This document shows positions 1-58,162 of a stretch of DNA of 58,162 nt, one piece after another. The position numbers and the translations under genes were made by a program. The stretch covers positions 1 to 58,162 of the forward strand of contig JAPLLI010000064.1 of the NCBI GenBank assembly GCA_026387615.1, given 5' to 3'. Each line of letters begins with the position of its first letter. Positions within the stretch are counted from its first letter, which is position 1. Origin of the DNA: Nitrospirota bacterium (GTDB lineage Bacteria > Nitrospirota > Nitrospiria > Nitrospirales > Nitrospiraceae). The notes below the pieces were generated by a model. The model searched no databases, was not told the origin of the DNA, and saw only the letters and a program-made list of their open reading frames with translations.

Positions 1-92
1 AGCGCCCGGTCACGCCGACACGCGCGCATCCGTGGCGCAAGCGCCTGCTGCCGGAAGGAACACGACACGCGGCGGCGGGCATCACATAAACC

Positions 93-134
93 GGACATTT
101 CTACTATGGGAGAAAGAGGACATTTCTACTGTGG
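93..134. repeat. Pair of 17-bp direct repeats (ggacatttctactRtgg, 25-bp period) upstream of the Sel1-repeat gene; candidate operator
   Basis: Copies at 93-109 and 118-134 differ at one base. TTGACA hexamers follow at 136-141 and 158-163. Confidence 0.4.
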
Positions 135-218
135 TTTGACAGACGGAAGGACTCAGGTTGACACTGCCCCGCTGAACGCCTAGCCTGGCGGCGCAATCCA
201 TTCCAGGGGGAGTAGCTG

Positions 219-1145
219 ATGTCACCGAGAGAGGCCCCGTCCAGACGCCCGGCTCGCACCATTCTGTGGGTGCTGTCGATCATCTGTTTCACTGTGCCTG
301 CGTGGGCCGACTTTCACGCGGGAATGGACGCCGCAAACCTCGGCGATTATGCCACAGCGTTGCGTGAGTTCCGCCCGTTGGCGGAGCAAGGGGACGCGAT
401 TGCGCAGTACAACCTCGGCGTACTGTACGCCCTGGGCCAGGGCGTCCCGCAGGACTATACGCAAGCACGGCAGTGGTATGAAAAGGCAGCGGCACAAGGG
501 GATGCGACGGCGCAGTACAACCTCGGCGTGCTGTACGCCCTGGGCCGGGGCGTCCCGCAGAACTATAGACAAGCCCAGCAATGGTATGAAGAAGCGGCGG
601 CACAGGGCTATGCGCTGGCCCAGACCAACCTCGGCGTGCTGTATGCCACGGGGCGGGGCGTGCCGCAGGACTATGCAAAAGCGCGGCAATGGTATGAAGA
701 GGCGGCACGGGGGGATACGCTGGCACAGACCAACCTCGGCGCGCTGTATGCCCTGGGCCGTGGTGTGCCACAGGACTATATAAAGGCGCGGCAATGGTAT
801 GAACAGGCCGCAACACAGGGGAATGCCGGTGCGCAGCACCGCCTCGGCGACCTCTATGCCTTAGGCCTAGGGGGCCCGCAGGATCACTCGCAAGCACGGC
901 AGTGGTATGAAATGGCGGCGGCACAGGGACATGCCGATGCCCAGACCGTCCTCGGCCGGCTGTATGAAAAAGGTGAGGGCGTGCCTCGGAATTTTATCCA
1001 GGCCCATATGTGGTTTAGCCTGTCAGCAGCGAAGGGATCTGAACTCGCGTTCAAATATCGTGTTGCGCTCGCAAAGAGGATGACCCCACTCCAAATCACC
1101 AAGGCGCAAAAGTTAGCGAGGGAATGGAAATCGAAGACGCCGTAA
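219..1145 (+). CDS. Secreted Sel1-like repeat (SLR/TPR-like) protein
   Basis: N-terminal hydrophobic signal-like segment. About 6-7 tandem 36-aa units of the type AQYNLGVLYALGQGVPQDYTQARQWYEKAAAQGD, which is the Sel1 signature. Confidence 0.85.
   Translation: MSPREAPSRRPARTILWVLSIICFTVPAWADFHAGMDAANLGDYATALREFRPLAEQGDAIAQYNLGVLYALGQGVPQDYTQARQWYEKAAAQGDATAQYNLGVLYALGRGVPQNYRQAQQWYEEAAAQGYALAQTNLGVLYATGRGVPQDYAKARQWYEEAARGDTLAQTNLGALYALGRGVPQDYIKARQWYEQAATQGNAGAQHRLGDLYALGLGGPQDHSQARQWYEMAAAQGHADAQTVLGRLYEKGEGVPRNFIQAHMWFSLSAAKGSELAFKYRVALAKRMTPLQITKAQKLAREWKSKTP
309..1037 (+). repeat. Intragenic tandem 108-bp (36-codon) Sel1 units, several near-identical at DNA level
   Basis: Recurring cagtacaacctcggcgtRctgtacgccctgggccRgggcgtcccgcag blocks are visible in the sequence. 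Confidence 0.7.
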
Positions 1146-1336
1146 GTCCCAACGCGACGCGACGCGACGCCACCACGCTCGCGCCAATCAAGCAAACTGT
1201 GCCTCAATCAGCGGGCCGTCGGCTCAACCCCTGCACGCCTCACCAAAATTCTTCTCTCCATCGCATCCCCTCCTCCCCCTGATCCTTCCTCCGTGAAATC
1301 CTGGGCGGGCATACGGCCCACGTCTATTCCGGAAGA

Positions 1337-2353
1337 CTAGAATTGGTATTGAACGCCAAGCGACGTATTGGTATTGAAAAAGTCGCGGGTCCCGACATTC
1401 GAGGATCGCTGGCTCCGCTGAAATCCCAGGGTCACCGCCGTGGCCCGATTCATCTCATACCGCAGCTCCGCAGACCCCTGATGCGTCGTATCGACCACCC
1501 CTCGATTCGAATCCCCGACAATCTCGCTGGTAAACATTTTCCGCCTGTAGGCATAGCCGACGGTCAGAGACAGGGACGGATTCATCCAGGCTGTGGCCCC
1601 CAGTGACGCAAAATGCTGGCGGTAGGAGACATCGTCCTTGAATTGGATCTCCTGCCGCCCATCCGACAATCCCCGCTCATAGAGATAGGCCGTCGCCAAC
1701 CTGAGCCAGGAGTTGATGGCCCATTCCAGCTGCGGTCCCGACGTCCAGAACGTCGTATCCCGCTCCGCAAATGCCTCATTGAACTGGCGAAGGCCGTAAC
1801 GGCCGACCAGGGTGGCGGTGAAAGACTCGGTCAGACGCCGCTCCAGTTGCAGCCGCCAGATATGGGACGTCACCCGCTCTTCTTCTTCCAACCGTCGTCC
1901 GGTGCGCCGTTCATTGTTCGGGCCCAAAAAGAGATTTGGCACATAGCGATAGCGGAGCAGCACGGACGTCTCAGGATCGAGCGCCTGCCTCACTTGCATC
2001 CGGTAGTTTCCGTGATTGAAGAGAGGATTGTCGGTATAGATGAAGCCATGCGCTTTGAATGAGACTTCGGTCTGACCAAAATTTGTGGGAGTGGAGGTAT
2101 GGCGAACATCGAGGGAAGGCTCCCAGACGATATCGCTGGGCTTCTTTACCGACACGATGGCCGGCTGACTGGGATCTTCGCTCAGGCTCAACCGTCTAGC
2201 CGACGAATGTTCGAACACGTTGTCCGTGTAGAGGGCTTTGGTCTCCGCGATGGCGGACCAGTCTGCTCTCGCCTCGTAGGGCGCGAAAATCAGCGCGCTG
2301 AATAATAGGAAGAACAGGCCTTGGAGCATCAACCTGGCGTGAACCCCTGCCAT
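1337..2353 (-). CDS. Putative outer-membrane beta-barrel protein
   Basis: Signal peptide ending ARA/DW, alternating amphipathic strands rich in Y/R/T, C-terminal ...GVQYQF (terminal aromatic typical of OMPs). The start lies 3 nt after the cytochrome c stop. Confidence 0.55.
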   Translation of the reverse strand: MAGVHARLMLQGLFFLLFSALIFAPYEARADWSAIAETKALYTDNVFEHSSARRLSLSEDPSQPAIVSVKKPSDIVWEPSLDVRHTSTPTNFGQTEVSFKAHGFIYTDNPLFNHGNYRMQVRQALDPETSVLLRYRYVPNLFLGPNNERRTGRRLEEEERVTSHIWRLQLERRLTESFTATLVGRYGLRQFNEAFAERDTTFWTSGPQLEWAINSWLRLATAYLYERGLSDGRQEIQFKDDVSYRQHFASLGATAWMNPSLSLTVGYAYRRKMFTSEIVGDSNRGVVDTTHQGSAELRYEMNRATAVTLGFQRSQRSSNVGTRDFFNTNTSLGVQYQF

Positions 2354-2356
2354 GAT

Positions 2357-2809
2357 TCACGGACGACCAAAAGACCGGACGTAGAGCAGAACCTGCCAGG
2401 CTTCTTCTTCTGTCAGCACGAGAGGAATGAAAGGAGCCATGGCCGTTCCCTTACTGCCATTCTTCAGAATCCAGAACAGCTCCCCATCGGTTCGCGCGGC
2501 TTGCCAGGCTCTATCGGTGAAATTTCTCGGCAGGGGACCCTTCAAACTCCCCGGCGCAATATCTCCTCCCAGCCCCTTCCCATCTGCTCCATGACAGGCC
2601 TTGCAAAAGGCTTTCCCTTCGAACAGGGCCTTGCCACTCGCAATCATTTCGTCGCTGGCAGGGAGGGGATTGGTGACGGCACGAGCCGCGTCGATCTGAT
2701 CGCGCGGCACACGAGGGCGGAGAATCTCCTGGCTGGCGCCCCACGACAGGGGCACAGTCTGGAGGAGCAGTGCACCAGCCACCAGAACTGCCAGAAAAGA
2801 ACTATTCAC
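2357..2809 (-). CDS. Monohaem class I c-type cytochrome, periplasmic
   Basis: Signal peptide, a single CKACH (CxxCH) motif and a distal Met in GTAMAPF. GTG start with GGGAGG about 8 nt upstream. Confidence 0.8.
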   Translation of the reverse strand: MNSSFLAVLVAGALLLQTVPLSWGASQEILRPRVPRDQIDAARAVTNPLPASDEMIASGKALFEGKAFCKACHGADGKGLGGDIAPGSLKGPLPRNFTDRAWQAARTDGELFWILKNGSKGTAMAPFIPLVLTEEEAWQVLLYVRSFGRP

Positions 2810-2874
2810 GCGTCAGACCTCCCGCAACAAAAGCTCAGAGGAGAGCAGGGAGGACTCCCTCCCTGCTCAACTCG

Positions 2875-3420
2875 CTATTTGTCCGTTTTCTCCGCCTTCC
2901 GGTGCTTGTGGCCGACATACTGAGGATGACCGACCGTTCCATTGGGAGCCTTGGCTCCATCCGGCCAGAGGTGGAAGATGATCCCGTCCGTCTGAGCCGC
3001 AATCGCGGCCACTTCCTTAGCCTGTGCATCCGGCATATCCAAAACCTGGACGCGGCCGGTCGCAATCTCGACCTCGTGGTCATGGTAATACTTGTTCCAG
3101 GTCTTCAACGGCACATGCGCGCGCGAAACTGACTTGGACACAAAATACTCGACATCCGTGAGCCGCGCATTCGGCTCGGTCGATTCAAACAGCAGACATT
3201 GAAAAACTTCCGGAGAGATCCCCTTGCAATAATGGTGATAGGGACCATGGACCGTGCCGTCTTCAAATTTGTGCGGGGCCATCACATGAATGTTGAAACC
3301 ATCGGCTGGGCCGGGCTTCTTCTCCGCTGCCGGAGCAGCAGCGCTGCCCTGGGCAAAGGCCGTTCCCATGGATAAGACAGCGACACTCAATAGAGATGCG
3401 ATACTTAGGGCTCGAATCAT
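2875..3420 (-). CDS. Secreted DUF1264-like protein
   Basis: Signal peptide (AFA/QG) and His/Cys/Trp-rich conserved-looking blocks (GPYHHYCKG, IIFHLWPDG). The family assignment is from memory only. GGAGG RBS. Confidence 0.55.
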   Translation of the reverse strand: MIRALSIASLLSVAVLSMGTAFAQGSAAAPAAEKKPGPADGFNIHVMAPHKFEDGTVHGPYHHYCKGISPEVFQCLLFESTEPNARLTDVEYFVSKSVSRAHVPLKTWNKYYHDHEVEIATGRVQVLDMPDAQAKEVAAIAAQTDGIIFHLWPDGAKAPNGTVGHPQYVGHKHRKAEKTDK

Positions 3421-3491
3421 GAGGACCTCCTAGGTTGGGGATGGAATACGCGACTGACTATGGGAGACACAAGGATTTTAAAAGGATTCAC

Positions 3492-4574
3492 CTAATTTTT
3501 GGGAATTTTTGGGAGCTGAAAGGGAATCGGCTCCCCCGTCAAAGCCTTCAGAAATGCCACGAGATCGGCCTTCTCCTCAGCAGTCAGATTGAGCGGTTTG
3601 ACGAACGGACTCAAATTCGGATTGGCTCCCCCTCCGGCATTGAGAAAATCCACGACTTCTTCGGAAGTCTTGAAGGCCCCGTCGTGCATATAGGGAGCAG
3701 TCTCGCTCATGCTCCGCAGCGTCGGCGTCTTGAAAGCGCCCTTGTCCTTCTCTGCCTTGGTCACATAATAGCGGCCCAGATCTTCCTTCAGCGGCCCGAC
3801 TTGCGGCACACCAAGATTGTGGAACTGATTATCGGTAAAGTTCGGCCCGTTATGACAAAGAATGCAGCGGGCCTTGCCCTTGAACAGGGCCAGACCTCGC
3901 ACCGCGGATTCACTCATCGCGGTGCTATCACCGGCCACATACTTATCGAACGCGGAATTGGTTGACAGGATGGTGCGCTCATAGGAGGCAATCGCCTCAG
4001 CCATTCCTTGCAGATTCACCTCAGTCCCAAAGACGGATCGAAACTGCTGCTGGTAGCCCTTGATCTTGCCGAGCTTCTTCACGACATTCTCGTGCGTCTC
4101 GCCCATCTCGATCGGATTCTGAATCGGCCCAATGGCCTGTTCTTCCAGGGAGCGCGCGCGCCCATCCCAGAATTGCACCTGATTGAAGGCCGTATTGTAG
4201 ACCGTGGGAGACTGCCGCCCACCCACGCCGCCTTCGATCCCGATAGAGGTTTGACGGGGATCGGCAAATCCGGTCGCAGGGTTATGACAAAAGGCACAGG
4301 AGATCGCGCCACTCTTCGACAGACGGCCATCGAAATACAGCTGCTTGCCGAGCTCGACTTTCGCCTTGTAGATCAGATTCGTGGACGGAGTCGGAACGGA
4401 CGTCGTGAGTGGACCGATATCCGGGACCGTCACCCCATCGATCGTCACGGTTCCATGCGGCGCATGGCTGGAGGGTGACGCCTGCGCCGACGTTAAATCG
4501 TCGAACCGGGTCAGCCCTGCCACAGAGACCATCAACCCAACCAGACTAGCGACCAATAGATGCTTGTTCGTCAT
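3492..4574 (-). CDS. Di-haem cytochrome c peroxidase (CCP/MauG family)
   Basis: Two haem motifs (CAFCHNP and CILCHNG), FWDGRA, PYMHDG and a signal peptide. Start moved to the second ATG (4574), which has GGAGGA at good spacing. Confidence 0.9.
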   Translation of the reverse strand: MTNKHLLVASLVGLMVSVAGLTRFDDLTSAQASPSSHAPHGTVTIDGVTVPDIGPLTTSVPTPSTNLIYKAKVELGKQLYFDGRLSKSGAISCAFCHNPATGFADPRQTSIGIEGGVGGRQSPTVYNTAFNQVQFWDGRARSLEEQAIGPIQNPIEMGETHENVVKKLGKIKGYQQQFRSVFGTEVNLQGMAEAIASYERTILSTNSAFDKYVAGDSTAMSESAVRGLALFKGKARCILCHNGPNFTDNQFHNLGVPQVGPLKEDLGRYYVTKAEKDKGAFKTPTLRSMSETAPYMHDGAFKTSEEVVDFLNAGGGANPNLSPFVKPLNLTAEEKADLVAFLKALTGEPIPFQLPKIPKN

Positions 4575-4700
4575 GATCATTCCTCCAAGGCTCGAATCAA
4601 CTACGCCTCCGTTGATTCTATCGCACTGAAGATACCACGGGTCGATTCGTTTTAGCAGAGAACTTCTTGCCCACGGATGAGCGCCGTGAATATATGTAAG

Positions 4701-4728
4701 ATACTGATTGTACTGATTGTACTGATTA
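4701..4728. repeat. Three tandem copies of a 9-mer (tactgattg / tactgatta) in a visibly AT-richer intergenic region
   Basis: Read directly: atactgattg tactgattg tactgatta. It lies about 60-85 nt upstream of the small HExxH ORF. Confidence 0.7.
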
Positions 4729-4784
4729 TATTGGCCGTAATGCCAATGGTCTCTTTGTGATACGCTAACAGGCGATCAGGAGCA

Positions 4785-5045
4785 ATGATTATGGCGATGT
4801 TGCGCATGCCTTCTCGAGTCGTCCTCCCCTTCGGCTATCGGATCTCCGTACGTCAGATTTCCGATACGGAAATGGACAATCGGGACCCCAATGCCGACGG
4901 CATCTGGGACGACTCCACCAAAACCATTTATCTTCGCAAACGTTTACCCGTCACGAGACGGCGCTACATTCTCGCGCACGAATTGGGCCATGCCTGGCTC
5001 GACTGGCAGCATCGGTATCTGGATGATGGCAAGGCCAAAACATAG
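4785..5045 (+). CDS. Small orphan HExxH protein resembling the ImmA/IrrE (M78) metalloprotease core
   Basis: KTIYLRKRLPVTRRRYILAHELGHAWLD resembles the ImmA/IrrE motif (...rqrFtlaHElgH). AGGAG lies upstream, and the third-codon ATG at 4791 has better spacing. Only 84-86 aa, so it may be a remnant. Confidence 0.4.
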   Translation: MIMAMLRMPSRVVLPFGYRISVRQISDTEMDNRDPNADGIWDDSTKTIYLRKRLPVTRRRYILAHELGHAWLDWQHRYLDDGKAKT

Positions 5046-5200
5046 CAGGCCGCTGAAAAATGCCCCCAGCTTCGCTCTCCCCTCGAAAGCATCCTCAACG
5101 TAGCCAGAGGCTACGCCTCCGGTGCTTTCATCGGCTGCGGCCTTGCTGGCGGCCTTTTTGAGCAGCCTGCGGGAACGGCCTATCTTGCACCAAAAATTCT

Positions 5201-5686
5201 TCACCCTGTTTGCTTCGCCCCGGCAAGCTTCAACACCACCGCCCATTCCGCTTCCGTCACAGGCTGGACCGAGAGACGGGAGCCCTTTCGCAACAGGACC
5301 ATGTCTTTCAGTCGAGGCTCCTGCCTCAATCGCTCCAGTGACAGACTAGCCTTGAAGGTCTGCCGATACCGGATGTCCACCATATCCCACCGTGGAGCAG
5401 AGGGAGGGCTGGCCGGATCATAATGATGGTGGGTCTTCTCGAACTGCGTCCCGTCCGGGTAGGCAGTCCGCACGACCTCCGCAATCCCCACCACAGCCGG
5501 CGGCTCAGCATTACTATGGTAAAACAGCACGAGATCCCCGACTGCCATCTCCCGCATGAAATTCCGCGCCTGATAGTTCCGCACCCCATCCCAACTGGTG
5601 GTCTGCGTTGGGGCTTGCGCCAGATCCTCGATTGAAAACACGCGCGGCTCCGATTTCATCAGCCAATAACGGCGTCCCGGCGTCAT
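5201..5686 (-). CDS. EVE (PUA-like, DUF55) domain protein
   Basis: RYWLMKSEP...WDGVRNYQARNFMREMAVGDLVLFYHS matches the EVE-domain pattern. Start trimmed to the internal ATG at 5686, because the upstream 157 codons are low-complexity and overlap the divergent gene. Confidence 0.8.
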   Translation of the reverse strand: MTPGRRYWLMKSEPRVFSIEDLAQAPTQTTSWDGVRNYQARNFMREMAVGDLVLFYHSNAEPPAVVGIAEVVRTAYPDGTQFEKTHHHYDPASPPSAPRWDMVDIRYRQTFKASLSLERLRQEPRLKDMVLLRKGSRLSVQPVTEAEWAVVLKLAGAKQTG

Positions 5687-5767
5687 CTGCCCCCTCTTCC
5701 TGCTTGGTCCTTCAGCTGATTCCCTGTATGCTGCCAGCGATATCTCACGTTCAATTGAGGTCTCCTG

Positions 5768-6580
5768 ATGGAACTGACTCCATTCTTCTTCGGTCTCTAT
5801 AAGTTCGTCAAGTACGGCCTCTACCCCCTCACCTGGGTCCTGCTGCTCCTCAGCGCCGCCACGGTCTTGGCCTTTCGCCCCTTCTCGCCAGCAAACGTAC
5901 GGTGGCTGCGCCGGCTCCTCGCATCCTCCCTCCTCCTCCTTGTGGTGCTGTCCAGCCCGTTGATCGCCACCCTGCTGATCGGCTCGCTGGAGGCCCGGTA
6001 TCAACCGCCTCAGCTGGCGCCATCCGATCGCTTCGAGGCCATCGTCGTCTTGGGAGGAGGCATCCATGAGAAGGGCTCGCTCAGACCAACCGACGAGCTG
6101 TCTTCTACTTCCAGAAATCGAACGACTTGTGGAGTAGATCTCTACCAACAGGGCCATGCCACGACATTGATCCTGACAGGGGGAGATGCCAGGATCTTCG
6201 GGACCGGCCCCCAGGAAGCGGCCGAAATGAAACGTTGGGCCCTCCGCCTCGGCGTTCCAGAATCTGCCACGATGATCGATACCGGGTCGAGAAACACCTA
6301 TGAGAATGCCACGGGAACCAAACGGCTTATCGGGCCTGCCTCGATTCTCCTCGTCAGCTCAGCCAGTCATCTACCCCGTGCCGTTCCTGTATTCCGCAAG
6401 CAGGGCTTCCGCGTCATGCCAGCCCCCTGTGATTATGTCTCACGGGACCTGCCTGGAGAAAGCTCGGACGGCCTCGACCTGTTTGATTTCTTGCCGGATG
6501 ATGACGCGTTACAGCGCACGACAGAAGCGGTCACAGAAATGGCCGGCATCGTGATCTATTGGCTGGCAGGGAAACTCTGA
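5768..6580 (+). CDS. YdcF/ElyC family (DUF218) membrane-anchored protein
   Basis: N-terminal TM helices followed by VVLGGG, LILTGG and SSASHLPRA motifs typical of DUF218. Confidence 0.75.
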   Translation: MELTPFFFGLYKFVKYGLYPLTWVLLLLSAATVLAFRPFSPANVRWLRRLLASSLLLLVVLSSPLIATLLIGSLEARYQPPQLAPSDRFEAIVVLGGGIHEKGSLRPTDELSSTSRNRTTCGVDLYQQGHATTLILTGGDARIFGTGPQEAAEMKRWALRLGVPESATMIDTGSRNTYENATGTKRLIGPASILLVSSASHLPRAVPVFRKQGFRVMPAPCDYVSRDLPGESSDGLDLFDFLPDDDALQRTTEAVTEMAGIVIYWLAGKL

Positions 6581-6755
6581 ATGCCGAGCGCTAAACGATG
6601 ACCGGAAAAACGATTCTCACCTTCGACGTTCATCGCTCACCGTTCAGCATTTCCAGGCAGGCGACTTCCCAACAGCCTGCCGGCTCGCGGTTGACCAGCC
6701 GCAGACCGCTTCTCTATGATGCCGACAAGAAAATGGTTCAGGGTGAAGAGTTTGT

Positions 6756-7526
6756 ATGGTCGAACGATTTGACATCTCACTAAATACCCCGGCTGGACGG
6801 CTGACTACGGCCATCGACGTGCCGACGGGACTGATCCCCATCACGGCAATTGTGCCGGTCACTCGTCGCCTGGGCGAGGAAGCCGCGCAGCTGGAAGCCC
6901 AGCAGGCCATCGAAGCAGGCCAGACCATCTCCTGCCGAATGGGCTGCGCCGCCTGCTGCCGCATGCTGGTGCCGCTCTCTCCACCAGAAGCCTTTTCGCT
7001 GCGGGACTATGTGGGACAGCTGCCGACTGACCGGCGCACCCTTCTCTTGACGCGCCTCAGCGAGACGAGGGATCGGTTGAAAGAAGCGAACCTATGGGGT
7101 CAACTCAATGGCGTGGCAGAAGCCTCCAAGCCTATACCCGACGAAGCACTGGACCCGATTAACCGGGCCTACTATGCGCTGAGAATTCCCTGTCCCTATT
7201 TAGAAAATGAGATGTGTTCGATTTACGAGGCCAGGCCTGCCGCCTGCCGTGAACTTCTGGTCACTTCTCCGGCTGAACTCTGCCAGGATCTAGTCGAAAA
7301 TCCTGTCAGGCCCCTGCCGGTCTCGATGCGCATCGGTTCCATCCTGGGGCTGGTCTGGGGAACCTTGACCAACTCTCCCCCCCGGCTCATCCCGCTCCCG
7401 ATGGCCCTGGAATGGGCCGAGCGGCATGTAGCGGCATCCCGCCAGACCTGGCCCGGCTCATCCCTCTTGGACCAGGTCCTCGACAATATGTGGCGGTTTT
7501 TGAGCCAGGCATTTCAGAAGAAGTGA
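6756..7526 (+). CDS. YkgJ-family cysteine-cluster (UPF0153) zinc/iron-binding protein
   Basis: CRMGCAACCRMLVP (CxxCxxCC) plus a distal CPYL...CSIYEARPAACRE cluster. Confidence 0.7.
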   Translation: MVERFDISLNTPAGRLTTAIDVPTGLIPITAIVPVTRRLGEEAAQLEAQQAIEAGQTISCRMGCAACCRMLVPLSPPEAFSLRDYVGQLPTDRRTLLLTRLSETRDRLKEANLWGQLNGVAEASKPIPDEALDPINRAYYALRIPCPYLENEMCSIYEARPAACRELLVTSPAELCQDLVENPVRPLPVSMRIGSILGLVWGTLTNSPPRLIPLPMALEWAERHVAASRQTWPGSSLLDQVLDNMWRFLSQAFQKK

Positions 7527-7609
7527 TGGGTGATGGGTGACCAGTGATGAGACATGCAGGATTCACTCAGTCATCTTGCTCTTATCACCCATCACCGATC
7601 ACTCATCAC
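7523..7609. repeat. Family-1 heptamer hairpin (GTGATGR arms / YCATCAC arms), empty copy
   Basis: Left arm gtgatgggtgatgggtgaccagtgatgag, right arm tcacccatcaccgatcactcatcac. The ykgJ-like stop TGA (7524-7526) lies in the first heptamer. Confidence 0.8.
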
Positions 7610-7645
7610 ATTGGCAGTGAAAATGACATCCAAGGAGAAACGCGA

Positions 7646-8263
7646 ATGCAAAAGCCCGTCATTATCTGTTTAGACTTAGAAGGCGTGTTAGTGCCGGAGA
7701 TCTGGATCAACGTCGCACTCAAGACCGGCATCGAAGAACTCAAAATTACGACCCGCGAGATGCCGGATTATGACGCCTTGATGAAGCGCCGCCTGGCCAT
7801 TTTGGATCAGCACAAGCTCACCATTCACGATATCCAGCAGGTCATCGACAAGATGGGCCCGCTGGAGGGAGCCATTAATTTTGTCGCCTGGATTCGCGAG
7901 CGCTGCCAGGTGATCATCCTGTCTGACACGTTCTATCAGTTCGCCCAACCGCTGATGCGCCAGTTGGGATTTCCGGCGCTCTTTTGCAACCAGCTGGAGA
8001 TCGATCCCACGGGCCGTATCGTCAATTACCACATGCGGATGCAGAACCAGAAAAAACATTCGGTGGCGGCACTTAAGTCCCTCAATTTTCACATCCTGGC
8101 AGCAGGCGATGCCTACAACGACACAGCCATGTTGGGCGAAGCCCATGCGGGATTCTTCTTCTGTCCGCCGGATCACCTCCCCAAGGAGTTCCCGCAGTTT
8201 CCTGTGACGAAAACCTACGGGGAGCTGCAAGCGCGATTCGCAGAGGCGGGAGGGCTTACATAG
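7646..8263 (+). CDS. thrH: ThrH-type phosphoserine phosphatase / homoserine phosphotransferase (HAD family)
   Basis: Near-colinear resemblance to Pseudomonas ThrH as I remember it (CLDLEGVLVPEIWI, ILSDTFYQFAQPLMRQLGFP, AAGDAYNDTAMLGEAHAGFFF). Start set at ATG 7646, preceded by AAGGAGA; the upstream ORF extension is repeat-encoded. Confidence 0.85.
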   Translation: MQKPVIICLDLEGVLVPEIWINVALKTGIEELKITTREMPDYDALMKRRLAILDQHKLTIHDIQQVIDKMGPLEGAINFVAWIRERCQVIILSDTFYQFAQPLMRQLGFPALFCNQLEIDPTGRIVNYHMRMQNQKKHSVAALKSLNFHILAAGDAYNDTAMLGEAHAGFFFCPPDHLPKEFPQFPVTKTYGELQARFAEAGGLT

Positions 8264-8794
8264 CTATCAGCCCTCAGCGATCAGCTCCTCAAAAACTTCC
8301 TCCCCTTTGTAAGGGGAGGCTAGGAGGGGTAGAGAATCGTAACGCCAGGGAGATAGAGGCTCATGCCCAGAGCCACAAAGGGACAGGCAAGCTATCTCAA
8401 TCTTAAACGCCGACTTCGCTCTAACATGACCGGGCCGGAAACTCGACTATGGTTCCGGCTGAGAGCGAGACAATTTCAAGGACTCAAGTTTCGTCGACAA
8501 CATGGCATCGGACCATACATTGTAGACTTCTATTGCCCCGAACAGTCTCTCGTCATTGAAGTAGACGGCGACAGTCATGCCGGAGCCGAGCAGATCGTAC
8601 AGGACAGAGAACGAGAGAAGTATCTTCAGTCTCGCGGTCTTCGCGTGATTCGATACATCAACGACGATGTTGTAAAAAATCTGGACGGGGTTCTGGAAGA
8701 TTTATCCGCGAAGGTATCGTCAGGATCGACCTCCCCTAGCCCCTCCTTACGAAGGAGGGGTGAAAAAGCTGAAAGCTGATGGCTGATCGCTATC
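8262..8794. mobile_element. DUF559 gene bracketed by two concentric imperfect inverted repeats (candidate hairpin-borne cassette)
   Basis: Outer arms 8262-8287 and 8767-8794 match 21/25 as reverse complements by hand alignment. Inner arms 8301-8330 and 8729-8760 match 23/30. The cargo is visibly lower in G+C than the flanks. Confidence 0.45.
8363..8779 (+). CDS. DUF559 endonuclease-domain protein (Vsr/restriction-endonuclease-like fold)
   Basis: ETRLWFRLRARQFQGLKFRRQHGIGPYIVDFYCPEQSLVIEVDGDSH is the DUF559 signature. The last ~16 codons are encoded by the right repeat arm. Confidence 0.85.
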   Translation: MPRATKGQASYLNLKRRLRSNMTGPETRLWFRLRARQFQGLKFRRQHGIGPYIVDFYCPEQSLVIEVDGDSHAGAEQIVQDREREKYLQSRGLRVIRYINDDVVKNLDGVLEDLSAKVSSGSTSPSPSLRRRGEKAES

Positions 8795-10652
8795 TATCCC
8801 CATTCACCACTGCCAGCACCCGCCGACCGTACCGATCCGCCTTCAGCTCGCCGATGCCTGGAACTTCCAACAGGGCAGAGGGAGTCGCAGGCCTGTGGCT
8901 GGCAATGGCCTTCAAGGTCTTGTCGTGAAAGATCACGAAGGGCGCCACGTCCTCTTCCTCAGCCAGCTCCTTGCGAAGTTGGCGCAACCGCTCGAAGAGC
9001 TCCTGATCCTCCGGCGATGTTCGCAGAGCAGCCCCAGGCAGGGCCCTCTCGCGAGACGGCTTCTGTGCCGGCACATCCAACTGGCGCTCCTCCACAGCCT
9101 TCAGCGTGACGGCGGTGCCACTTTTCAGGACCTCCTGTCCTTTGCTCGTCACATCGATGGTGGGATATTCCGCCCCTTCAACCTGAAGATAGCCTGAGTC
9201 GATCAGGCCCTTCACGAGACCGGTCACGGATGGCTTCGAGAAGGCGCGACAGATTCCGTAGTTGGGGCAGCCGTCCCCGCCAAAGGCCAACAGAGCTTTC
9301 GAACGGCTTCCGCGAAGAATCTCGACGATGCGACTCACACCGAACCGTCCCCCGCACCAGGACACCGTCTCCAAAATGGCCTTCGCGGAACGAGCCTCAT
9401 CCAAACTGGTTTCCCTGCTCACCTGCTTCGATGGGGAAACACAACGATCGCAGAGGCCGCAAGGGCCCAGGGCCTTCTCCCCTTCATCACTGAAATAGTC
9501 AAGGATCGCGAGCTGACGACAGGTCGAGACCGTCACATAGCTCATCATTTCTTGAAGCAACGTTCTCATTCTCGCTGCTCGTTCTAAGCCTTCGGGATCT
9601 TTTCCTGCCAGCTGCATGAAATATTCCTGCGTAGCCAAGTCCCGCTCATGGAACAACAGGACGCAAGCGGCTGGCTGTCCGTCGCGGCCCGCCCGCCCGA
9701 CCTCTTGATAATAGGCCTCCAGACTTCCCGGGATGTCGAAATGGACGACTAGCCGGACGTCCGACTTGTCGATGCCCATGCCGAAAGCATTAGTCGCAGC
9801 CAGAATCCTCACAGTCCCCCGGCGAAATTCCTGGTGCACGAGCTGGCGCTCCTCATCGGAGAGACCGGCGTGGTAGTAGCCGACCGACTGGTGAGCATGG
9901 CCCAGCCAATCCGCTACCTCTTCGACCGCCCGCCGCGTGGCGCAATAGATCAGAATCGTGCCCTTCTCCCTCTCACGCACCAGCCGTTCCAAAATGGCTA
10001 GTTTCTCCTGGCGTGACTGACAGGGACGGACGGACAGGGCCAGATTGGGCCGACGGAAGCCTGAAACCAGCCGGAATGGATCGCGGAGCGACAGACGTTT
10101 GCAGAGATCAATTTGAACGCGGGCCGTGGCAGTGGCAGTCAGGGCGAGACAGGGAGGGTTCGTGAGCTCCTGCCGGAGCCTGCCGATCTTGAGATAGTCC
10201 GGCCTGAAGTCATGGCCCCATTGCGAAATACAATGGGCTTCGTCCACCACCAGCAACGAGACCCAGAGGCTGCGTAACAGCTCAAGAAACCCCTCATGCT
10301 GCATCCGTTCCGGCGCCAGGTAGAGCAACTGCAGCCGCTTCTGATGAAGGTCCTGAATCACTCGATACTTCTCAGATCCGGTCAGGCCTGAGTGAAAGGC
10401 CGCAGCGCTGATGTTGCGCTGCTTCAAACTGGCCACCTGATCTTGCATCAAGGCAATCAGGGGGGAAATGACCAGGGTCAGCCCTGGGAGTATTGTCGCA
10501 GGCAATTGATAACACAGGGATTTTCCCTGCCCTGTCGGCATGACGGTCATGGCGTCTCGCCCAGCCAGGACCGCGCGAATGACCTCCTCCTGACCAGGCC
10601 GAAAGGTCGCGAAGCCGAACCGTTCGCTCAGCTGTGTAGTCAGATCATCCAC
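8790..10652 (-). CDS. recQ: ATP-dependent DNA helicase RecQ
   Basis: FGFATFRPGQEEVI, MPTGQGKSLCYQLPA and DEAHCISQWGHDFRPDY motifs, a Zn-binding Cys cluster, and a C-terminal HRDC-like region. Confidence 0.95.
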   Translation of the reverse strand: MDDLTTQLSERFGFATFRPGQEEVIRAVLAGRDAMTVMPTGQGKSLCYQLPATILPGLTLVISPLIALMQDQVASLKQRNISAAAFHSGLTGSEKYRVIQDLHQKRLQLLYLAPERMQHEGFLELLRSLWVSLLVVDEAHCISQWGHDFRPDYLKIGRLRQELTNPPCLALTATATARVQIDLCKRLSLRDPFRLVSGFRRPNLALSVRPCQSRQEKLAILERLVREREKGTILIYCATRRAVEEVADWLGHAHQSVGYYHAGLSDEERQLVHQEFRRGTVRILAATNAFGMGIDKSDVRLVVHFDIPGSLEAYYQEVGRAGRDGQPAACVLLFHERDLATQEYFMQLAGKDPEGLERAARMRTLLQEMMSYVTVSTCRQLAILDYFSDEGEKALGPCGLCDRCVSPSKQVSRETSLDEARSAKAILETVSWCGGRFGVSRIVEILRGSRSKALLAFGGDGCPNYGICRAFSKPSVTGLVKGLIDSGYLQVEGAEYPTIDVTSKGQEVLKSGTAVTLKAVEERQLDVPAQKPSRERALPGAALRTSPEDQELFERLRQLRKELAEEEDVAPFVIFHDKTLKAIASHRPATPSALLEVPGIGELKADRYGRRVLAVVNGDR

Positions 10653-10775
10653 GTTAAATTAGTGAGAGTGAAGGGTGGTGTTGAAACGTGATTTTCCGCG
10701 CACAAAGTATAAATGACTGGCTAAGCATCGGCAACCAAGCCATCGTGTTGGCTGACAGCCAATATGCATAAAGCC

Positions 10776-10820
10776 AAAAAGAAACCCCGCTGGGGATCTC
10801 CCAGCGGGGTTTCTTTCTTC
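10776..10820 (-). terminator. Intrinsic terminator, probably bidirectional, downstream of the porin gene
   Basis: Perfect 14-bp stem gaaaccccgctggg / cccagcggggtttc (10781-10794 / 10800-10813) with a 5-nt loop. It is flanked by an A-run and a T-rich run. Confidence 0.65.
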
Positions 10821-10870
10821 GCAGAAACGAGAGGTCTTCTCGTCTCTAGCTTATATGTCTTGTCTTCTTC

Positions 10871-12538
10871 TTAGAAGTTCATCCAAAGCTGGGCATAGGC
10901 CCAATCTTGGCCACGGCTGGTACCCAGGTTCTCCTGGATGTAACCACCGGCATAGAGGTGACCATAGCTCGTCTGGAAGGCCAACTTGCCATCCATGAAC
11001 ATATGGGTCCAGGAGATGTCCAATTCGTCACCGATGTGCGTCTTCTGATTGCCGACCTTCGAGAAGACATAGGCCCCCTGGCTGCCACGGTACCAGTTGT
11101 CTTCCTTGTTGGCCAGGTTCAAGCTGGTGGCCCAGATTTCGAAATGGTCATCCTTGGAAGGACGGAACTGGAAGTTGATCGAGGGGCTCATCATGTTCTT
11201 CCAAGCCTGGACATCCATATAACCCATGTGGATGTGGTTGGTCGGGAACAAGTTTTCAAACGTGTTGGCTGATTTGCAATTTCCAACAGACTGATTTCCC
11301 GAGGCGCTGGTGTTACATTGCGCACGACCATCGCCCGAGGCATAGTCTAAATTGACGGCCAAACGCGGCTTCCAGGCAGATTGATAATGGGTATAGCCAA
11401 TCCAGTTTCTGGTCGCCCAAGCATTGATATGGAGCATGCGCTGATCTGCGTTTTGGCTAGCAACGCCATTCTGATCCAATGCATCGCCCATCTGACCGAA
11501 CTGGTAGACCAATTCATTCGTCGCATCGAAATTGCCCTTGCGCATTTCGATCCTGTTACCAACTGTGTGACGGAGCTGATTCGAATGCTTTGCCGTTCCG
11601 ATACCGCCGGCATTATTGGTCTGCGTGTTCATTCTGTTGCTATACATGATGTAGTAGGGCTCGATCAGGAAGCCAGGCACAGACTTGATCTGGTTGTAGA
11701 AAATGAACATATCAGCATCGTTGTTGCCCATACCGGTGTTAGTCCCAACCGCATTGACCTGAACGCTGCCAGTGGCTGAACCCTGCGCCATGTCCGACTC
11801 CGCAGTGCGGAACCAGCCGAGGTAGGTATCGAAGGACTTGGTGCTGTAGTTCAACATGATACCGTCATGGGAGAATCCCGTATTGGCCCAATCGAAGTGG
11901 CCGAACAAAGAATGGTTGCCGAACACAATGTATTGACGGCCGGCCTTCACGCTCAAGCCCTGCACGCCGCCGAAGTTCCGCACCAACATGTAGGCTGCGC
12001 GCACACCCACGGTGCCGTGGTTCAAGGCTGGATCATTGGCGCCCGTTGACCCAGGGGTCCCGTTGGTGCCCCAGGTGGACGAGTTGATGAGCTCCATGTA
12101 GAAGTTCACGTCCGGCGACACATCGTAACCGATGCCCAAACGGGTCATCTGTTGCGTGAACATGTCGTTTGACTGTCCCTTAGTTCCGTTACCACCAGCG
12201 ACTCCACTGCCCTTGGTGTTACAAGACGTTCCACCTGCGACCATCACGCTGCCGAAGCAGGTGTTGTTCCGCATTTCCGGACGGACGCGCAAATCCGCGC
12301 GGAGCCAGAAATTCTTCAGATCGAAGTTCTTGCCGATTTTCGGATCGTAGAGTTCGTAGGCTTCCTTCTGCGGAATCGCGCGAGGAATGGCCGGCACGTT
12401 GGTGATTCTCTCACCTTCCGGCAACTCAAACGCCGCTTGAGCCGGGGCTGCCACGAATGACATGCCTGCCGTCATGACGGCTGCACTGAAGAAGGTAGCC
12501 AGACCGGCCCACCCTTTTCGTCCTTGGATACTTTGCAT
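10871..12538 (-). CDS. Outer-membrane porin-like beta-barrel protein
   Basis: Signal peptide ending AQA/AF, long Gly/Asn/Tyr-rich strand pattern, C-terminal ...AQLWMNF. Start trimmed to ATG 12538, which has GGAGGA upstream. Confidence 0.65.
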   Translation of the reverse strand: MQSIQGRKGWAGLATFFSAAVMTAGMSFVAAPAQAAFELPEGERITNVPAIPRAIPQKEAYELYDPKIGKNFDLKNFWLRADLRVRPEMRNNTCFGSVMVAGGTSCNTKGSGVAGGNGTKGQSNDMFTQQMTRLGIGYDVSPDVNFYMELINSSTWGTNGTPGSTGANDPALNHGTVGVRAAYMLVRNFGGVQGLSVKAGRQYIVFGNHSLFGHFDWANTGFSHDGIMLNYSTKSFDTYLGWFRTAESDMAQGSATGSVQVNAVGTNTGMGNNDADMFIFYNQIKSVPGFLIEPYYIMYSNRMNTQTNNAGGIGTAKHSNQLRHTVGNRIEMRKGNFDATNELVYQFGQMGDALDQNGVASQNADQRMLHINAWATRNWIGYTHYQSAWKPRLAVNLDYASGDGRAQCNTSASGNQSVGNCKSANTFENLFPTNHIHMGYMDVQAWKNMMSPSINFQFRPSKDDHFEIWATSLNLANKEDNWYRGSQGAYVFSKVGNQKTHIGDELDISWTHMFMDGKLAFQTSYGHLYAGGYIQENLGTSRGQDWAYAQLWMNF

Positions 12539-12827
12539 AACGTTCCTCCTGTGAATTGGATAACAGCCGCCACCGGTGCACGTTCCGGCGCTGCGCTGCC
12601 GACTTGACATCCAAACTGCCTGCACGATCATTGACTGATTATTTTTCTTACCTGCTCTAACTTGCGAAACCGTTGTGCCCACGGCTTCCTGCCCGCCACC
12701 AACATACATTAATCTTCGCTAATCTGCCTGAACCCACTTCCCATTACAAGCTTTTTCTGATTTCCACCAAACAACTTGCAGGCCCAGAACTTGCCCTGCC
12801 AGTCTGTCTACTTTTTCACCCACCGTC

Positions 12828-13127
12828 TCAGGCCTGGCCAGACTGATTCGTCAAACCGGAACCCTGCTCCACTTTCTGCCCAGCAGAGTTGATCTGCTCC
12901 TCTGCATCTTTAATCGAGGCTTGAAAGTCCTGCTCGACCATCTTCACTTCCTGCTGGATCATATTGAGTTCCGGCTCCACCGACTTCCGTAAGTCTTCTG
13001 CCGTTTCCTTGAACCCCTTGACCGCTTTTCCGACCTGGCGACCGACTTCAGGCAACTGCTTGGGACCGAACAACAAAAAGGCAATCACCAGAATAATGAG
13101 AATTTCGCCGGCGCCCAATCCAAACAT
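12828..13127 (-). CDS. Twin-arginine translocase TatA/TatB-family subunit (TatB-like)
   Basis: MFGLGAGEILIILVIAFLLFGPKQLPEVGRQVGKAVKGFK: TM helix, hinge Gly-Pro and an amphipathic helix. Confidence 0.75.
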   Translation of the reverse strand: MFGLGAGEILIILVIAFLLFGPKQLPEVGRQVGKAVKGFKETAEDLRKSVEPELNMIQQEVKMVEQDFQASIKDAEEQINSAGQKVEQGSGLTNQSGQA

Positions 13128-13136
13128 CGTGTAATC

Positions 13137-13218
13137 CAGTGATGCGTGATCGGTAAAGGGTAATCAGTGATCGCTTCCGAAGGCCTTCTCTCATCACGCA
13201 TCACCCATCACGACTCAC
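13137..13218. repeat. Family-1 heptamer hairpin, empty copy, between the two tat genes
   Basis: Left arm cagtgatgcgtgatcgg...taatcagtgatcg, right arm ctcatcacgcatcacccatcacgactcac. Confidence 0.75.
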
Positions 13219-13225
13219 TACGCTT

Positions 13226-13498
13226 CTAAACTTGCTTGACCTGCTGCGCTGATTCAACCGGGGCCGCGGACGGCTGAGCTGCCTGCACTTGCGTGACCTG
13301 AATCGGCTGCGCGTCCGGCGCATCAGACGGAGGAGGCGTCACGTCAATGGCGTCAGCTTCGTGAATGCTCTTCTTGAATCCCTTGATGGCTTTCCCGAGC
13401 CCCTCGCCCAACTGCGGAATCTTGCCTGCGCCGAAAATGATCAACACAATGACCAGAATCAGCACCAACTCCATCCATCCGAATGATCCAAACATCAA
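13226..13498 (-). CDS. tatA: Twin-arginine translocase subunit TatA
   Basis: FGWMELVLILVIVLIIFGAGKIPQLGEGLGKAIKGFKK is the canonical TatA N-terminus. Confidence 0.85.
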   Translation of the reverse strand: MMFGSFGWMELVLILVIVLIIFGAGKIPQLGEGLGKAIKGFKKSIHEADAIDVTPPPSDAPDAQPIQVTQVQAAQPSAAPVESAQQVKQV

Positions 13499-13702
13499 GG
13501 CCTCGCGATACGTGTTACGTAATTATGCACTCAATAGAAATGCGCCCGAGGCGCGCGCGCTTCACATCTGACTGCGGTGTCGAGGATACGCCCACTCGAA
13601 TACAAAGCATGCGGCATTCCTCAAACGCGCTGAAGGCTATAGAATCCCCAAGGATTAGTCAAGTAGAAATTCGTAGACTGGGCCGTTTGGCCCTAGCAAG
13701 AA

Positions 13703-15199
13703 TCAGCGAGCCCCCACGAAAGCATGAAAGTAATCGACCGGACTCGGTGGCGCGGTCAGGGCAATCATGAACGACTGGGGATCATAGCCGATATCTTCCA
13801 AATCCTTCGAGGCCAGCATCAACTCTTCCTCCGTGAGATACGCAACCGTGTCGGGAATGCCTGTCGGCTTCAACGATCGGACCAGAGCCTGAAGCGTTTC
13901 ACGTTCCTCCGGCGGCATCTCTAACGAAATCGGAAAGTCCAGATGGCGCGCATAGGGACTTCTGTAGGTTTCATTCAAGGCCTGGAGGGTCTTGAGCATC
14001 AAACGATCCTGTTCCCAGGGCGCCATTCTCGTACCGGCAGAGGGGTGGGTGGCCATGAGATCCATCAACGTCAGAACATTAGTCCCTAAGCTGCGCCCCA
14101 CGAATTCCCGCTGGCTCTCCAGGACCATCGGACCGGCCTCCAACTGCTTGGCCACCGCTTCGGCCAGCGCGAAGTTGACCATGACACTCTGCTGGCCGCC
14201 GAATTGGCAATAGCAGGGCTTCTCCGGGTCGTTCAACACAGCCATATCCGCGGTGCCCGCGTCGAAACTGCTGAACCCGATCGCATCCGGGGCCAACAGG
14301 CGCTTGGCTTCCTTGATCGTGGCATAGGCTCCCATATTCACAGGAACCACCACCTGCTCATCGATACGCTTGAGGAACTCCGTGATCGTCTTCCGGTAGG
14401 GAACCTCTTTCCATTCGACCGTCCGATATTCACGCTCCCACACCAGATCGTCGAGGAAGGGCGGAAAGCCCTTGAGTGTCTCCACGTCCATGGCGTCGAA
14501 CGCCCGGACAAAGGTCGCCCAGTCTGAAATTTTCGCATGCAGCGCTTCGCTCAAATTCGGCCGCAGGAACTCTTCTTCAATCTCGTTCGCCTGGCGGGAC
14601 ATCAGCTTCGTCGGGAGATCATTCCACAGTTCGTTGCAAATGATGCGATCCACGCTGCCATCCGCGACACCTTCGAGCCGGTCCACCGTCCCTCGATGGG
14701 TCTGGATCCGGTCGCGGTGGGACGCGAGTTCCGGGTGGGCCATGGCTGCATCGAGCACCGACTGTTCCCAATCCACCAGCACATAACGAATGCGGGGATA
14801 GATCGTCCCCTCTTTATCGAGGACTTTGAGATGACTCAGAAAACAGGCAGCAAGGTTCCCGTTGCCGGGGCCGAGCTCCATGACGGTAAGAGGGGGTAGG
14901 GGGATAGACGGGGTATCGGTGGAACCGGATTCTACCTTACCCCCTTGTCCCGTTACCCCTTTACCCCGAGCCTTCTCACGCTTCACGACTTTTTCGAAAT
15001 AGTCCGCCGCGAGAGCATGGGCCAGCCGATAATCGGCTGAAGCAAAGGTCTGGTAGAAGCTGCGAATCTGATCGCCCCGGAAGCGATAGAAGAGCGTATT
15101 GATGTGGACTTGCCACTGATCGACCGGCTTATAGTCGCCGATAAGCTGAGGTAAGGCGTCTGCGTCCTGCAACATACATACATCCAGACTAGGGGCCAA
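13703..15199 (-). CDS. MidA/NDUFAF7-like (DUF185) SAM-dependent methyltransferase
   Basis: Motif I VMELGPGNGNLAACFL and IICNELWNDLPTK resemble MidA-family motifs. The protein contains a repeat-encoded insert just before motif I. Confidence 0.6.
   Translation of the reverse strand: MAPSLDVCMLQDADALPQLIGDYKPVDQWQVHINTLFYRFRGDQIRSFYQTFASADYRLAHALAADYFEKVVKREKARGKGVTGQGGKVESGSTDTPSIPLPPLTVMELGPGNGNLAACFLSHLKVLDKEGTIYPRIRYVLVDWEQSVLDAAMAHPELASHRDRIQTHRGTVDRLEGVADGSVDRIICNELWNDLPTKLMSRQANEIEEEFLRPNLSEALHAKISDWATFVRAFDAMDVETLKGFPPFLDDLVWEREYRTVEWKEVPYRKTITEFLKRIDEQVVVPVNMGAYATIKEAKRLLAPDAIGFSSFDAGTADMAVLNDPEKPCYCQFGGQQSVMVNFALAEAVAKQLEAGPMVLESQREFVGRSLGTNVLTLMDLMATHPSAGTRMAPWEQDRLMLKTLQALNETYRSPYARHLDFPISLEMPPEERETLQALVRSLKPTGIPDTVAYLTEEELMLASKDLEDIGYDPQSFMIALTAPPSPVDYFHAFVGAR
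14885..14968. repeat. Family-5 (GGGGTAG / CTACCCC-type) imperfect hairpin lying in-frame inside the methyltransferase CDS
   Basis: ggtaagagggggtagggggatagacggggtatcggtgg ... ccggattctaccttacccccttgtcccgttacccctttaccccg. It translates as ...GKGVTGQGGKVESGSTDTPSIPLPPLT... Confidence 0.65.
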
Positions 15200-15306
15200 C
15201 GAGACGTACGAGAGGGACGAGACTTGTGCCGCCCTTTTCGCTTCCTATCTTTGAGCGCGCGGATTCTAGCAGATGGCGGGAAACAGCCGCAACGGGCTTC
15301 CCTCAT

Positions 15307-15405
15307 AGCTATCAGCCGTCAGCTTTCAGCTCTCAGCTTTGAATCAGAGCAAGTTCACTCGAAAATCTTTCCTGGCTGAGGGCTGATCGCTGATAGCTGA
15401 CGGCT
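15307..15405. repeat. Family-2 heptamer hairpin (AGCNNTC arms), empty copy
   Basis: Left arm agctatcagccgtcagctttcagctctcagc, right arm gctgagggctgatcgctgatagctgacggct. The first 11 nt (agctatcagcc) are identical to the outer left arm of the DUF559 locus. Confidence 0.8.
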
Positions 15406-15452
15406 CCCCCAAGCTCCTTGACAGCTCCCATCGACCGGTGTACCAAAGGGCT

Positions 15453-16028
15453 ATGGCGAAAGGCGCGAGACGAGCGGGACGAGGGGCAATCGTAACGGCC
15501 ATGATCCTGGCCCTCTCGGCGCTGCCGAGACTCCAGGCGGCGGAGCTGCCGATCACCAAGAATCCCCCGATCCCGGATTTTCAGAACCGTCCCCAAGACG
15601 TCACGCCCTACGATTTCGACGCCCCCCCGCAAGGCCTGTTCCTTACGATTACAACAGCGGAGGGGTTCGACGAAGAACTGGGCTTTCGCCGGACGCACGA
15701 AATTGTGCCAGTGAGACCGACCGACCGATTCCTCCCTGACACCCCGACCATCTTCATCGTCTTTCACCTCCACCAGCATTATCAGGGCTTCCAGGTATTC
15801 GGACGGCTCTTCCCTGAAACGGTACCGGGCCGCGACTCCGCTCTCCTGATCGGACAAGACGCCATGCACATTGCGCTGGAAGACGAAAGCGGCTATCTCA
15901 CCCTCTCCCCTCCCCAGGGCTCATGGAAACCAGGCCGATATAAAGTGGAAATTCACGTGGGAGAAGAGGTCAACGAGATGAGTCTGATGGGCACGATGCG
16001 ATTTACGATCGCCGAGGCGGGGAAGTGA
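15453..16028 (+). CDS. Hypothetical secreted protein
   Basis: ATG 15453 gives MAKGARRAGRGAIVTAMILALSALPRLQA/AE, a signal-peptide-like start. No recognisable domain. The stop TGA lies in the first heptamer of the next hairpin. Confidence 0.5.
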   Translation: MAKGARRAGRGAIVTAMILALSALPRLQAAELPITKNPPIPDFQNRPQDVTPYDFDAPPQGLFLTITTAEGFDEELGFRRTHEIVPVRPTDRFLPDTPTIFIVFHLHQHYQGFQVFGRLFPETVPGRDSALLIGQDAMHIALEDESGYLTLSPPQGSWKPGRYKVEIHVGEEVNEMSLMGTMRFTIAEAGK

Positions 16029-16104
16029 CGGGTGATCGGTGATGAGTGATGAGAAAAGACTGAACCCCTCTCAATCACTGTTCACTGCTCACCCATCACT
16101 GATC
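16025..16104. repeat. Family-1 heptamer hairpin, empty copy
   Basis: Left arm gtgacgggtgatcggtgatgagtgatgag, right arm ctcaatcactgttcactgctcacccatcactgatc. Confidence 0.8.
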
Positions 16105-16114
16105 CCTGCTCCGT

Positions 16115-16143
16115 TTGACGCTCTCTCCATCATTCTGTAGAAT
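16115..16143 (+). promoter_or_regulatory. Sigma70-type promoter for the GT2-LAB_N-ArnT operon
   Basis: TTGACG (16115-16120), a 17-nt spacer, then TAGAAT (16138-16143) preceded by TG (extended -10). It lies about 50 nt upstream of ATG 16194. Confidence 0.55.
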
Positions 16144-16193
16144 GCCCACGTGATTCGCTGGTTCCCCTTCTGCGTCAGGAATATCGACCCTTC

Positions 16194-16928
16194 ATGACCG
16201 TGTCATCCCATCCATGGGCCTCCGTCATCGTCCCGATCAAGGATGAGCGAGACAATCTCGTTCCCTTGACTGAGCAATTACTCAAGGCCCTGGAGGCCTG
16301 CGACGAATCACGCTCGGCTCCCTTCGAAATCCTCTTCATCGACGACGGCAGCACGGATGGCAGTTCGGACCTGCTCGATCGGCTTGCTGCAGACTATCCG
16401 TTGGTACGGGTCCTCCATTTCGACCGGAATTACGGACAGTCCTCGGCTTTCGACGCGGGGTTCAAACAGGCGACCGGCGATTTGATCATCACCATCGACG
16501 GGGACCTCCAAAACGACCCGGCCGACATCGGCACGTTGCTGCCCTACACAAAGACCTTTGATCTCGTCTGTGGATGGCGCACCAACCGGCACGACAGCCT
16601 CGTCCGGACATTGTCCTCGAAAATTGCCAACGCAGTACGAAGCGCCGTGACGGGCGATCAGGTGCATGATACCGGCTGCTCGCTGAAGATCTTCCGCCGG
16701 GCCGTGGTAGACAAACTGCAACTCTTCAACGGCATGCATCGATTTTTCCCGGCCCTGGCGCTGATGCATGGCTTTACGGTCACCGAAGTGCCGGTGCGCC
16801 ATTACGCTCGCAAGCACGGCCAGTCGAAATACGGCCTCGGCAACCGCCTCTTCAAAAGCCTGTACGACCTCATCGCCGTCCGTTGGATGCAGGGACGGGT
16901 ACTGCGATATAAATTCAGAGACAAGTGA
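16194..16928 (+). CDS. GT2 polyprenyl-phosphate glycosyltransferase (ArnC / Dpm1-like)
   Basis: SVIVPIKDE, FIDDGSTDGS, ITIDGDLQNDP and a short C-terminus typical of polyprenol-phosphate sugar synthases. Confidence 0.85.
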   Translation: MTVSSHPWASVIVPIKDERDNLVPLTEQLLKALEACDESRSAPFEILFIDDGSTDGSSDLLDRLAADYPLVRVLHFDRNYGQSSAFDAGFKQATGDLIITIDGDLQNDPADIGTLLPYTKTFDLVCGWRTNRHDSLVRTLSSKIANAVRSAVTGDQVHDTGCSLKIFRRAVVDKLQLFNGMHRFFPALALMHGFTVTEVPVRHYARKHGQSKYGLGNRLFKSLYDLIAVRWMQGRVLRYKFRDK

Positions 16929-17340
16929 TGAGTAATCGGTGATGGGTGATCAGTGGGCGGACCGTACGCACACACAAAGATCTCGAGGTTTGGAAGAGGG
17001 CTATGGATTTGGCTTCACATACATATTCGCTTACGCTGCAGTTTCCCAAAGAAGAACTCTACGGGTTAACCTCGCAGGTCAGACGCTCCGCCGTTTCGAT
17101 ACCAAGTAATATCGCGGAAGGCGCGGCCAGACATTCCAGAAAAGAATTTATCCAGTTTCTTCACATCGCTTCGGGGTCGGTTGCTGAACTCGAGACGCAA
17201 CTTCTTTTGGCCATACGACTAGGGTTCATTTCTGGTGACAGCGTGATGTCCCATATTGAGGAAGTCAGAAAATTGCTCCTTGGCCTACTCCGTTCGCTGA
17301 AAAAGAAACCCATCACTCATCACTCACCACCCATCACCAC
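16925..17340. mobile_element. Family-1 hairpin split by about 350 nt that encodes a four-helix-bundle protein (candidate cargo-bearing form of the repeat)
   Basis: Left arm 16925-16955 gtgatgagtaatcggtgatgggtgatcagtg; right arm 17309-17340 cccatcactcatcactcaccacccatcaccac. The interior is visibly lower in G+C. Confidence 0.45.
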
Positions 17341-17350
17341 ACCATTATGA
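16946..17350 (+). CDS. Four-helix-bundle protein (23S rRNA intervening-sequence protein family, TIGR02436-like)
   Basis: DLEVWKRAMDL...YGLTSQVRRSAVSIPSNIAEGAARHS.KEFIQFLHIASGSVAELETQL is the family signature. The only in-frame start (GTG 16946) lies inside the left repeat arm. Confidence 0.85.
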   Translation: MISGRTVRTHKDLEVWKRAMDLASHTYSLTLQFPKEELYGLTSQVRRSAVSIPSNIAEGAARHSRKEFIQFLHIASGSVAELETQLLLAIRLGFISGDSVMSHIEEVRKLLLGLLRSLKKKPITHHSPPITTPL

Positions 17351-17634
17351 GCATCGAACATATCTGGCTCGCCATCGGATTCCTCGGCCAAGGGCTGTTC
17401 TTCGGCCGCTGGGTCATCCAATGGATTGCCTCTGAGCGAAAGGCCGAGAGCCAGGTCCCGGTCGCCTTTTGGTACATGAGTTTGATCGGCGGACTCATCA
17501 CCCTGGCCTATGCGATCTATCGCAAAGACCCGGTCTTCATCGCGGGCCAGAGCATCGGATCCATCGTCTATATTCGCAACCTGACCCTGATTGCTCGGGC
17601 AACCCAAGCCGGCCCGGTGAAAGGTGATCGGTGA
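17347..17634 (+). CDS. Lipid-A-disaccharide synthase N-terminal domain (LAB_N) small membrane protein
   Basis: WLAIGFLGQGLFFGRWVIQWIASERKAES.VPVAFWYMSLIGG..LAYAIYRKDPVFI pattern. ATGA overlap with the preceding ORF. Confidence 0.75.
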   Translation: MSIEHIWLAIGFLGQGLFFGRWVIQWIASERKAESQVPVAFWYMSLIGGLITLAYAIYRKDPVFIAGQSIGSIVYIRNLTLIARATQAGPVKGDR

Positions 17635-17706
17635 TGGGTGACCTGCATGATCCAACTCCCGGCCCCTTACCTGTGACGCATCACCCATCATTCATCACAC
17701 GTCACC
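17616..17706. repeat. Family-1 heptamer hairpin spanning the LAB_N stop and the ArnT-like start
   Basis: Left arm ggtgaaaggtgatcggtgatgggtgacc, right arm gtgacgcatcacccatcattcatcacacgtcacc. Confidence 0.8.
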
Positions 17707-19439
17707 TGCCTCTCCTCGCGCTCCTGGCTCTATCGGGGCTGCTGTTCTTTCTGGGGCTCGGCGACATGGGCTTGACCGACCGTGACGAGGGGAGAAACGC
17801 CGAAGCAGGACGGGAAATGTTCGAATCGGGGGATCGCCTGACGCCGACGTTCAACGGCGAGCTGCGCGTGGCAAAGCCGGTCTTTCTCTATTGGTTGATG
17901 GATCGGTCCTATCGCCTGTTCGGCGTCAACGAATTCGCCGCACGATTCCCCTCGGCCCTCTTCGGGGTCGGCTTGATCCTGCTCCATTACCTGTTTCTTG
18001 CACACCAGCGGGACCGAACCATCGCCATCTTCGGCTCCTTGATGCTCCTGCTCAACCTGGAAATCCTCGGGCTCGGTCGCATGGCGCTGACCGACAGTGT
18101 CCTGATTTTCTTCACCACGGCAGCCCTCTATGGGTTCTGGCTGGGACTGCATGGTGAAGGGGCCATGCGCCGATGGATCTGGGCCTTCTACATCGGCATG
18201 GCCCTCGCCACCCTGACGAAGGGACCGGTCGGGTTCGCCATCCCCCTCATCGTCGCGGCGATCTACCTGACCTGGACCAGCCGGTGGCGGAACTATTGGC
18301 AACAGGGCGCCCCCCTTGCCGGCATGGCCCTGTTCCTCCTGCTGGCCGCCCCCTGGTATGGCGCCATGTTTTATATCCACGGTGACGCCTATGCCTCCGG
18401 CGCCAAGGCCAATACGATCGGACGATTCCTCAGTCCGATGGAAGGCCACCACGGGACCATCTTCTTCTATCTCCCGGTCCTGCTCATCGGCTTCTTTCCC
18501 TGGAGCGCGCTCCTTCCTGTTCCGCTCTATCGCACGCTCAGGGACTGGCGTCGCGACAAGGAAATATCCCGCTATCCCGCTACCCCGCTACCCCACTCTG
18601 ATACCCCCTACCTCTCTACCCCGGCTCGAGAACTCGACCTCTTTGCCGCACTGTGGGTCGTTGGCGTTTTTGTATTTTTCACGGCCTCCTCGACGCGCCT
18701 GCCCCACTATATCGGGCCCCTGTTTCCCGCCGCCGCCCTCTTGACCGCCTCCTACTGGTCCCGCTGCTTGCAAGACCCGGCCACGAAAGGGATTCGCGGC
18801 TCCATTCACCTCATGACGGGGCTGGGCTATCTCTTGGCCATCGGCTTCGCCTGCCTCCCCACGCTCTACGCCAACTACGCGACCAAGATGGTGAAAGAGT
18901 TCCCCCTGGCAGGACAAGTGGGAGTCGGCATCGCTCCCTATCTGGCGACCGCCGTGCTGTTACTGGGAATGGCGCTTGTGGGCTATCTTGGATTGAACGA
19001 GGAACGGCGCGGAGGCGCCTTTTGGGCAGCGGGAGCCACCTTGGCCGGTCTGGTCCTGATCGTCATCGTGATCGCGACGCCCCATATCAACCGCTATGTG
19101 ATCGCGCCCCCGCAAGAGCTCGCTTATGCAGCAGGACTGAACTTGGAGCCCCAGGATCAGTTCATCGCCTATGGGGTAACGAGACCCTCCTCCGTTTTTT
19201 ACGCGAAACGCAAAACGCTCTTTGTGCCATTTGGGGAAGAGGACAAGATACGAGCGGCACTGAAGGAGCCGAGAAGAGTGATGATCTTGCTGCCGGAAAG
19301 CGCACAGGCGAAGTTGCCGGAGGAAGCAGTCGGGCTGGTTCCCCTGCTCAAACGCTATGGGTACATGCTGCTGGCCAATCAGCCCATGGTGACGATCCCG
19401 GGAAATGCCCCGAAGCCGCCCACCATTTTCGGCCACTAG
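17631..19439 (+). CDS. ArnT/PMT-like (GT39/GT83) polyprenyl-phosphate-sugar-dependent glycosyltransferase
   Basis: Multi-TM protein with DRDEGRNAEAGREM and RVAKPVFLYWLM loop-1 motifs typical of the ArnT/PMT_2 family. The first ~25 codons are repeat-encoded. Confidence 0.85.
   Translation: MMGDLHDPTPGPLPVTHHPSFITRHLPLLALLALSGLLFFLGLGDMGLTDRDEGRNAEAGREMFESGDRLTPTFNGELRVAKPVFLYWLMDRSYRLFGVNEFAARFPSALFGVGLILLHYLFLAHQRDRTIAIFGSLMLLLNLEILGLGRMALTDSVLIFFTTAALYGFWLGLHGEGAMRRWIWAFYIGMALATLTKGPVGFAIPLIVAAIYLTWTSRWRNYWQQGAPLAGMALFLLLAAPWYGAMFYIHGDAYASGAKANTIGRFLSPMEGHHGTIFFYLPVLLIGFFPWSALLPVPLYRTLRDWRRDKEISRYPATPLPHSDTPYLSTPARELDLFAALWVVGVFVFFTASSTRLPHYIGPLFPAAALLTASYWSRCLQDPATKGIRGSIHLMTGLGYLLAIGFACLPTLYANYATKMVKEFPLAGQVGVGIAPYLATAVLLLGMALVGYLGLNEERRGGAFWAAGATLAGLVLIVIVIATPHINRYVIAPPQELAYAAGLNLEPQDQFIAYGVTRPSSVFYAKRKTLFVPFGEEDKIRAALKEPRRVMILLPESAQAKLPEEAVGLVPLLKRYGYMLLANQPMVTIPGNAPKPPTIFGH
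18564..18623. repeat. TAYCCC(G)C-type short tandem tract, in-frame inside the ArnT-like CDS
   Basis: atatcccgctatcccgctaccccgctaccccactctgatacccctacctctctaccccgg, translated as EISRYPATPLPHSDTPYLSTP. It resembles the family-5 arm. Confidence 0.55.
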
Positions 19440-19454
19440 CAGAATAGCCGCGGG

Positions 19455-19520
19455 GAGGTTCGAGGTTCGAGGTTTTCGGAACTTCGAACCATGAACTTCG
19501 AACCATGAACTTCGAACCTC
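19455..19520. repeat. Family-3 heptamer hairpin (GAGGTTC / GAACYWY arms) between convergent genes
   Basis: gaggttcgaggttcgaggttttcg followed by gaacttcgaaccatgaacttcgaaccatgaacttcgaacctc. Confidence 0.8.
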
Positions 19521-19531
19521 TGGCGTCACGC

Positions 19532-20647
19532 CTACATCGGCACAAGACCCTTCAAAAGATAACTCGCCACCAACACTAACAACACCGCCGCGACAAACAA
19601 ACCCTCCGCCACGACAGTCCGTCCCCCTACGGGAGTATCTGCCATGGGCAAGTCCTGACCATGGAGCCCCTCCAGCCAATGGGCCACTGAAACGAACAGC
19701 ACCGCCGTCATGACAAACAGAGAGCCGGTCGTCATCCCTAGGCCCAGTCCCATGAGCGAGCGAGTCAGAGACCCGGATAACCAGGCTGGCCGCCATGAGG
19801 ATCGCATCGTCCACACAACATGGCCGACTAGTCCCGCCAGGGTAAGCACCCCGCCGCCGCACACAAACGATTGCGCAATCCAGCCATTCGACGGAAGCTG
19901 CGCGATCGTCCAGACGAACGCCAGCGTCACCACGAAAAATGGCACGATCCGGCAAACGGCGGTCCTGGCCGCAGCGCGCCATTCGCGCCAGGGATGGATA
20001 CCAATCATGCCCATGACGCAACCGAGCGCCGCCCCTCCTGCCACGTCGGTCGGATAATGAGACCCGCGAAACACCCGACTGGCGGCAATGGCCATTGCCA
20101 CAGAGAACAACAGCCATCTCGCTCGTGGAAACTTTGCAGCGAGCACTGTGGCCACCGCGAACGATGCGGCCGCATGACCGGACGGAAACGAGTCCCACCC
20201 GCTCCCGCTGACAGGAGAGAATTCGAAGTTGTCCGTATCCATGAACTTGGGGCGGGGACGGCCAATCGTATGTTTTAAAATCGTCGCGACCACCGCCACG
20301 AGACCGTGCGCCATGAGACTCTGCCTGCCTGCGTCTTTCCACTGCTGGCGTTTCAATCCATACCCGACCGCCAGCAACAGAAGACTCAGGATCACCAGCG
20401 ACTCCCCCTTGCCGAGGCGGTCACCGAGATCGCTGAACAGAACCAGCCAGGGGTTGGGGACAGAACCGACCGGCAGATAGAGGGAACGAACAAACCTGGC
20501 CAGAGGCAGGTCCCACTCAAACAGGCCCACGAACACGAGGAGGAGGGCGACGCACGAAAAAACAAGCGGCGCGTGACGAGTGATCAGTGACGGGTGATGA
20601 GCGGTCGAGACAGGATCTCGATCGTGGCTATGCTCATCACTCATCAC
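19532..20647 (-). CDS. PAP2-family membrane phosphatase (lipid phosphate phosphatase, LpxE/F- or UppP-like role possible)
   Basis: KHTIGRPRP, PSGHAAASFA and SRVFRGSHYPTDV are the three PAP2 motifs. It has a long multi-TM C-terminal extension. The GTG start and first ~25 codons are repeat-encoded. Confidence 0.8.
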   Translation of the reverse strand: MMSDEHSHDRDPVSTAHHPSLITRHAPLVFSCVALLLVFVGLFEWDLPLARFVRSLYLPVGSVPNPWLVLFSDLGDRLGKGESLVILSLLLLAVGYGLKRQQWKDAGRQSLMAHGLVAVVATILKHTIGRPRPKFMDTDNFEFSPVSGSGWDSFPSGHAAASFAVATVLAAKFPRARWLLFSVAMAIAASRVFRGSHYPTDVAGGAALGCVMGMIGIHPWREWRAAARTAVCRIVPFFVVTLAFVWTIAQLPSNGWIAQSFVCGGGVLTLAGLVGHVVWTMRSSWRPAWLSGSLTRSLMGLGLGMTTGSLFVMTAVLFVSVAHWLEGLHGQDLPMADTPVGGRTVVAEGLFVAAVLLVLVASYLLKGLVPM

Positions 20648-20663
20648 TGATCACCCTTCACTG
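20573..20663. repeat. Family-1 heptamer hairpin overlapping the PAP2 start
   Basis: Left arm gtgacgagtgatcagtgacgggtgatgag, right arm gctcatcactcatcactgatcacccttcactg. Confidence 0.8.
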
Positions 20664-20676
20664 TTTCAGCATCCGG

Positions 20677-21804
20677 CTAGGGCACCCAGTCGGCGAGAAA
20701 CACGTTGAACTCACCGGGCGACTTCGCATGGCGATCCGACACCCAGACCAGGCTCGCGCCATCAGGCGAGAACATGGGGAAACTATTAAATTGTCCGTCG
20801 AAGGTAAGTCGTTCGAGGCCTTGGCCGTCCTCACCGATCGCGTACAAGTGAAAACTGGGCTTGCCCCCCTCACCTTTCGTCTCAAGGTTCGAGGAGAACA
20901 TGATTCGCTTGCCATCGTGAAAATAGAACGGCGAGAAATTCGACGCGCCGTTCGACGTCACCTGTCGCTTGCCGCTGCCGTCCGCATTCATCACGAAAAT
21001 TTCAAGCTGCCCCGGCTCCACCAGCTTCTGCTTGAGCAAGTCCTGGTACTTCGCGATCTCCGCCGGATCGGTCGGATGCGACGCCCGATAGACAATCTTC
21101 TTACTGTCCGGCGAAAAAAAGGCTCCGCCGTCGTAGCCGATCTCGTTCGTCAACCGCCGGGCCCTCGAGCCGTCCAGATTCATGGCATAGATATCCAGGT
21201 CCCCGTCTTTGACGGACGTCCAGACGATCGTCTTGCCGTCCGGCGACACCGTGGCTTCCGCATCGTATCCGGACGAAGACGTCAGCCGCTGCATCTCCTG
21301 CCCGTCGAGACGCACGGCATAGAGATCATAATCATCCAGAGCCCAACGATAGGCCCCCTCCCGCTTCGGCTTCGGCGGACAGTTCGGCCCGGTGGCATAG
21401 GTCGAGGAATAGAGCACGCGGCGATCCCCGGGGAAAAAGAATCCGCACGTCGTGGCACCCGTGCCGGTACTCACCAATCGAACCGTGTCGCTTTCCAGAT
21501 CCATCACGTACATCTGATAACAACCCAGCCCGTCTCCGGCCGGTGAAAGCGTGGCCGCGAAGGTATCCTTCGCCCAATTATTCGTGGACTGGAAAATCAA
21601 TTTGTTCCCGCTAAAGGAAAAATAGGCTTCGGCATTCTGCCGGCCTACCGTCAGCTGACGAATATTCTTCAGATGCCGTTCTGCCTGGTGAGCGGGAACC
21701 ACGCGAGCCTTCACAGCAGGGCTCTCCGCCTGGCTCGGCTGCTCACAGAGCAACAAACCGATCAGTCCGATCATGCACCACTTACCGAATGGGATTGCTG
21801 GCAT
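20677..21804 (-). CDS. Periplasmic PD40/WD40-like beta-propeller protein (TolB-like)
   Basis: Repeated SPDGK.IV(W/Y/F) PD40 motifs. Start trimmed to ATG 21804, which gives the signal-like MPAIPFGKWCMIGLIGLLLCEQPSQA. Confidence 0.75.
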   Translation of the reverse strand: MPAIPFGKWCMIGLIGLLLCEQPSQAESPAVKARVVPAHQAERHLKNIRQLTVGRQNAEAYFSFSGNKLIFQSTNNWAKDTFAATLSPAGDGLGCYQMYVMDLESDTVRLVSTGTGATTCGFFFPGDRRVLYSSTYATGPNCPPKPKREGAYRWALDDYDLYAVRLDGQEMQRLTSSSGYDAEATVSPDGKTIVWTSVKDGDLDIYAMNLDGSRARRLTNEIGYDGGAFFSPDSKKIVYRASHPTDPAEIAKYQDLLKQKLVEPGQLEIFVMNADGSGKRQVTSNGASNFSPFYFHDGKRIMFSSNLETKGEGGKPSFHLYAIGEDGQGLERLTFDGQFNSFPMFSPDGASLVWVSDRHAKSPGEFNVFLADWVP

Positions 21805-24004
21805 CGAGACGCACCTCCGTACGATCACTCGCGAGTGGCCACTGAACACTATTCCATCCGTAAAAAAAGAGCAGCCGCGCCACCTTCGCGACCGCCTGTG
21901 GCGCGGCCGCATACAGCACCGTCACCACGCTGCCAAGGCGATCCGCCCTGTGACAACTGGCCAACAGGGCCAGCCCCGGCCCCTCATGCGCCGCCCCCAT
22001 CACGGTCATACCTGTATCGCTCAGGACTACGCGCTCACCGCAATATTTGGTCAGGATCGCTTGAATAGCCGAACGGGATTCAGGCCCGCCCAATACTAGC
22101 ACCGAACCTTCCTGAGGTAACAGCCCATCAGGAGCCAGCGAAGCGATCACGGTCCGGTCATCGAGCGGCTGCTGACTCTCCTGGGCCTCGATGCGCGTCA
22201 CCAGGTCTCGAAACGGCGACAGGTGGTCCGGCCCATCAGTAAAGGCCGTCAGCACCGAGCGCCGCCGGTCGGTGACATAGTGATTCAGCACCGGCGGCAA
22301 CGAGTGCCGGGCGATCCGCCGGAAGGCCATGAAATCCGGATCCAGCTCCACCGAGATCGGTCGCGCTGGCACGGTCAGGGAGATCGGCTCGCGCCGCTCA
22401 CGGAGCGGCACGGTCATGACCTGCTTCCGGTCTCCCTCCATGCGAATCAACAGTTGCAAGGGGAAACGAAAGGACTTGCCGGATTGGACGATCGTGGTCT
22501 CAAGCTGAAAGGTCTGTTCCGATGCTCCAGCCACCGGGTAGGCCAGGGCCTCCGACAACGATACTGTCGGCGCTCCATCCCGCTCTACCCATTGCGTGAA
22601 AAACCAGCGGAGATCCTGACCGCTTTCTTCCGCAAAGACCCGCTCAAGATCGCGCCATTCTGCATGTGTGCCGCGATACTGTACCACCAGAGTCTTCAAG
22701 GCCCGCCAAAACGGCTCCTCCCCCACCTCCTGACGCAGCAGGTGAAAGAGCATGGAAGATTTTTGATAACCGATGGCATTGTCATGCTCATCCTGTTTCT
22801 GCGTGAACTGTCCAACCGGATAGTCCCGCTCAGGCGGCACATGGAGATTGTAGCCCTGCACCATCAGCCTGCGTTGGTCCCGCGCCTGCGCCTGACCTCC
22901 CGCCAGTTCGTGCCAATAATAATTGGCCAGGTAGGTCGTCAGGCCCTCCACCCAATTCCCGCGATCGATCCGATTGAACACCGCGTTGCCGATCCAGGAA
23001 TGCACAATCTCGTGGCCGAGCGCGTAGGGCTGCACATAATGCCGCTTGATGACGCCGCTCCCCAGCAGAGTAAACGAGGGCATGCCGAGACCGCTCGCAA
23101 AGAAATTCTCCACCACCGCGAACTTCTCGAAGGGGTAGGAGCCCAGCAGGGGGATATAGGCGTCCAGGTAGCGTGCGGTGGCCTCAAGATATTCCTCGGC
23201 CAGATGCGCATCATCGGGAAAGAGATAGGTCGAGAGCTGAATCTTCTGACCGGTCTTGGCAGTCCAATCGCGAACCGTTGCAATAAATCTATTCGCGACG
23301 AGCGTGACTGCCTCGCTCGGCTGCGCCACCACCCATTCCGTCAGCACCATCTGGTCGTTGCGGCAGAGTTCGGCGGGACAGACGCGGGATTCGCCCGCAT
23401 TCCCTTGGGTCACGGCAGTCCAACCGGATGGCACGGCAACCAGCAGCCGATAGGTGCTGAGCGATTCCGTGACATCCGGATACCAATGGCTCTCGCTGCT
23501 CACATAGACGCCTTCCGGCCCGATATGTCCGGCCGTCTCGCTGGGCGTCACAAAACGCAGATGGCGCGGATCTCGCGGCAGATCGTTGATGAGGCCATGG
23601 TAATGGACATCCAGCCTCACCAGCCCGACAGGCACGACCTGCGACGGGATCGTGATCTGTTGGGGCGACTCAGGAACGGAACCATGTTTGAGCTCAAACG
23701 GCAGATCGTACAGCAGAGCCTCTGCCCCGGCCGCTTCTGGCACCAGCGCAATACGGTCGATCTGGAGCGTGGATGAAAGGGATAAACGGATCGGAGCCTG
23801 GGACTGCGGCACAGCAAGGGTCAGCCGGTCCTTGGCGATGAGCAGATGTTGTTCGGGAACGATCTGGACGAACAGCTCATGATGGATAATGACGACTTGC
23901 GCTGTGACCTGGTCTGCGGCGCTGGCTAGACCGGGAGTACTGTGGCTGAAAAGTACGAAAAGAAAGAAACAGGCAAAAGAGACAGTCCTACGTCTGATTG
24001 ACAT
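21782..24004 (-). CDS. M1-family (gluzincin) aminopeptidase, secreted
   Basis: HEIVHSWIGN followed 18 residues later by E in WVEGLTTY (HExxH-X18-E). Start trimmed to ATG 24004, which gives a signal peptide. Confidence 0.85.
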   Translation of the reverse strand: MSIRRRTVSFACFFLFVLFSHSTPGLASAADQVTAQVVIIHHELFVQIVPEQHLLIAKDRLTLAVPQSQAPIRLSLSSTLQIDRIALVPEAAGAEALLYDLPFELKHGSVPESPQQITIPSQVVPVGLVRLDVHYHGLINDLPRDPRHLRFVTPSETAGHIGPEGVYVSSESHWYPDVTESLSTYRLLVAVPSGWTAVTQGNAGESRVCPAELCRNDQMVLTEWVVAQPSEAVTLVANRFIATVRDWTAKTGQKIQLSTYLFPDDAHLAEEYLEATARYLDAYIPLLGSYPFEKFAVVENFFASGLGMPSFTLLGSGVIKRHYVQPYALGHEIVHSWIGNAVFNRIDRGNWVEGLTTYLANYYWHELAGGQAQARDQRRLMVQGYNLHVPPERDYPVGQFTQKQDEHDNAIGYQKSSMLFHLLRQEVGEEPFWRALKTLVVQYRGTHAEWRDLERVFAEESGQDLRWFFTQWVERDGAPTVSLSEALAYPVAGASEQTFQLETTIVQSGKSFRFPLQLLIRMEGDRKQVMTVPLRERREPISLTVPARPISVELDPDFMAFRRIARHSLPPVLNHYVTDRRRSVLTAFTDGPDHLSPFRDLVTRIEAQESQQPLDDRTVIASLAPDGLLPQEGSVLVLGGPESRSAIQAILTKYCGERVVLSDTGMTVMGAAHEGPGLALLASCHRADRLGSVVTVLYAAAPQAVAKVARLLFFYGWNSVQWPLASDRTEVRLDASNPIR

Positions 24005-24053
24005 TGAACGGGTTTTAGCATTCGCGGCGGGCGAGCACAAGCTGGAGCACCTA

Positions 24054-24992
24054 CTATACCGAGGCTGTGGCTGATGGGCCGATCAGCGCGTCCACAAAGG
24101 CTTCACTCTGGAAATCCTGAAGATCCTCGACGGACTCCCCGACTCCGATCAGCCGCACGGGCAGCTTGAGTTCTTCGGCGATCGCAACGACGATCCCGCC
24201 GCGCGCGGTGCCGTCGAGCTTCGTCAGGACCAACCCGGTCACGCCGACCGTCTGATGGAATTGACGGGCTTGCGCCAGCGCGTTCTGCCCGACCGTGGCA
24301 TCCAGCACGAGAAGTACTTCGTGCGGCGCACCGGGACATTCCTGGGCGATGACACGCGTGATCTTGCGCAGTTCGTCCATGAGGTTGGATTTCGTATGGA
24401 GCCGGCCTGCCGTATCGATGAGGACCACATCCATCTGCCTGGCTTTTGCGGCAGCAATCCCGTCAAACGCGACAGCGGCAGGATCGGAGCCATGGCGGTG
24501 ACGAATCACATTGACGCCGACCCGGTCGGCCCAGACCTGCAGTTGATCGATGGCCGCTGCGCGAAAGGTATCGGCCGCCACCAGCAAGGGCACCTTTCCT
24601 GCCTGCACGAGCCGTTGCGCAATCTTCGCGATCGTCGTGGTCTTACCGACCCCGTTCACTCCCACCGTCAGGATGACGAAGGGCTTGGGACCTTTGGCCA
24701 GGAGAGCTTCCAACGACAGACCCTGCACCGGCGTCAGCACGTCGAGCAACGTCTCCCGCAACACGTTCTGGACCAGCCCTGCCTGCGAGGCATCGGTCCC
24801 TTGAAGCTGTTTCTTCACGCGCACCATCACTCGCTCCACGACCCGGGCACCCAGATCGGAGGCGATCAGCGCTTCCTCGAACTCTTCCAGCAGGGCCGGG
24901 TCCGCCGCACGGCCCAGCAGACGATCCAACGACCCGCGCACCACATCGCGTGTCTTGGTCAACCCCTCGCTCAGTCGCTGCAGCCATCCCAT
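24054..24992 (-). CDS. ftsY: Signal recognition particle receptor FtsY (short form, NG domain only)
   Basis: GVNGVGKTTTIAK, DTFRAAA, DTAGRLH and TKLDGTARGG motifs. Confidence 0.95.
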   Translation of the reverse strand: MGWLQRLSEGLTKTRDVVRGSLDRLLGRAADPALLEEFEEALIASDLGARVVERVMVRVKKQLQGTDASQAGLVQNVLRETLLDVLTPVQGLSLEALLAKGPKPFVILTVGVNGVGKTTTIAKIAQRLVQAGKVPLLVAADTFRAAAIDQLQVWADRVGVNVIRHRHGSDPAAVAFDGIAAAKARQMDVVLIDTAGRLHTKSNLMDELRKITRVIAQECPGAPHEVLLVLDATVGQNALAQARQFHQTVGVTGLVLTKLDGTARGGIVVAIAEELKLPVRLIGVGESVEDLQDFQSEAFVDALIGPSATASV

Positions 24993-24996
24993 CGAT

Positions 24997-25470
24997 CTAC
25001 CTGCGCCTCGTTCCTATCGCATGTTGAGCTCGCGTGGGCAGCGACCCGATCGCGCGCAAAATCATCCGTTCCCGTCGCTGCATCCGGCGCGCTTCCTGCT
25101 CGCTCCGCTCATGATCATAGCCGCAGAGATGCAGGATGCCATGGACCAACAACACGGTCAGTTCCTCATCCAGCGATCGGCCGCCCTCTTTCGCTTGACG
25201 GAGCGCCGTCGGCAGGGCAATCACCACATCGCCCAGCAGGCCGGCGGAGGCATGGGGCGCCTCCCTCATGGCAAAGGCCAGCACGTCGGTCGTGCGATCC
25301 TTGCCCCGATAGTGACGATTGAGGCTCCTCATCCGCTGGTCGCCCACGAGGAGAATGCCCAGTTCCGCCGCCGCTTCCCCGACCGCGGACAGAATCTCCC
25401 GCGCCTGTCGATCCAAACGCGCCTGGTCACAGGTCACACGTCGAACCTGAATCTGCATATGGACTGGCAT
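24997..25470 (-). CDS. ybeY: rRNA maturation endoribonuclease YbeY
   Basis: LLVHGILHLCGYDHE metal-binding motif. The start shares one base with the phoH stop (TAATG). Confidence 0.9.
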   Translation of the reverse strand: MPVHMQIQVRRVTCDQARLDRQAREILSAVGEAAAELGILLVGDQRMRSLNRHYRGKDRTTDVLAFAMREAPHASAGLLGDVVIALPTALRQAKEGGRSLDEELTVLLVHGILHLCGYDHERSEQEARRMQRRERMILRAIGSLPTRAQHAIGTRRR

Positions 25471-26534
25471 TAGTGCGACTGGCCCCAGGAATCCGTGAGC
25501 GGTGTGACGGTGGCGGAAGGCTTCGGCGGTTTGCTGTGGGACGGCATGCGACGTCCTGGCCCGCCGGATAAGGAACCGGCAGGCCTGGTGGAGTTCTGAT
25601 GCTGATCGTAGGCCTTGATAATGTCCTGCACCAATTTGTGCCGGACCACGTCGCGCTCATCGAAGTAGATGAATTCGATCCCCTCGACGTCGCGCAGAAT
25701 CTCCCGCACCTCGATGAGGCCAGAAACCCGTTCAGGCGGCAAATCCACCTGGGTAATATCGCCGGTGACGACCACCTTGGAATGGAACCCGAGTCGCGTG
25801 AGAAACATCTTCATTTGTTCCGCGGTCGCATTTTGCGCTTCATCGAGGATGACGAACGAATCGTTCAACGTGCGGCCCCGCATAAACCCCAACGGCGCAA
25901 TTTCGATGTCGCCCCGTTCGATCGCGCGCGTCGCCCGCTCCATATCCATCATGTCGAACAGGGCGTCGTATAGAGGGCGGAGATAGGGATTCACCTTGGC
26001 ATACATATCCCCTGGCAGGAATCCGAGCTTCTCGCCCGCTTCAACGGCCGGCCGCGCGAGAATGATGCGGCTCACTTCTTTCTTCATCAAGGCGCTCACC
26101 GCCATCGCCATCGCCAGATAGGTCTTGCCTGTGCCGGCCGGGCCGATGCCGATCACGATGTCGTGCGTCTCGATCGCTTCGATATAGGCTTTTTGCGTCG
26201 GCGTTTTCGGCGCGACGAATCGTTTCTTGGTGACGATGGCTGCGGAGCTGGCGAGAAGTTCTTTGATCGGGGTCTCGGGACTCAGCCGGAGCGCGCTCAA
26301 AGCATGAGTGATGTCCTCCGGCTGGAGGACCATTCCTTCGTTGGCCAGGATGGCCAGTTCCGTGAGAATACGTTCGGCATGGCGGGTGGCCTCTGGCGTC
26401 CCGTCGAGGGTGAGCTCTTCGCCGCGCGCCGAGAGGCGCACACCCAAATCGTCTTCGATCAGCTTGAGGTGCCGGTCGTGGTGACCGAAGAGGACGGCGG
26501 TATTAGTGCCTTCTCGTAGTTTAAGCTTGCGCAC
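25470..26534 (-). CDS. PhoH-like ATPase (YbeZ)
   Basis: GPAGTGKTYLAMA Walker A, ILDEAQN, TGDITQVDLP. It has a Pro/Ser-rich C-terminal tail. Confidence 0.9.
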   Translation of the reverse strand: MRKLKLREGTNTAVLFGHHDRHLKLIEDDLGVRLSARGEELTLDGTPEATRHAERILTELAILANEGMVLQPEDITHALSALRLSPETPIKELLASSAAIVTKKRFVAPKTPTQKAYIEAIETHDIVIGIGPAGTGKTYLAMAMAVSALMKKEVSRIILARPAVEAGEKLGFLPGDMYAKVNPYLRPLYDALFDMMDMERATRAIERGDIEIAPLGFMRGRTLNDSFVILDEAQNATAEQMKMFLTRLGFHSKVVVTGDITQVDLPPERVSGLIEVREILRDVEGIEFIYFDERDVVRHKLVQDIIKAYDQHQNSTRPAGSLSGGPGRRMPSHSKPPKPSATVTPLTDSWGQSH

Positions 26535-26611
26535 GCGTAATGAGCGGGGCCTCTCCTCTAATTAATGTGATGATTCTAACAAACCAGGAAGGACCGGGCA
26601 AGCAGAGGGGC

Positions 26612-27556
26612 CTAGGCCCCCTCTGCTTTCGCGGAAATCGGATTGGTCAGCGTCACGCTAAACTCTTGAAAGGCCGTCGCTCCCTGAGTATCTTCAGCCA
26701 CCACTCGGACTTTGTATGTGCCGGTGAGATCCGGCGCCACGCGCCACACAATATGGCCCGTGTCTATTTCGATCGTCATCCCGGGAGGAGCGGCCTCAAG
26801 CCGATAGTGAATGTTGTCTCCTTCCGGATCGATGGCTTTGACAACATACTCGTAACGCTCCCTGCCGACTGGAGCGGGGGGAGTCGACAGGATCGTCGGA
26901 GGACTGTTTCCCAGCGCCAGCGGCTCCGATTTCACCGGCCTACCAACAGATGTCCGGTCTCGCGGAGTCACTTCGACTGTCACGACATCCGTTAGAGAAA
27001 AACCCGTCGTATCGAGGATTGCTCCATCCCCTTCCTTGGCGACCGTTGCGTTGCGCCACCAACGAAATGAGAGTTCGAAGCGGTCACGGTCCGGGTCGTC
27101 TGCTTCGGCGAACGCTTCGAGCCTATCCCCTGGTTTCGCCGGTTGAGGGCGAATTGAAAGCGACGAGATGATCGGAGGCGTATTCATGACGGTGACCGCC
27201 GCAGTGCGATAGGTCGCGCCTCGCTCTTTTCCATCGTCAGGTACAATCTCCACGCTGACGCTGTCTCCCTGCCTGAGGAAATCCGGCGACAAGGTCGGAG
27301 ACGTCTGCCCGTTCAGAGGATGGCCGTTCGCCATCCACTGATGATGAAACGTCAATGTGTCGCGGTCCTGATCGTCCGCATGGATCTGCACGGAAATCGC
27401 GGTCTCACGAACGAGAGGGGAAGGAGAAATAGTGGCCTCACGAATCACCGGACGGTGATTGCCTGACAGGCCCGAACCGCTACCTCCCTCAGGAGATGAT
27501 TCAGCCGTACAGCCGCTGGCTATCAGGCTCATGGCCAGAAGGAAACGACAGACCAT
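26612..27556 (-). CDS. Lipoprotein with three tandem Ig-like/cadherin-like repeats
   Basis: Lipobox LIASGC. Three ~90-aa units, each carrying a D.D.D..(L/F/I).(F/Y)...W-type motif (ADDQDRDTLTFHHQW, ADDPDRDRFELSFRWW, IDPEGDNIHYRLE). It is the last gene of the pilus block. Confidence 0.5.
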   Translation of the reverse strand: MVCRFLLAMSLIASGCTAESSPEGGSGSGLSGNHRPVIREATISPSPLVRETAISVQIHADDQDRDTLTFHHQWMANGHPLNGQTSPTLSPDFLRQGDSVSVEIVPDDGKERGATYRTAAVTVMNTPPIISSLSIRPQPAKPGDRLEAFAEADDPDRDRFELSFRWWRNATVAKEGDGAILDTTGFSLTDVVTVEVTPRDRTSVGRPVKSEPLALGNSPPTILSTPPAPVGRERYEYVVKAIDPEGDNIHYRLEAAPPGMTIEIDTGHIVWRVAPDLTGTYKVRVVAEDTQGATAFQEFSVTLTNPISAKAEGA

Positions 27557-27638
27557 GAGCCGCTCAAACGATCGGGCGGAAGAGCATTCCCCTCCCGCCC
27601 TCATCCGATCCATCCTATGAGATTCACCTCTATTCACG

Positions 27639-30600
27639 TTACTCCCGCTGGTTCATCCAGGCGACGTAGCGGCTACGCGTTGCGCTCGCCAGATTTGTGC
27701 AGGGCTGAACAATCGTGCTGGAGCTCGTATTAATGAAACCCATTGCCCCGCTTTGGCAGCCGCTGCCGCTGCCACCGCCGCCGCTGCCGGTTCCCTGGCC
27801 ACCGAGCTGGATGGCCATCTGCGCAGCAAGGCCGGTGCCGAGACTCATGGACCGATTCACCATCTGGTTACTGCCCGATGCCGTCGTCCCGACGATCGAC
27901 TCCGTATACGCGCTCCCCGTCAGATAAAATAGCGCATACAGATTGCTGGTTCCTGAGGAGCTGCAGATATCATCATTCGGAATAAACGAGGGGAAGAAGG
28001 CGATTCCTCCCAAGAGTGTGGGATTGACCAACACACGCTCTCTGGCCGCAGGGAGCGTGGTAAACCATCCCTTCTTGCTCTGCACCAAGCCGATCAGCGA
28101 GGTGGTCCCCGTGCCAGTAAAGGTGGTCACGCCGGTGACGCCATTCACCTGGCTGGTTGATCCACCACAGGTGCCGACGCTCATGACACAGACCTGCGCG
28201 CTTGAGACGTTCACCAAATCGTTGTCATAACAATTCGTTGTCGTACTCTGGATGCAGGTGGCACTGGCAACAGAGTCTTTGACCCCGAAAAAATACTGCG
28301 TATCCGTGTTGGTCTTGTCGGCTGAGCTATAGTAGCGGCCTGTGCCGAAAAAGATCCAAACCTGGCCCGCATCATCCAGCGTCGATGTCGGCGCCGACAC
28401 CATCGGGCCCATCTTGAGAACTGTTCCGCTAGGCGGGAAGGTATTGAGAACTTCCGTCGGCACACGGTTGCTGCCCGAGGCAATTCCCCATGTGGACGTT
28501 GAACAAGGCGCCACAGCGCAGGTCCCCATCGTGAGCCGATACATCTTCCCGGACCAAGACCCACGGCCGCTATCAGTAGGATCAATCGTCTGACCTGCAT
28601 AGACCGTATCCGACCGATAATCTAAATTCTTGTCCAACGTAATGAGGTCCGCCATAAACGATTTCCATGAGCCTGCCGACATTGTCGTGACAAGACTGTT
28701 GCCCGCTCCTGGCCCTGCCACAAGATCGACCGCAAAGAGCTTAGCGATTTGCCCAGCCTCTCCCCCATACCCTGTCACACCAGAACCGAACACGACAGAC
28801 CACTTAGCGTTAGTATTATCCGACTTCAGGTCGTCTTTGGGGCTAGTCCGAACAATCGAGGGATAACTGGTGGAAAGCCCGAGGTCGGATGAGCTGAAGG
28901 ACCACAGCAGTTTTGGCGCAACTTCCGGGTCTGTGATGTCCAACACGAAATAGGCCGTATAGAAGTTACGATTCGTCCCGCTGATGTTCACGGTCATCGG
29001 CGGCGCGCCGGCTGCGGCCACGCAGGCGCCGCAGCTTCCGCCCATGCGAAATCCACCGATCAGAATCGTGCCCCAGCCATTGGGATGGGACGACGACTGT
29101 CCGTTAATACAACTTGTCGCAACCCCGGTCGCAGAATCACAGAAAATCTTCACGTCAGTCACTTTCGGCTTGAGATCGACGTAATAGACATGGGTATAGT
29201 CGGCTTGGGTCAGCCACTTCAGATGGGGAAGCAACTGATAGGGAATGAATCCCCAAAGTTCGTCTCCCAATGTTTGGCCGCTCGCATTGTCCGTCGGGTT
29301 TTTTGTGAACCAGCCATGCTCCACGACCGAGCCAGTGGAGGGGTCGTCTCCTCGGTGATAAAAACCGCCGTTGAAGGCATGCAGCATGCCGTCGTTCGAG
29401 CCCAGGTAGGCGACCAGGCGACGGTTCTTGTACTTCTGAAAGAACGCCGTATAGCTGGAGTCTCCGTACAACAGATCAAACCGTTCTTTCGGCGTCCCGA
29501 TCACCGTCGGCGTCGAATGGATGGGATCGCCGTATTTCCACACCGCAAGCGATCCTCCCACCGTCAATTGCCGGTCGCGCATCCCTGTAACCTGCACGCC
29601 CCGAATAAAATTGATAATGTTGTCCGACGAATAGGGATTAATTGCGCTGTAGGGACTGGCACTGGGTCGAAGATACGGGCTCAAGGTGGCGGAGTTGGCC
29701 GTAGTGAAACTCAGCTGCTCGCCCGAATCGACCAGCCCGTTATTGTTGAGATCCACCCAGGTCAGCAACGTTCGATTGGCCGGATCGGTCAAGGCCAGAC
29801 GTTTGCCCGCTTCCCAAACTCCCTTCATCTCGCGTAGCCCGATCGACTCATAGGCGGTCGCGCTGTCGGCTCTTCCGTCTCCGTCGGCGTCGTGATAGCG
29901 GTCCACAAACACCGTATTCGTCGCACTGTCGAATCTGGTTCGCACGATCTTGTCTTCGCTGTAGACCAACCGGCCATCGGCGTTCGTATCCTCCCGTAGA
30001 TTCCCGAACGTGTCCAAGAAAAGGCCCTGGGTATAGCCGGTCCATTTAATATCCCTGCTCCCTTCGTAGGTGAGGGGATAGAAGAACGATTGGTAAAGCG
30101 ACCCGTCGCCGGTCGACGAGGTAGCGAGCACAGAAACGGCCGTCCCTGAGGCGCTTCGCTGGAGAATGCTGGTGATGGCGGCAAGGAGTTTATCCCGGAG
30201 ATCGTCGGCATCGGCCGATTCGAAGTAGGTATCGGGAAGGCCGTCGGCGCCCTGCGCGCCGGTATAATTATTCACCTTGTCATACTCTTCGACTAAGTCC
30301 GGTTGATTGTTCCCATTCCGATCTTCAAAGCCCCCAGTCTTGGCCGTCGTTTGTAAGATCTCCCGTCCGATTGCCTCACCGAACGCATAAAACGTATAGA
30401 CCGTCACATTCTGGAACCCGGCTAGGTCTTTTCCTGTCTCATTGAGCACCGGCAAGGTTGCCTGCCGAAGATCCGTCGTGTGGGCGTAATAAGCCACATC
30501 GTCCAGGTAATGTTTGCCGCTGGATGCATAATCGGTCTTATGTCCGACACAGGTCGTCGTCGGCGTGCTAGTACAGTGCGCGGCGTGATAGGCATGGGCA

Positions 30601-31637
30601 TAATCTTGTAAACTCGCAGGAACGTTCGTGTCCTGCGTCGGCTCGCCATCGGTAAAGATCATGACGAAACTTTTGCAACAAGTTACGTAGCCGCCTGGCG
30701 GAGTGGAGCTCCAATCAGGAGACTTAAAATAATAGGGATCGCGGCTTGTCACGTTATAGGAATAGTCCGAGTTGGTATAGGCCGGAGCAAGCTGCGCGAA
30801 ATAGCGCGTGGCCTCATAGAGCGATTCGGCCAATGGCGTGTAGGTTGAAGCAGTGGTAGATTCGATGGCATTGACTAAGGAAGTAATATTGCCGCCGATA
30901 TCCGCCAAAACCTTTCCTCCGTCACCGGCGCCCTTGAACTCCATCAGGCCAAACCTGGCCTTGCTTCCCACCGCCTGAATAATGCCGTTCGGCTCCGCCG
31001 CAATCTCGGCCTTGAGCGTGTAAGAGGTGGACGAGCCCCCGCAGCCAGAAGCTTGCACAAGCAGATTGTTACCTGACCGGTTGTAACACTTGCTCCCCGC
31101 ATAGGGACTGATGCCAGTCGAGGAAACATTGTCGATAGAATTTGACGGGCTTGACTCGAAAACCAACGTCCCCCCTGGATAACAGGTACCGTTCAACGCT
31201 CGAGGTGCGCATTTGCCACCCATCATGACCCACTTGGTGATCTCGATCCTGGTCATCGTCAGATAGTTCAAGAAACTGCCCAGCCAGGGAGCCCCGGCAC
31301 TGCAAGGGTTCCCACTTGCAGCCTTATCAGCGCTGGGAGTGAATTTATTGGATCCGTAACTGTAGCACTTCGTGGGTGCGAAATAGCCGTTGTAGTCTTT
31401 GCTCGGATTATAGGGCTCGGCGTTGTCATGATAGGCCGAGCTGTCCATGCTGCCGGAGTTGTCCATCAACAAGAGGACGTTCGGAGGAACTGCGTCGGCA
31501 ATGAACGGCGGAATGGACGTGTAATCCGCCATCGCCTGCGCATGGGCTTCCACCGAGGGAAAAAGCGCCGCCACCCCCAACACACAGAGTCCACACCAGA
31601 GGATTTTTGCACTGACATTGTTGTGTTGCATGTTCAT
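27639..31637 (-). CDS. pilY1: PilY1-like type IV pilus tip adhesin with an N-terminal vWA domain
   Basis: MIDAS LLLMDNSGSMDS and IFTDGEPTQD (vWA), then a long C-terminal region with PilY1-type propeller features (HSTP, MLHAFNGG). Start at ATG 31637 with GGGAGGGA upstream. Confidence 0.85.
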   Translation of the reverse strand: MNMQHNNVSAKILWCGLCVLGVAALFPSVEAHAQAMADYTSIPPFIADAVPPNVLLLMDNSGSMDSSAYHDNAEPYNPSKDYNGYFAPTKCYSYGSNKFTPSADKAASGNPCSAGAPWLGSFLNYLTMTRIEITKWVMMGGKCAPRALNGTCYPGGTLVFESSPSNSIDNVSSTGISPYAGSKCYNRSGNNLLVQASGCGGSSTSYTLKAEIAAEPNGIIQAVGSKARFGLMEFKGAGDGGKVLADIGGNITSLVNAIESTTASTYTPLAESLYEATRYFAQLAPAYTNSDYSYNVTSRDPYYFKSPDWSSTPPGGYVTCCKSFVMIFTDGEPTQDTNVPASLQDYAHAYHAAHCTSTPTTTCVGHKTDYASSGKHYLDDVAYYAHTTDLRQATLPVLNETGKDLAGFQNVTVYTFYAFGEAIGREILQTTAKTGGFEDRNGNNQPDLVEEYDKVNNYTGAQGADGLPDTYFESADADDLRDKLLAAITSILQRSASGTAVSVLATSSTGDGSLYQSFFYPLTYEGSRDIKWTGYTQGLFLDTFGNLREDTNADGRLVYSEDKIVRTRFDSATNTVFVDRYHDADGDGRADSATAYESIGLREMKGVWEAGKRLALTDPANRTLLTWVDLNNNGLVDSGEQLSFTTANSATLSPYLRPSASPYSAINPYSSDNIINFIRGVQVTGMRDRQLTVGGSLAVWKYGDPIHSTPTVIGTPKERFDLLYGDSSYTAFFQKYKNRRLVAYLGSNDGMLHAFNGGFYHRGDDPSTGSVVEHGWFTKNPTDNASGQTLGDELWGFIPYQLLPHLKWLTQADYTHVYYVDLKPKVTDVKIFCDSATGVATSCINGQSSSHPNGWGTILIGGFRMGGSCGACVAAAGAPPMTVNISGTNRNFYTAYFVLDITDPEVAPKLLWSFSSSDLGLSTSYPSIVRTSPKDDLKSDNTNAKWSVVFGSGVTGYGGEAGQIAKLFAVDLVAGPGAGNSLVTTMSAGSWKSFMADLITLDKNLDYRSDTVYAGQTIDPTDSGRGSWSGKMYRLTMGTCAVAPCSTSTWGIASGSNRVPTEVLNTFPPSGTVLKMGPMVSAPTSTLDDAGQVWIFFGTGRYYSSADKTNTDTQYFFGVKDSVASATCIQSTTTNCYDNDLVNVSSAQVCVMSVGTCGGSTSQVNGVTGVTTFTGTGTTSLIGLVQSKKGWFTTLPAARERVLVNPTLLGGIAFFPSFIPNDDICSSSGTSNLYALFYLTGSAYTESIVGTTASGSNQMVNRSMSLGTGLAAQMAIQLGGQGTGSGGGGSGSGCQSGAMGFINTSSSTIVQPCTNLASATRSRYVAWMNQRE

Positions 31638-31726
31638 AATTGATCCCTCCCGCTTCCTATCGTTCATTTTCCCAACCGACTCTTCCGCCTTCGGTGGGAC
31701 TGACAGGCACGGTCCACTCGTGTCGC

Positions 31727-32047
31727 TTACCTCGGCACAATCACAATGATCTTGTACAGGGCTCCCTCTTTGAGCTGATACTGAACGATCAGCCCAGGCC
31801 TAAGCTGGCCCCATTCCATCGGCTTGCCCCCGTCATCCTTAAGAGTCATTTTCGGGTGCAGGCTATACGTCCTGCCCTGCACATCGAGAGTCCCTGAGCC
31901 GACCCCCGTGACTTCCCCCTCCTCCAACCCACTGAGATGCTGACCATTTACTGGTTCAGCCCAGACAATCGGCGAAAGAAACTCAGGCCCCGATGCCAGA
32001 ACTAGGGCGATCGCCCACAGCACACAGATTGATCTTCGTCGTCTCAT
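31727..32047 (-). CDS. Small secreted hypothetical protein between pilX and pilY1
   Basis: MRRRRSICVLWAIALVLASG... signal-like N-terminus followed by about 80 aa of beta-rich sequence. The start choice among several in-frame ATGs is uncertain. Confidence 0.4.
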   Translation of the reverse strand: MRRRRSICVLWAIALVLASGPEFLSPIVWAEPVNGQHLSGLEEGEVTGVGSGTLDVQGRTYSLHPKMTLKDDGGKPMEWGQLRPGLIVQYQLKEGALYKIIVIVPR

Positions 32048-32103
32048 CGAGCAGATTCTGATTTTTTCTGAGTCCATCGCTTCATGGGCCTCCATGTCCC
32101 GCT

Positions 32104-32742
32104 TCATTTCTGGCAGCTCTCGCCGCTGAGTGTACAGGCGTACACCACTGTGACTCGTGCAGAGGTTCCCGTTGCCGTGTTTTGTGCAACACAATCGACC
32201 CGGTAAAACAAATCGGAAGACCCGACGGCTGAATTTCCTGTGCCCTCATAGCCTGCGAACTGCTGCATGCCGGATCCAGCCTTGCCTTTGATATAGAGCC
32301 GGTCGATATCTCCGCTCACCTGGTAGGCCCCAACCGTCTGAACCAAATTGGGAACCGCGCCTGTACCCACCGGCACATCGGAATTGTTATCGGACTGTCC
32401 CATGATTTCCTGGGTCAACACCGCCGCATTCGCTTGCGGAACAGGCCCGGCTGGTGTCGCATTACTCAGAAAGGCAACGGGCAGGATACCGGCCCCGACA
32501 TAGGGATCAATAGTCTGCTGAATCACATTGACGGCTGTCCCTGCGCAGGCCTCTGCCGCCATCGCGGCGGATTCCGTCGAGGTTGCGAACCCAGCCATCC
32601 GACTCTCGAATCCCGTCACGGTGAGGGCGGCAATTCCGAGCACCGTCATCATCAGCATGATGAGCAGGACCGTCAGCATGGCAACGCCTTGCTCATTCAC
32701 CACACGACTCCCGCTATCAAACCCCACGCTCCTACCCCTCAT
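32104..32742 (-). CDS. pilX: PilX-like minor pilin (PilX N-terminal domain, no Glu5)
   Basis: QGVAMLTVLLIMLMMTVLGIAALTVTGFESRMAG. AAGGAG RBS about 7 nt upstream. Confidence 0.7.
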   Translation of the reverse strand: MRGRSVGFDSGSRVVNEQGVAMLTVLLIMLMMTVLGIAALTVTGFESRMAGFATSTESAAMAAEACAGTAVNVIQQTIDPYVGAGILPVAFLSNATPAGPVPQANAAVLTQEIMGQSDNNSDVPVGTGAVPNLVQTVGAYQVSGDIDRLYIKGKAGSGMQQFAGYEGTGNSAVGSSDLFYRVDCVAQNTATGTSARVTVVYACTLSGESCQK

Positions 32743-32754
32743 ATCAAGACTCCT

Positions 32755-33852
32755 TCACAGGCGCTGATTCCGCGTTTCGACCGTTCGGGTCAGCACGCGC
32801 CGTCGATAATTCGTATAGGGAGGATTCAGCCCTCCGAAATCGCCCGCCGTAAAGAGGCCCTGCGCGTGCGTGTGATCGCTCACCTGCAAGGCGGTCGAAG
32901 AAAGCGCCGTGGCGCCCCGTCCTTCCCCCAGTCCTTGATCGGGATCTGTTTGCCGCGCAACAATGCTCACCTGCACCAGGCGAATTTTGTCCGGCGTCAT
33001 AGGCGACGCGCTCCACATATTGTTGGTGATAAAGTCTGCCTGATCGAAACCGGCCGCCCCCCCCTGATTGTCGATAATTCGATCGGCAACCCCGGCGTTG
33101 ACCGCGCCATTGCAGCCGTCACAGGCATAGGCAAATTGAATATCTTCTATTCCGTCGGCGACCGACACGCCGTTTCTGAGCAAGCAGGGCGCATCCCCGC
33201 TGCAGGCAACGGTCGATGTCCCGATCGAATAGGTCACACACTGCAACAGATACACCGGCATACCAACAGGGAAGGCCGCCGGCGGAGGGATCTGCGCAAA
33301 ATTAAGGCTATTGCCGCTGACGGATGTGACTGAAAAGGTGGCGCCGCCGCCGATCGTCACGATGGCACCGGTCAAACTCCCTCCGGCCTCCGTCGTCATG
33401 TCTGCCACGGCACCGGCCGGTAGCGTGATCTGATTGAAACTGGCTACGCCCCCGACCGCACTCGCAAGGCTCCAGGCGGGAGCCATCGACCGTCCAATCG
33501 GCACCAGAAGACGAAGGGAGTCCGGACCCGTATCAGCACCAGCCGGCGTATGATCCAATGGGACAATCGCGGTCGCGCAGGTTCCCACCGGCCCCGTCAT
33601 GCCAAATCCAGCAAGCTTGATATCGCGGGAGAGCAGGTCCATCGCAATGCGCACATTTTGCTGCGTTTCAACGACTTGATCATTGGCGGTCGTCGCCTTT
33701 TGAGTCGTGACCAAGACAGTGAAAGCCGCTGCCACCACCACCATGGCCACCACAAGCCCCACCAGCAATTCGACCAGCGTCATCCCCTGCTCTGCCGTCA
33801 GGGATGATGCCTGGCGCTTTCCATTCTCTCTCTCAATCATCACATTCATCAT
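32755..33852 (-). CDS. pilW: PilW-like minor pilin (prepilin-type N-terminus)
   Basis: QG/MTLVELLVGLVVAMVVV...QQNVRIAMDLLSRDIKLAGFG. The start is ambiguous among the ATGs at 33873, 33852, 33849 and 33840. Confidence 0.75.
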   Translation of the reverse strand: MMNVMIERENGKRQASSLTAEQGMTLVELLVGLVVAMVVVAAAFTVLVTTQKATTANDQVVETQQNVRIAMDLLSRDIKLAGFGMTGPVGTCATAIVPLDHTPAGADTGPDSLRLLVPIGRSMAPAWSLASAVGGVASFNQITLPAGAVADMTTEAGGSLTGAIVTIGGGATFSVTSVSGNSLNFAQIPPPAAFPVGMPVYLLQCVTYSIGTSTVACSGDAPCLLRNGVSVADGIEDIQFAYACDGCNGAVNAGVADRIIDNQGGAAGFDQADFITNNMWSASPMTPDKIRLVQVSIVARQTDPDQGLGEGRGATALSSTALQVSDHTHAQGLFTAGDFGGLNPPYTNYRRRVLTRTVETRNQRL

Positions 33853-33869
33853 ATTCCTGCCGTTCAGAC

Positions 33870-34400
33870 TCATTCGGGAGCGACTACGGTAGTCATCGCG
33901 ACCTGCCGTGGCCTGGCGACCTTGCTGGCGCCAGCTGCTCCCGTCCACGTCATGGTCACGACAACGCGACTCATGTTCAATGCGGGATTCGTAGGCCCTG
34001 TCGGCGACACGTCAACCTTACCGCGGATCCCTCCCAGCCCAGCGGAAAAACTACCGGTGAGCAGATTGACCCACTGGTCACAATCTCCACGTGCAATCGG
34101 TTGAGAGGCAGAATCGATCGTGCAGGCCACAGATGTATCAATCCCGTTATAGGCCGCAGCATTACGACGATTGAACTGAATCCGTTCCATTATGTCGGCT
34201 GCAAAATTCGTCACGCGGGTCATCTCGCTCGCATCAACATTACGACCCAGTGAGAATATCTGCATGGTCGACAAAGACAACAAACTGATGGCCAGAATAA
34301 GGCTGGCTAACATGCCCTCGATAAGCGAAAATCCATCGCTATCATGCCCTATGTCTCGATGCGATTGCCGAACCATGGCACCCTCACTCTTGGAATTCAT
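33870..34400 (-). CDS. pilV: PilV-like minor pilin (prepilin-type N-terminus)
   Basis: DG/FSLIEGMLASLILAISLLSL. ATG 34400 forms an ATGA overlap with the fimT stop. The alternative ATG 34376 has a GAGGG RBS. Confidence 0.75.
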   Translation of the reverse strand: MNSKSEGAMVRQSHRDIGHDSDGFSLIEGMLASLILAISLLSLSTMQIFSLGRNVDASEMTRVTNFAADIMERIQFNRRNAAAYNGIDTSVACTIDSASQPIARGDCDQWVNLLTGSFSAGLGGIRGKVDVSPTGPTNPALNMSRVVVTMTWTGAAGASKVARPRQVAMTTVVAPE

Positions 34401-34870
34401 GGACAAGTTGCAGTGGGACACCACGTAATTTTTCCGCGGGGAGTAACCCGAAGCGAATAGGAAAGCCCGCGGTTATTCGTCAGCATGAGTTGCTGATTTC
34501 CGGCTCCACCTCCCGACCTGATTCCAAGCGGGGAAAATGCCACTGCCGCCGGTGCGGGGCTCAGTCCCGTCACGCCTTTCATCATTCTGGTCAAAGCAAT
34601 GACCGACCCGCCTGCCGCATCGCCGGCTGAAATTTCGACAAAACCGCCGGTCAATGTCAGACTGACATTGACCGGGGAATTTCGGTTCATCGCTGCAATA
34701 CGAGACAAATTCAGCTGACTTTGAATTTCCGTCACGGCCTGCTTCAATTGATACTGGGCATACCAGACCGAAAAGTTCGTCACTGCGATCGTTGCGCTAA
34801 TGCCGATGATCGCAGTCACGATCATCACCTCTATCAGAGTGAACCCATTTCTTGCCGGCACACGTTTCAT
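34397..34870 (-). CDS. fimT: FimT/GspH-family minor pilin
   Basis: NG/FTLIEVMIVTAIIGI...LKQAVTEIQSQLNLSRIAAMNRN. Start at ATG 34870 with GGGGGAGAG upstream. Confidence 0.8.
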   Translation of the reverse strand: MKRVPARNGFTLIEVMIVTAIIGISATIAVTNFSVWYAQYQLKQAVTEIQSQLNLSRIAAMNRNSPVNVSLTLTGGFVEISAGDAAGGSVIALTRMMKGVTGLSPAPAAVAFSPLGIRSGGGAGNQQLMLTNNRGLSYSLRVTPRGKITWCPTATCP

Positions 34871-35201
34871 CTCTCCCCCCAAAAATGGCAGCTGGAACCA
34901 ACCTCTCCTACGAGCAAGCGGTATGCCGCTACCTTCACCGTGGCGCACGGTTGCAACCTCTTGATAAAGCACGGCCCCAATCGATTCCGTCACGGCCGGT
35001 TGGCGATTTTCGGTCTCAGGGAACAATTTTCGCCTCTCTATCCGGGCGATGCACCAATCACGCAGGCCCCCCAGACCAACAGGAGCGACCCCCTACAGTC
35101 CAAGATCCCGCTGGATGAATGCCGCAAGACGACCAAAAGACTGGAGAGGAGGAAGGAGACTGAGATCGAAAAGGGGGGACGTTTCGGAGCGAACCCTGGG
35201 C

Positions 35202-37010
35202 CTATTTCAGCGCAACGGCTTTGACTTGGCGATAGGTAGTGAGTCCCTGCAGCACCTTTCGGATACCGTCTTGAACCAATGTGACCATCCCCTCTTTCCT
35301 CGCCAGGGCCAGCATCTCGGCCGTTCGCGAGCGAGTCTGGATGAGCTCTTTCATATTATCTGAAGGGAGCAGCAACTCATGGAGGGGCACTCGCCCCTTG
35401 AAGCCTGTTTGATTGCAGGCCTCGCAGCCTCGCCCGCGGTATAGACGCCAATCCCCGCAATACTCAATGCCGACTGTGGCCCAGGCCTGCGCGCCATAGC
35501 CCTGCATTAGCTCGTCGTATTCCTGCCGGCTGGGATGATAGGCCTCTGTGCACTGGCCACAGATCCGTTTACAGAGGCGCTGGGCGAGCACGCCCAGCAT
35601 CACGTCGGCAAAGTTGAACGAATCGCAGCCGAGATCCAATAGACGGATCACCGTTTCAACCGCGCTGTTCGTATGGAGGGTGCTGAGCACCAAGTGCCCC
35701 GTCAGCGACGCCTCAATGGCGATGTCGGCCGTTTCCTTGTCCCGCATCTCGCCGATCATGATGACGTCCGGGTCGGCGCGCAGAAAGGCCCGCATCGCCG
35801 CGGCGAAGGTCAACTCGATCTTCGGGTGGACCTGAATCTGGCGGAGCCCCTCCTGGATAATTTCAATGGGGTCTTCGGCCGTCCAAATCTTTCGTTCGTC
35901 TGTATTGAGATGTTTCAGGATGGCATGCAAGGTCGTCGTTTTGCCGGACCCGGTCGGGCCGACACACAAAATCATTCCATGCGGTTTATCCGCGATCATT
36001 CGAATGGCCTGCAACGTGGCAGGGGCAAATTCCATCGCCTCAAGCGACATCGGCTGCTTGGCCGTCAAGAGGCGTAACACCACATCTTCGTCCTGCCCTG
36101 AAGTCGGCAGGGTCGCGACGCGTACGTCAAGCTCCCGATCCTTCGCCAGGCGATACCGGATCTTGCCATCTTGGGGTTTGCGCCGTTCGGCGATATCGAG
36201 ATTGGCCATGACCTTAATGCGTGACACGACGGCGCGCCGATAGGCTGCGGGAATCTTCATATAGGTGAAGCAGGTGCCATCTACGCGCAAACGCACCGCC
36301 ATGTCTTTACGATCCGCATAGGGTTCGAGGTGAATATCCGACGCGCCAAGCCGGTCGGCTTCGACGATCACCTGGTTGGTCAGCCTTACGATGGCTGAGT
36401 CATTCTCATCGATTCCTCCGGCGACGGGATCAACGGCTGGCTTACGAGGGATGTCATTGACCAGCTCACCGAGGATCGCGCCGATGGATCCGCTGGCTCC
36501 CTGCCCCGTCGCTACATGGAGAAACTGTTCGATGTCCCGGCGCAGACCGACGGCGTAGCGGATAGTCATACCGGGAAAGGCGCGCCGCACATCCCAGCCC
36601 TTGTCGAGATCGTGCGGATCGCTGGTGAGCACATCGATCAATGAACCTCGACGAGCGATCGGCAGCCAGAGATTCTTCTTGAGATAATCGAGGTTGAGCG
36701 TTTTCAACAGATCGACATCGATGACCGTTCGTTCGTCGTAGGGCAGGTACGGGCATTGATAGAAATCGCTCAAGGCGGATCCAATCGCGTCCTTCGGCAC
36801 ACGGTAGCGGTCGAGGAGTACCGTTTCGAGATCGAGGCTGCCATCCCGCGAATCCTCTACCGCGGTCAGCACATCGGCCTGACCGATGATCCCGCGGTGG
36901 ACCAGCGCGTCCAGCACATTCTGTTCAATCGTGCGAGAGGGCTTGATCCCGCGGCTCCCCTCCGTCTTGCTCCCCCTTCTGCCGCTCAGAATATCGGTCT
37001 CAACGGCCAT
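35202..37010 (-). CDS. pilB: Type IV pilus / T2SS assembly ATPase (PilB/GspE family)
   Basis: T2SSE_N-like N-domain, Walker A GPTGSGKTTT, GEMRD, and a tetra-Cys Zn site (CKRICGQC ... GCEACNQTG) typical of extension ATPases. Start at ATG 37010 with a GAGGGA RBS. Confidence 0.9.
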   Translation of the reverse strand: MAVETDILSGRRGSKTEGSRGIKPSRTIEQNVLDALVHRGIIGQADVLTAVEDSRDGSLDLETVLLDRYRVPKDAIGSALSDFYQCPYLPYDERTVIDVDLLKTLNLDYLKKNLWLPIARRGSLIDVLTSDPHDLDKGWDVRRAFPGMTIRYAVGLRRDIEQFLHVATGQGASGSIGAILGELVNDIPRKPAVDPVAGGIDENDSAIVRLTNQVIVEADRLGASDIHLEPYADRKDMAVRLRVDGTCFTYMKIPAAYRRAVVSRIKVMANLDIAERRKPQDGKIRYRLAKDRELDVRVATLPTSGQDEDVVLRLLTAKQPMSLEAMEFAPATLQAIRMIADKPHGMILCVGPTGSGKTTTLHAILKHLNTDERKIWTAEDPIEIIQEGLRQIQVHPKIELTFAAAMRAFLRADPDVIMIGEMRDKETADIAIEASLTGHLVLSTLHTNSAVETVIRLLDLGCDSFNFADVMLGVLAQRLCKRICGQCTEAYHPSRQEYDELMQGYGAQAWATVGIEYCGDWRLYRGRGCEACNQTGFKGRVPLHELLLPSDNMKELIQTRSRTAEMLALARKEGMVTLVQDGIRKVLQGLTTYRQVKAVALK

Positions 37011-37033
37011 ACCGGATCCCTCATTCCACCAAC

Positions 37034-38521
37034 CTAATATTTTGCCAACCAAGTTCCCGGCGCTCGATACACCACCGGAACTCCCCGAAAGAGTCCCTGA
37101 GCTAAATCGACGTTGTACCAGACCTCAGCTACCGTTCCCGCAACAGCTGCCGAGACCGTATTCCCTGCCATCACGGCTCCATATACGCGGGTAGACCGTT
37201 CAAGCCTGATGGTCCCGGCGGCATACAACACTCCATTCACGTGAATGCCTGATAGCTGCACCGGCACCCTCGCGCCCAGCTGGTTCGTCCCCTCCGGTGA
37301 GGGGCTCAAGGCCGGAACAGATTTCCCCATCGCACGGGGCCTAAGCGCTACGTGGCCTTGCACGACCAGCAGCCCTTCGAAATAGTCCGTATCCAGGACC
37401 AACGTGCCCAGGTTGTCTAGGCCAGGAGCTTCTCCGTCAACTGTATCGATGAACACAAGTCCATGGTGGCTGCCAACTGCGGGAGACTCGAGGATCTCCG
37501 CCGGAGCTAATCCTTGATCCGACTCTAGCTCCCCTAGAGGATGGAGTCGCCCGGAACGATCCAGCCGATAGTAACTGCCGAATTGCAGCGCGACCTTCTT
37601 CAACGGCTCATAGTCCCATCGGTCGAGCCGGACACCGGGCGTCGGGTCTTGATGCGCATAAACGTTCGCGGGAAGCGAAAGGCTCGCTCCCTGGCTGGGC
37701 GGTGGAGATGAGACGAAGACAGAACCGCCGACCCAATAGTCGGCCCATCGATCCTGCGCTTCGATCATTGGGTCATAGGCCTGGCCGGTAATCGGGGCTG
37801 TACTATTCTTGTGCGCAAGGTCCTCCACTCGCTTCACGGCAAGATCCCTCACCACCAATTGATCCCCCCAATGCACCAGCACGGGAGATTCACCACCTGG
37901 CAACACCGTTCCAAGCGCCTGTCCAACTTGCACCGCCGCGCGGACTGCGGGAATCGTCACGGCCCCAAACTGCAGCTGAACGGTTCGTGCGACCGGCGGG
38001 CGATTAACCGTCGTGGCCGTGACCTCAACCGTGCTCAACAGGCCTGGCTGCAGGGGGCCATACACTTTCAGCCGCAGCAGGCGACCAAGCCCTCTCAGAA
38101 CATTGGAGAAGCCGCCGGGAGAAACATTGAGTGCCTGATTGTCCGCTTGGTTCGCCGCATCAAGGAAGATGTCGGGGCGATCAGCCGTCCCGACAAACTG
38201 CGAACGGCCGGCTCCATCAAAAAATGAGGGCCCGCTAGCGAGATCTCCCTGGCGCTTCGCGAGCAAGCCAGCCACTGACGGCGGCATCGTACTCGGATCA
38301 TGAAACCAACTCATCACGAGATCCGCTCCCGCGTCAGCCAACTGCTGCGCAACCCTGTCTTCTTTCATGGCACTGACACCGGGGCCATCCTGAGCGGCCA
38401 AATGCAGAGAGGTCATGCTGGCGATTCCCAGCAACAAGATCAGCATCAGTGCCGTGGGAAGCACGTGTCCCTTGTGGCACAGACCTAGGGGGCCTGACAC
38501 TTGCCGTTCTCCTCTGCCCAT
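37034..38521 (-). CDS. Large PilX/GspK-like pseudopilin-module protein of unknown fold
   Basis: N-terminal hydrophobic helix LPTALMLILLLGIASMTSLHLAA without Glu5, as in PilX and GspK. It occupies the fourth position of an H-I-J-K-like set. The remaining ~450 aa show no recognisable motif. Confidence 0.45.
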   Translation of the reverse strand: MGRGERQVSGPLGLCHKGHVLPTALMLILLLGIASMTSLHLAAQDGPGVSAMKEDRVAQQLADAGADLVMSWFHDPSTMPPSVAGLLAKRQGDLASGPSFFDGAGRSQFVGTADRPDIFLDAANQADNQALNVSPGGFSNVLRGLGRLLRLKVYGPLQPGLLSTVEVTATTVNRPPVARTVQLQFGAVTIPAVRAAVQVGQALGTVLPGGESPVLVHWGDQLVVRDLAVKRVEDLAHKNSTAPITGQAYDPMIEAQDRWADYWVGGSVFVSSPPPSQGASLSLPANVYAHQDPTPGVRLDRWDYEPLKKVALQFGSYYRLDRSGRLHPLGELESDQGLAPAEILESPAVGSHHGLVFIDTVDGEAPGLDNLGTLVLDTDYFEGLLVVQGHVALRPRAMGKSVPALSPSPEGTNQLGARVPVQLSGIHVNGVLYAAGTIRLERSTRVYGAVMAGNTVSAAVAGTVAEVWYNVDLAQGLFRGVPVVYRAPGTWLAKY

Positions 38522-38558
38522 TCCTCGCTCCCATTTTTAACAGGAGAGTGAAGATGCC

Positions 38559-39323
38559 TTATGTCCTGAGGCTCATATCTCGAACCGCGCGAATCCCTCG
38601 ATCGGACAGCTTCACCTCGACGACCACCAGCCTCACGAGCGCCGGCTCTATTGCAACCTGCCCCTGCTCATCCCAATAGGAGAAGCGCGCCTCCCTGATG
38701 TCTCCCACCAGGACGCTTGCGCCGCCGTCCACCTGCCGCATGAACCTCAAAAGGCCCTGGTCGTCGCGGCGGCTGTAATAGCGGATACGATTCCGAAGGG
38801 AGATGAACGCCCCGGACGGAATGTTCCTGGTCAGCGGCTGCGTCACCGTGAGCCGATGCCGTTGCCCGTCACGAGCCAGCGTCACCGTCTCGCAATGATC
38901 CGTCCAACAAACGATCACGGACTTCCCCTTATCCCACCCTCGCCCGTCTTCGACCGAAAGAACGGTTTGTCCGACTCCCCCCGCCGCCGTAACTATGGTG
39001 GAGAGGCCCTGCAGGTTCGCCGAAAACTCCACCTGGTCCTGCGCCGCCGTGATGAGAGAGCCGGGTTCTGCGAGCCTCAACTCCTGCGCCAGCACGTCCA
39101 ACCCAAGACGAAGATCCTGCTGCTGCGCGACCTCACGTTGTTGCCTCATAAACTGTTGCTGAAAATAGGACAGGCTCTGAAGCGTGGCGCCCAGGATGAT
39201 GAGCCCTGCTGCCATGGCAAACAAAAGTTCGTTCAGACTGGTTCCTGCCTCCATCCACATTCTTTGGCGCTGGCTTCTTGGCACTAGCCCTCTCCAGACC
39301 CTCTCCGTGACGAGTGCCGACAT
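38559..39323 (-). CDS. PilW/GspJ-like pseudopilin
   Basis: AG/TSLNELLFAMAAGLIILGATL...QQQDLRLGLDVLAQELRLA. ATG 39323 lies one nt after the upstream stop (TAACATG). Confidence 0.6.
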   Translation of the reverse strand: MSALVTERVWRGLVPRSQRQRMWMEAGTSLNELLFAMAAGLIILGATLQSLSYFQQQFMRQQREVAQQQDLRLGLDVLAQELRLAEPGSLITAAQDQVEFSANLQGLSTIVTAAGGVGQTVLSVEDGRGWDKGKSVIVCWTDHCETVTLARDGQRHRLTVTQPLTRNIPSGAFISLRNRIRYYSRRDDQGLLRFMRQVDGGASVLVGDIREARFSYWDEQGQVAIEPALVRLVVVEVKLSDRGIRAVRDMSLRT

Positions 39324-39324
39324 G

Positions 39325-39816
39325 TTATTGGCTCCCCACATACAAGGGATTCGCCCGCAGGGTGCCGACTCGCACTTCACGCTGGCCTTCGCTGACTTCA
39401 TAGACTGCACGAGCCTCAAGGGCCACAGACCCTGAAGCTGAGAGAGAATCGGCCCGGCTCGGCGTCACGGTCCAGATCAGATGAACGCCATCCTGGTCCC
39501 AACTCCCTGAGTACATTCCGTCGCCGGCCAGCACATCGCCATCTGCACCATCGTCATGCATGACCAGGTCCGTGACACCATCGTGATTCAAATCATCCAG
39601 CAAGAGCCGATCCCATCGCGCCGCTCGCTTGGCCTCAAGCCTCGACTCAGCCATCGCCAGAGCCCGCGTCGCCAGAACCCCGGCGCGAAGACTCTGTTCT
39701 GCCGCCTGGAATGCCCCCATCGCTCCGGCCAGCCCGACCAGGGTCAGCGCCATAGCGACCAGCACTTCGGCAAAGCTGGCCCCTCCCTCCGCATGAACAA
39801 ATCGTTCAAACATCAT
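39325..39816 (-). CDS. PilV/GspI-like pseudopilin
   Basis: GG/ASFAEVLVAMALTLVGLAGAMGAF with Glu5. Contains an Asp-rich DLNHDGVTDLVMHDDGADGD segment (possible Ca-binding). ATGATGA overlap with the upstream gene. Confidence 0.6.
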   Translation of the reverse strand: MMFERFVHAEGGASFAEVLVAMALTLVGLAGAMGAFQAAEQSLRAGVLATRALAMAESRLEAKRAARWDRLLLDDLNHDGVTDLVMHDDGADGDVLAGDGMYSGSWDQDGVHLIWTVTPSRADSLSASGSVALEARAVYEVSEGQREVRVGTLRANPLYVGSQ

Positions 39817-40262
39817 GAAACGGACACCCTTCCGGTGATGCTCACAGTGAATGTGGTTTCCCGCCCCTGACTATCTCGCAGGCGAATAGTCGTTGGAGTC
39901 GCCGAACGACCGCTGGGATAAAACAGCAGTTCAGGACCGGCGCTTGGCTCCTCCACGACCACCCCCTTATCCCCATAGTAATAGACCTGCAGGAGGCCTT
40001 CGGCATCAGCACGCCTAAGTGTGATGGTGCGGCTCTCCCGGTCGAATATGATTCGAAGGCGCTCCCGCCTGGCCATCGCCAGTTGCCTCGCGAACCGGAG
40101 CTCCGAAGCCATTTCGACTATGGCACTCCGCGCTTGGCCCCTTACAGTCCACGCTTGATAACTCGGCCAGGCCAATGCACTCATGATGCCCGTGATCGTC
40201 AGCACGGTGAGGAGCTCTATCAGGCTCCAACCCTGTTCATTTCCCTGTGGTGTGCTCAGCAT
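39813..40262 (-). CDS. GspH/FimT-family pseudopilin
   Basis: QG/WSLIELLTVLTITGIMSALAWP...EMASELRFARQLAMARRE. Start trimmed to ATG 40262 with a GGAGAGG RBS. Confidence 0.7.
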   Translation of the reverse strand: MLSTPQGNEQGWSLIELLTVLTITGIMSALAWPSYQAWTVRGQARSAIVEMASELRFARQLAMARRERLRIIFDRESRTITLRRADAEGLLQVYYYGDKGVVVEEPSAGPELLFYPSGRSATPTTIRLRDSQGRETTFTVSITGRVSVS

Positions 40263-40507
40263 TGGCCTCTCCAGGACAATCTTCCATAGGCGAAGCAACT
40301 GGCCTCCAAAACCTATGCCTACGCTGATCCAGGCCACACGACAGAATCTTTCCGTGAAAATGGCACCTGAATACTTCGCAAATTCGCAGGGTTTTACGTA
40401 GCAATGAGGAGACAGGAAGGGAGCAGACCTAGCGCAGCCCAAGGGATTGGGGCGAAGCACTCACGATTTAGATACAGGGGCTCGCCAGAAGAGATACAGG
40501 AAAGCTG

Positions 40508-41290
40508 TTAGGAGCCAAACCCGAGGAGACCTTGATACCAATCAAGAAGAGACTGGGTGAAAAACATGGAGAGGAGCGCGCCCAATACCAGAAAGGGGCC
40601 AAAGGGAATATAGTCATCCCGCTTCATAAAGCGCAGGGCGATCAAGCTGATCCCGATCACGGACCCGGCAAGCGAACCGATCATGATCGTCAGCAAGGCA
40701 GGCTTCCACCCAAGAAACGATCCGACCATCGCTACGAGCTTAATATCGCCACCCCCCATCCCCTCCTTGCCGAAGAGATAGGGACTCAGCCAGGCCAGGA
40801 GCCAAAGAATCCCGCCTCCCATGGCCACGCCAAGCAACGCATTGATGAACCCAACCGGCAGGACCGTGGCCGCGCCAAGAAGACCGATGGCCAATCCTGG
40901 GAGGGTAATCACATTCGGAATGATTTTATGGGTGAGGTCTGTTCCCGTCACGACGACCAGGGCGGAAAACAACAGGGCGTAGAGAACAGACGTCCAACCG
41001 GGACCAAAAGACCAGAAGATTGCAAGATAGCCCAGCGCATTAGTGGCTTCAACGAGGGGATAGCGTAGCGAAATTAACGCACGGCACGACCGGCATCGTC
41101 CACCCAGCCACAGGTAGCTGACCAACGGGATATTGTCGTAGGACGCAATCGGATGAGCACAGGCAGGGCAATGGGAGCCGGGCCAGGCGATCGATTCGCC
41201 TCGCGGCAGCCTGAAGATGCAGACATTGAGAAAGCTGCCAATCAGCGCGCCGATTACCCCGACTGAGAGAAAGAGAAACCCTTCATGCAT
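40508..41290 (-). CDS. pilD: Prepilin peptidase / N-methyltransferase PilD (A24 family)
   Basis: CPACAHPIASYDNIPLVSYLWLGGRCRSCRALIS Zn-finger region and the catalytic Asp contexts (TGTDL..., GGGDIKL). Confidence 0.9.
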   Translation of the reverse strand: MHEGFLFLSVGVIGALIGSFLNVCIFRLPRGESIAWPGSHCPACAHPIASYDNIPLVSYLWLGGRCRSCRALISLRYPLVEATNALGYLAIFWSFGPGWTSVLYALLFSALVVVTGTDLTHKIIPNVITLPGLAIGLLGAATVLPVGFINALLGVAMGGGILWLLAWLSPYLFGKEGMGGGDIKLVAMVGSFLGWKPALLTIMIGSLAGSVIGISLIALRFMKRDDYIPFGPFLVLGALLSMFFTQSLLDWYQGLLGFGS

Positions 41291-41456
41291 AATCCACTCA
41301 ACTACGTATCTATACTAGGGCCATTATCCCACAATTTACTTATAGTGAGACTACTAGTAGAATTCACTTCGTCGGCAGAAATAGTTTTCTGCTTACATAT
41401 TTCCTAGACAACGTAACTGAACTCATAATAATTCATCTTCAAAGGAGCACACTACT

Positions 41457-41741
41457 ATGGCACCAACCGCACGGCCGACAAAAGCAAAAACAAAAACCTC
41501 CTGGGCCAACGTCACCCCGCCCCCTCGCAAGAAGCGGCCTGAGTCGCTGACGAGCCGGGAGCAGGAGATCCTTGAACTGATTTGGGCCGGATTCAAAAAT
41601 AAAGAAGTCGGTCAGCGGCTCAAGATCAGCGTGAAGACCGTCGAGGCGCACCGGGCCAACATGATGAAAAAGATGCGCGTGTCCAACACCGCTCAACTGA
41701 TCAAAACCGCGATCCAGGACGGAACGATCAAGATTCGCTAG
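41457..41741 (+). CDS. Stand-alone LuxR/GerE-type HTH regulator (94 aa)
   Basis: LTSREQEILELIWAGFKNKEVGQRLKISVKTVEAHRANMMKKM. AAAGGAG RBS. It is divergent from pilD across an AT-rich spacer. Confidence 0.85.
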   Translation: MAPTARPTKAKTKTSWANVTPPPRKKRPESLTSREQEILELIWAGFKNKEVGQRLKISVKTVEAHRANMMKKMRVSNTAQLIKTAIQDGTIKIR

Positions 41742-42573
41742 GTTTCGCCGCTGGCGCCGCGATTCGGCGGCGCTGGCGGACCGCTTCAAACAATGTGACG
41801 GCTGCGGCAGCCGAAACATTCAACGACTGCACCTTCCCCAGCATCGGGATTCTGATCCGGCCATCGCATTCCCCCAGCACTCCAGGACGGATGCCTTCTC
41901 CTTCTCCGCCCAGCACCAGCGCAATCGGCCCGGTCATGTCGATATCGGTGTGGAGCTGCTCCGCCTGTGGATCGACCCCATAGACCCAGAGGCCCTTCTC
42001 TTTGAGATCCTGAATCAGACGAACCAGATTCGCCACGCACCCGACGTGGATGTGATCAATCGCCCCGGCCGAGACCTTCGCCACCACCGGCGTCAGGCCG
42101 ACTGCGCGACGTTCCGGAATGAAGACCCCATGGACACCAGCCGCTTCGGCCGTCCGCAGGACCGCGCCTAAATTGTGCGGATCTTCGACCCCGTCAAGGA
42201 GTACCAGAAGAGGCTTCTCCCCTCGCGACTTGGCCAGGCCGAGAATCTGCTCTGTCGTGCTAAACGATTTCGCCGCAATGAATGCAATCACGCCCTGGTG
42301 GTTTCCAGTCGGCACCAATCGCGCAAAGGCGGGAGGGGGTTCGATGTGAACAGGCACCCGCTTGACCTTCGCCAGTTGCACGAGATCGTGAAATTGCCGA
42401 TCGGTGCGCAGCAGGAGCAGCCGCTGCAATGGACGTGTGCCGGCACGCAACGCTTCGCGCACGGCATGCAGCCCGTAAATCAGGTCCTGAGGACTATCGC
42501 TTCCAGCGGCTGGTGCCGTCGGGCTTGTCCTCGATAACGATGCCGCGGGAGGCGAGAGATTTTCTGATCTCAT
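41728..42573 (-). CDS. rlmB: 23S rRNA (guanosine-2'-O)-methyltransferase RlmB (SpoU/TrmH family)
   Basis: IYGLHAVREAL, LLVLLDGVEDPHNLGAVLRTAEAAGV, SLNVSAAAAV. The start is uncertain (ATGs at 42654, 42642, 42606 and 42573), and every option overlaps the cysS 3' end. Confidence 0.8.
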   Translation of the reverse strand: MRSENLSPPAASLSRTSPTAPAAGSDSPQDLIYGLHAVREALRAGTRPLQRLLLLRTDRQFHDLVQLAKVKRVPVHIEPPPAFARLVPTGNHQGVIAFIAAKSFSTTEQILGLAKSRGEKPLLVLLDGVEDPHNLGAVLRTAEAAGVHGVFIPERRAVGLTPVVAKVSAGAIDHIHVGCVANLVRLIQDLKEKGLWVYGVDPQAEQLHTDIDMTGPIALVLGGEGEGIRPGVLGECDGRIRIPMLGKVQSLNVSAAAAVTLFEAVRQRRRIAAPAAKPSES

Positions 42574-43972
42574 CGGCCTGCGCAAAATTCTTCTTCTTTT
42601 TTGCATCGAGACGCTCCGCAATCTGTTGTTCAATCTGCTCATCCGAGAGCTCACTTACCATGCCACGACCCTCACTATCCGTAAGGCCCACGGCGACACC
42701 TCCGGACCGTGGCTTATCGACGAACTGCCACGCATCCAACTGCAGCAATCCCAGGCTCGCGCCGAGCGATCGGAATTCCGACCGGGCAATCTTCCGCGCC
42801 TCCGTCGAGAGGCCCAGGCTCAGCAATTTATTCACGTCGCTTTTCAATCGCTGCAATTCCGCGATGGCCACTGATGTGTTGAGGTCATCGTCCATCGCCT
42901 CGCGGAATGCCGCTCTGCATCGCTCAATCGCTTCCATCAGCCCCTTGTCAGCCGTGGTTCTTTCCTCTGGCTCAGCCAGTCGTTTTACCAGGAGATCATA
43001 GAACCCATTCAACGCCGTCTTCGCTTCCTCTATGCTCTTGTCTGAAAAGTCCAATGGACTCCGGTAATGGGTCCCGAGGAGAAAATACCGCAACATCTCG
43101 CCGGTTTCATCCTCAGGCCATTTGGATTTTTCGAAGATCTCGCGGATCGTGAAGAAGTTCCCCAGGGACTTGGACATCTTCTCCTGGTTGATCTGCACAA
43201 ACCCGTTGTGGATCCAATATCGCGCAAATTCTTTCCCGGTGGCGCCGCAAGACTGGGCGATTTCGTTTTCGTGATGAGGGAAAATGAGATCCATCCCCCC
43301 GCCATGAATATCGAAGGTCTCGCCCAAATGCCGCATCGCCATGGCGGAACATTCGATATGCCAGCCAGGACGCCCTGGCCCCCAGGGACTCTCCCAGGAG
43401 GGCTCTCCAGGCTTACTGCCCTTCCAGAGCGCGAAATCCATCGGATGGCGTTTCCGCTCATCCACATCCACCCGCGCGCCGGCCTGCAAATCCTCGAGTT
43501 TCCGCTTCGAGAGGCGGCCATAGTCCCGATACTTCTCGACTTGGAAGTAGACATCGCCATCCACGGGATAGGCCAGGCCCTTTTGGATCAGCGAGCTGAC
43601 CAGCTCAATGATCTCGGCCATATGCTCGGTGGCCTTTGGCTCATTCGTCGCCCGTCTAACCCCGAGCTTCCCCATGTCCTGATAGTAGGCCTCGATGAAC
43701 TCAGCCGTGATGGTCTCGCAGGAGACGCCCCGCTCGTTCGCCCGTTTGATGATCTTGTCGTCCACATCGGTGAAGTTCTTGACGAATTCAACCTGGTAAT
43801 CGCTGAACTCCAGATAGCGCCGGATCACATCGAAGACGAGCGCGCTGCGCGCATGGCCGATATGGCAATAGTCGTAGACCGTCACGCCGCAGACATACAT
43901 CCTGACGGTCTTCGGCTGGAGCGAGTGGAACGGCTCCTTCTTCCCCGTAAGCGTGTTGTAGATCGACAGCAT
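42494..43972 (-). CDS. cysS: Cysteine--tRNA ligase
   Basis: MYVCGVTVYDYCHIGHAR (HIGH region), KMSKSLGN (KMSKS) and GWHIECSAM. Confidence 0.95.
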   Translation of the reverse strand: MLSIYNTLTGKKEPFHSLQPKTVRMYVCGVTVYDYCHIGHARSALVFDVIRRYLEFSDYQVEFVKNFTDVDDKIIKRANERGVSCETITAEFIEAYYQDMGKLGVRRATNEPKATEHMAEIIELVSSLIQKGLAYPVDGDVYFQVEKYRDYGRLSKRKLEDLQAGARVDVDERKRHPMDFALWKGSKPGEPSWESPWGPGRPGWHIECSAMAMRHLGETFDIHGGGMDLIFPHHENEIAQSCGATGKEFARYWIHNGFVQINQEKMSKSLGNFFTIREIFEKSKWPEDETGEMLRYFLLGTHYRSPLDFSDKSIEEAKTALNGFYDLLVKRLAEPEERTTADKGLMEAIERCRAAFREAMDDDLNTSVAIAELQRLKSDVNKLLSLGLSTEARKIARSEFRSLGASLGLLQLDAWQFVDKPRSGGVAVGLTDSEGRGMVSELSDEQIEQQIAERLDAKKKKNFAQADEIRKSLASRGIVIEDKPDGTSRWKR

Positions 43973-43978
43973 GGCTGG

Positions 43979-44617
43979 TTATAACTCCGGGCTGACGCGG
44001 CGCTTCGGCCAATGGGACCAGAGAAAATAGCCCACCATGAGCGCGAGGCTCAAGCCGATCACGACATCGAACTGATGAAAATAGTCTCTCAGGTGCTCCC
44101 ATTCTTCTCCCATCTTCACGCCGATATAGGCCAGGAGGTAGCACCAGGGCAGCGCGCCGAAAAATGTGAAGAGGATAAACCGGTGAATGTTCATGCCGGC
44201 GATGCCAGCCGGGAGCGAGATGAAGGTCCGGACGACCGGGAGCATCCGGCCGAAAAATACCGCGGCCTCGCCATACTTGGCGAACCAGCGGTCCGCCGTC
44301 TCGATGTCTGCTCGCGAGACCAACACATAGGGCCCATAGCGCTCGACGAAGGGCCGACCGCCCCACACACCGGCATAGTAGGCCGCCACCGACCCCACGA
44401 CGTTTCCGATTGCACCGGCCAGGGTCACGCCCAGCATCGTGAATTGCCCTGAGGCCACGAGGTACCCGGCAAAGGGCATGATGATCTCGCTGGGCAAAGG
44501 AATGCAGGCGCTTTCAATAGCCATGGTCAGGAGAATGCCGGCATAGCCGAACGTCGAGATCATCGACACGATAAACCGGCTGAGCTCTGTAATGATGGCT
44601 TCGATCAGATTCCCCAC
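43979..44617 (-). CDS. DedA-family (SNARE-associated) membrane protein
   Basis: YAGILLTMAIESACIPLPSEIIMPFAGYL and FGRMLPVVRTFISLPAG. I prefer the in-frame GTG at 44617 (GAGGAG about 9 nt upstream, just past the surE stop) over the ORF-track ATG 44698, which would overlap surE by 76 nt. Confidence 0.75.
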   Translation of the reverse strand: MGNLIEAIITELSRFIVSMISTFGYAGILLTMAIESACIPLPSEIIMPFAGYLVASGQFTMLGVTLAGAIGNVVGSVAAYYAGVWGGRPFVERYGPYVLVSRADIETADRWFAKYGEAAVFFGRMLPVVRTFISLPAGIAGMNIHRFILFTFFGALPWCYLLAYIGVKMGEEWEHLRDYFHQFDVVIGLSLALMVGYFLWSHWPKRRVSPEL

Positions 44618-44622
44618 GGCAC

Positions 44623-45426
44623 CTAGCTCCTCTTCTTGCCCTTCGGCTTTGACGTCACAGCCGCCCGCCGAGCCGCTGGACGAGGCACCGTCTCCCATTT
44701 CCGGAATCGATCCAACGCCCCATGATTCGTCGTATCGAGATGAATGGGCGTGAGCGAGACCGCCCCCTGCTCCAGCGCCTCATGGTCGGCATCCTTGCTT
44801 CGGCTCCAGGAGATACGGGTCCCGGCAATCCAATAGTAGGTCCTGCCTCGCGGATCGACCTTCTCGATGATCGGATTGTCGAACCGTCTGCGGCTGAGAC
44901 AGGTCACGCGAACTCCCGTGATGGAGCCAAAGGGACGATCGGGAATATTCAGATTGACCAATGTTTCGTCCGGCAACCCATCTTTGAGAATCAATCGGGC
45001 GATGCGAACGGCATAGCGGGCTCCCGCGTCGAAATGAAACCGTTCCTGCCCCTCCTGCGAGACAGCCATGGAGGGAATACCCAGGATCGTCCCTTCCATC
45101 GCGCCCGAGACCGTTCCGGAATATAAGACGTCGTCCCCCAGATTTACACCCCTGTTGATTCCTGACACGAGGAGATCTGGCGGTCCCGGCAGCAGTTTCA
45201 GTACGGCCAAATTGACACAATCGACCGGCGTGCCACTCACGGCATAGACCCGCTTCCCCAACTCTTGTACCCGGAGTGGTTTATGGAGCGTCACTGCATG
45301 GGCCGCGGCGGTCCTCTCGCGATCCGGGGCCACCACCCAGACCTCGCCCACCTTGGACAGGGCCTTGGCCAGCGCCGTCAATCCAGGCGAGAGAATCCCG
45401 TCATCGTTGGTAACCAAAATGCGCAT
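44623..45426 (-). CDS. surE: 5'/3'-nucleotidase SurE
   Basis: MRILVTNDDGILSPGL and SGINRGVNLGDDVLYSGTV. Confidence 0.95.
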   Translation of the reverse strand: MRILVTNDDGILSPGLTALAKALSKVGEVWVVAPDRERTAAAHAVTLHKPLRVQELGKRVYAVSGTPVDCVNLAVLKLLPGPPDLLVSGINRGVNLGDDVLYSGTVSGAMEGTILGIPSMAVSQEGQERFHFDAGARYAVRIARLILKDGLPDETLVNLNIPDRPFGSITGVRVTCLSRRRFDNPIIEKVDPRGRTYYWIAGTRISWSRSKDADHEALEQGAVSLTPIHLDTTNHGALDRFRKWETVPRPAARRAAVTSKPKGKKRS

Positions 45427-45435
45427 AGATCCCTT

Positions 45436-45463
45436 AAAAACAAAAAAGCTGCCGGCGGCAGCT
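45436..45463 (-). terminator. Intrinsic terminator after tRNA-Pro
   Basis: agctgcc-ggc-ggcagct (7-bp stem, 3-nt loop, 45447-45463), followed on the minus strand by TTTTTTGTTTTT. Confidence 0.6.
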
Positions 45464-45471
45464 CTCTGGTT

Positions 45472-45532
45472 CAGTGCTGAGTGCTGAGAACCGAATCCCC
45501 GGCTATCCTGTTCGTCTCAGTCCTCAGCACTC
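45472..45532. repeat. Family-4 heptamer hairpin (GTGCTGA arms)
   Basis: Left arm cagtgctgagtgctgaga, right arm tctcagtcctcagcactc, with a loop of about 25 nt. It lies between the tRNA 3' end and the terminator. Confidence 0.75.
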
Positions 45533-45539
45533 TATATTT

Positions 45540-45616
45540 TGGTCGGGGCGAGCCGATTTGAACGGCCGACCACTCGCACCCCAAGCGAGTACGCTACCGG
45601 GCTGCGCCACGCCCCG
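45540..45616 (-). tRNA. tRNA-Pro (anticodon GGG)
   Basis: The reverse complement reads CGGGGCGTGGCGCAGCCCGGTAGCGTACTCGCTTGGGGTGCGAGTGGTCGGCCGTTCAAATCGGCTCGCCCCGACCA. It has a 7-bp acceptor stem, a D-arm GCGCAGCCCGGTAGCG, the anticodon loop TTGGGGT, a T-arm GTTCAAATC and an encoded CCA. Confidence 0.9.
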
Positions 45617-45710
45617 ACACGCTCTATTCAATTTCACACCGTCCCGCCCATTGTCTCCTTGAAGGGGCCTGGAATGCAACCAGCTTGCAAGGGACAGTTT
45701 GGGACCATCG

Positions 45711-46061
45711 TCAGGCTGAATGCGACTCCAAAATCTTGAGAATCGCCTGGAGATTCCCTCGCAGTTTCTGCGCGAGTTCTTTCGGGCGCATCTGCTGGCT
45801 GGCCACTCTGCCTCGCCTGGCCCAATAGCGCTTCACGCCCGCGAGGGTATGGCCCTCTTCATACAGCATCCGCTTAATTTCCAGCACCGTTTCAATTTCA
45901 CGCCTGACGTAAAGCCGCTGATTCCCACGACTTTTCTTAGGCTTGAGAAACGGGAACTCTGATTCCCAGAATCGCAGCACATAGGCTGGCAACTTGGCGA
46001 TCTGGCTGACTTCGCCGATCTTATAAAAAACCTTGCTGCCCAGCCTGGGCTCGTTCCCCAT
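45711..46061 (-). CDS. MerR-family HTH transcriptional regulator
   Basis: FYKIGEVSQIAKLPAYVLRFWESEFPFLKPKKSRGNQRLYVRREIETVLEIKRMLYEEGHTLAGVK. Confidence 0.8.
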   Translation of the reverse strand: MGNEPRLGSKVFYKIGEVSQIAKLPAYVLRFWESEFPFLKPKKSRGNQRLYVRREIETVLEIKRMLYEEGHTLAGVKRYWARRGRVASQQMRPKELAQKLRGNLQAILKILESHSA

Positions 46062-46090
46062 GACCGGTCCTCGTGGTGGGATGAGTTAAG

Positions 46091-46219
46091 GTGAGTGAAC
46101 GCCCCCTTATGCAGCACTTCTTTCAGCATATTCAACACGAGCTCGACGATATCTGCGGCTTCATTCTTCGAAATACCGACCTGCTTGTAGATCTCGTTCG
46201 CGATGTCCGCCTTCCTCAT
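46091..46219 (-). pseudogene. N-terminal ~43 codons of an IHF/HU-family gene; the beta-arm/C-terminal part is missing
   Basis: MRKADIANEIYKQVGISKNEAADIVELVLNMLKEVLHKG matches IHF-alpha/HU helices 1-2. After that the frame runs into non-homologous sequence and overlaps merR out of frame. A strong RBS (GGAGGGGG) is retained. Confidence 0.5.
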
Positions 46220-46357
46220 GCTTCCCCCTCCGATGCCTCTACAAGCTCCTCGAACGGCCGGCGCTCAGTCCGACCCGCCAGATCGGCAGTTTCGCCATAA
46301 GTTACGTGAGGTTAGGTAGGCTGTCAAGGACAAACATGCAAGATTTGCCCGCACTCG

Positions 46358-47992
46358 TTAGTCTTTGGCAAGTAATTTGTATTCGATGCTGTCCGCCAGG
46401 GCCTGCCAGCTCGCTTCCATGATGTTTTCAGAGACGCCGACCGTGCCCCATTTATCCGTATGGTCGCCCGATTCAATCAACACCCGGACCTTGGACTCAG
46501 TTCCGCGATTGGCCGACAGCACCCTTACTTTATAATCCAGCAATTTCACTTCTTTAAGCTGGGGATAGAACTTTTCCAGCGCTTTCCGCAAGGCATGGTC
46601 CAACGCATTGACCGGACCGGCCCCTGACGCCGCCGCATGTTCCACCACCTCGCCGACCTTCACCATGACCGTGGCCTCCGACAGCATGGCCCCTTGATCC
46701 TGTTTTTTCTCGACGATCACCCGAAAGCCCAGAAGCTGGAAGGATGGCTTGTGAGTCCCCATCGCTTTCCGCATGAGCAACTCGAAAGAGCCTTCCGCCG
46801 CCTCAAACTGATAGCCCTCGCTCTCACGCTCCTTCAACACGTCCATCAATTCCTGCAGCTTGGCGTGACCCTTGTCCAGTTTGATCCCGTAGGCCTCGAC
46901 CTTTTCCAGCAGCCCGCTCCGCCCCGCCGCATCCGACACCAACATCCGCTGACGGTTCCCGACCAACTTGGGAATCACATGTTCATAAGTCGCGGGATTC
47001 TTCAACACGGCATGGATATGAATCCCTCCCTTATGGGCGAAGGCTGAATCTCCCACATAGGGCTGGTGCGTATTGGGCATGAGGTTCGCGATCTCAGTCA
47101 CGAATCCGGACACCTGCTTGAGATGGCTCAACCGGTCCCCCAGCACCGGCCGCTTCATCTTCAGTTCAAGGTTGGGAAGGATCGAGCAGAGATTCGCATT
47201 GCCGCACCGCTCGCCGATCCCATTAATCGTCCCCTGTACTTGGACGATGCCGGTTTCGATCGCCATCAGCGAATTCGCGACAGCCATTTCACAATCGTTG
47301 TGGGCATGAATCCCCAGGGGCACGGCACATTCCCGCCGAACAACCTGGCAGATCTCTTTAATTTCCCACGGCATCGTCCCGCCATTGGTGTCGCAGAGAA
47401 TCACCCGTTCGGCGCCGGCTGCCACCGCCTGGCGGATGGTTTCCAATGCATAGTCGGGATTGGTCTTGTATCCGTCGAAAAAATGCTCCGCATCGTAGAA
47501 CAGTCTCCGGCCTTTTGAGCGGAGATAGGCCACGGAATCGCCGATGAGCTCCAGATTCTTCGCCAGGGAAATGTTCAGCGCGTCCGTGACGTGCAGCGAC
47601 CAGCTTTTCCCGAAGAGCGTGATCACCTGGGTCTCTGCGTCCAGCAACGACTTGATATTCGGGTCGTCCTGTACCGCATTGCTGGCTTTTCTCGTCGACC
47701 CGAAGGCCACGACCGTCGCCGTCTGCAACGGCACCCTCTTGATCATCCGGAAAAACTCGATGTCTTTGGGATTCGCGCCGGGCCATCCGCCTTCGATAAA
47801 CTGCACGCCCAGCCCGTCCAGCTGCTGCGCGACCCGCACCTTGTCTTCCACCGAGAAACTGACATCCTCAGCCTGAGCCCCGTCGCGCAAGGTGGTGTCG
47901 TAGATTTCCAATGCCGCTTGCGGGATAGCAGGAGCGGGCGACGAAACCGGCTGGCCGTGAGAGGATCCTGATTGTGGTGTTTTTCGAGCCAT
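46358..47992 (-). CDS. cimA: (R)-citramalate synthase (LeuA/CimA family, CimA-type)
   Basis: IYDTTLRDGAQAEDVSFSVEDKVRVAQQLDGLGVQFIEGGWPGANPKDIEFF, HAHNDCEMAVANS and a C-terminal LeuA-dimer-like domain. Start trimmed to ATG 47992, downstream of the lysC stop. Confidence 0.8.
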   Translation of the reverse strand: MARKTPQSGSSHGQPVSSPAPAIPQAALEIYDTTLRDGAQAEDVSFSVEDKVRVAQQLDGLGVQFIEGGWPGANPKDIEFFRMIKRVPLQTATVVAFGSTRKASNAVQDDPNIKSLLDAETQVITLFGKSWSLHVTDALNISLAKNLELIGDSVAYLRSKGRRLFYDAEHFFDGYKTNPDYALETIRQAVAAGAERVILCDTNGGTMPWEIKEICQVVRRECAVPLGIHAHNDCEMAVANSLMAIETGIVQVQGTINGIGERCGNANLCSILPNLELKMKRPVLGDRLSHLKQVSGFVTEIANLMPNTHQPYVGDSAFAHKGGIHIHAVLKNPATYEHVIPKLVGNRQRMLVSDAAGRSGLLEKVEAYGIKLDKGHAKLQELMDVLKERESEGYQFEAAEGSFELLMRKAMGTHKPSFQLLGFRVIVEKKQDQGAMLSEATVMVKVGEVVEHAAASGAGPVNALDHALRKALEKFYPQLKEVKLLDYKVRVLSANRGTESKVRVLIESGDHTDKWGTVGVSENIMEASWQALADSIEYKLLAKD

Positions 47993-48044
47993 CGTAAAAG
48001 GTACCAGCGACAGGCCATCCTGCCGACATTCACGTTTCGAAAAC

Positions 48045-49289
48045 TTATGACTTCGCGGGGCGGCTCTCTGCCGGCGACTGATCCAGGCCGAACGCGGTGT
48101 GGAGCGAACGCATGGCGAGCTCAACATATTTTTCATCGATGACGCAGGAGATCTTGATCTCCGACGTGCTGATCATGAGGATGTTCACGCCTTCCCGCGA
48201 CAAGACGTCGAACATCTTGGCCGCGACTCCCGAATGGGAACGCATCCCGACGCCGACCAGCGAGACCTTGGCGATGGCCTCGGTCACGGCCACCGATTTC
48301 GCCTCGATCCCCTTCGCCACATCCTGGATGATCGGCAGGGCTTTCGTGATATCCACCCGTGGAATCGTGAAGGAAATATCCGTCAGGCCGGACTGGCTCA
48401 TATTCTGGATGATCATATCGACGTTGATGTGGGCCTTGGCCACCAGCCCGAAAACTTTAGATGCAATGCCCGGCTTGTCCGGCACGCCCACGATCGTGAT
48501 TTTGGCCTGATTCCGATCACCGGTCACTCCCGACACCGCGACCGCTTCCATATCCTCATCTTCACGCGTCACGAGCGTCCCATTTCCTTCTTTGAAGCTG
48601 GAGTTCACTTCCACCGGCACATTGAACTTCGCCGCAAATTCGACCGACCGGCTCTGCAACACTTTCGCTCCCAGACTGGCCATCTCCAGCATTTCCTCAT
48701 AGGAAATCTTGTCGATGCGACGAGCCGTCGGCACAATGTTGGGGTCCGAGGTGTAGACGCCATCGACATCGGTAAAGATGATGCACCGGTCAGCCTTCAG
48801 CGCCGCCGCCAGCGCGACCGCGGTGAGATCGGAGCCTCCGCGCCCCAGCGTCGTGACATCCGACTGTTCGTTGATCCCTTGAAACCCGGCGACCACCGGG
48901 ATGACCCCTTTGTGCAGGGCCTCGCGAATGCGATCGGCCACCACCTTGGTGATCCGCGCTTTCGTATGGGCGCTGTCGGTCATGATCCCGACCTGGCGGC
49001 CCGTAAAGGAGCGGGCATCGAGCCCCCGGGCCCGCAAGGCCATCGCCAACAACGCGATGGTCACCCGCTCTCCGGTGGACAGGAGCATATCGAGCTCGCG
49101 GTCGTCCGGAAGCGCGGTCACTTCGTGCGCCAACCGGAGCAGCCGATCCGTTTCTCCGCTCATCGCGGACAGGACGACGACGACGCGATGGCCCTCTTTA
49201 TGAGCCTTCTCGACTCGTTCGGCCACGCAGCGAATCCGCTCGATCGTGCCGACGGATGTCCCCCCGTATTTCTGAACAATCAACGCCAC
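48045..49289 (-). CDS. lysC: Aspartate kinase (monofunctional, two ACT domains)
   Basis: [31 protein letters not shown] and C-terminal tandem ACT regions. Confidence 0.95.
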
Positions 49290-49294
49290 GTCCG

Positions 49295-50536
49295 TCAGGA
49301 TCCTTTTGCGAACAATCGCACGACGAACTTCGTTGCATCACGAGGAGGCACCGTCGAGGCCTGCGCCTCGGCCTCGGTAAATCTCTGTCCGGTCCCGGCA
49401 GGGGCGGCCACCGCACTGTCACGATAAGCGAAGAACCCGGGGCTCTCCGCCCCCTGTCCCTGCTGCACGTTACCCGCATCGCAGAAGGCCGCAATACGAT
49501 GGGACCCCAGCTTGGTTACCCCTTCGAGCAAGGGCCCGACCAGCTCGCGATCGACCGCTTCGATCGCCTTCACCTTGGCCACGACATCCGACCCGTAGAC
49601 CACCTCATCCGGCAACTCCACATGCACATAGGCAAAATCATTCTTCTTCAATTCTTCCAGCGCAACCGCCGCTTGAGCGCGAAGACCCCCCTCGGCCAAG
49701 CGCGCCCCCTCAACGACTGCAAGCCCGGCCATGCTGCCCAGCCCGCGATGGACATCGCTCTGCGAGACCACCACGCCGGCCGTCTTAAATCGCTCAGACA
49801 GGCTGGGCCAAAACACGGCCCGGCCTTGACCCCAGAGCCAGAGACAATTGGCAGGTTTCTGCCCCGCCTTGCTCCGTTCCTCGTTCAGCGGATGATCGCG
49901 CAGGATCTGAAACGAGGCATCCATCAGTTGCCACAGAATGTCGGCGCCCTCTCCAGCCGGCAGGGCCTCGGCAATCGGTCGACCGACGAGCGATTGCGGA
50001 TCCTGACAGACCGCGCGCGACTTCCCGTTGACCCACACCATAAGATGACGGTGGCCTAACCCGGGATAGAACTGAATCATCTCCGACCCGAGCTGCTCAT
50101 TGATCGCCTCGATCAATTCACGCGCCTCTTCCGTCGAGATCAACCCGGCGGTCGCATCGTCCATCGCCATATGCAGCCCCAGCTTTTTGATTTCGTTCAA
50201 TCCACCCTTCGCCCCGGACTGCGCATCGGCCCGCAAAGTGACCATCGTGCAACGATACACCACATCATGCTCGCCGACCGCGACGCCCAGGCTGGCGGCT
50301 TCAAACGGACCGGGACCCTGGTAATATTTTTTGGGGTCGTACCCAAGAATGGCCGTCCCCGTCAAACCGCTCCCACGGCGCACACCATCGGTCACCGCGC
50401 CCAGGAGCCCCAACTCACCCCCTTGCGCGAGGCGATCAAGGTTCGGAGTCGCGGCTGCTTGAAGAGGAGTCCGCCCGCCCAATTCCTGCCGGGGCTGGTC
50501 AGCCATCCCGTCGGCATGGAGAATCACATATTTCAT
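49295..50536 (-). CDS. Cofactor-independent phosphoglycerate mutase family protein (ApgM-like; the 'proposed homoserine kinase' clade)
   Basis: [15 protein letters not shown]...[17 protein letters not shown], plus its position between thrC and lysC. Confidence 0.75.
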
Positions 50537-50558
50537 CGAAGCCCTGCGCTCATTGTAT

Positions 50559-51617
50559 CTACACCCTTAAAAGACGAGCGACATCCTCCCGCGTCGCTCT
50601 AACGGTTTTCGGTTGAACCGATACACTAATCGCCGTATCGGCATCTTTCAACCCATGGCCTGTCAAGGTGCAGACCACCGTCTCGCCTTCGCGCAGCCCG
50701 CCCTGCTTGCTCAACTTCATCACCCCGGCCACCGACGCGGCGGACGCCGGCTCACAGAAGACGCCTTCCGTCGCGGCCACCGTCCGATAGGCCTGCAGAA
50801 TTTCCTCGTCCGTGACCGAATCGATCGCCCCGGACGATTCCTTCACGGCATTCAACGCCGCTTGCCAGCTGGCCGGATTGCCGATCCTGATCGCGGTGGC
50901 CACGGTCTGCGGATTCTCCACGATATGGCCCAGCACGATGGGCGCCGCCCCGGAGGCCTGAAACCCGATCATGCGCGGGAGTTTCGTGGAGAGATTGGCC
51001 GCATGGTATTCCTGATACCCCTTCCAATAGGCGGTAATGTTGCCGGCATTCCCGACCGGCAGCACATGAATCGTCGGGGCATCGCCAAGCTGATCACAGA
51101 CCTCCATCGCAGCAGTCTTCTGCCCCTCGATCCGATAGGGATTGAGCGAGTTGACCAGCTCGATATGGTGGCTCACCGACAGTTCTTTCACGATGGTCAG
51201 GGCCTGGTCGAAATTTCCTTCAATCTGGATGACCGTGGCTTGATGCATCATGGCCTGGGACAGCTTGCCCATCGCAATCTTCCCGGCAGGGATCAAGACA
51301 TAAACCGCCAGCCCGGCCCGCGCCCCATAGGCTGCGGCAGAGGCGGACGTATTCCCCGTGGAGGCGCAAATCACCGCCTTGGCACCGGATTCCACGGCCT
51401 TTGAAATGGCCATCGTCATGCCACGATCCTTGAACGATCCCGTGGGGTTCATGCCTTCGAATTTGAGATAGAGATCGATGCCGGGCGCGATCTGCTGGGC
51501 CAGCCTCGTCGCCCTGATGAGCGGGGTATTCCCCTCTCCCAGCGTCACCACGGGAGTCCGTTCGGTCACCGGCAGAAACTTCCGATATTCTTCGATCAGG
51601 CCACGCCAACGGGTCAT
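50559..51617 (-). CDS. thrC: Threonine synthase
   Basis: [26 protein letters not shown] (PLP lysine), [12 protein letters not shown]. Confidence 0.95.
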
Positions 51618-51621
51618 CGCA

Positions 51622-52935
51622 TCACTCGTCCTTGCCCTCGACGCGAATCAACGTCGTCGGCTCTGAAATAAAGGCCATCTGGTTGATCGCGCGCAAGGCC
51701 GTTTGCACATCGCGCTCCATCGCCATATGGGTCTTGATCACGACCGGAACCGTCTGCCCCTCGCGCCGTCCCTGCTGGAGAACGGACGAAATACTGATGC
51801 CGCATCGGCCCAACTCCCCTGCGATCTGCGACAAGACACCAGGGCGGTCCAATACCATAAAGCGCAAGTAATACAACGAGCTGATCTCTTCCATCGGCCT
51901 CATCCGAAGCGGCCGACGCTGGTCCTGCTGGAAGGAGGCGGGTGGCACTCGCCCCACCGCGCCCTTCATCAAATTGCGCGAAATGGCAATGAGATCGCTG
52001 ACCACCGCACTGCCGGTCGGTAGGGATCCGGCGCCCCGGCCATAGAGCACCACATCGCCCACGGCATCGCCCACGAATTGAATGGCGTTGTAAACCCCTT
52101 CGACCTGAGCGAGCGGAGACGAAGAGGGCAGCATCGTGGGATGCACGCGGGCTTCGACTTCGTTGCCCACCAGCTTGGCAATGCCCAACAGCTTGATCGT
52201 GCAACCGAACTCTTTGGCGTATGCGATATCCAGCGGCGTAATGTGGGTGATGCCCTCGGTGTACACATCTTTGAAATTGACCGGCGTGCCATAGGCCAGC
52301 GCCACGAGGATCGCCAGCTTGTGTGCCGAATCGATGCCTGCCACGTCAAAAGTCGGATCCGCTTCGGCATAGCCGGCCTGCTTCGCATCGCCGAGCACCG
52401 AGTCAAAACTCTGCCCCTCATGGGTCATGCGCGAAAGGATGTAGTTGGCCGTCCCGTTAATGATCCCGTAAATGGACTCGATGGTGTTGGCTGCCAACCC
52501 TTCCCGCAACGCCTGAATGACGGGAATCCCCCCTCCCACGCTCGCCTCGAAACCGATGTCGATGCCCTTGCGGGAGGCCGCCGCAAAAATTTCTTCGCCG
52601 TGCAACGCGAGCAGGGCCTTATTGGCGGTGACGACCTGTTTGCCTGCCGCAATCGCGTCCAGAATGATACGCTTGGCGAAATCGCAGCCCCCGACCAGCT
52701 CCACGACGATATCGATCGACGGATCGTTGAGAATCTGTTTCGCATCAGTCGTCAGGACGCCGGGCGGCAAGGCCAGGCCCCGGTCCTTGATCACATCCAA
52801 GTCTGCAATCCTGACGATCTCGATCGGCACTCCGACACGACGGCTGATCAAGGCAGCCTGCTCCAATAGAATCTTTGCGACCCCTGTTCCGACCGTGCCG
52901 AGCCCGATGATACCGACGCCCACGCGCGAGATCAT
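51622..52935 (-). CDS. hom: Homoserine dehydrogenase
   Basis: [16 protein letters not shown]-binding motif, a catalytic domain, and a C-terminal ACT domain. Confidence 0.95.
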
Positions 52936-54131
52936 TCTTCCGATCCCCCAAGCTTCAAGGCCTTGCGAATGCCGCGCACGGCTTGCCTCGTGCGATGTTC
53001 GTTTTCGACGAGACCGAAGCGCACATATTCGTCCCCGCCTTCACCGAACCCGATCCCGGGAGAGACCGCAACTTTGGCCTCGCGAAGCAGGAGCTTGGAA
53101 AACTCCAACGAGCCCATCGCCCGATAGGGCAAGGGAATTCTGGCCCAGACGAACATGGTCGCCACGGGCTTCGTCACCTGCCAGCCGATACGGTTCAGTC
53201 CGCTCACCAACACATCGCGGCGCTTCTGATAGCGCAGCACCGTCTCCTTGACGCATTCTTGCGGCCCATTAAGGGCAATGACGCTGGCAATCTGTAAGGG
53301 CTGAAAAATGCCGTAGTCGAGGTAACTCTTGATCTTCGCCAGGGCGCCAACCACTTCGCGGTTACCGCAGCAAAAACCCACGCGCCAGCCCGGCATATTG
53401 TAGGCCTTGGACAGCGTGTAGAACTCGACCCCGACATCCTTGGCGCCGGGAGCCTGCAGGAAGCTCGGGGCCTTATAGCCGTCGAACACCAGGTCCGCAT
53501 AGGCCAGGTCATGAATGACGATCACATCGTGCTCTTTGGCAAAGGCGACGATTTTCTTAAAAAATTCCAGGTCCACCACAGCGGTGGTGGGATTATGCGG
53601 AAAATTGATGACCAGAATCTTCGGTCGTGGAAACGTTTGGCGATAGACCTTCTGGAGCTCTTCGAAGAAATCGCTGTCCGGGCGCAACTCAATCCCGCGG
53701 ACCTCCCCCCCCGCAATGATGAAACTATACATGTGGATGGGATAGGTCGGGGTCGGGGTCAAGACGACATCGCCGGGCCCGATCAAGGCCAAGGCCAGAT
53801 GCGCCAACCCTTCCTTGGAGCCGATCGTGACGATTGTCTCGGTCTCAGGATCCAGATCGACGTCGTAATTTCGCTTATACCAGCCCGTGATCGCATGCCG
53901 CAGCTTGGTAATGCCGCGCGAGGCCGAATAGCGGTGATTCTTTCCCTTCCGCGCCGCCTCGATCATCTTCTCGACGATATGGCTTGGCGTCGGTTGGTCA
54001 GGATTGCCCATGCCGAAATCGATAATGTCTTCGCCCTGTTGACGAGCCTCAAGCTTGAGGCTCTGCACCTGGGCGAAGACATAAGGAGGGAGCCGTTTAA
54101 TGCGATAAAATCCGTCGCCTAATCCCATCAT
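52932..54131 (-). CDS. alaC: Class I PLP-dependent aminotransferase, AlaC (YfdZ)-like
   Basis: [13 protein letters not shown]...[24 protein letters not shown]...[13 protein letters not shown] closely parallels E. coli AlaC as I remember it. Start trimmed to ATG 54131. It overlaps hom by 4 nt. Confidence 0.8.
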
Positions 54132-54412
54132 GTCCCTTGCTGTAATCCCCTGCGCGAGGAGGCATGCAGAAACCGCCCGCCTCCAAGTCAGGGAGCCCAT
54201 TCTAATGGCGAGGGGCGCGTCGAGTCAAATTATGCCGTGATTCTGTGGGGTTCGACAGTCCAACCCTTCGGACAGGCTGAGGCACACCCCCAGCCACTCC
54301 CCCCTCCCAGTCCTTGCCCCTCCCGGCTAATTTCTGCTACAACTGAACCACCTTTCGCGCGCATCACGCAATTCAGTTTTCCCTTGCTTCACATAGCCAA
54401 AACGGAGGATCC

Positions 54413-55126
54413 GTGCCACGACTTGGGGTAAACATCGACCATGTGGCCACGTTGCGACAGGCCCGTGGGGGAACCGACCCGGATCCTCTGACCGCCTCCG
54501 TGCTGGTAGAACTGGCCGGCGCTGACGGGATCGTCGTTCACCTCAGGGAAGATCGGCGTCATATTCAAGACCGCGACCTTCGCCTCCTGCGGGAACTCAT
54601 CCGCACCAAACTGGATCTGGAGATGGCCGCTACTGAGACCATGGCCCAGATTGCCCTGAGCATCAAACCGGACATGGTCACGCTCGTCCCCGAGCAGCGG
54701 CAGGAACTCACGACCGAAGGCGGCCTGGACGTGGCAGGCCACAAAGACCGTATCCAGCAGATCGTGGCCATGCTTCACGATGGCGGCATTCCCGTCAGTC
54801 TCTTCATTGAGCCGGATTTAGCGCAGGTTAAAGCCTCGCACAGAGTCTCCGCCGATTTCGTCGAGCTCCATACGGGCCGCTACGCGAATGCCAAACGCTC
54901 GAAAGAAGCCGATGCGGAAGTGGAGGCCATTACGCAGGCCGCAAAACTCTCGTACAAGCTGGGCATGGGCGTCAACGCCGGGCACGGATTGGACTATCGC
55001 AACATCTCGCGGTTACTGCACATTCCTGAAATCGTCGAATACAACATCGGTCACAGCATTATTGCCCGAGCGGTTCTGGTGGGCCTCGACCAGGCCGTCA
55101 GGGAAATGAAAGCCTTGCTGAGGTAA
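54413..55126 (+). CDS. pdxJ: Pyridoxine 5'-phosphate synthase
   Basis: [45 protein letters not shown] start with an ACGGAGGA RBS. Confidence 0.95.
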
Positions 55127-55215
55127 CCGTTTCCTCCAAGAACAACGTGACTCTCCCTTGCCATGACATTGCGACGTAGGCCACAGACCTCTCGATTCCC
55201 CATACAAGGCCACCA

Positions 55216-56769
55216 ATGAAAATTGTGACCGGAGCCGAGATGCAGGCGCTCGACCGCCGCACGATCACCGATGCGCAGATCCCCGGCGCCGTCTTGATGG
55301 AGCGGGCCGGCGGAGGCATTGTCAAACAGCTGGAAGCGCAATATGGACCGGCGCGAGGCAAGACCATTACCATCCTCTGCGGAAAAGGAAACAACGGAGG
55401 AGACGGATTGGTGGTGGCCCGCCTGCTGCACCAACAGCGAGCCAAAGTGCATGTGCTCCTCCTCACGCCCATCACCGACCTGAGTCGCGATGCCGCAACT
55501 ATGTATCGTCGGCTTGTTCGGGTTGCGGGCCAGGGAAGAATCGTTCGATTCCGGTCGGCCGAGCAAGCGCAGCCCATCCTCGCTGCCAGTGCCATCCTGG
55601 TCGATGCCATCCTGGGCACAGGCCTGTCCTCCGACGTGACCGGCGCCTACTGTGAAGCCATTGAACTCATCAATCGTTCCGGGAAACCGGTCATCGCGAT
55701 TGATCTTCCCTCCGGCCTCCATACCGACAGCGGCGCCATCCTCGGACACGCGATTCGTGCCTCACTGACCGTCACGCTCGGCTTGCCAAAACTCGGCCTC
55801 TATATCGGGGCAGGGATCGACCAGGCTGGCGCCATCCGCGTCGTCGACATCGGCATTCCCTCCGCCTATGTGGACGAGATCGAAAGCCAGACATGGCTCC
55901 TGACCAGCGACGACATGTTCAAGACGCTTCCGGCACGCAGACCCTCCGCCCATAAAGGCACCTTTGGCCATGCGGGAATTATTGCAGGGTCCGTGGGGAA
56001 AACAGGCGCAGCGGCTTTAGCGGCCCAGGCAGCCCTCAGAGTCGGGGCGGGCCTGGTGACCGTGGCCACCCCCAGCAGCGTCAACGATGTGCTGGAAGGC
56101 AAGTTATTGGAGGCGATGACGCTGCCGCTGCCGGAAACAAAGGCCCGCACGTTGGCCCGCTCAGGCCTTGATCGCATCCTCGCCTTTATCCAGGCGCGCA
56201 CCGCGATCGCCATCGGCCCAGGCCTCTCAACCCATCCCGAAACCGTTGAGCTCGTCCAATCACTGATGAAACACCTGGATCGGCCTTCCGTCCTCGATGC
56301 CGATGCACTCAATGCCTTAGCAGGCCGGGCCTCACTGCTGACCGAATGTCCCACGCCACCCATCCTCACCCCGCACCCGGGTGAGATGGCCCGGCTCGAA
56401 GTGGAGGCCACCACGCAGAGCGTCAACGCAGACCGCATCGGCACGGCCAGACGGTTTGCCAGGGAACGCGGCGTGTTCCTTGTTTTAAAGGGCGCACGAA
56501 CCGTCATCGCCCGCCCCGATGGCCTGGTCGCCATCTGCCCGACCGGCAATCCCGGCATGGCCACGGCCGGAACCGGCGATGTCTTGACCGGCATGATCGT
56601 CGGCTTGCTGGCGCAAGGAGTCTCCGCATGGGAGGCTGCCTGCGCCGCGACCTATTTCCATGGATCAGCCGGCGACCTGGCCGCCCAACAGCTCGGACAG
56701 GCCGGAATGCTGGCCAGTGACCTGATCGCTCAAATTCCTTATGCGCTCCAGCAAACCAACAGGACCTAA
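55216..56769 (+). CDS. nnr: Bifunctional NAD(P)H-hydrate epimerase / ADP-dependent dehydratase
   Basis: N-terminal YjeF_N (CGKGNNGGDG) and a C-terminal carbohydrate-kinase-like domain (KGTFGH, GNPGMATAGTGDVL). Confidence 0.9.
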   Translation: MKIVTGAEMQALDRRTITDAQIPGAVLMERAGGGIVKQLEAQYGPARGKTITILCGKGNNGGDGLVVARLLHQQRAKVHVLLLTPITDLSRDAATMYRRLVRVAGQGRIVRFRSAEQAQPILAASAILVDAILGTGLSSDVTGAYCEAIELINRSGKPVIAIDLPSGLHTDSGAILGHAIRASLTVTLGLPKLGLYIGAGIDQAGAIRVVDIGIPSAYVDEIESQTWLLTSDDMFKTLPARRPSAHKGTFGHAGIIAGSVGKTGAAALAAQAALRVGAGLVTVATPSSVNDVLEGKLLEAMTLPLPETKARTLARSGLDRILAFIQARTAIAIGPGLSTHPETVELVQSLMKHLDRPSVLDADALNALAGRASLLTECPTPPILTPHPGEMARLEVEATTQSVNADRIGTARRFARERGVFLVLKGARTVIARPDGLVAICPTGNPGMATAGTGDVLTGMIVGLLAQGVSAWEAACAATYFHGSAGDLAAQQLGQAGMLASDLIAQIPYALQQTNRT

Positions 56770-57343
56770 CGTCATCAAGCCAATCACGGTCACAAAGCCT
56801 GCGGTCAGCCGCAGCGGCAGGCCGAGCCGGCCGTGGGAACTGGTCTCCTCATCGCAACGGCAGACCGACCGGCTGGGCCAAGCGCTCGGCCGTACGCTTC
56901 GTGGCGGAGAAACGATCGCCCTCTATGGACCGCTCGGAGCCGGAAAGACTTCGCTCGTTCGCGGACTCGCGGAGGGACTTGGCGCAGCGCCAACCGCCGT
57001 GACCAGCCCGACATTCGTGGTCATTCACGAATATCAAGGACGCCTGCCGCTGGCCCACATGGATTGGTATCGCATCCGCTCGCTCCGCGAGCTTGAATCG
57101 ACCGGCGTGACGGAGTACTTCTCTGGCCAGACCGTGACGGCGATCGAATGGGCCGAAAAGGGCCTGGCCCTGCTGCCGCAGGACCGGATTGAGATTACAC
57201 TGAGCCATCGGACAACACGGAGCCGGACGATTCAGTTGCAGGGAACGGGGCCGACGTCTGGCGAAGTCCTCGCGCGCACGCGCAGGGCCTATCGCGCCTC
57301 ATCGCCTCGCGCTTCGAACAAGAAGGGAATCACGAAGTCATGA
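56741..57343 (+). CDS. tsaE: tRNA t6A37 biosynthesis ATPase TsaE
   Basis: ALYGPLGAGKTSLVRGL, SPTFVVIHEY, HMDWYRI. The N- and C-terminal extensions and the exact start are uncertain. Confidence 0.8.
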   Translation: MRSSKPTGPNVIKPITVTKPAVSRSGRPSRPWELVSSSQRQTDRLGQALGRTLRGGETIALYGPLGAGKTSLVRGLAEGLGAAPTAVTSPTFVVIHEYQGRLPLAHMDWYRIRSLRELESTGVTEYFSGQTVTAIEWAEKGLALLPQDRIEITLSHRTTRSRTIQLQGTGPTSGEVLARTRRAYRASSPRASNKKGITKS

Positions 57344-57684
57344 TTAGGCTGATTCTGGTCGGGATTCTTCTGCTCCTCTCTCTGGCATTTTTCCTGCAAA
57401 ACCAGGAGCAAGAAGTGACCCTCCGATACTTCTTCGGTCTGCTTGAATCCTCGACGCCGATCTATAAACCCATCCTGGCCGGGTTCGCGGTGGGGCTGCT
57501 GGTCTCCGGCATTCTGCTCTTTCCCCCGTGGGTGCGGGGCCGGATCGAACTGCGCCGAAAAACCAAAGCCCTCCAAGACGCAGACGTGGACCTCGAACGA
57601 TTACGCCATTCGCTCGAAAAAGTCACCGGCCGGATTTCCCATACCGTCACCGGCGAGTCGCAACGAGAGCCCCGCGATGAGTGA
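57340..57684 (+). CDS. LapA-like (DUF1049) small inner-membrane protein
   Basis: Two TM helices (ILVGILLLLSLAFFL; ILAGFAVGLLVSGILLF) followed by a coiled-coil-like tail. Confidence 0.6.
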   Translation: MIRLILVGILLLLSLAFFLQNQEQEVTLRYFFGLLESSTPIYKPILAGFAVGLLVSGILLFPPWVRGRIELRRKTKALQDADVDLERLRHSLEKVTGRISHTVTGESQREPRDE

Positions 57685-58162
57685 CGCAGACGCCTCGCCA
57701 TTAATGCGGCAATACCGCGAGATCAAGCGCGGCTACCCCGACGCGGTTCTCTTATTCCGCGTCGGCGACTTTTACGAAATGTTTTACGAGGATGCGCAGA
57801 GCGCCGCCAAACTGCTCTCTATCGCCCTCACCTCTCGCGACAAATCCAGTGCCACCCCGATTCCCTTATGCGGCGTCCCCTACCATGCGGCCCAGGGCTA
57901 CATCGCGAAGTTGCTCAAGGCCGGACGGACCGTCGCACTCTGCGAACAGGTGGAAGACCCGAAACTTGCGAAGGGTCTCGTGCGCCGCGAAGTCGTTCGG
58001 CTCTATACGCCTGGCACCTTAGTCGATACAGAATTCCTCTCTCCCGGCGAATCATATTTCCTTGCCGCCGTGTCTTTCTCCGATGCCACGGGCCCCTCTG
58101 CCAAGGGACAATCCATCATTGGACTGGCCTGCCTGGATGTCTCCACCGGAGAATTTTGGATT
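57677..58162 (+). CDS. mutS: DNA mismatch repair protein MutS, 5' partial (runs off the window)
   Basis: My own translation from ATG 57677 gives MSDADASPLMRQYREIKRGYPDAVLLFRVGDFYEMFYEDAQSAAKLLSIALTSR...GVPYHAAQGYIAKLLKAGRTVALCEQVEDP. It is absent from the ORF track because no stop falls in the window. Confidence 0.9.
   Translation, partial: MSDADASPLMRQYREIKRGYPDAVLLFRVGDFYEMFYEDAQSAAKLLSIALTSRDKSSATPIPLCGVPYHAAQGYIAKLLKAGRTVALCEQVEDPKLAKGLVRREVVRLYTPGTLVDTEFLSPGESYFLAAVSFSDATGPSAKGQSIIGLACLDVSTGEFWI

Follow-up and report, generated by a model that had tools for sequence, protein, structure and literature searches.

A DUF559 nuclease gene between inverted BoxC/PIT/TM-type modules: a candidate homing-like cassette in the thrH-recQ interval of a Nitrospirota bacterium

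The interval between the thrH and recQ genes of a Nitrospirota bacterium contains a compact cassette (positions 8299 to 8760, positive strand) in which a gene encoding a DUF559 nuclease is bracketed by two inverted terminal modules carrying a triplex motif. The evidence supports a nested arrangement, with this nuclease cassette and its own terminal repeats sitting inside the loop of a different, host-derived hairpin. This pairing of gene and modules typifies the DUF559 family across many phyla, and we lean towards an explanation in which the nuclease acts on its modules and the unit is copied in a homing-like manner.

The window, meaning the whole stretch of DNA that was analysed, comprises 58,162 nt of the forward strand of contig JAPLLI010000064.1 (assembly GCA_026387615.1). 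The left host flank of the cassette is a thrH-like gene on the positive strand (7646-8263) encoding a 205-aa HAD phosphatase (Pfam Hydrolase/HAD), the orthologues of which are also 205 aa in length with 89-92% identity, and the product of which shares approximately 60% identity with Pseudomonas proteins. The right host flank is a recQ helicase gene on the negative strand (8790-10652; Pfam DEAD, Helicase_C, RQC and HRDC), convergent with thrH. The thrH stop codon (TAG) occupies 8261-8263 and the left outer arm of the host hairpin begins at 8262; the recQ stop codon (CTA on the positive strand, 8790-8792) lies within the right outer arm. Similarity between cassette copies in differing genomic contexts extends from 2-3 nt 5′ of the first mini-hairpin (H1) to the final base of the second (H2). 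Both arm pairs, the two 9-bp mini-hairpins and the stop codon overlaps listed in a preliminary description of this DNA were recovered in the sequence, as was a lower G+C content of the cargo, the drop being modest (0.50-0.535 versus 0.55-0.63 in the flanks). An Rfam search of 8150-8900 returned nothing relevant, with only chance-level matches to mir-49 and Hammerhead, and for a neighbouring glycosyltransferase the exact protein had no database record.

The left terminal module (8299-8333, positive strand) reads CCTCCCC-TTTGTAA-GGGGAGG-CTA-GGAGGGG followed by TAGA, and the right terminal module (8726-8760) reads CCCCTCC-TTCGTAA-GGAGGGG-CTA-GGGGAGG on the negative strand, both having the three-block layout of BoxC/PIT/TM elements; on the positive strand, the right module appears as a C-rich head followed by H2. 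A repeat search paired the two inner arms over 35 nt with 77% complementarity, however a single 35-nt stem was rejected; the arms are better read as two local hairpins that each carry their own mirror third strand, and it is because of this organization that the stems look swapped (CCTCCCC versus CCCCTCC). The mini-hairpins H1 (CCTCCCCTTTGTAAGGGGAGG, 8299-8319) and H2 (CCCCTCCTTACGAAGGAGGGG, 8740-8760) are the sole hairpins in the entire 58 kb with a 9-bp stem and a pyrimidine 5′ arm, and fold as single-stranded DNA with z = -2.2 and z = -3.3, respectively. In H1 the pyrimidine arm CCTCCCC(TT) and the purine arm (AA)GGGGAGG enclose a TGT loop. In both modules the third strand follows a CTA linker and mirrors the purine arm at 7/7 positions, which corresponds to an antiparallel purine-motif geometry. 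H1 is nearly invariant in orthologous and differently placed copies, and the orthologous locus L015 carries a compensatory variant, CCTCTCC/GGAGAGA, in its right module. The window holds a single cassette and no solo module. On this sequence pattern, the inner arms are best assigned as inverted BoxC/PIT/TM copies belonging to the DUF559 gene; the preliminary description had seen the arms and mini-hairpins, which are real, but did not recognise this known class. The class has reportedly been noted since the 1990s and in more than 260 genomes. The published TM consensus is CCCTCNCCC-N3-6-GGGNGAGGG-N3-GGGNGAGGG, and for TM repeats, which are rearrangement hot spots, neither a function nor a spreading mechanism nor an associated gene was found (PMC4666352).

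The DUF559 gene (8363-8779, positive strand) encodes a 138-aa putative nuclease matching PF04480 (E = 6.5e-33; 113.3 bits against a curated cut-off of 20.6), and Pfam identified only DUF559 and MTES_1575 in the product. The NCBIfam model PRK09767 (YcjD equivalog) scored 79 bits against a cut-off of 218, therefore the window protein is not a YcjD equivalog. With the TGA stop codon at 8777-8779, the C-rich head, H2 and the outer arm together supply the last 16 codons (8729-8776), in line with the approximately 16 arm-encoded codons initially estimated. Residues 121-138 form this module-encoded, low-confidence tail, with an AF2 pLDDT of 59-64 (overall approximately 90; 89.9). The widespread 'PSPxPSLxRRG' and 'PLPEGEG'-type tails of DUF559 proteins can be accounted for as an annotation artefact in the same way, being module-encoded and predicted to be disordered.

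Sequence searches matched the protein to the crystal structure 3hrl (E = 4e-19) and weakly to I-Bth0305I (E = 0.02). Foldseek with the AF2 model returned 3hrl (1e-7), the I-Bth0305I homing endonuclease 3r3p (1.8e-4) and Vsr, 1vsr (4e-3), 3r3p being the second-best structural match with a target TM-score of 0.77. Residues E66, D68, H72 and D81 are invariant in 47 diverse DUF559 members; together with the model, this predicts a Vsr-like (Vsr/EDxHD) fold with conserved catalytic residues. The motif CTAG is only approximately 3-fold enriched near modules, and Vsr-type CTWGG recognition is therefore not claimed. The DUF559 gene appears from its dN/dS of 0.2-0.46 to be under purifying selection. PADLOC gave only weak domain-level matches (DpdF, a 'homing endonuclease' model and mREase_II) and did not file the protein under a defence system. 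The family is very large, comprising 27,076 representative clusters at E < 1e-3.

The association between gene and modules was surveyed at 80 unrelated DUF559 loci chosen by protein motif alone. Hairpins with a pyrimidine 5′ arm occurred at 4.76 per kb upstream and 4.12 per kb downstream of the gene, compared to 0 in the core and 0.18 elsewhere, amounting to an approximately 25-fold enrichment within 200 nt on either side; 132 such hairpins were observed near DUF559 against 1.1 ± 0.9 in dinucleotide shuffles. Arm polarity was 133 pyrimidine-first to 2 purine-first. At least one hairpin was present in 56 of the 65 loci for which both flanks were available, and 37 of these had one on each side. 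A mirror third strand (at least 85%) accompanied 69 hairpins versus 16.9 in a permuted control, and mirror outnumbered direct third strands 76:15. Spacing between gene and module is conserved, the hairpin lying approximately 18-39 nt past the domain end. Under strict criteria, hairpins were absent from 3 of 11 plasmid or viral and 9 of 65 metagenome DUF559 loci; a narrower alignment (A3) yielded only six viral-contig loci, two of which (L095 and L096) had modules. Closely related DUF559 proteins share arms and distant ones differ, and co-variation of protein and hairpin shows a weak positive trend (Spearman 0.085). The same architecture was identified in Pseudanabaena, Picosynechococcus, Synechocystis, Deinococcus, Azospirillum and Sphingomonas, as well as at E. 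coli ycjD and N. gonorrhoeae NGO0050. Our literature search found no paper tying DUF559 to triplex-motif repeats, an absence that is not proof.

Copies outside the thrH-recQ site support the view of the inner unit as a self-contained cassette that moves horizontally. Loci L109 to L114 carry DUF559 genes of 62-77% identity with the same H1 and H2 in other contexts, L113 on a contig of 40% GC. In one Sphingomonas the cassette lies between sufB and sufC, genes that most other records show side by side, with the span reduced by approximately 460 nt; on the replicon concerned, 12 places match the query, an instance of dispersed copies. No target-site duplication was found at the unit ends in six different contexts, no recombinase or transposase domain recognisable by Pfam is encoded by the cassette, and no IVP homologue was present in any locus retrieved. 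Gene-less module doublets were observed at L109, L118, L127, L135 and L185, a finding that would also fit the most serious competing explanation, in which modules and doublets move through another process, such as replication slippage or non-B recombination, and DUF559 is trapped, hitch-hiking cargo. TM loci are rearrangement hot spots whatever their neighbours, most E. coli copies lie far from ycjD (PMC4666352), and E. coli modules far outnumber DUF559 genes, with a median of 14 modules per genome and a single ycjD; in a comparison of module number with ycjD presence, a spread sample of E. coli had 1 to 24 module places per genome. However, passive carriage leaves unexplained why the same nuclease family should be the cargo in Nitrospirota, Cyanobacteria, Deinococcota and alpha-, beta- and gamma-proteobacteria, and the conserved gene-module spacing and the signature of purifying selection on the gene also speak against it; we consider it unlikely.

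A somewhat smaller chance is given to a housekeeping role, in which DUF559 is an ordinary Vsr-like repair nuclease and the hairpins, acting as terminators, insulators or mRNA-stabilising stem-loops, shield the gene from its convergent neighbours. Such a role would suit a single-copy, vertically inherited gene under purifying selection with hairpins exactly at its boundaries, and H1 on the negative strand does score as a terminator (stem plus AAGTTTTTGA). However, H2 fails on either strand and is without a T-run, the marked arm polarity and the mirror third strand are foreign to terminators, and no promoter or terminator activity has been found for PIT/TM elements (PMC4666352). A housekeeping function also sits poorly with the clean presence and absence of the cassette, with its inversion and pseudogenes, with doublets that lack the gene, and with the recurrence of these modules in a host of 40% GC.

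The history of the cassette could be followed at the thrH-recQ neighbourhood itself, which is retained in 13 Nitrospiraceae species. The site is occupied in the window, L001 to L014, L015, L022, L107 and L108, and is empty in L017, L018, L019, L023, L026 and L027. A neighbour-joining tree (without support values) places the empty L017 and L018 inside the occupied clade, the outgroups being empty. These data indicate that the cassette was gained once in a Nitrospira subclade, after its split from the empty-site outgroups, and has since been inherited mostly vertically, with at least two clean losses, one inversion (L115, where the cassette is block-inverted relative to thrH and recQ) and one pseudogenisation (L015, where the DUF559 gene is truncated). 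Flanking proteins at the locus have diverged to approximately 84% and DUF559 to approximately 77%. Genome pair by genome pair, DUF559 has a lower dS than the neighbouring thrH, and nucleotide identity is highest across the gene; these are signs of a possible recent exchange and the only indirect hint of gene conversion driven by site-specific cleavage. The window cassette is an old, mostly vertical insertion and not an active element. Of the self-mobilising cassette first proposed, the discreteness stands, seen in presence and absence and in the inverted copy, and recent or self-driven mobility is conjectural; inheritance at this locus is vertical, but with the arms present alongside the gene.

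The inverted copy in L115 bears on a further, improbable reading, that the outer heptamers and/or the modules are programmed-inversion sites altering DUF559 expression or thrH/recQ read-through. Among predicted inversion targets, the annotation 'DUF559 domain-containing protein' shows a 14-fold enrichment (PMC9881135), a result that also counts for the explanation preferred below; the enrichment among predicted 'programmed inversions' can be put down to the inverted modules overlapping coding sequence. However, one inverted cassette among approximately 20 orthologous loci looks like rare inverted-repeat recombination, no invertase gene lies nearby, and the L115 assembly contains many frameshifts.

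The outer arms are distinct from the cassette. The left outer arm (8262-8291) consists of family-2 heptamers (AGCTATC AGCCCTC AGCGATC AGCTCCTC) and lies outside the cassette, and the right outer arm (8765-8794; AGCTGAAAGCTGATGGCTGATCGCT) carries family-2 heptamers on the opposite strand and holds the DUF559 stop codon along with that of recQ. A repeat search paired 8269-8286 with 8774-8791 at 83% and 8262-8278 with 8768-8784 at 82%. The pattern AGCNNTCAGCNNTCAGC, allowing up to one mismatch, has 11 matches in the window versus 0.09 expected, confined to 8262-8285, 8768-8791, 15307-15337 and 15375-15405 plus one weak match. The last two intervals belong to an empty family-2 hairpin (15307-15405) with 34-nt arms and a loop of approximately 33 nt, detected by pattern match and folding as DNA at -23.4 kcal/mol (z = -4.2), which opens with the same AGCTATCAGCC as the left outer arm. 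This hairpin, already pointed out as an empty look-alike in the preliminary description, shows the form of the thrH-recQ hairpin without cargo.

Many intergenic sites of this genome hold heptamer hairpins, drawn from several families, with no DUF559 gene, and the heptamer copy number and sequence of the left outer arm differ among orthologous loci. The outer heptamer arms belong to this generic class of host hairpins in intergenic DNA and are neither part of the cassette nor specific to DUF559. The preliminary proposal that the whole double inverted repeat, heptamers included, is one self-mobilising element drew on arms flush with both stop codons, and a locus in a different context (L110) does have one AGCTGTCAGC adjoining H1, but heptamers as an element component were rejected and the proposal is barely credible: the hairpin persists at the empty thrH-recQ site of outgroup L019, L015 has lost its left outer arm and kept the cassette, and cassettes are mostly without heptamers in other contexts and lack them in other phyla. 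The outer arms are independent repeats found beside unrelated genes, whereas the inner arms are the ones enriched around DUF559.

In the explanation that we prefer, a cassette of a DUF559 gene and two inverted triplex-motif modules in a host hairpin loop, we infer a nuclease-driven mobility mechanism. The DUF559 nuclease would act on its own flanking modules once these adopt a non-B form, as a hairpin or a triplex when the DNA is single-stranded or supercoiled, and repair of the resulting nick or break would copy the unit into related module sites by a homing-like process. Acting in trans, this activity may also spread gene-less modules or make them unstable, much as RAYT does with REP/REPIN. 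More tentatively, and with the balance tilted against it, DUF559 could be the dedicated partner nuclease of BoxC/PIT/TM repeats at large, with the gene-plus-modules unit being autonomous and solo modules and doublets being its derivatives or targets. If true, the cutting of extruded hairpin or triplex DNA by DUF559 would cause both the spread of modules and the reported genome instability, and would add, independently of RAYT, a second partnership between a nuclease and a repeat, reaching across Nitrospirota, Cyanobacteria, Deinococcota and Proteobacteria. The pairing of DUF559 with the repeat suggests the missing partner enzyme for the unexplained BoxC/PIT repeat, and both the DUF559 family and the long-puzzling BoxC/PIT/TM repeats gain a concrete testable hypothesis. 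Tractable hosts include E. coli K-12, where TMECO no. 9 (MG1655) lies approximately 170 nt 3′ of ycjD, and N. gonorrhoeae, the NGO0050 protein of which has the crystal structure 3hrl.

The components of this locus can be compared to several known systems. Like the cyanobacterial STRR and Beggiatoaceae TAACTGA arrays (PMC4679880), the outer arms are intergenic tandem arrays of 7-nt units, with several sequence families and strain-variable copy number; unlike those arrays, they form inverted pairs and long hairpins that are often flush with stop codons. A literature search found no description of heptamer inverted-pair hairpins in Nitrospira.

The inner modules share the three-block layout of BoxC/PIT/TM elements (Bachellier 1999; Hoyne and Maher 2000; Holder et al. 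2015, PMC4666352): a pyrimidine arm, a 3-6-nt loop, a purine arm, a 3-nt loop and a purine third strand, giving C-G-G on one strand and C-C-G on the other, and they likewise occur in inverted pairs and at rearrangement-linked loci. Triplex formation by PIT/TM has been observed in vitro and not in vivo (PMC4666352). Published E. coli TM copies have been described as always intergenic and unconnected with any mobility function, and no mobility genes were found in the vicinity of TMECO sites (PMC4666352); unlike these, the window modules lie on either side of a gene and extend into the 3′ end of its coding sequence, have the arms CCTCCCC/GGGGAGG instead of CCCTCNCCC, and number two copies in 58 kb.

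As for mobile elements, the cassette is unlike a classical insertion sequence or MITE in having neither a target-site duplication nor a transposase. It resembles IS200/IS605-type elements in its hairpin ends, which are similar to structures recognised on single-stranded DNA, and in the lack of target-site duplication, however it has no TnpA or TnpB, its ends are true inverted repeats, and transposition is at most inferred. The nuclease shares its Vsr-like core and E/D/H/D residues with EDxHD homing endonucleases such as I-Bth0305I (Dassa 2009, PMC2677866; Taylor 2011-2012, PMC3384342), a family in which some members are free-standing selfish genes. In contrast to these enzymes, the DUF559 gene is located outside any intron, intein or phage gene, in a repeat-flanked intergenic position between thrH and recQ, and unlike I-Bth0305I its product is a single domain without an additional DNA-binding part.

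Finally, the unit invites comparison with RAYT-REP/REPIN systems (Nunvar 2010; Bertels and Rainey 2011; Di Nocera 2013, PMC3733652). DUF559 is a PD-(D/E)XK/Vsr-like nuclease, unlike the Y1 HUH (IS200-like) transposase of RAYT, and its repeat has a triplex-type third strand, not the GTAG or CGTC head of REP. The resemblance is one of function and not of membership, and it consists in a single nuclease gene placed between inverted palindromic repeats, in gene-less inverted doublets alongside dispersed copies, and in mostly vertical inheritance with occasional loss.

The DUF559 gene of the window (8363-8779; PF04480, E = 6.5e-33) is flanked in profile searches by a HAD/ThrH-like gene on one side and recQ on the other, and is enclosed by a nested double inverted repeat, as a preliminary description of the locus had proposed. 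Inverted-repeat searching recovered the outer pairs at 82-83% and the inner pair over 35 nt at 77%. The left outer arm, AGCTATC AGCCCTC AGCGATC AGCTCCTC (8262-8291), starts within the thrH stop codon TAG (8261-8263) and is followed by a short A-rich spacer; the right outer arm (about 8765-8794) holds the stop codons of both DUF559 (8777-8779) and recQ (8790-8792). Each inner arm contains a 9-bp mini-hairpin: H1, CCTCCCCTT-TGT-AAGGGGAGG (8299-8319), with CTAGGAGGGGTAGA directly after it (8320-8333), and H2, CCCCTCCTT-ACG-AAGGAGGGG (8740-8760), with TCGACCTCCCCTAG directly before it (8726-8739). No other 9-bp hairpin whose 5′ arm is pyrimidine occurs in the 58 kb. The cargo is lower in G+C than its flanks (0.50-0.535 versus 0.55-0.63), and in these respects the earlier reading of the anatomy holds.

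The inner arms are modules of the BoxC/PIT/TM type, an intrastrand-triplex motif, with the pyrimidine arm, loop, purine arm, 3-nt linker and second purine block arranged in the published order. The consensus of the E. coli copies (TMECO) is CCCTCNCCC-N3-6-GGGNGAGGG-N3-GGGNGAGGG, one strand being of the C-G-G and the other of the C-C-G type; the motif is known from more than 260 genomes, with 23 copies in MG1655, where five pairs are inverted (PMC4666352). In that work it formed a triplex in vitro but was not shown to do so in vivo; it was associated with genomic instability, and neither mobility genes nor shared neighbour functions were found near it (PMC4666352). Both window modules have a CTA linker followed by a third strand that mirrors the purine arm perfectly (7/7), which is why the stems appear swapped in long-range alignments. 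Mirror outnumbered direct third strands 76:15 across 80 DUF559 loci, and a threshold of at least 85% was reached by 69 hairpins versus 16.9 in a permuted control. No paper linking DUF559 to TM motifs was found in the literature.

Coupling of these modules to DUF559 genes is strong and family-wide. Among family representatives with no more than 50% mutual identity, the proteins often end, and sometimes begin, with TSPxPSLxRRG, PSPQPSPRRGEG or HPNPLPEGEG tails, which are C-run/G-run hairpins translated in different frames. One representative, P0154, has a module-like peptide, FHPPSSPLNKGGKRGV, apparently inserted inside the DUF559 domain (residues about 28-44), where a module may have landed within the gene. 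Six plasmid or chromid loci, representing four phyla, were examined, and every one has hairpins on both sides of the gene, as do two of five loci on viral contigs. In a metagenome sample of 80 diverse loci (39-83% identical, chosen by motif), the density of perfect GC-rich hairpins whose 5′ arm is pyrimidine is 4.76/kb on the upstream side and 4.12/kb on the downstream side, compared with 0/kb within the core and 0.18/kb in the remaining sequence; 132 hairpins were counted versus 1.1 ± 0.9 in dinucleotide shuffles, and the arm polarity is 133 pyrimidine-first versus 2 purine-first. At least one hairpin is present in 56 of the 65 loci with both flanks available, and one on each side in 37. The upstream hairpin continues into a G-rich tail, and the downstream hairpin has a complementary C-rich head in front of it. 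DUF559 copies in unrelated contexts (L109-L114, 62-77% identical, one on a 40%-GC contig) retain H1 and H2 essentially unchanged; similarity across contexts begins 2-3 nt before H1 and ends with H2, and comparison of these copies revealed no target-site duplication at the cassette ends. At L109, L118, L127, L135 and L185 there are doublets without a gene, arranged as hairpin-tail-spacer-head-hairpin.

The outer heptamer arms, by contrast with their proposed place in the element, belong to the host. The heptamer pattern has 11 matches in the window versus 0.09 expected, located, bar one weak match, at this locus and in an empty AGCNNTC-type hairpin (15307-15405). In tandem-repeat and inverted-repeat scans, the stretch from about 7.5 to 20.7 kb has hairpins of several heptamer families between its genes, including GTGATGN-type (7522-7603, 13139-13204, 16024-16111, 17616-17706 and 20573-20661) and GAGGTTC/GAACTTC-type (19455-19518) hairpins that contain no DUF559 gene. 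At orthologous loci the AGCNNTC-type arms vary in unit sequence and number (1.5 to 4 units) and the inner hairpins are constant; an outgroup Nitrospira (L019) has a gene-free heptamer hairpin between thrH and recQ, and locus L015 keeps the cassette and has lost the left heptamer arm. No description of such hairpins in Nitrospira was found in the literature. Intergenic hairpins of tandem heptamers are numerous and fall into three or more sequence families; all are confined to the first 21 kb, with almost none in 21-58 kb. A second small gene between heptamer arms (16924-17350) encodes a 23S_rRNA_IVP four-helix-bundle protein (PF05635, E = 1.7e-38) whose C-terminal tail is arm-encoded; its GTGATGN arms (16924-16955 and 17308-17338) enclose no inner modules, and it lies inside an operon, where its neighbours encode a GT2 glycosyltransferase on one side and a small membrane protein on the other. 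Small genes may use the loops of heptamer hairpins as landing pads. In the empty L019 hairpin (1170-1259) the loop, GGAGGGGacagaaaattcaaCCTCCCT, has its purine arm first and resembles the right and left cassette ends joined, a sequence that simple deletion from an occupied site cannot yield. An ordinary-looking 108-nt tandem repeat (390-966, 5.4 copies) lies within an ORF (219-1145), and its consensus encodes a 36-aa unit that looks Sel1-type.

Gain, loss, inversion and decay are all seen at the thrH-recQ site. Close homologues of the DUF559 protein (76-91% identical, equal length) are abundant in Nitrospiraceae metagenomes and occupy this interval in every case looked up. A thrH scan of species-representative genomes recovered 13 Nitrospiraceae species; the convergent gene pair is ancestral, with the site empty in L017 and L018 (in both, the genes are about 40 nt apart) and in L019, L023, L026 and L027, and occupied in L015 and L022. 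In a neighbour-joining tree of thrH and recQ, which carries no support values, the site is empty in the outgroups, and L017 and L018, also empty, are nested within the occupied clade. Read most simply, the cassette was gained once and then cleanly lost two or more times; the alternative is repeated gain at the site. Beyond this gain and loss, the entire cassette lies in reverse orientation between its two flanks in L115 (1400-1930), an assembly with many frameshifts, and the orthologue in L015 (4179-4463; MAG WB-IL-04) is truncated to 94 aa with D55 changed to G, both modules being retained and H2 carrying a compensatory CCTCTCC/GGAGAGA change. Intact orthologues have dN/dS of 0.20-0.46 versus 0.05-0.11 for thrH, so that the gene is functional, if less constrained. 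Within the genome pairs L001/L011, L013/L022 and L022/L108 their dS is 2-4 times below the value for the adjacent thrH (e.g., 0.18 versus 0.68), and nucleotide identity peaks at 93-97% across the 5′ two-thirds of the gene, a hint that the cassette may be exchanged laterally between lineages.

Signs of selfish behaviour are found elsewhere. On a Sphingomonas parapaucimobilis chromid (L105, 890-1375), a DUF559 cassette with modules splits sufB and sufC, which are adjacent in most other records; 12 places on this replicon match parts of the query, and in Azospirillum lipoferum 4B (H60) a GIY-YIG nuclease gene lies at the same junction. The E. coli DUF559 gene ycjD is found in place of the eefRABCD operon where the operon is absent, in phylogroups A, B1 and C (PMC12817139), and 'DUF559 domain-containing protein' is enriched 14-fold among predicted programmed-inversion targets (PMC9881135). 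TM/BoxC-type modules also accompany the DUF559 genes of E. coli and N. gonorrhoeae. In E. coli, one such module is overlapped by the 3′ end of ycjD (L187/L189; NC_000913.3 1351204-1351760) and belongs to a family dispersed through the genome, with a median of 14 places and a range of 1-25. Two more modules follow, one of them TMECO no. 9, which is found about 170 nt 3′ of the gene with two degenerate modules between. In N. gonorrhoeae, NGO0050 (structure 3hrl) has one module per side. We infer that the DUF559 nuclease would act on its own modules, and that this action would drive the spread of the cassette or of the modules. The earlier proposal of a mobile cassette stands in part: events at the site and the recurrence of the same modules in other contexts favour it, for a unit that excludes the heptamer arms.

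An AF2 model of the protein is confident for residues 1-120 and weak for the module-encoded tail (pLDDT 59-64), and E66, D68, H72 and D81 are invariant. Sequence searches matched 3hrl (4e-19) and 3r3p (0.02), and the structural matches were, best first, 3hrl, the catalytic domain of the homing endonuclease I-Bth0305I, and Vsr. A DUF559 gene has already been labelled EDxHD in one paper (PMC9403480), and the protein has its core in common with the EDxHD homing endonucleases (PMC3384342).

Follow-up and report, generated by a model that had tools for sequence, protein, structure and literature searches.

Within the window, by which we mean the whole 58,162-nt stretch of DNA analyzed here, a family-2 glycosyltransferase gene (GT2, PF00535; 16194-16928) and a LAB_N gene (PF07578; 17347-17634) form the upstream and downstream members of an Arn-like envelope-glycosylation operon in a Nitrospira close to N. 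lenta. Between them, on the same forward strand, lies a gene (16946-17350) for a 134-aa four-helix-bundle protein of PF05635/TIGR02436, the 23S rRNA intervening sequence (IVS) protein family. This cargo gene is bracketed by a left (5') arm at 16925-16955, which reads as 4.4 tandem heptamers (GTGATGA GTAATCG GTGATGG GTGATCA GTG), and a complementary right (3') arm at 17308-17340 (ACCCATC ACTCATC ACTCACC ACCCATC ACC). A repeat search found the arms to be complementary over 23 nt at 83% or over 26 nt at 77% and to be separated by 360-361 nt, where the initial annotation had estimated about 350 nt. The interior consists of a single ORF (16946-17350) with a G+C content of 49.4% versus 58-61% in the neighboring genes, and a GC3 of 52% versus 74-75%. 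The bracketing of the PF05635 gene by inverted GTGATGR arrays at 16925-17340 is real. Across the window there are 33 occurrences of the double-heptamer pattern, whereas 2.2 are expected from shuffles (shuffle maximum 5), and the flank-to-flank inverted alignment of the cassette scores 13.0, a value reached by a fraction of only 0.002 of 947 random positions (mean 7.1, 99th percentile 10.5). Moreover, the cassette arms have a 7-nt period, and 66 heptamer-periodic stems were observed versus none in block-shuffled controls. A result in which the arms were no better than shuffles, which had been named in advance as refuting the cassette, was therefore not obtained.

Both ends of the cassette match the operon into which it is set. 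The left arm, which is G-rich, contains a stop codon in each of the three frames, among them the GT2 stop (TGA 16926-16928), and also provides the cargo start, GTG 16946. No other in-frame start precedes the domain, and the following one, ATG 17003, lies within helix 1. The right arm is free of stop codons in all frames and encodes the last approximately 14 cargo codons, being translated as the cargo tail ...KPITHHSPPITTPL. Because this stop-free arm is read through to the pre-existing ATGA, in which the LAB_N ATG at 17347 overlaps the cargo TGA at 17348-17350, LAB_N stays translationally coupled. The initial description of arms, four-helix-bundle ORF, lower G+C content and gene boundaries accordingly held when examined by sequence inspection, repeat search, profiles and controls. 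No direct repeat indicative of a target-site duplication was found around the arms in the locus sequence, and the cassette contains no recognizable recombinase, the PF05635 gene, which has no known transposase fold, being the only gene in the loaded copy. The cassette is not located in an rRNA helix tip (9, 25 or 45) but between two protein-coding genes, with no rRNA match in 6500-21500, and an Rfam scan of the region from 6.5 to 21.5 kb revealed no known RNA family.

Profile searches matched the cargo protein to PF05635 with an E value of 1.7e-38 and to TIGR02436 with 127 bits (cut-off 24), and the alignment showed that the residues invariant in the family (G, Q, R, S, N, A, E and G of the ...RRSxxSIxxNIAEG motif) are present in it. 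Its homologs of known structure are PDB 2GSC (XCC0516; E 3.5e-27) and PDB 2RLD (BT_0352-type; E 5.6e-7), neither of which is known to have a function or a nucleic-acid ligand. The Xanthomonas protein XCC0516 has been described as a homopentamer of four-helix bundles, and PDB 2GSC holds five chains; that the cargo likewise forms such a homopentamer is inferred only from this homology and the literature. Similar to the window cargo, the XCC0516 gene carries a heptamer array over its start, a four-unit GGGAATC array located 6 nt after accB, which the published repeat survey did not tie to the PF05635 family. The window protein also has its superfamily in common with Avd, the accessory protein of diversity-generating retroelements (DGR); Avd forms a basic pentameric barrel, binds to an RNA stem-loop and is an activator of reverse transcriptase. 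However, an assignment of the cargo as Avd was rejected (NF033474 equivalog, 21.7 bits, below the cut-off of 80), and unlike Avd the window protein adjoins GT2, LAB_N, ArnT-like and PAP2 genes, with no reverse transcriptase among the called neighbors (GT2, LAB_N, PMT/ArnT-like, PAP2, methyltransferase).

The arms of the cassette are also used by five compact hairpins of the window, as the initial annotation had claimed. These GTGATGR-type hairpins are found at 7523-7609 (-47.7 kcal/mol as RNA), at 13139-13211 (partly decayed), at 16025-16106 just upstream of GT2, where the left arm holds the stop of ORF 15438-16028, at 17624-17705 between LAB_N, whose own stop lies inside it, and an ArnT/PMT-like gene, and, in GTGAYGR form, at 20573-20661 at the start of the minus-strand PAP2 gene. 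The hairpin at 17624-17705 is missing from the closest relatives (L001 and L002), and the ArnT-like protein probably takes its N-terminus from the loop and right arm of this hairpin. A second heptamer (AGCNNTC) makes up the compact hairpin at 15307-15405, a site at which three relatives (L003, L011 and L034) carry a PF05635 cassette of clade B (see below), and a third (GAGGTTC / GAACTTCGAACCAT) makes up the one at 19455-19518 between the convergent ArnT-like and PAP2 genes. In addition, a second cargo-bearing element on the forward strand (8260-8793), with AGCNNTC arms at 8260-8286 and 8767-8793 that are complementary at 23/27 positions, encloses a DUF559 endonuclease-fold ORF (8363-8779) with its own inner, hairpin-containing inverted repeats of about 31 nt; the number of heptamer units differs between genomes encoding an identical DUF559 protein, and a viral scan for DUF559 with a single sequence gave no match. 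The window thus contains seven empty and two loaded heptamer hairpins. As few-unit tandem 7-nt arrays that are intergenic and present in many copies per genome, its heptamers fit the definition of STRR-type repeats. Among the five compact hairpins, the loops are dissimilar, without shared internal sequence, and contain no recognizable gene remnant; only where different genomes have a hairpin at the same junction were loops shared. A weak gene resemblance was noticed in the loop of the hairpin at 16025-16106 and is not claimed as a remnant.

The GT2/LAB_N junction was compared in 80 orthologous Nitrospira operons, 78 of which had a readable junction. Most of these junctions were empty (17-45 nt), including those of two relatives with 90-95% identical GT2 (L002 and L006), while a PF05635 gene was present in 13 of them and was arm-flanked in every case. 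Two further junctions, L017 (163 nt) and L054 (98 nt), contained arm-flanked internal-deletion remnants that retain the arms together with codons from the beginning or end of the gene. PF05635 pseudogenes occur as well, and the junction copy of N. moscoviensis NSP M-1 (L013) is frameshifted. The junction genes belong to two deep protein clades, 31-46% identical, each with its own heptamer: GTGAYGR or GCGTDAT in the arms of clade A, and GGGGCNA or GGCRATA in those of clade B. Single host clusters (GT2 distance below 12%) contain empty, clade-A, clade-B and remnant states, and at one locus (L044) two clade-A units precede a clade-B cassette; copies at site B (L003 and L011) were 70-73% identical to copies at site A (L061 and L067). 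In related genomes the junction unit is hence present, absent, swapped for the other clade or decayed to arm-only remnants, and the refuting outcome that all orthologous operons carry the gene without arms was not met. Homologous recombination between strains, rather than repeated insertion, could account for much of the patchy distribution. Recent mobility of the window copy was rejected, since all close homologs examined (>=75% identity) reside in the same GT2-IVP-LAB_N junction, and the dN/dS of the cargo among syntenic orthologs was about 0.1 (0.06-0.14). In the window lineage the cassette is old, vertically inherited and long-resident, with its protein under purifying selection; the term "selfish" used in the initial annotation consequently needs qualifying.

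Inverted arms are not restricted to this junction. They flank 16 of 18 PF05635 genes in Nitrospira loci, 62 of 76 metagenomic loci (82%, compared to about 1% of control positions) and 32 of 46 viral-contig loci, which disposes of a further proposed refutation, that no other gene of the family would be arm-flanked. Among the metagenomic loci the arm period was 7 nt in 45 and 8 nt in 14, and four of the 14 copies without inverted arms had direct arrays only. The plasmid copies (n=9), some of which sit between cas genes, included four cyanobacterial copies and an Azospirillum 23S IVS with inverted arms, and three more, Gemmatirosa included, with direct rather than inverted arrays. No reverse-transcriptase-like ORF was detected in the viral-contig loci by a crude motif test, and a tblastn search against phage GenBank gave no match. 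The arms have a median length of 30 nt, typically corresponding to about 4.3 repeat units, with a median inter-arm spacing of 394 nt, and the 5' arm was purine-rich in 65 of 77 loci. Between loci whose proteins are >=75% identical, a fraction of 0.60 of the arm 5-mers was shared, which fell to about 0.05 for identities below 60%. Gene and arms have evolved as a single unit, given that repeat type follows the phylogeny of the PF05635 protein. With the arm pattern replicated in more than 100 independent loci, inverted-repeat bracketing is the rule for the PF05635 family across bacteria, albeit with exceptions. In the literature searched, no paper connects PF05635/S23p to heptamer arrays generally; heptamers were noted only in the Coxiella IVS and in unconnected repeat surveys.

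The PF05635 family was first found in the loops of long 23S rRNA helices, the IVSs excised by RNase III. All 14 copies that we sampled inside 23S (LSU) rRNA have inverted arms, mostly of the CAGRRNN type, with a best period of 7 nt that is clear in 13 and weak in one (L111), and they carry these arms into a site without heptamers. The suggestion made from the sequence alone, that the window unit is a stem-borne cassette of the rRNA kind outside rRNA, is supported by this result. The Coxiella IVS is reported to have a 28-bp stem that is cut inside by RNase III, with two to three tandem GACAGAT repeats at the cut site whose number differs between strains. ORF-containing 23S rRNA IVSs (Leptospira, Coxiella burnetii; helix 45) and the window cassette have the PF05635/TIGR02436 family in common, are of similar size (about 430-450 nt), are sporadic in their distribution and place the ORF in the loop of a terminal stem of about 25-30 bp built of tandem heptamers. 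In contrast to the rRNA IVSs, the window cassette occupies an mRNA operon junction, and its arms overlap coding ends, namely the upstream stop, the cargo start and the cargo tail. Furthermore, purifying selection on the window protein is clear, in contrast to the Coxiella ORF, which has been judged to be decaying and unexpressed, and RNase III excision has been shown experimentally for rRNA IVSs but is only inferred for the window cassette.

Both the MFE and the centroid fold of 16915-17350 pair the left arm with the right arm, while the segment as a whole is not more stable than shuffles (z-score -0.93); most of the folding energy comes from the interior, which leaves the arm pairing as the only informative part of the fold. 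Positions at which the repeats vary are paired in 71% of cases, versus 41% in unit-shifted controls. No strand asymmetry between G-U and A-C mismatches was detected in the Nitrospira elements (6 versus 10) or in a wider non-rRNA set (61 versus 63), and therefore nothing specifically favors a stem at the RNA level. This test has little power, however, since true rRNA IVSs fail it as well (17 versus 11). A comparison of flank RNA duplex energies with those of random flanks was uninformative, with values of about -50 kcal/mol wherever flanks are long and G+C-rich, and was dropped in favor of local-alignment scoring. No heptamer hairpin was called as an intrinsic terminator in a scan for G+C-rich stems followed by a T-run, which returned 14 terminator-like sites compared to 12.9 expected.

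The junction states, the family-wide arms and the arms of all 14 rRNA IVSs together suggest that 16925-17340 is an IVS-type cassette outside rRNA, composed of a PF05635 gene and two inverted arrays of about four heptamers each, a reading that we consider likely (probability about 0.65). In this model, the cassette would be co-transcribed with the GT2/LAB_N operon, and its arms would pair in the transcript into an interrupted stem of approximately 25-30 bp that, by analogy with rRNA IVSs, is predicted to be cleaved by RNase III. The encoded putative pentamer may bind the arm RNA (or DNA), possibly with one heptamer per subunit; this is proposed because Avd binds an RNA stem-loop and the arms are typically about 4.3 units long. 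The compact hairpins would derive from cassettes through internal deletion, and hairpin loops may in turn act as insertion sites by an unknown mechanism. The initial annotation had likewise proposed that the empty hairpins may be MITE-like derivatives or landing pads. The first of these claims held in part, with two internal-deletion intermediates (L017 and L054), although it is not shown for the window's own five hairpins; the second is merely suggested by the DUF559 gene inside arms of another type and by the clade-B cassette behind two clade-A units.

Alternatively, the heptamer hairpins might themselves be the primary, autonomous repeat family (REP/BIME- or STRR-like), arising through slippage and retained for a role in mRNA processing, stability or translational coupling, with PF05635 and DUF559 as secondary guests, small selfish genes that insert or are tolerated only inside them. 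This explanation draws on the excess of empty over loaded hairpins in the window (7 versus 2), on the DUF559 gene within AGCNNTC arms, with inner inverted repeats of its own, which means that arms are not exclusive to PF05635, on the varying unit counts in genomes with identical DUF559 and in Coxiella strains, on the arrangement at L044 and on the abundance of stand-alone heptamer arrays in Xanthomonas, Nostoc and Beggiatoaceae. We nevertheless regard it as unlikely, as arm type follows PF05635 phylogeny across phyla, the 23S rRNA copies bring their own arms to a heptamer-less site, the inter-arm spacing is tightly set at about 394 nt, arms occur in 82% of family members compared to about 1% of control positions, and the remnants show hairpins arising from loaded cassettes.

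Even less probable is the possibility that the envelope-glycosylation operon has simply domesticated the cargo as an ordinary accessory gene, and that the arms are a stem for cis regulation, such as an attenuator or a processing site by which the GT2 : LAB_N/ArnT expression ratio is set, without any mobile-element biology. The strong purifying selection on the cargo, the strict synteny of all close homologs and the preserved ATGA coupling would fit such a scenario. However, most orthologous operons lack the gene, including the two with 90-95% identical GT2, the same junction is occupied by two deeply different clades, pseudogenes and remnants exist, the cargo composition is foreign, and such units of gene and arms are also found in rRNA, cas operons, accB-accC and viral contigs. 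An origin of the arms by chance, or as an artefact of composition in a GTGATG-rich genome, can be all but excluded. Although the heptamer includes common stop and start codons and the complementarity is just 77-83%, this idea is refuted by the controls, with 33 pattern matches versus 2.2 expected, p ~0.002 for the cassette and 66 heptamer-periodic stems versus none after block shuffling, and by the replication in more than 100 independent loci.

Returning to the cassette reading, heptamer arrays have been known as abundant stand-alone repeats in Xanthomonas (GGGAATC), Nostoc and Beggiatoaceae (TAACTGA). Like the window elements, these arrays and the cyanobacterial STRR are intergenic, located where genes adjoin, and comprise about four units of 7 nt, frequently arranged as convergent pairs able to form hairpins, with variable copy number and without known function. 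In the STRR-type reports, however, the arrays are free-standing, whereas here they constitute the ends of a gene cassette and of related elements without cargo. The window elements also resemble MITEs and REP/BIMEs as compact inverted-repeat elements at junctions that outnumber gene-bearing relatives and have deletion intermediates, and share terminal inverted repeats with MITEs. They differ in having no transposase, RAYT or target-site duplication, in termini made of tandem short repeats instead of unique inverted repeats, and in compact-copy loops that are not conserved between sites.

A bolder reading, which taken with all its parts jointly is no more than possible, is that PF05635 genes and inverted heptamer or octamer arrays constitute a single pan-bacterial class of self-propagating, stem-bounded cassettes, of which rRNA IVSs are merely the first-noticed members. 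In such a scheme the pentamer would read about one repeat per subunit, as the TRAP ring does with GAG repeats, and would drive or safeguard insertion into hairpin loops, be they rRNA helix tips, older hairpins or operon junctions, maybe via an RNA intermediate, given that its relative Avd works with a reverse transcriptase. Free-standing heptamers (STRR, Xanthomonas GGGAATC and others) would then be decay products or landing sites of cassettes, and family members reported as "CRISPR-associated" would be mere insertions. Three puzzles of about 30 years' standing, the purpose of the rRNA IVS ORF, the scatter of a four-helix-bundle family with many copies in cyanobacterial, Bacteroidota, Nitrospira and other genomes, cas operons included, and the nature of the abundant bacterial tandem heptamers, are brought together by the present data in one testable object of about 450 nt, consisting of one gene and two inverted repeat arrays. 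The defined GT2/LAB_N junction offers natural empty, loaded, replaced and decayed alleles of this object, and the association yields an annotation rule of practical use as well as a warning against treating PF05635 genes as functional partners of their host operons.

The window derives from Nitrospira, its GT2 protein sharing 95% identity with the one from an N. lenta MAG, and the element at 16925-17340 lies between the operon genes GT2 (PF00535, 16194-16928) and LAB_N (PF07578, 17347-17634). On the forward strand, the left arm (16925-16955) reads GTGATGA GTAATCG GTGATGG GTGATCA GTG and the right arm (17308-17340) ACCCATC ACTCATC ACTCACC ACCCATC ACC. An inverted-repeat search found the arms to be complementary over 23 nt at 83% and over 26 nt at 77%, with a spacing of 360-361 nt, and the double-heptamer pattern matched the window 33 times against 2.2 expected. 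When the flanks were aligned with each other in inverted orientation, the element scored 13.0, whereas controls averaged 7.1 and had their 99th percentile at 10.5. Arms of the same type form compact hairpins at 7523-7609, 13139-13211, 16025-16106, 17624-17705 and 20573-20661. The claim of the initial annotation that inverted GTGATGR heptamers like those of five compact hairpins flank the gene was therefore upheld, exceeding chance on both shuffle and alignment controls. The RNA folding it had proposed as a check showed the arms paired with each other in both the minimum-free-energy and the centroid fold of 16915-17350, while the fold energy of this whole segment was no better than that of shuffles (z -0.93).

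The sole ORF of the interior (16946-17350, forward strand) matches PF05635 (E 1.7e-38), TIGR02436 (127 bits, cut-off 24) and PDB 2GSC (E 3.5e-27), and is thus a member of the PF05635/TIGR02436 family. The G+C content of the interior is 49.4% compared to 58-61% in the neighbours (GC3 52% versus 74-75%), which bears out the lower value noted earlier. Likewise, the boundary claims held as stated: the left arm contains both the GT2 stop (16926-16928) and the GTG start of the cargo gene (16946), and the cargo's TGA overlaps the LAB_N ATG (17347). The G-rich 5' arm provides start codons and stops in all three frames, the 3' arm no stop in any frame. Reading of occupied junctions showed that the cargo frame continues through the right arm up to this ATGA, which in empty junctions joins GT2 directly to LAB_N, so that the cassette fits into the operon with little polar damage. 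A sigma-70-like site (16115-16143, TTGACG-17-TAGAAT, 10/12) between the hairpin at 16025-16106 and the GT2 start is a possible operon promoter; promoter-like sites were not enriched overall (6 versus 5.7 expected).

Eighty orthologous loci were retrieved, and their GT2/LAB_N junctions were read, as the initial annotation had suggested. Most junctions were 17-45 nt long and had no hairpin, including those of loci L002 and L006, which are empty though their GT2 proteins are 95% and 90% identical to that of the window. A PF05635 gene was present in 13 junctions, and inverted heptamer arrays flanked it each time. At L017 (163 nt) and L054 (98 nt), the junction retains the arms but, of the gene itself, no more than its first and/or last codons; these two are remnants of the cassette left by internal deletion. 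Gene-less hairpins of 80-150 nt occurred at several further junctions, and damaged copies were found in N. moscoviensis (L013, 6746-7142, frameshifted) and in L067 (6732-7242, interrupted by an in-frame stop and enlarged by ~100 nt). The junction proteins fall into two clades with a mutual identity of 31-46%, clade A being bounded by GTGATGR, GTGACGR or GCGTDAT arms and clade B by GGGGCNA or GGCRATA arms, with left and right arm of the same type in every case. Clade B also occupies a second site, upstream of a methyltransferase gene, in L003, L011 and L034; identity between the copies of L003 and L011 and the junction copies of L061 and L067 is 70-73%, and the window carries an AGCNNTC hairpin at this site. 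In L044 (6732-7179) a clade-B cassette follows two clade-A heptamer units that are shared with L038, an arrangement that suggests replacement or nesting within an older hairpin.

Empty, clade-A, clade-B and remnant junctions coexist within single host clusters (GT2 distance < 12%). This patchy genus-wide pattern implies that the cassette was acquired independently two or more times (clades A and B) and lost several times; the share due to homologous allele exchange between strains could not be distinguished here. All close homologs with examined contigs (75-82% identity) show the order GT2-IVP-LAB_N, where IVP is the PF05635 gene, and dN/dS among syntenic cassette orthologs was 0.06-0.14, at dS values close to saturation or past it. 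The synteny and low dN/dS indicate that the protein is functional and that the cassette has long been inherited vertically within the clade; the window copy is old and not freshly mobile. A protein from a record named Petrachloros mirabilis (P0098) shares 78% identity with the cassette protein of Nitrospira, possibly owing to contamination or horizontal transfer.

The arm association extends across the family. Among nine inspected plasmid matches (tblastn), inverted heptamer arms flank the copies of Nostoc punctiforme (GGGTGTR), Stanieria (CAGRAGG), Anabaena sp. 90 (GGTGACA, between cas6 and cas4) and Picosynechococcus (between cas10 and cmr3), while the Pseudanabaena, Oscillatoria and Gemmatirosa copies have direct rather than inverted arrays, with an octamer unit in Gemmatirosa. 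The Azospirillum lipoferum AZO_p2 copy is embedded in a gene for bacterial LSU rRNA (Rfam RF02541, 2464 bits), and its stem (CAGAGGA CGGATGA CAGAGGA CGGAGGA... and the complement) is paired at 27 of 30 positions. A metagenome scan seeded with this ORF yielded 80 diverse loci, 14 of them in 23S rRNA. Scored against 329 control positions, 62 of the 76 loci with sufficient flank (82%) had inverted arms exceeding the 99th percentile, four further loci having direct arrays only, and the pattern was present at 32 of 46 loci on viral contigs. The refuting condition of the initial annotation, that no other four-helix-bundle gene be arm-flanked, does not hold. The arm period was 7 nt in 45 metagenomic loci and 8 nt in 14, and 7 nt was the best period in all 14 rRNA copies (clear in 13). 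Across 77 elements, the median arm length was 30 nt (~4.3 units) and the median inter-arm distance 394 nt (10th-90th percentile 364-453), with the ORF-upstream arm purine-rich in 65 and richer in G than C in 66. Arm 5-mers were shared at 60% for proteins of at least 75% identity, 25% at 60-75% and ~5% below 60%; the repeat type tracks the PF05635 protein tree. Variable repeat positions were paired in 71% of cases versus 41% with units shifted, the former value being somewhat inflated by choice of the best-scoring register. Cas-flanked, heptamer-array-bounded PF05635 genes on cyanobacterial plasmids (L083, L085, L086) raise the possibility that published 'CRISPR-associated 23S_rRNA_IVP' genes are inserted cassettes and not working partners of the cas genes.

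Taken together, the initial observation is confirmed and its interpretation supported: the window element is very likely a cassette of the IVS type that sits at a gene junction of an mRNA operon, an identity in which we have high confidence. The ORF-containing intervening sequence (IVS) of 23S rRNA is the closest known system, sharing every sequence feature except the defining rRNA location (RNase III excision is untested). The element probably works like an IVS, a function that remains inferred, yet it cannot be classified as a 23S IVS.

A rival view holds that the heptamer hairpins come first. Its main support is a second cargo element (8260-8793), in which AGCNNTC arms (8260-8286 and 8767-8793, 23 of 27 positions complementary) and inner hairpin-containing inverted repeats of ~31 nt (8300-8332 and 8727-8760) enclose a DUF559 endonuclease-fold gene (8363-8779; PF04480, E 6.5e-33; GC3 49% versus ~70% in neighbours) between a HAD hydrolase gene and recQ. 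In other Nitrospira, close homologs occupy the syntenic position and have retained arms of 1.5-5 units, the unit number varying even among genomes with identical DUF559 protein. PF05635 genes are therefore not the only ones with heptamer arms, and the arrays are dynamic. Other identities were rejected for the window element: a DGR Avd protein (21.7 bits versus 80), a classical MITE and an intrinsic terminator, the terminator scan having found the hairpins not terminator-like. The hairpins matched no Rfam family, and neither a target duplication nor a recognisable recombinase was found for the cassette.

All nine heptamer-hairpin elements of the window lie within ~13 kb (7500-20700); the ~37 kb of 21000-58162, mostly long co-directional minus-strand operons, contain none, only weak single arrays at 25419 and 45467. 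In two compact hairpins, translation seemingly covers the loop and right arm (17631-17705 and 20573-20650), yielding N-terminal extensions of ArnT-like (...HHPSFITRH...) and PAP2 (...HHPSLITRH...) membrane proteins. The LAB_N/ArnT junction hairpin is present in only 5 of 76 genomes, its loop being similar as peptide in the window and L032 and as DNA in the window, L032 and L044. A hairpin at 19455-19518, where the ArnT-like and PAP2 genes converge, consists of three GAGGTTC units and 2.9 copies of a perfect 14-nt unit, GAACTTCGAACCAT; it represents a third repeat type, for which no cargo-bearing relative was seen. A 108-nt tandem repeat (390-966, 5.4 copies, 76% matches) within an ORF probably encodes a Sel1/TPR-like repeat protein.

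For the cassette reading, a mechanism can be proposed with moderate to low confidence. RNase III is established to cleave rRNA members within the terminal stem, in the Coxiella IVS at the first GACAGAT of a tandem series that comprises 2-3 units depending on the strain, and the pentamer of a DGR member of the superfamily is established to bind an RNA stem-loop. By inference, the arms would pair in the operon transcript, would then be processed by RNase III and would serve as ligand of the encoded pentamer; their consistent polarity could reflect a purine-rich arm acting as ribosome-binding region. GGTGATC is complementary to GAUCACC near the 16S 3' end, a relation untested here. A wobble-pair strand asymmetry was not found, in a test that fails on true rRNA IVSs as well. 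The initial annotation had considered empty hairpins as landing pads; rRNA helix tips, the older hairpin of L044 and the DUF559 case hint that hairpin loops are preferred insertion sites, but the insertion mechanism is not known.

Heptamers have previously been noted in the Coxiella IVS, free-standing heptamer arrays in Xanthomonas, Nostoc and Beggiatoaceae, and PF05635 members in cas loci and CPR rRNA insertions. In X. campestris, a four-unit GGGAATC array (622956-622983) lies 6 nt after accB/bccP (XCC0517) and overlaps the start of XCC0516. This gene encodes the PF05635 homolog with a crystal structure (PDB 2GSC), but the authors did not link array and gene family (PMC4692102 and its supplement). 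A general arm rule for PF05635 was not stated in the literature searched, the coverage of which was not exhaustive, and the family-wide link with inverted heptamer or octamer arrays is likely unreported. This association across the family makes old questions testable.
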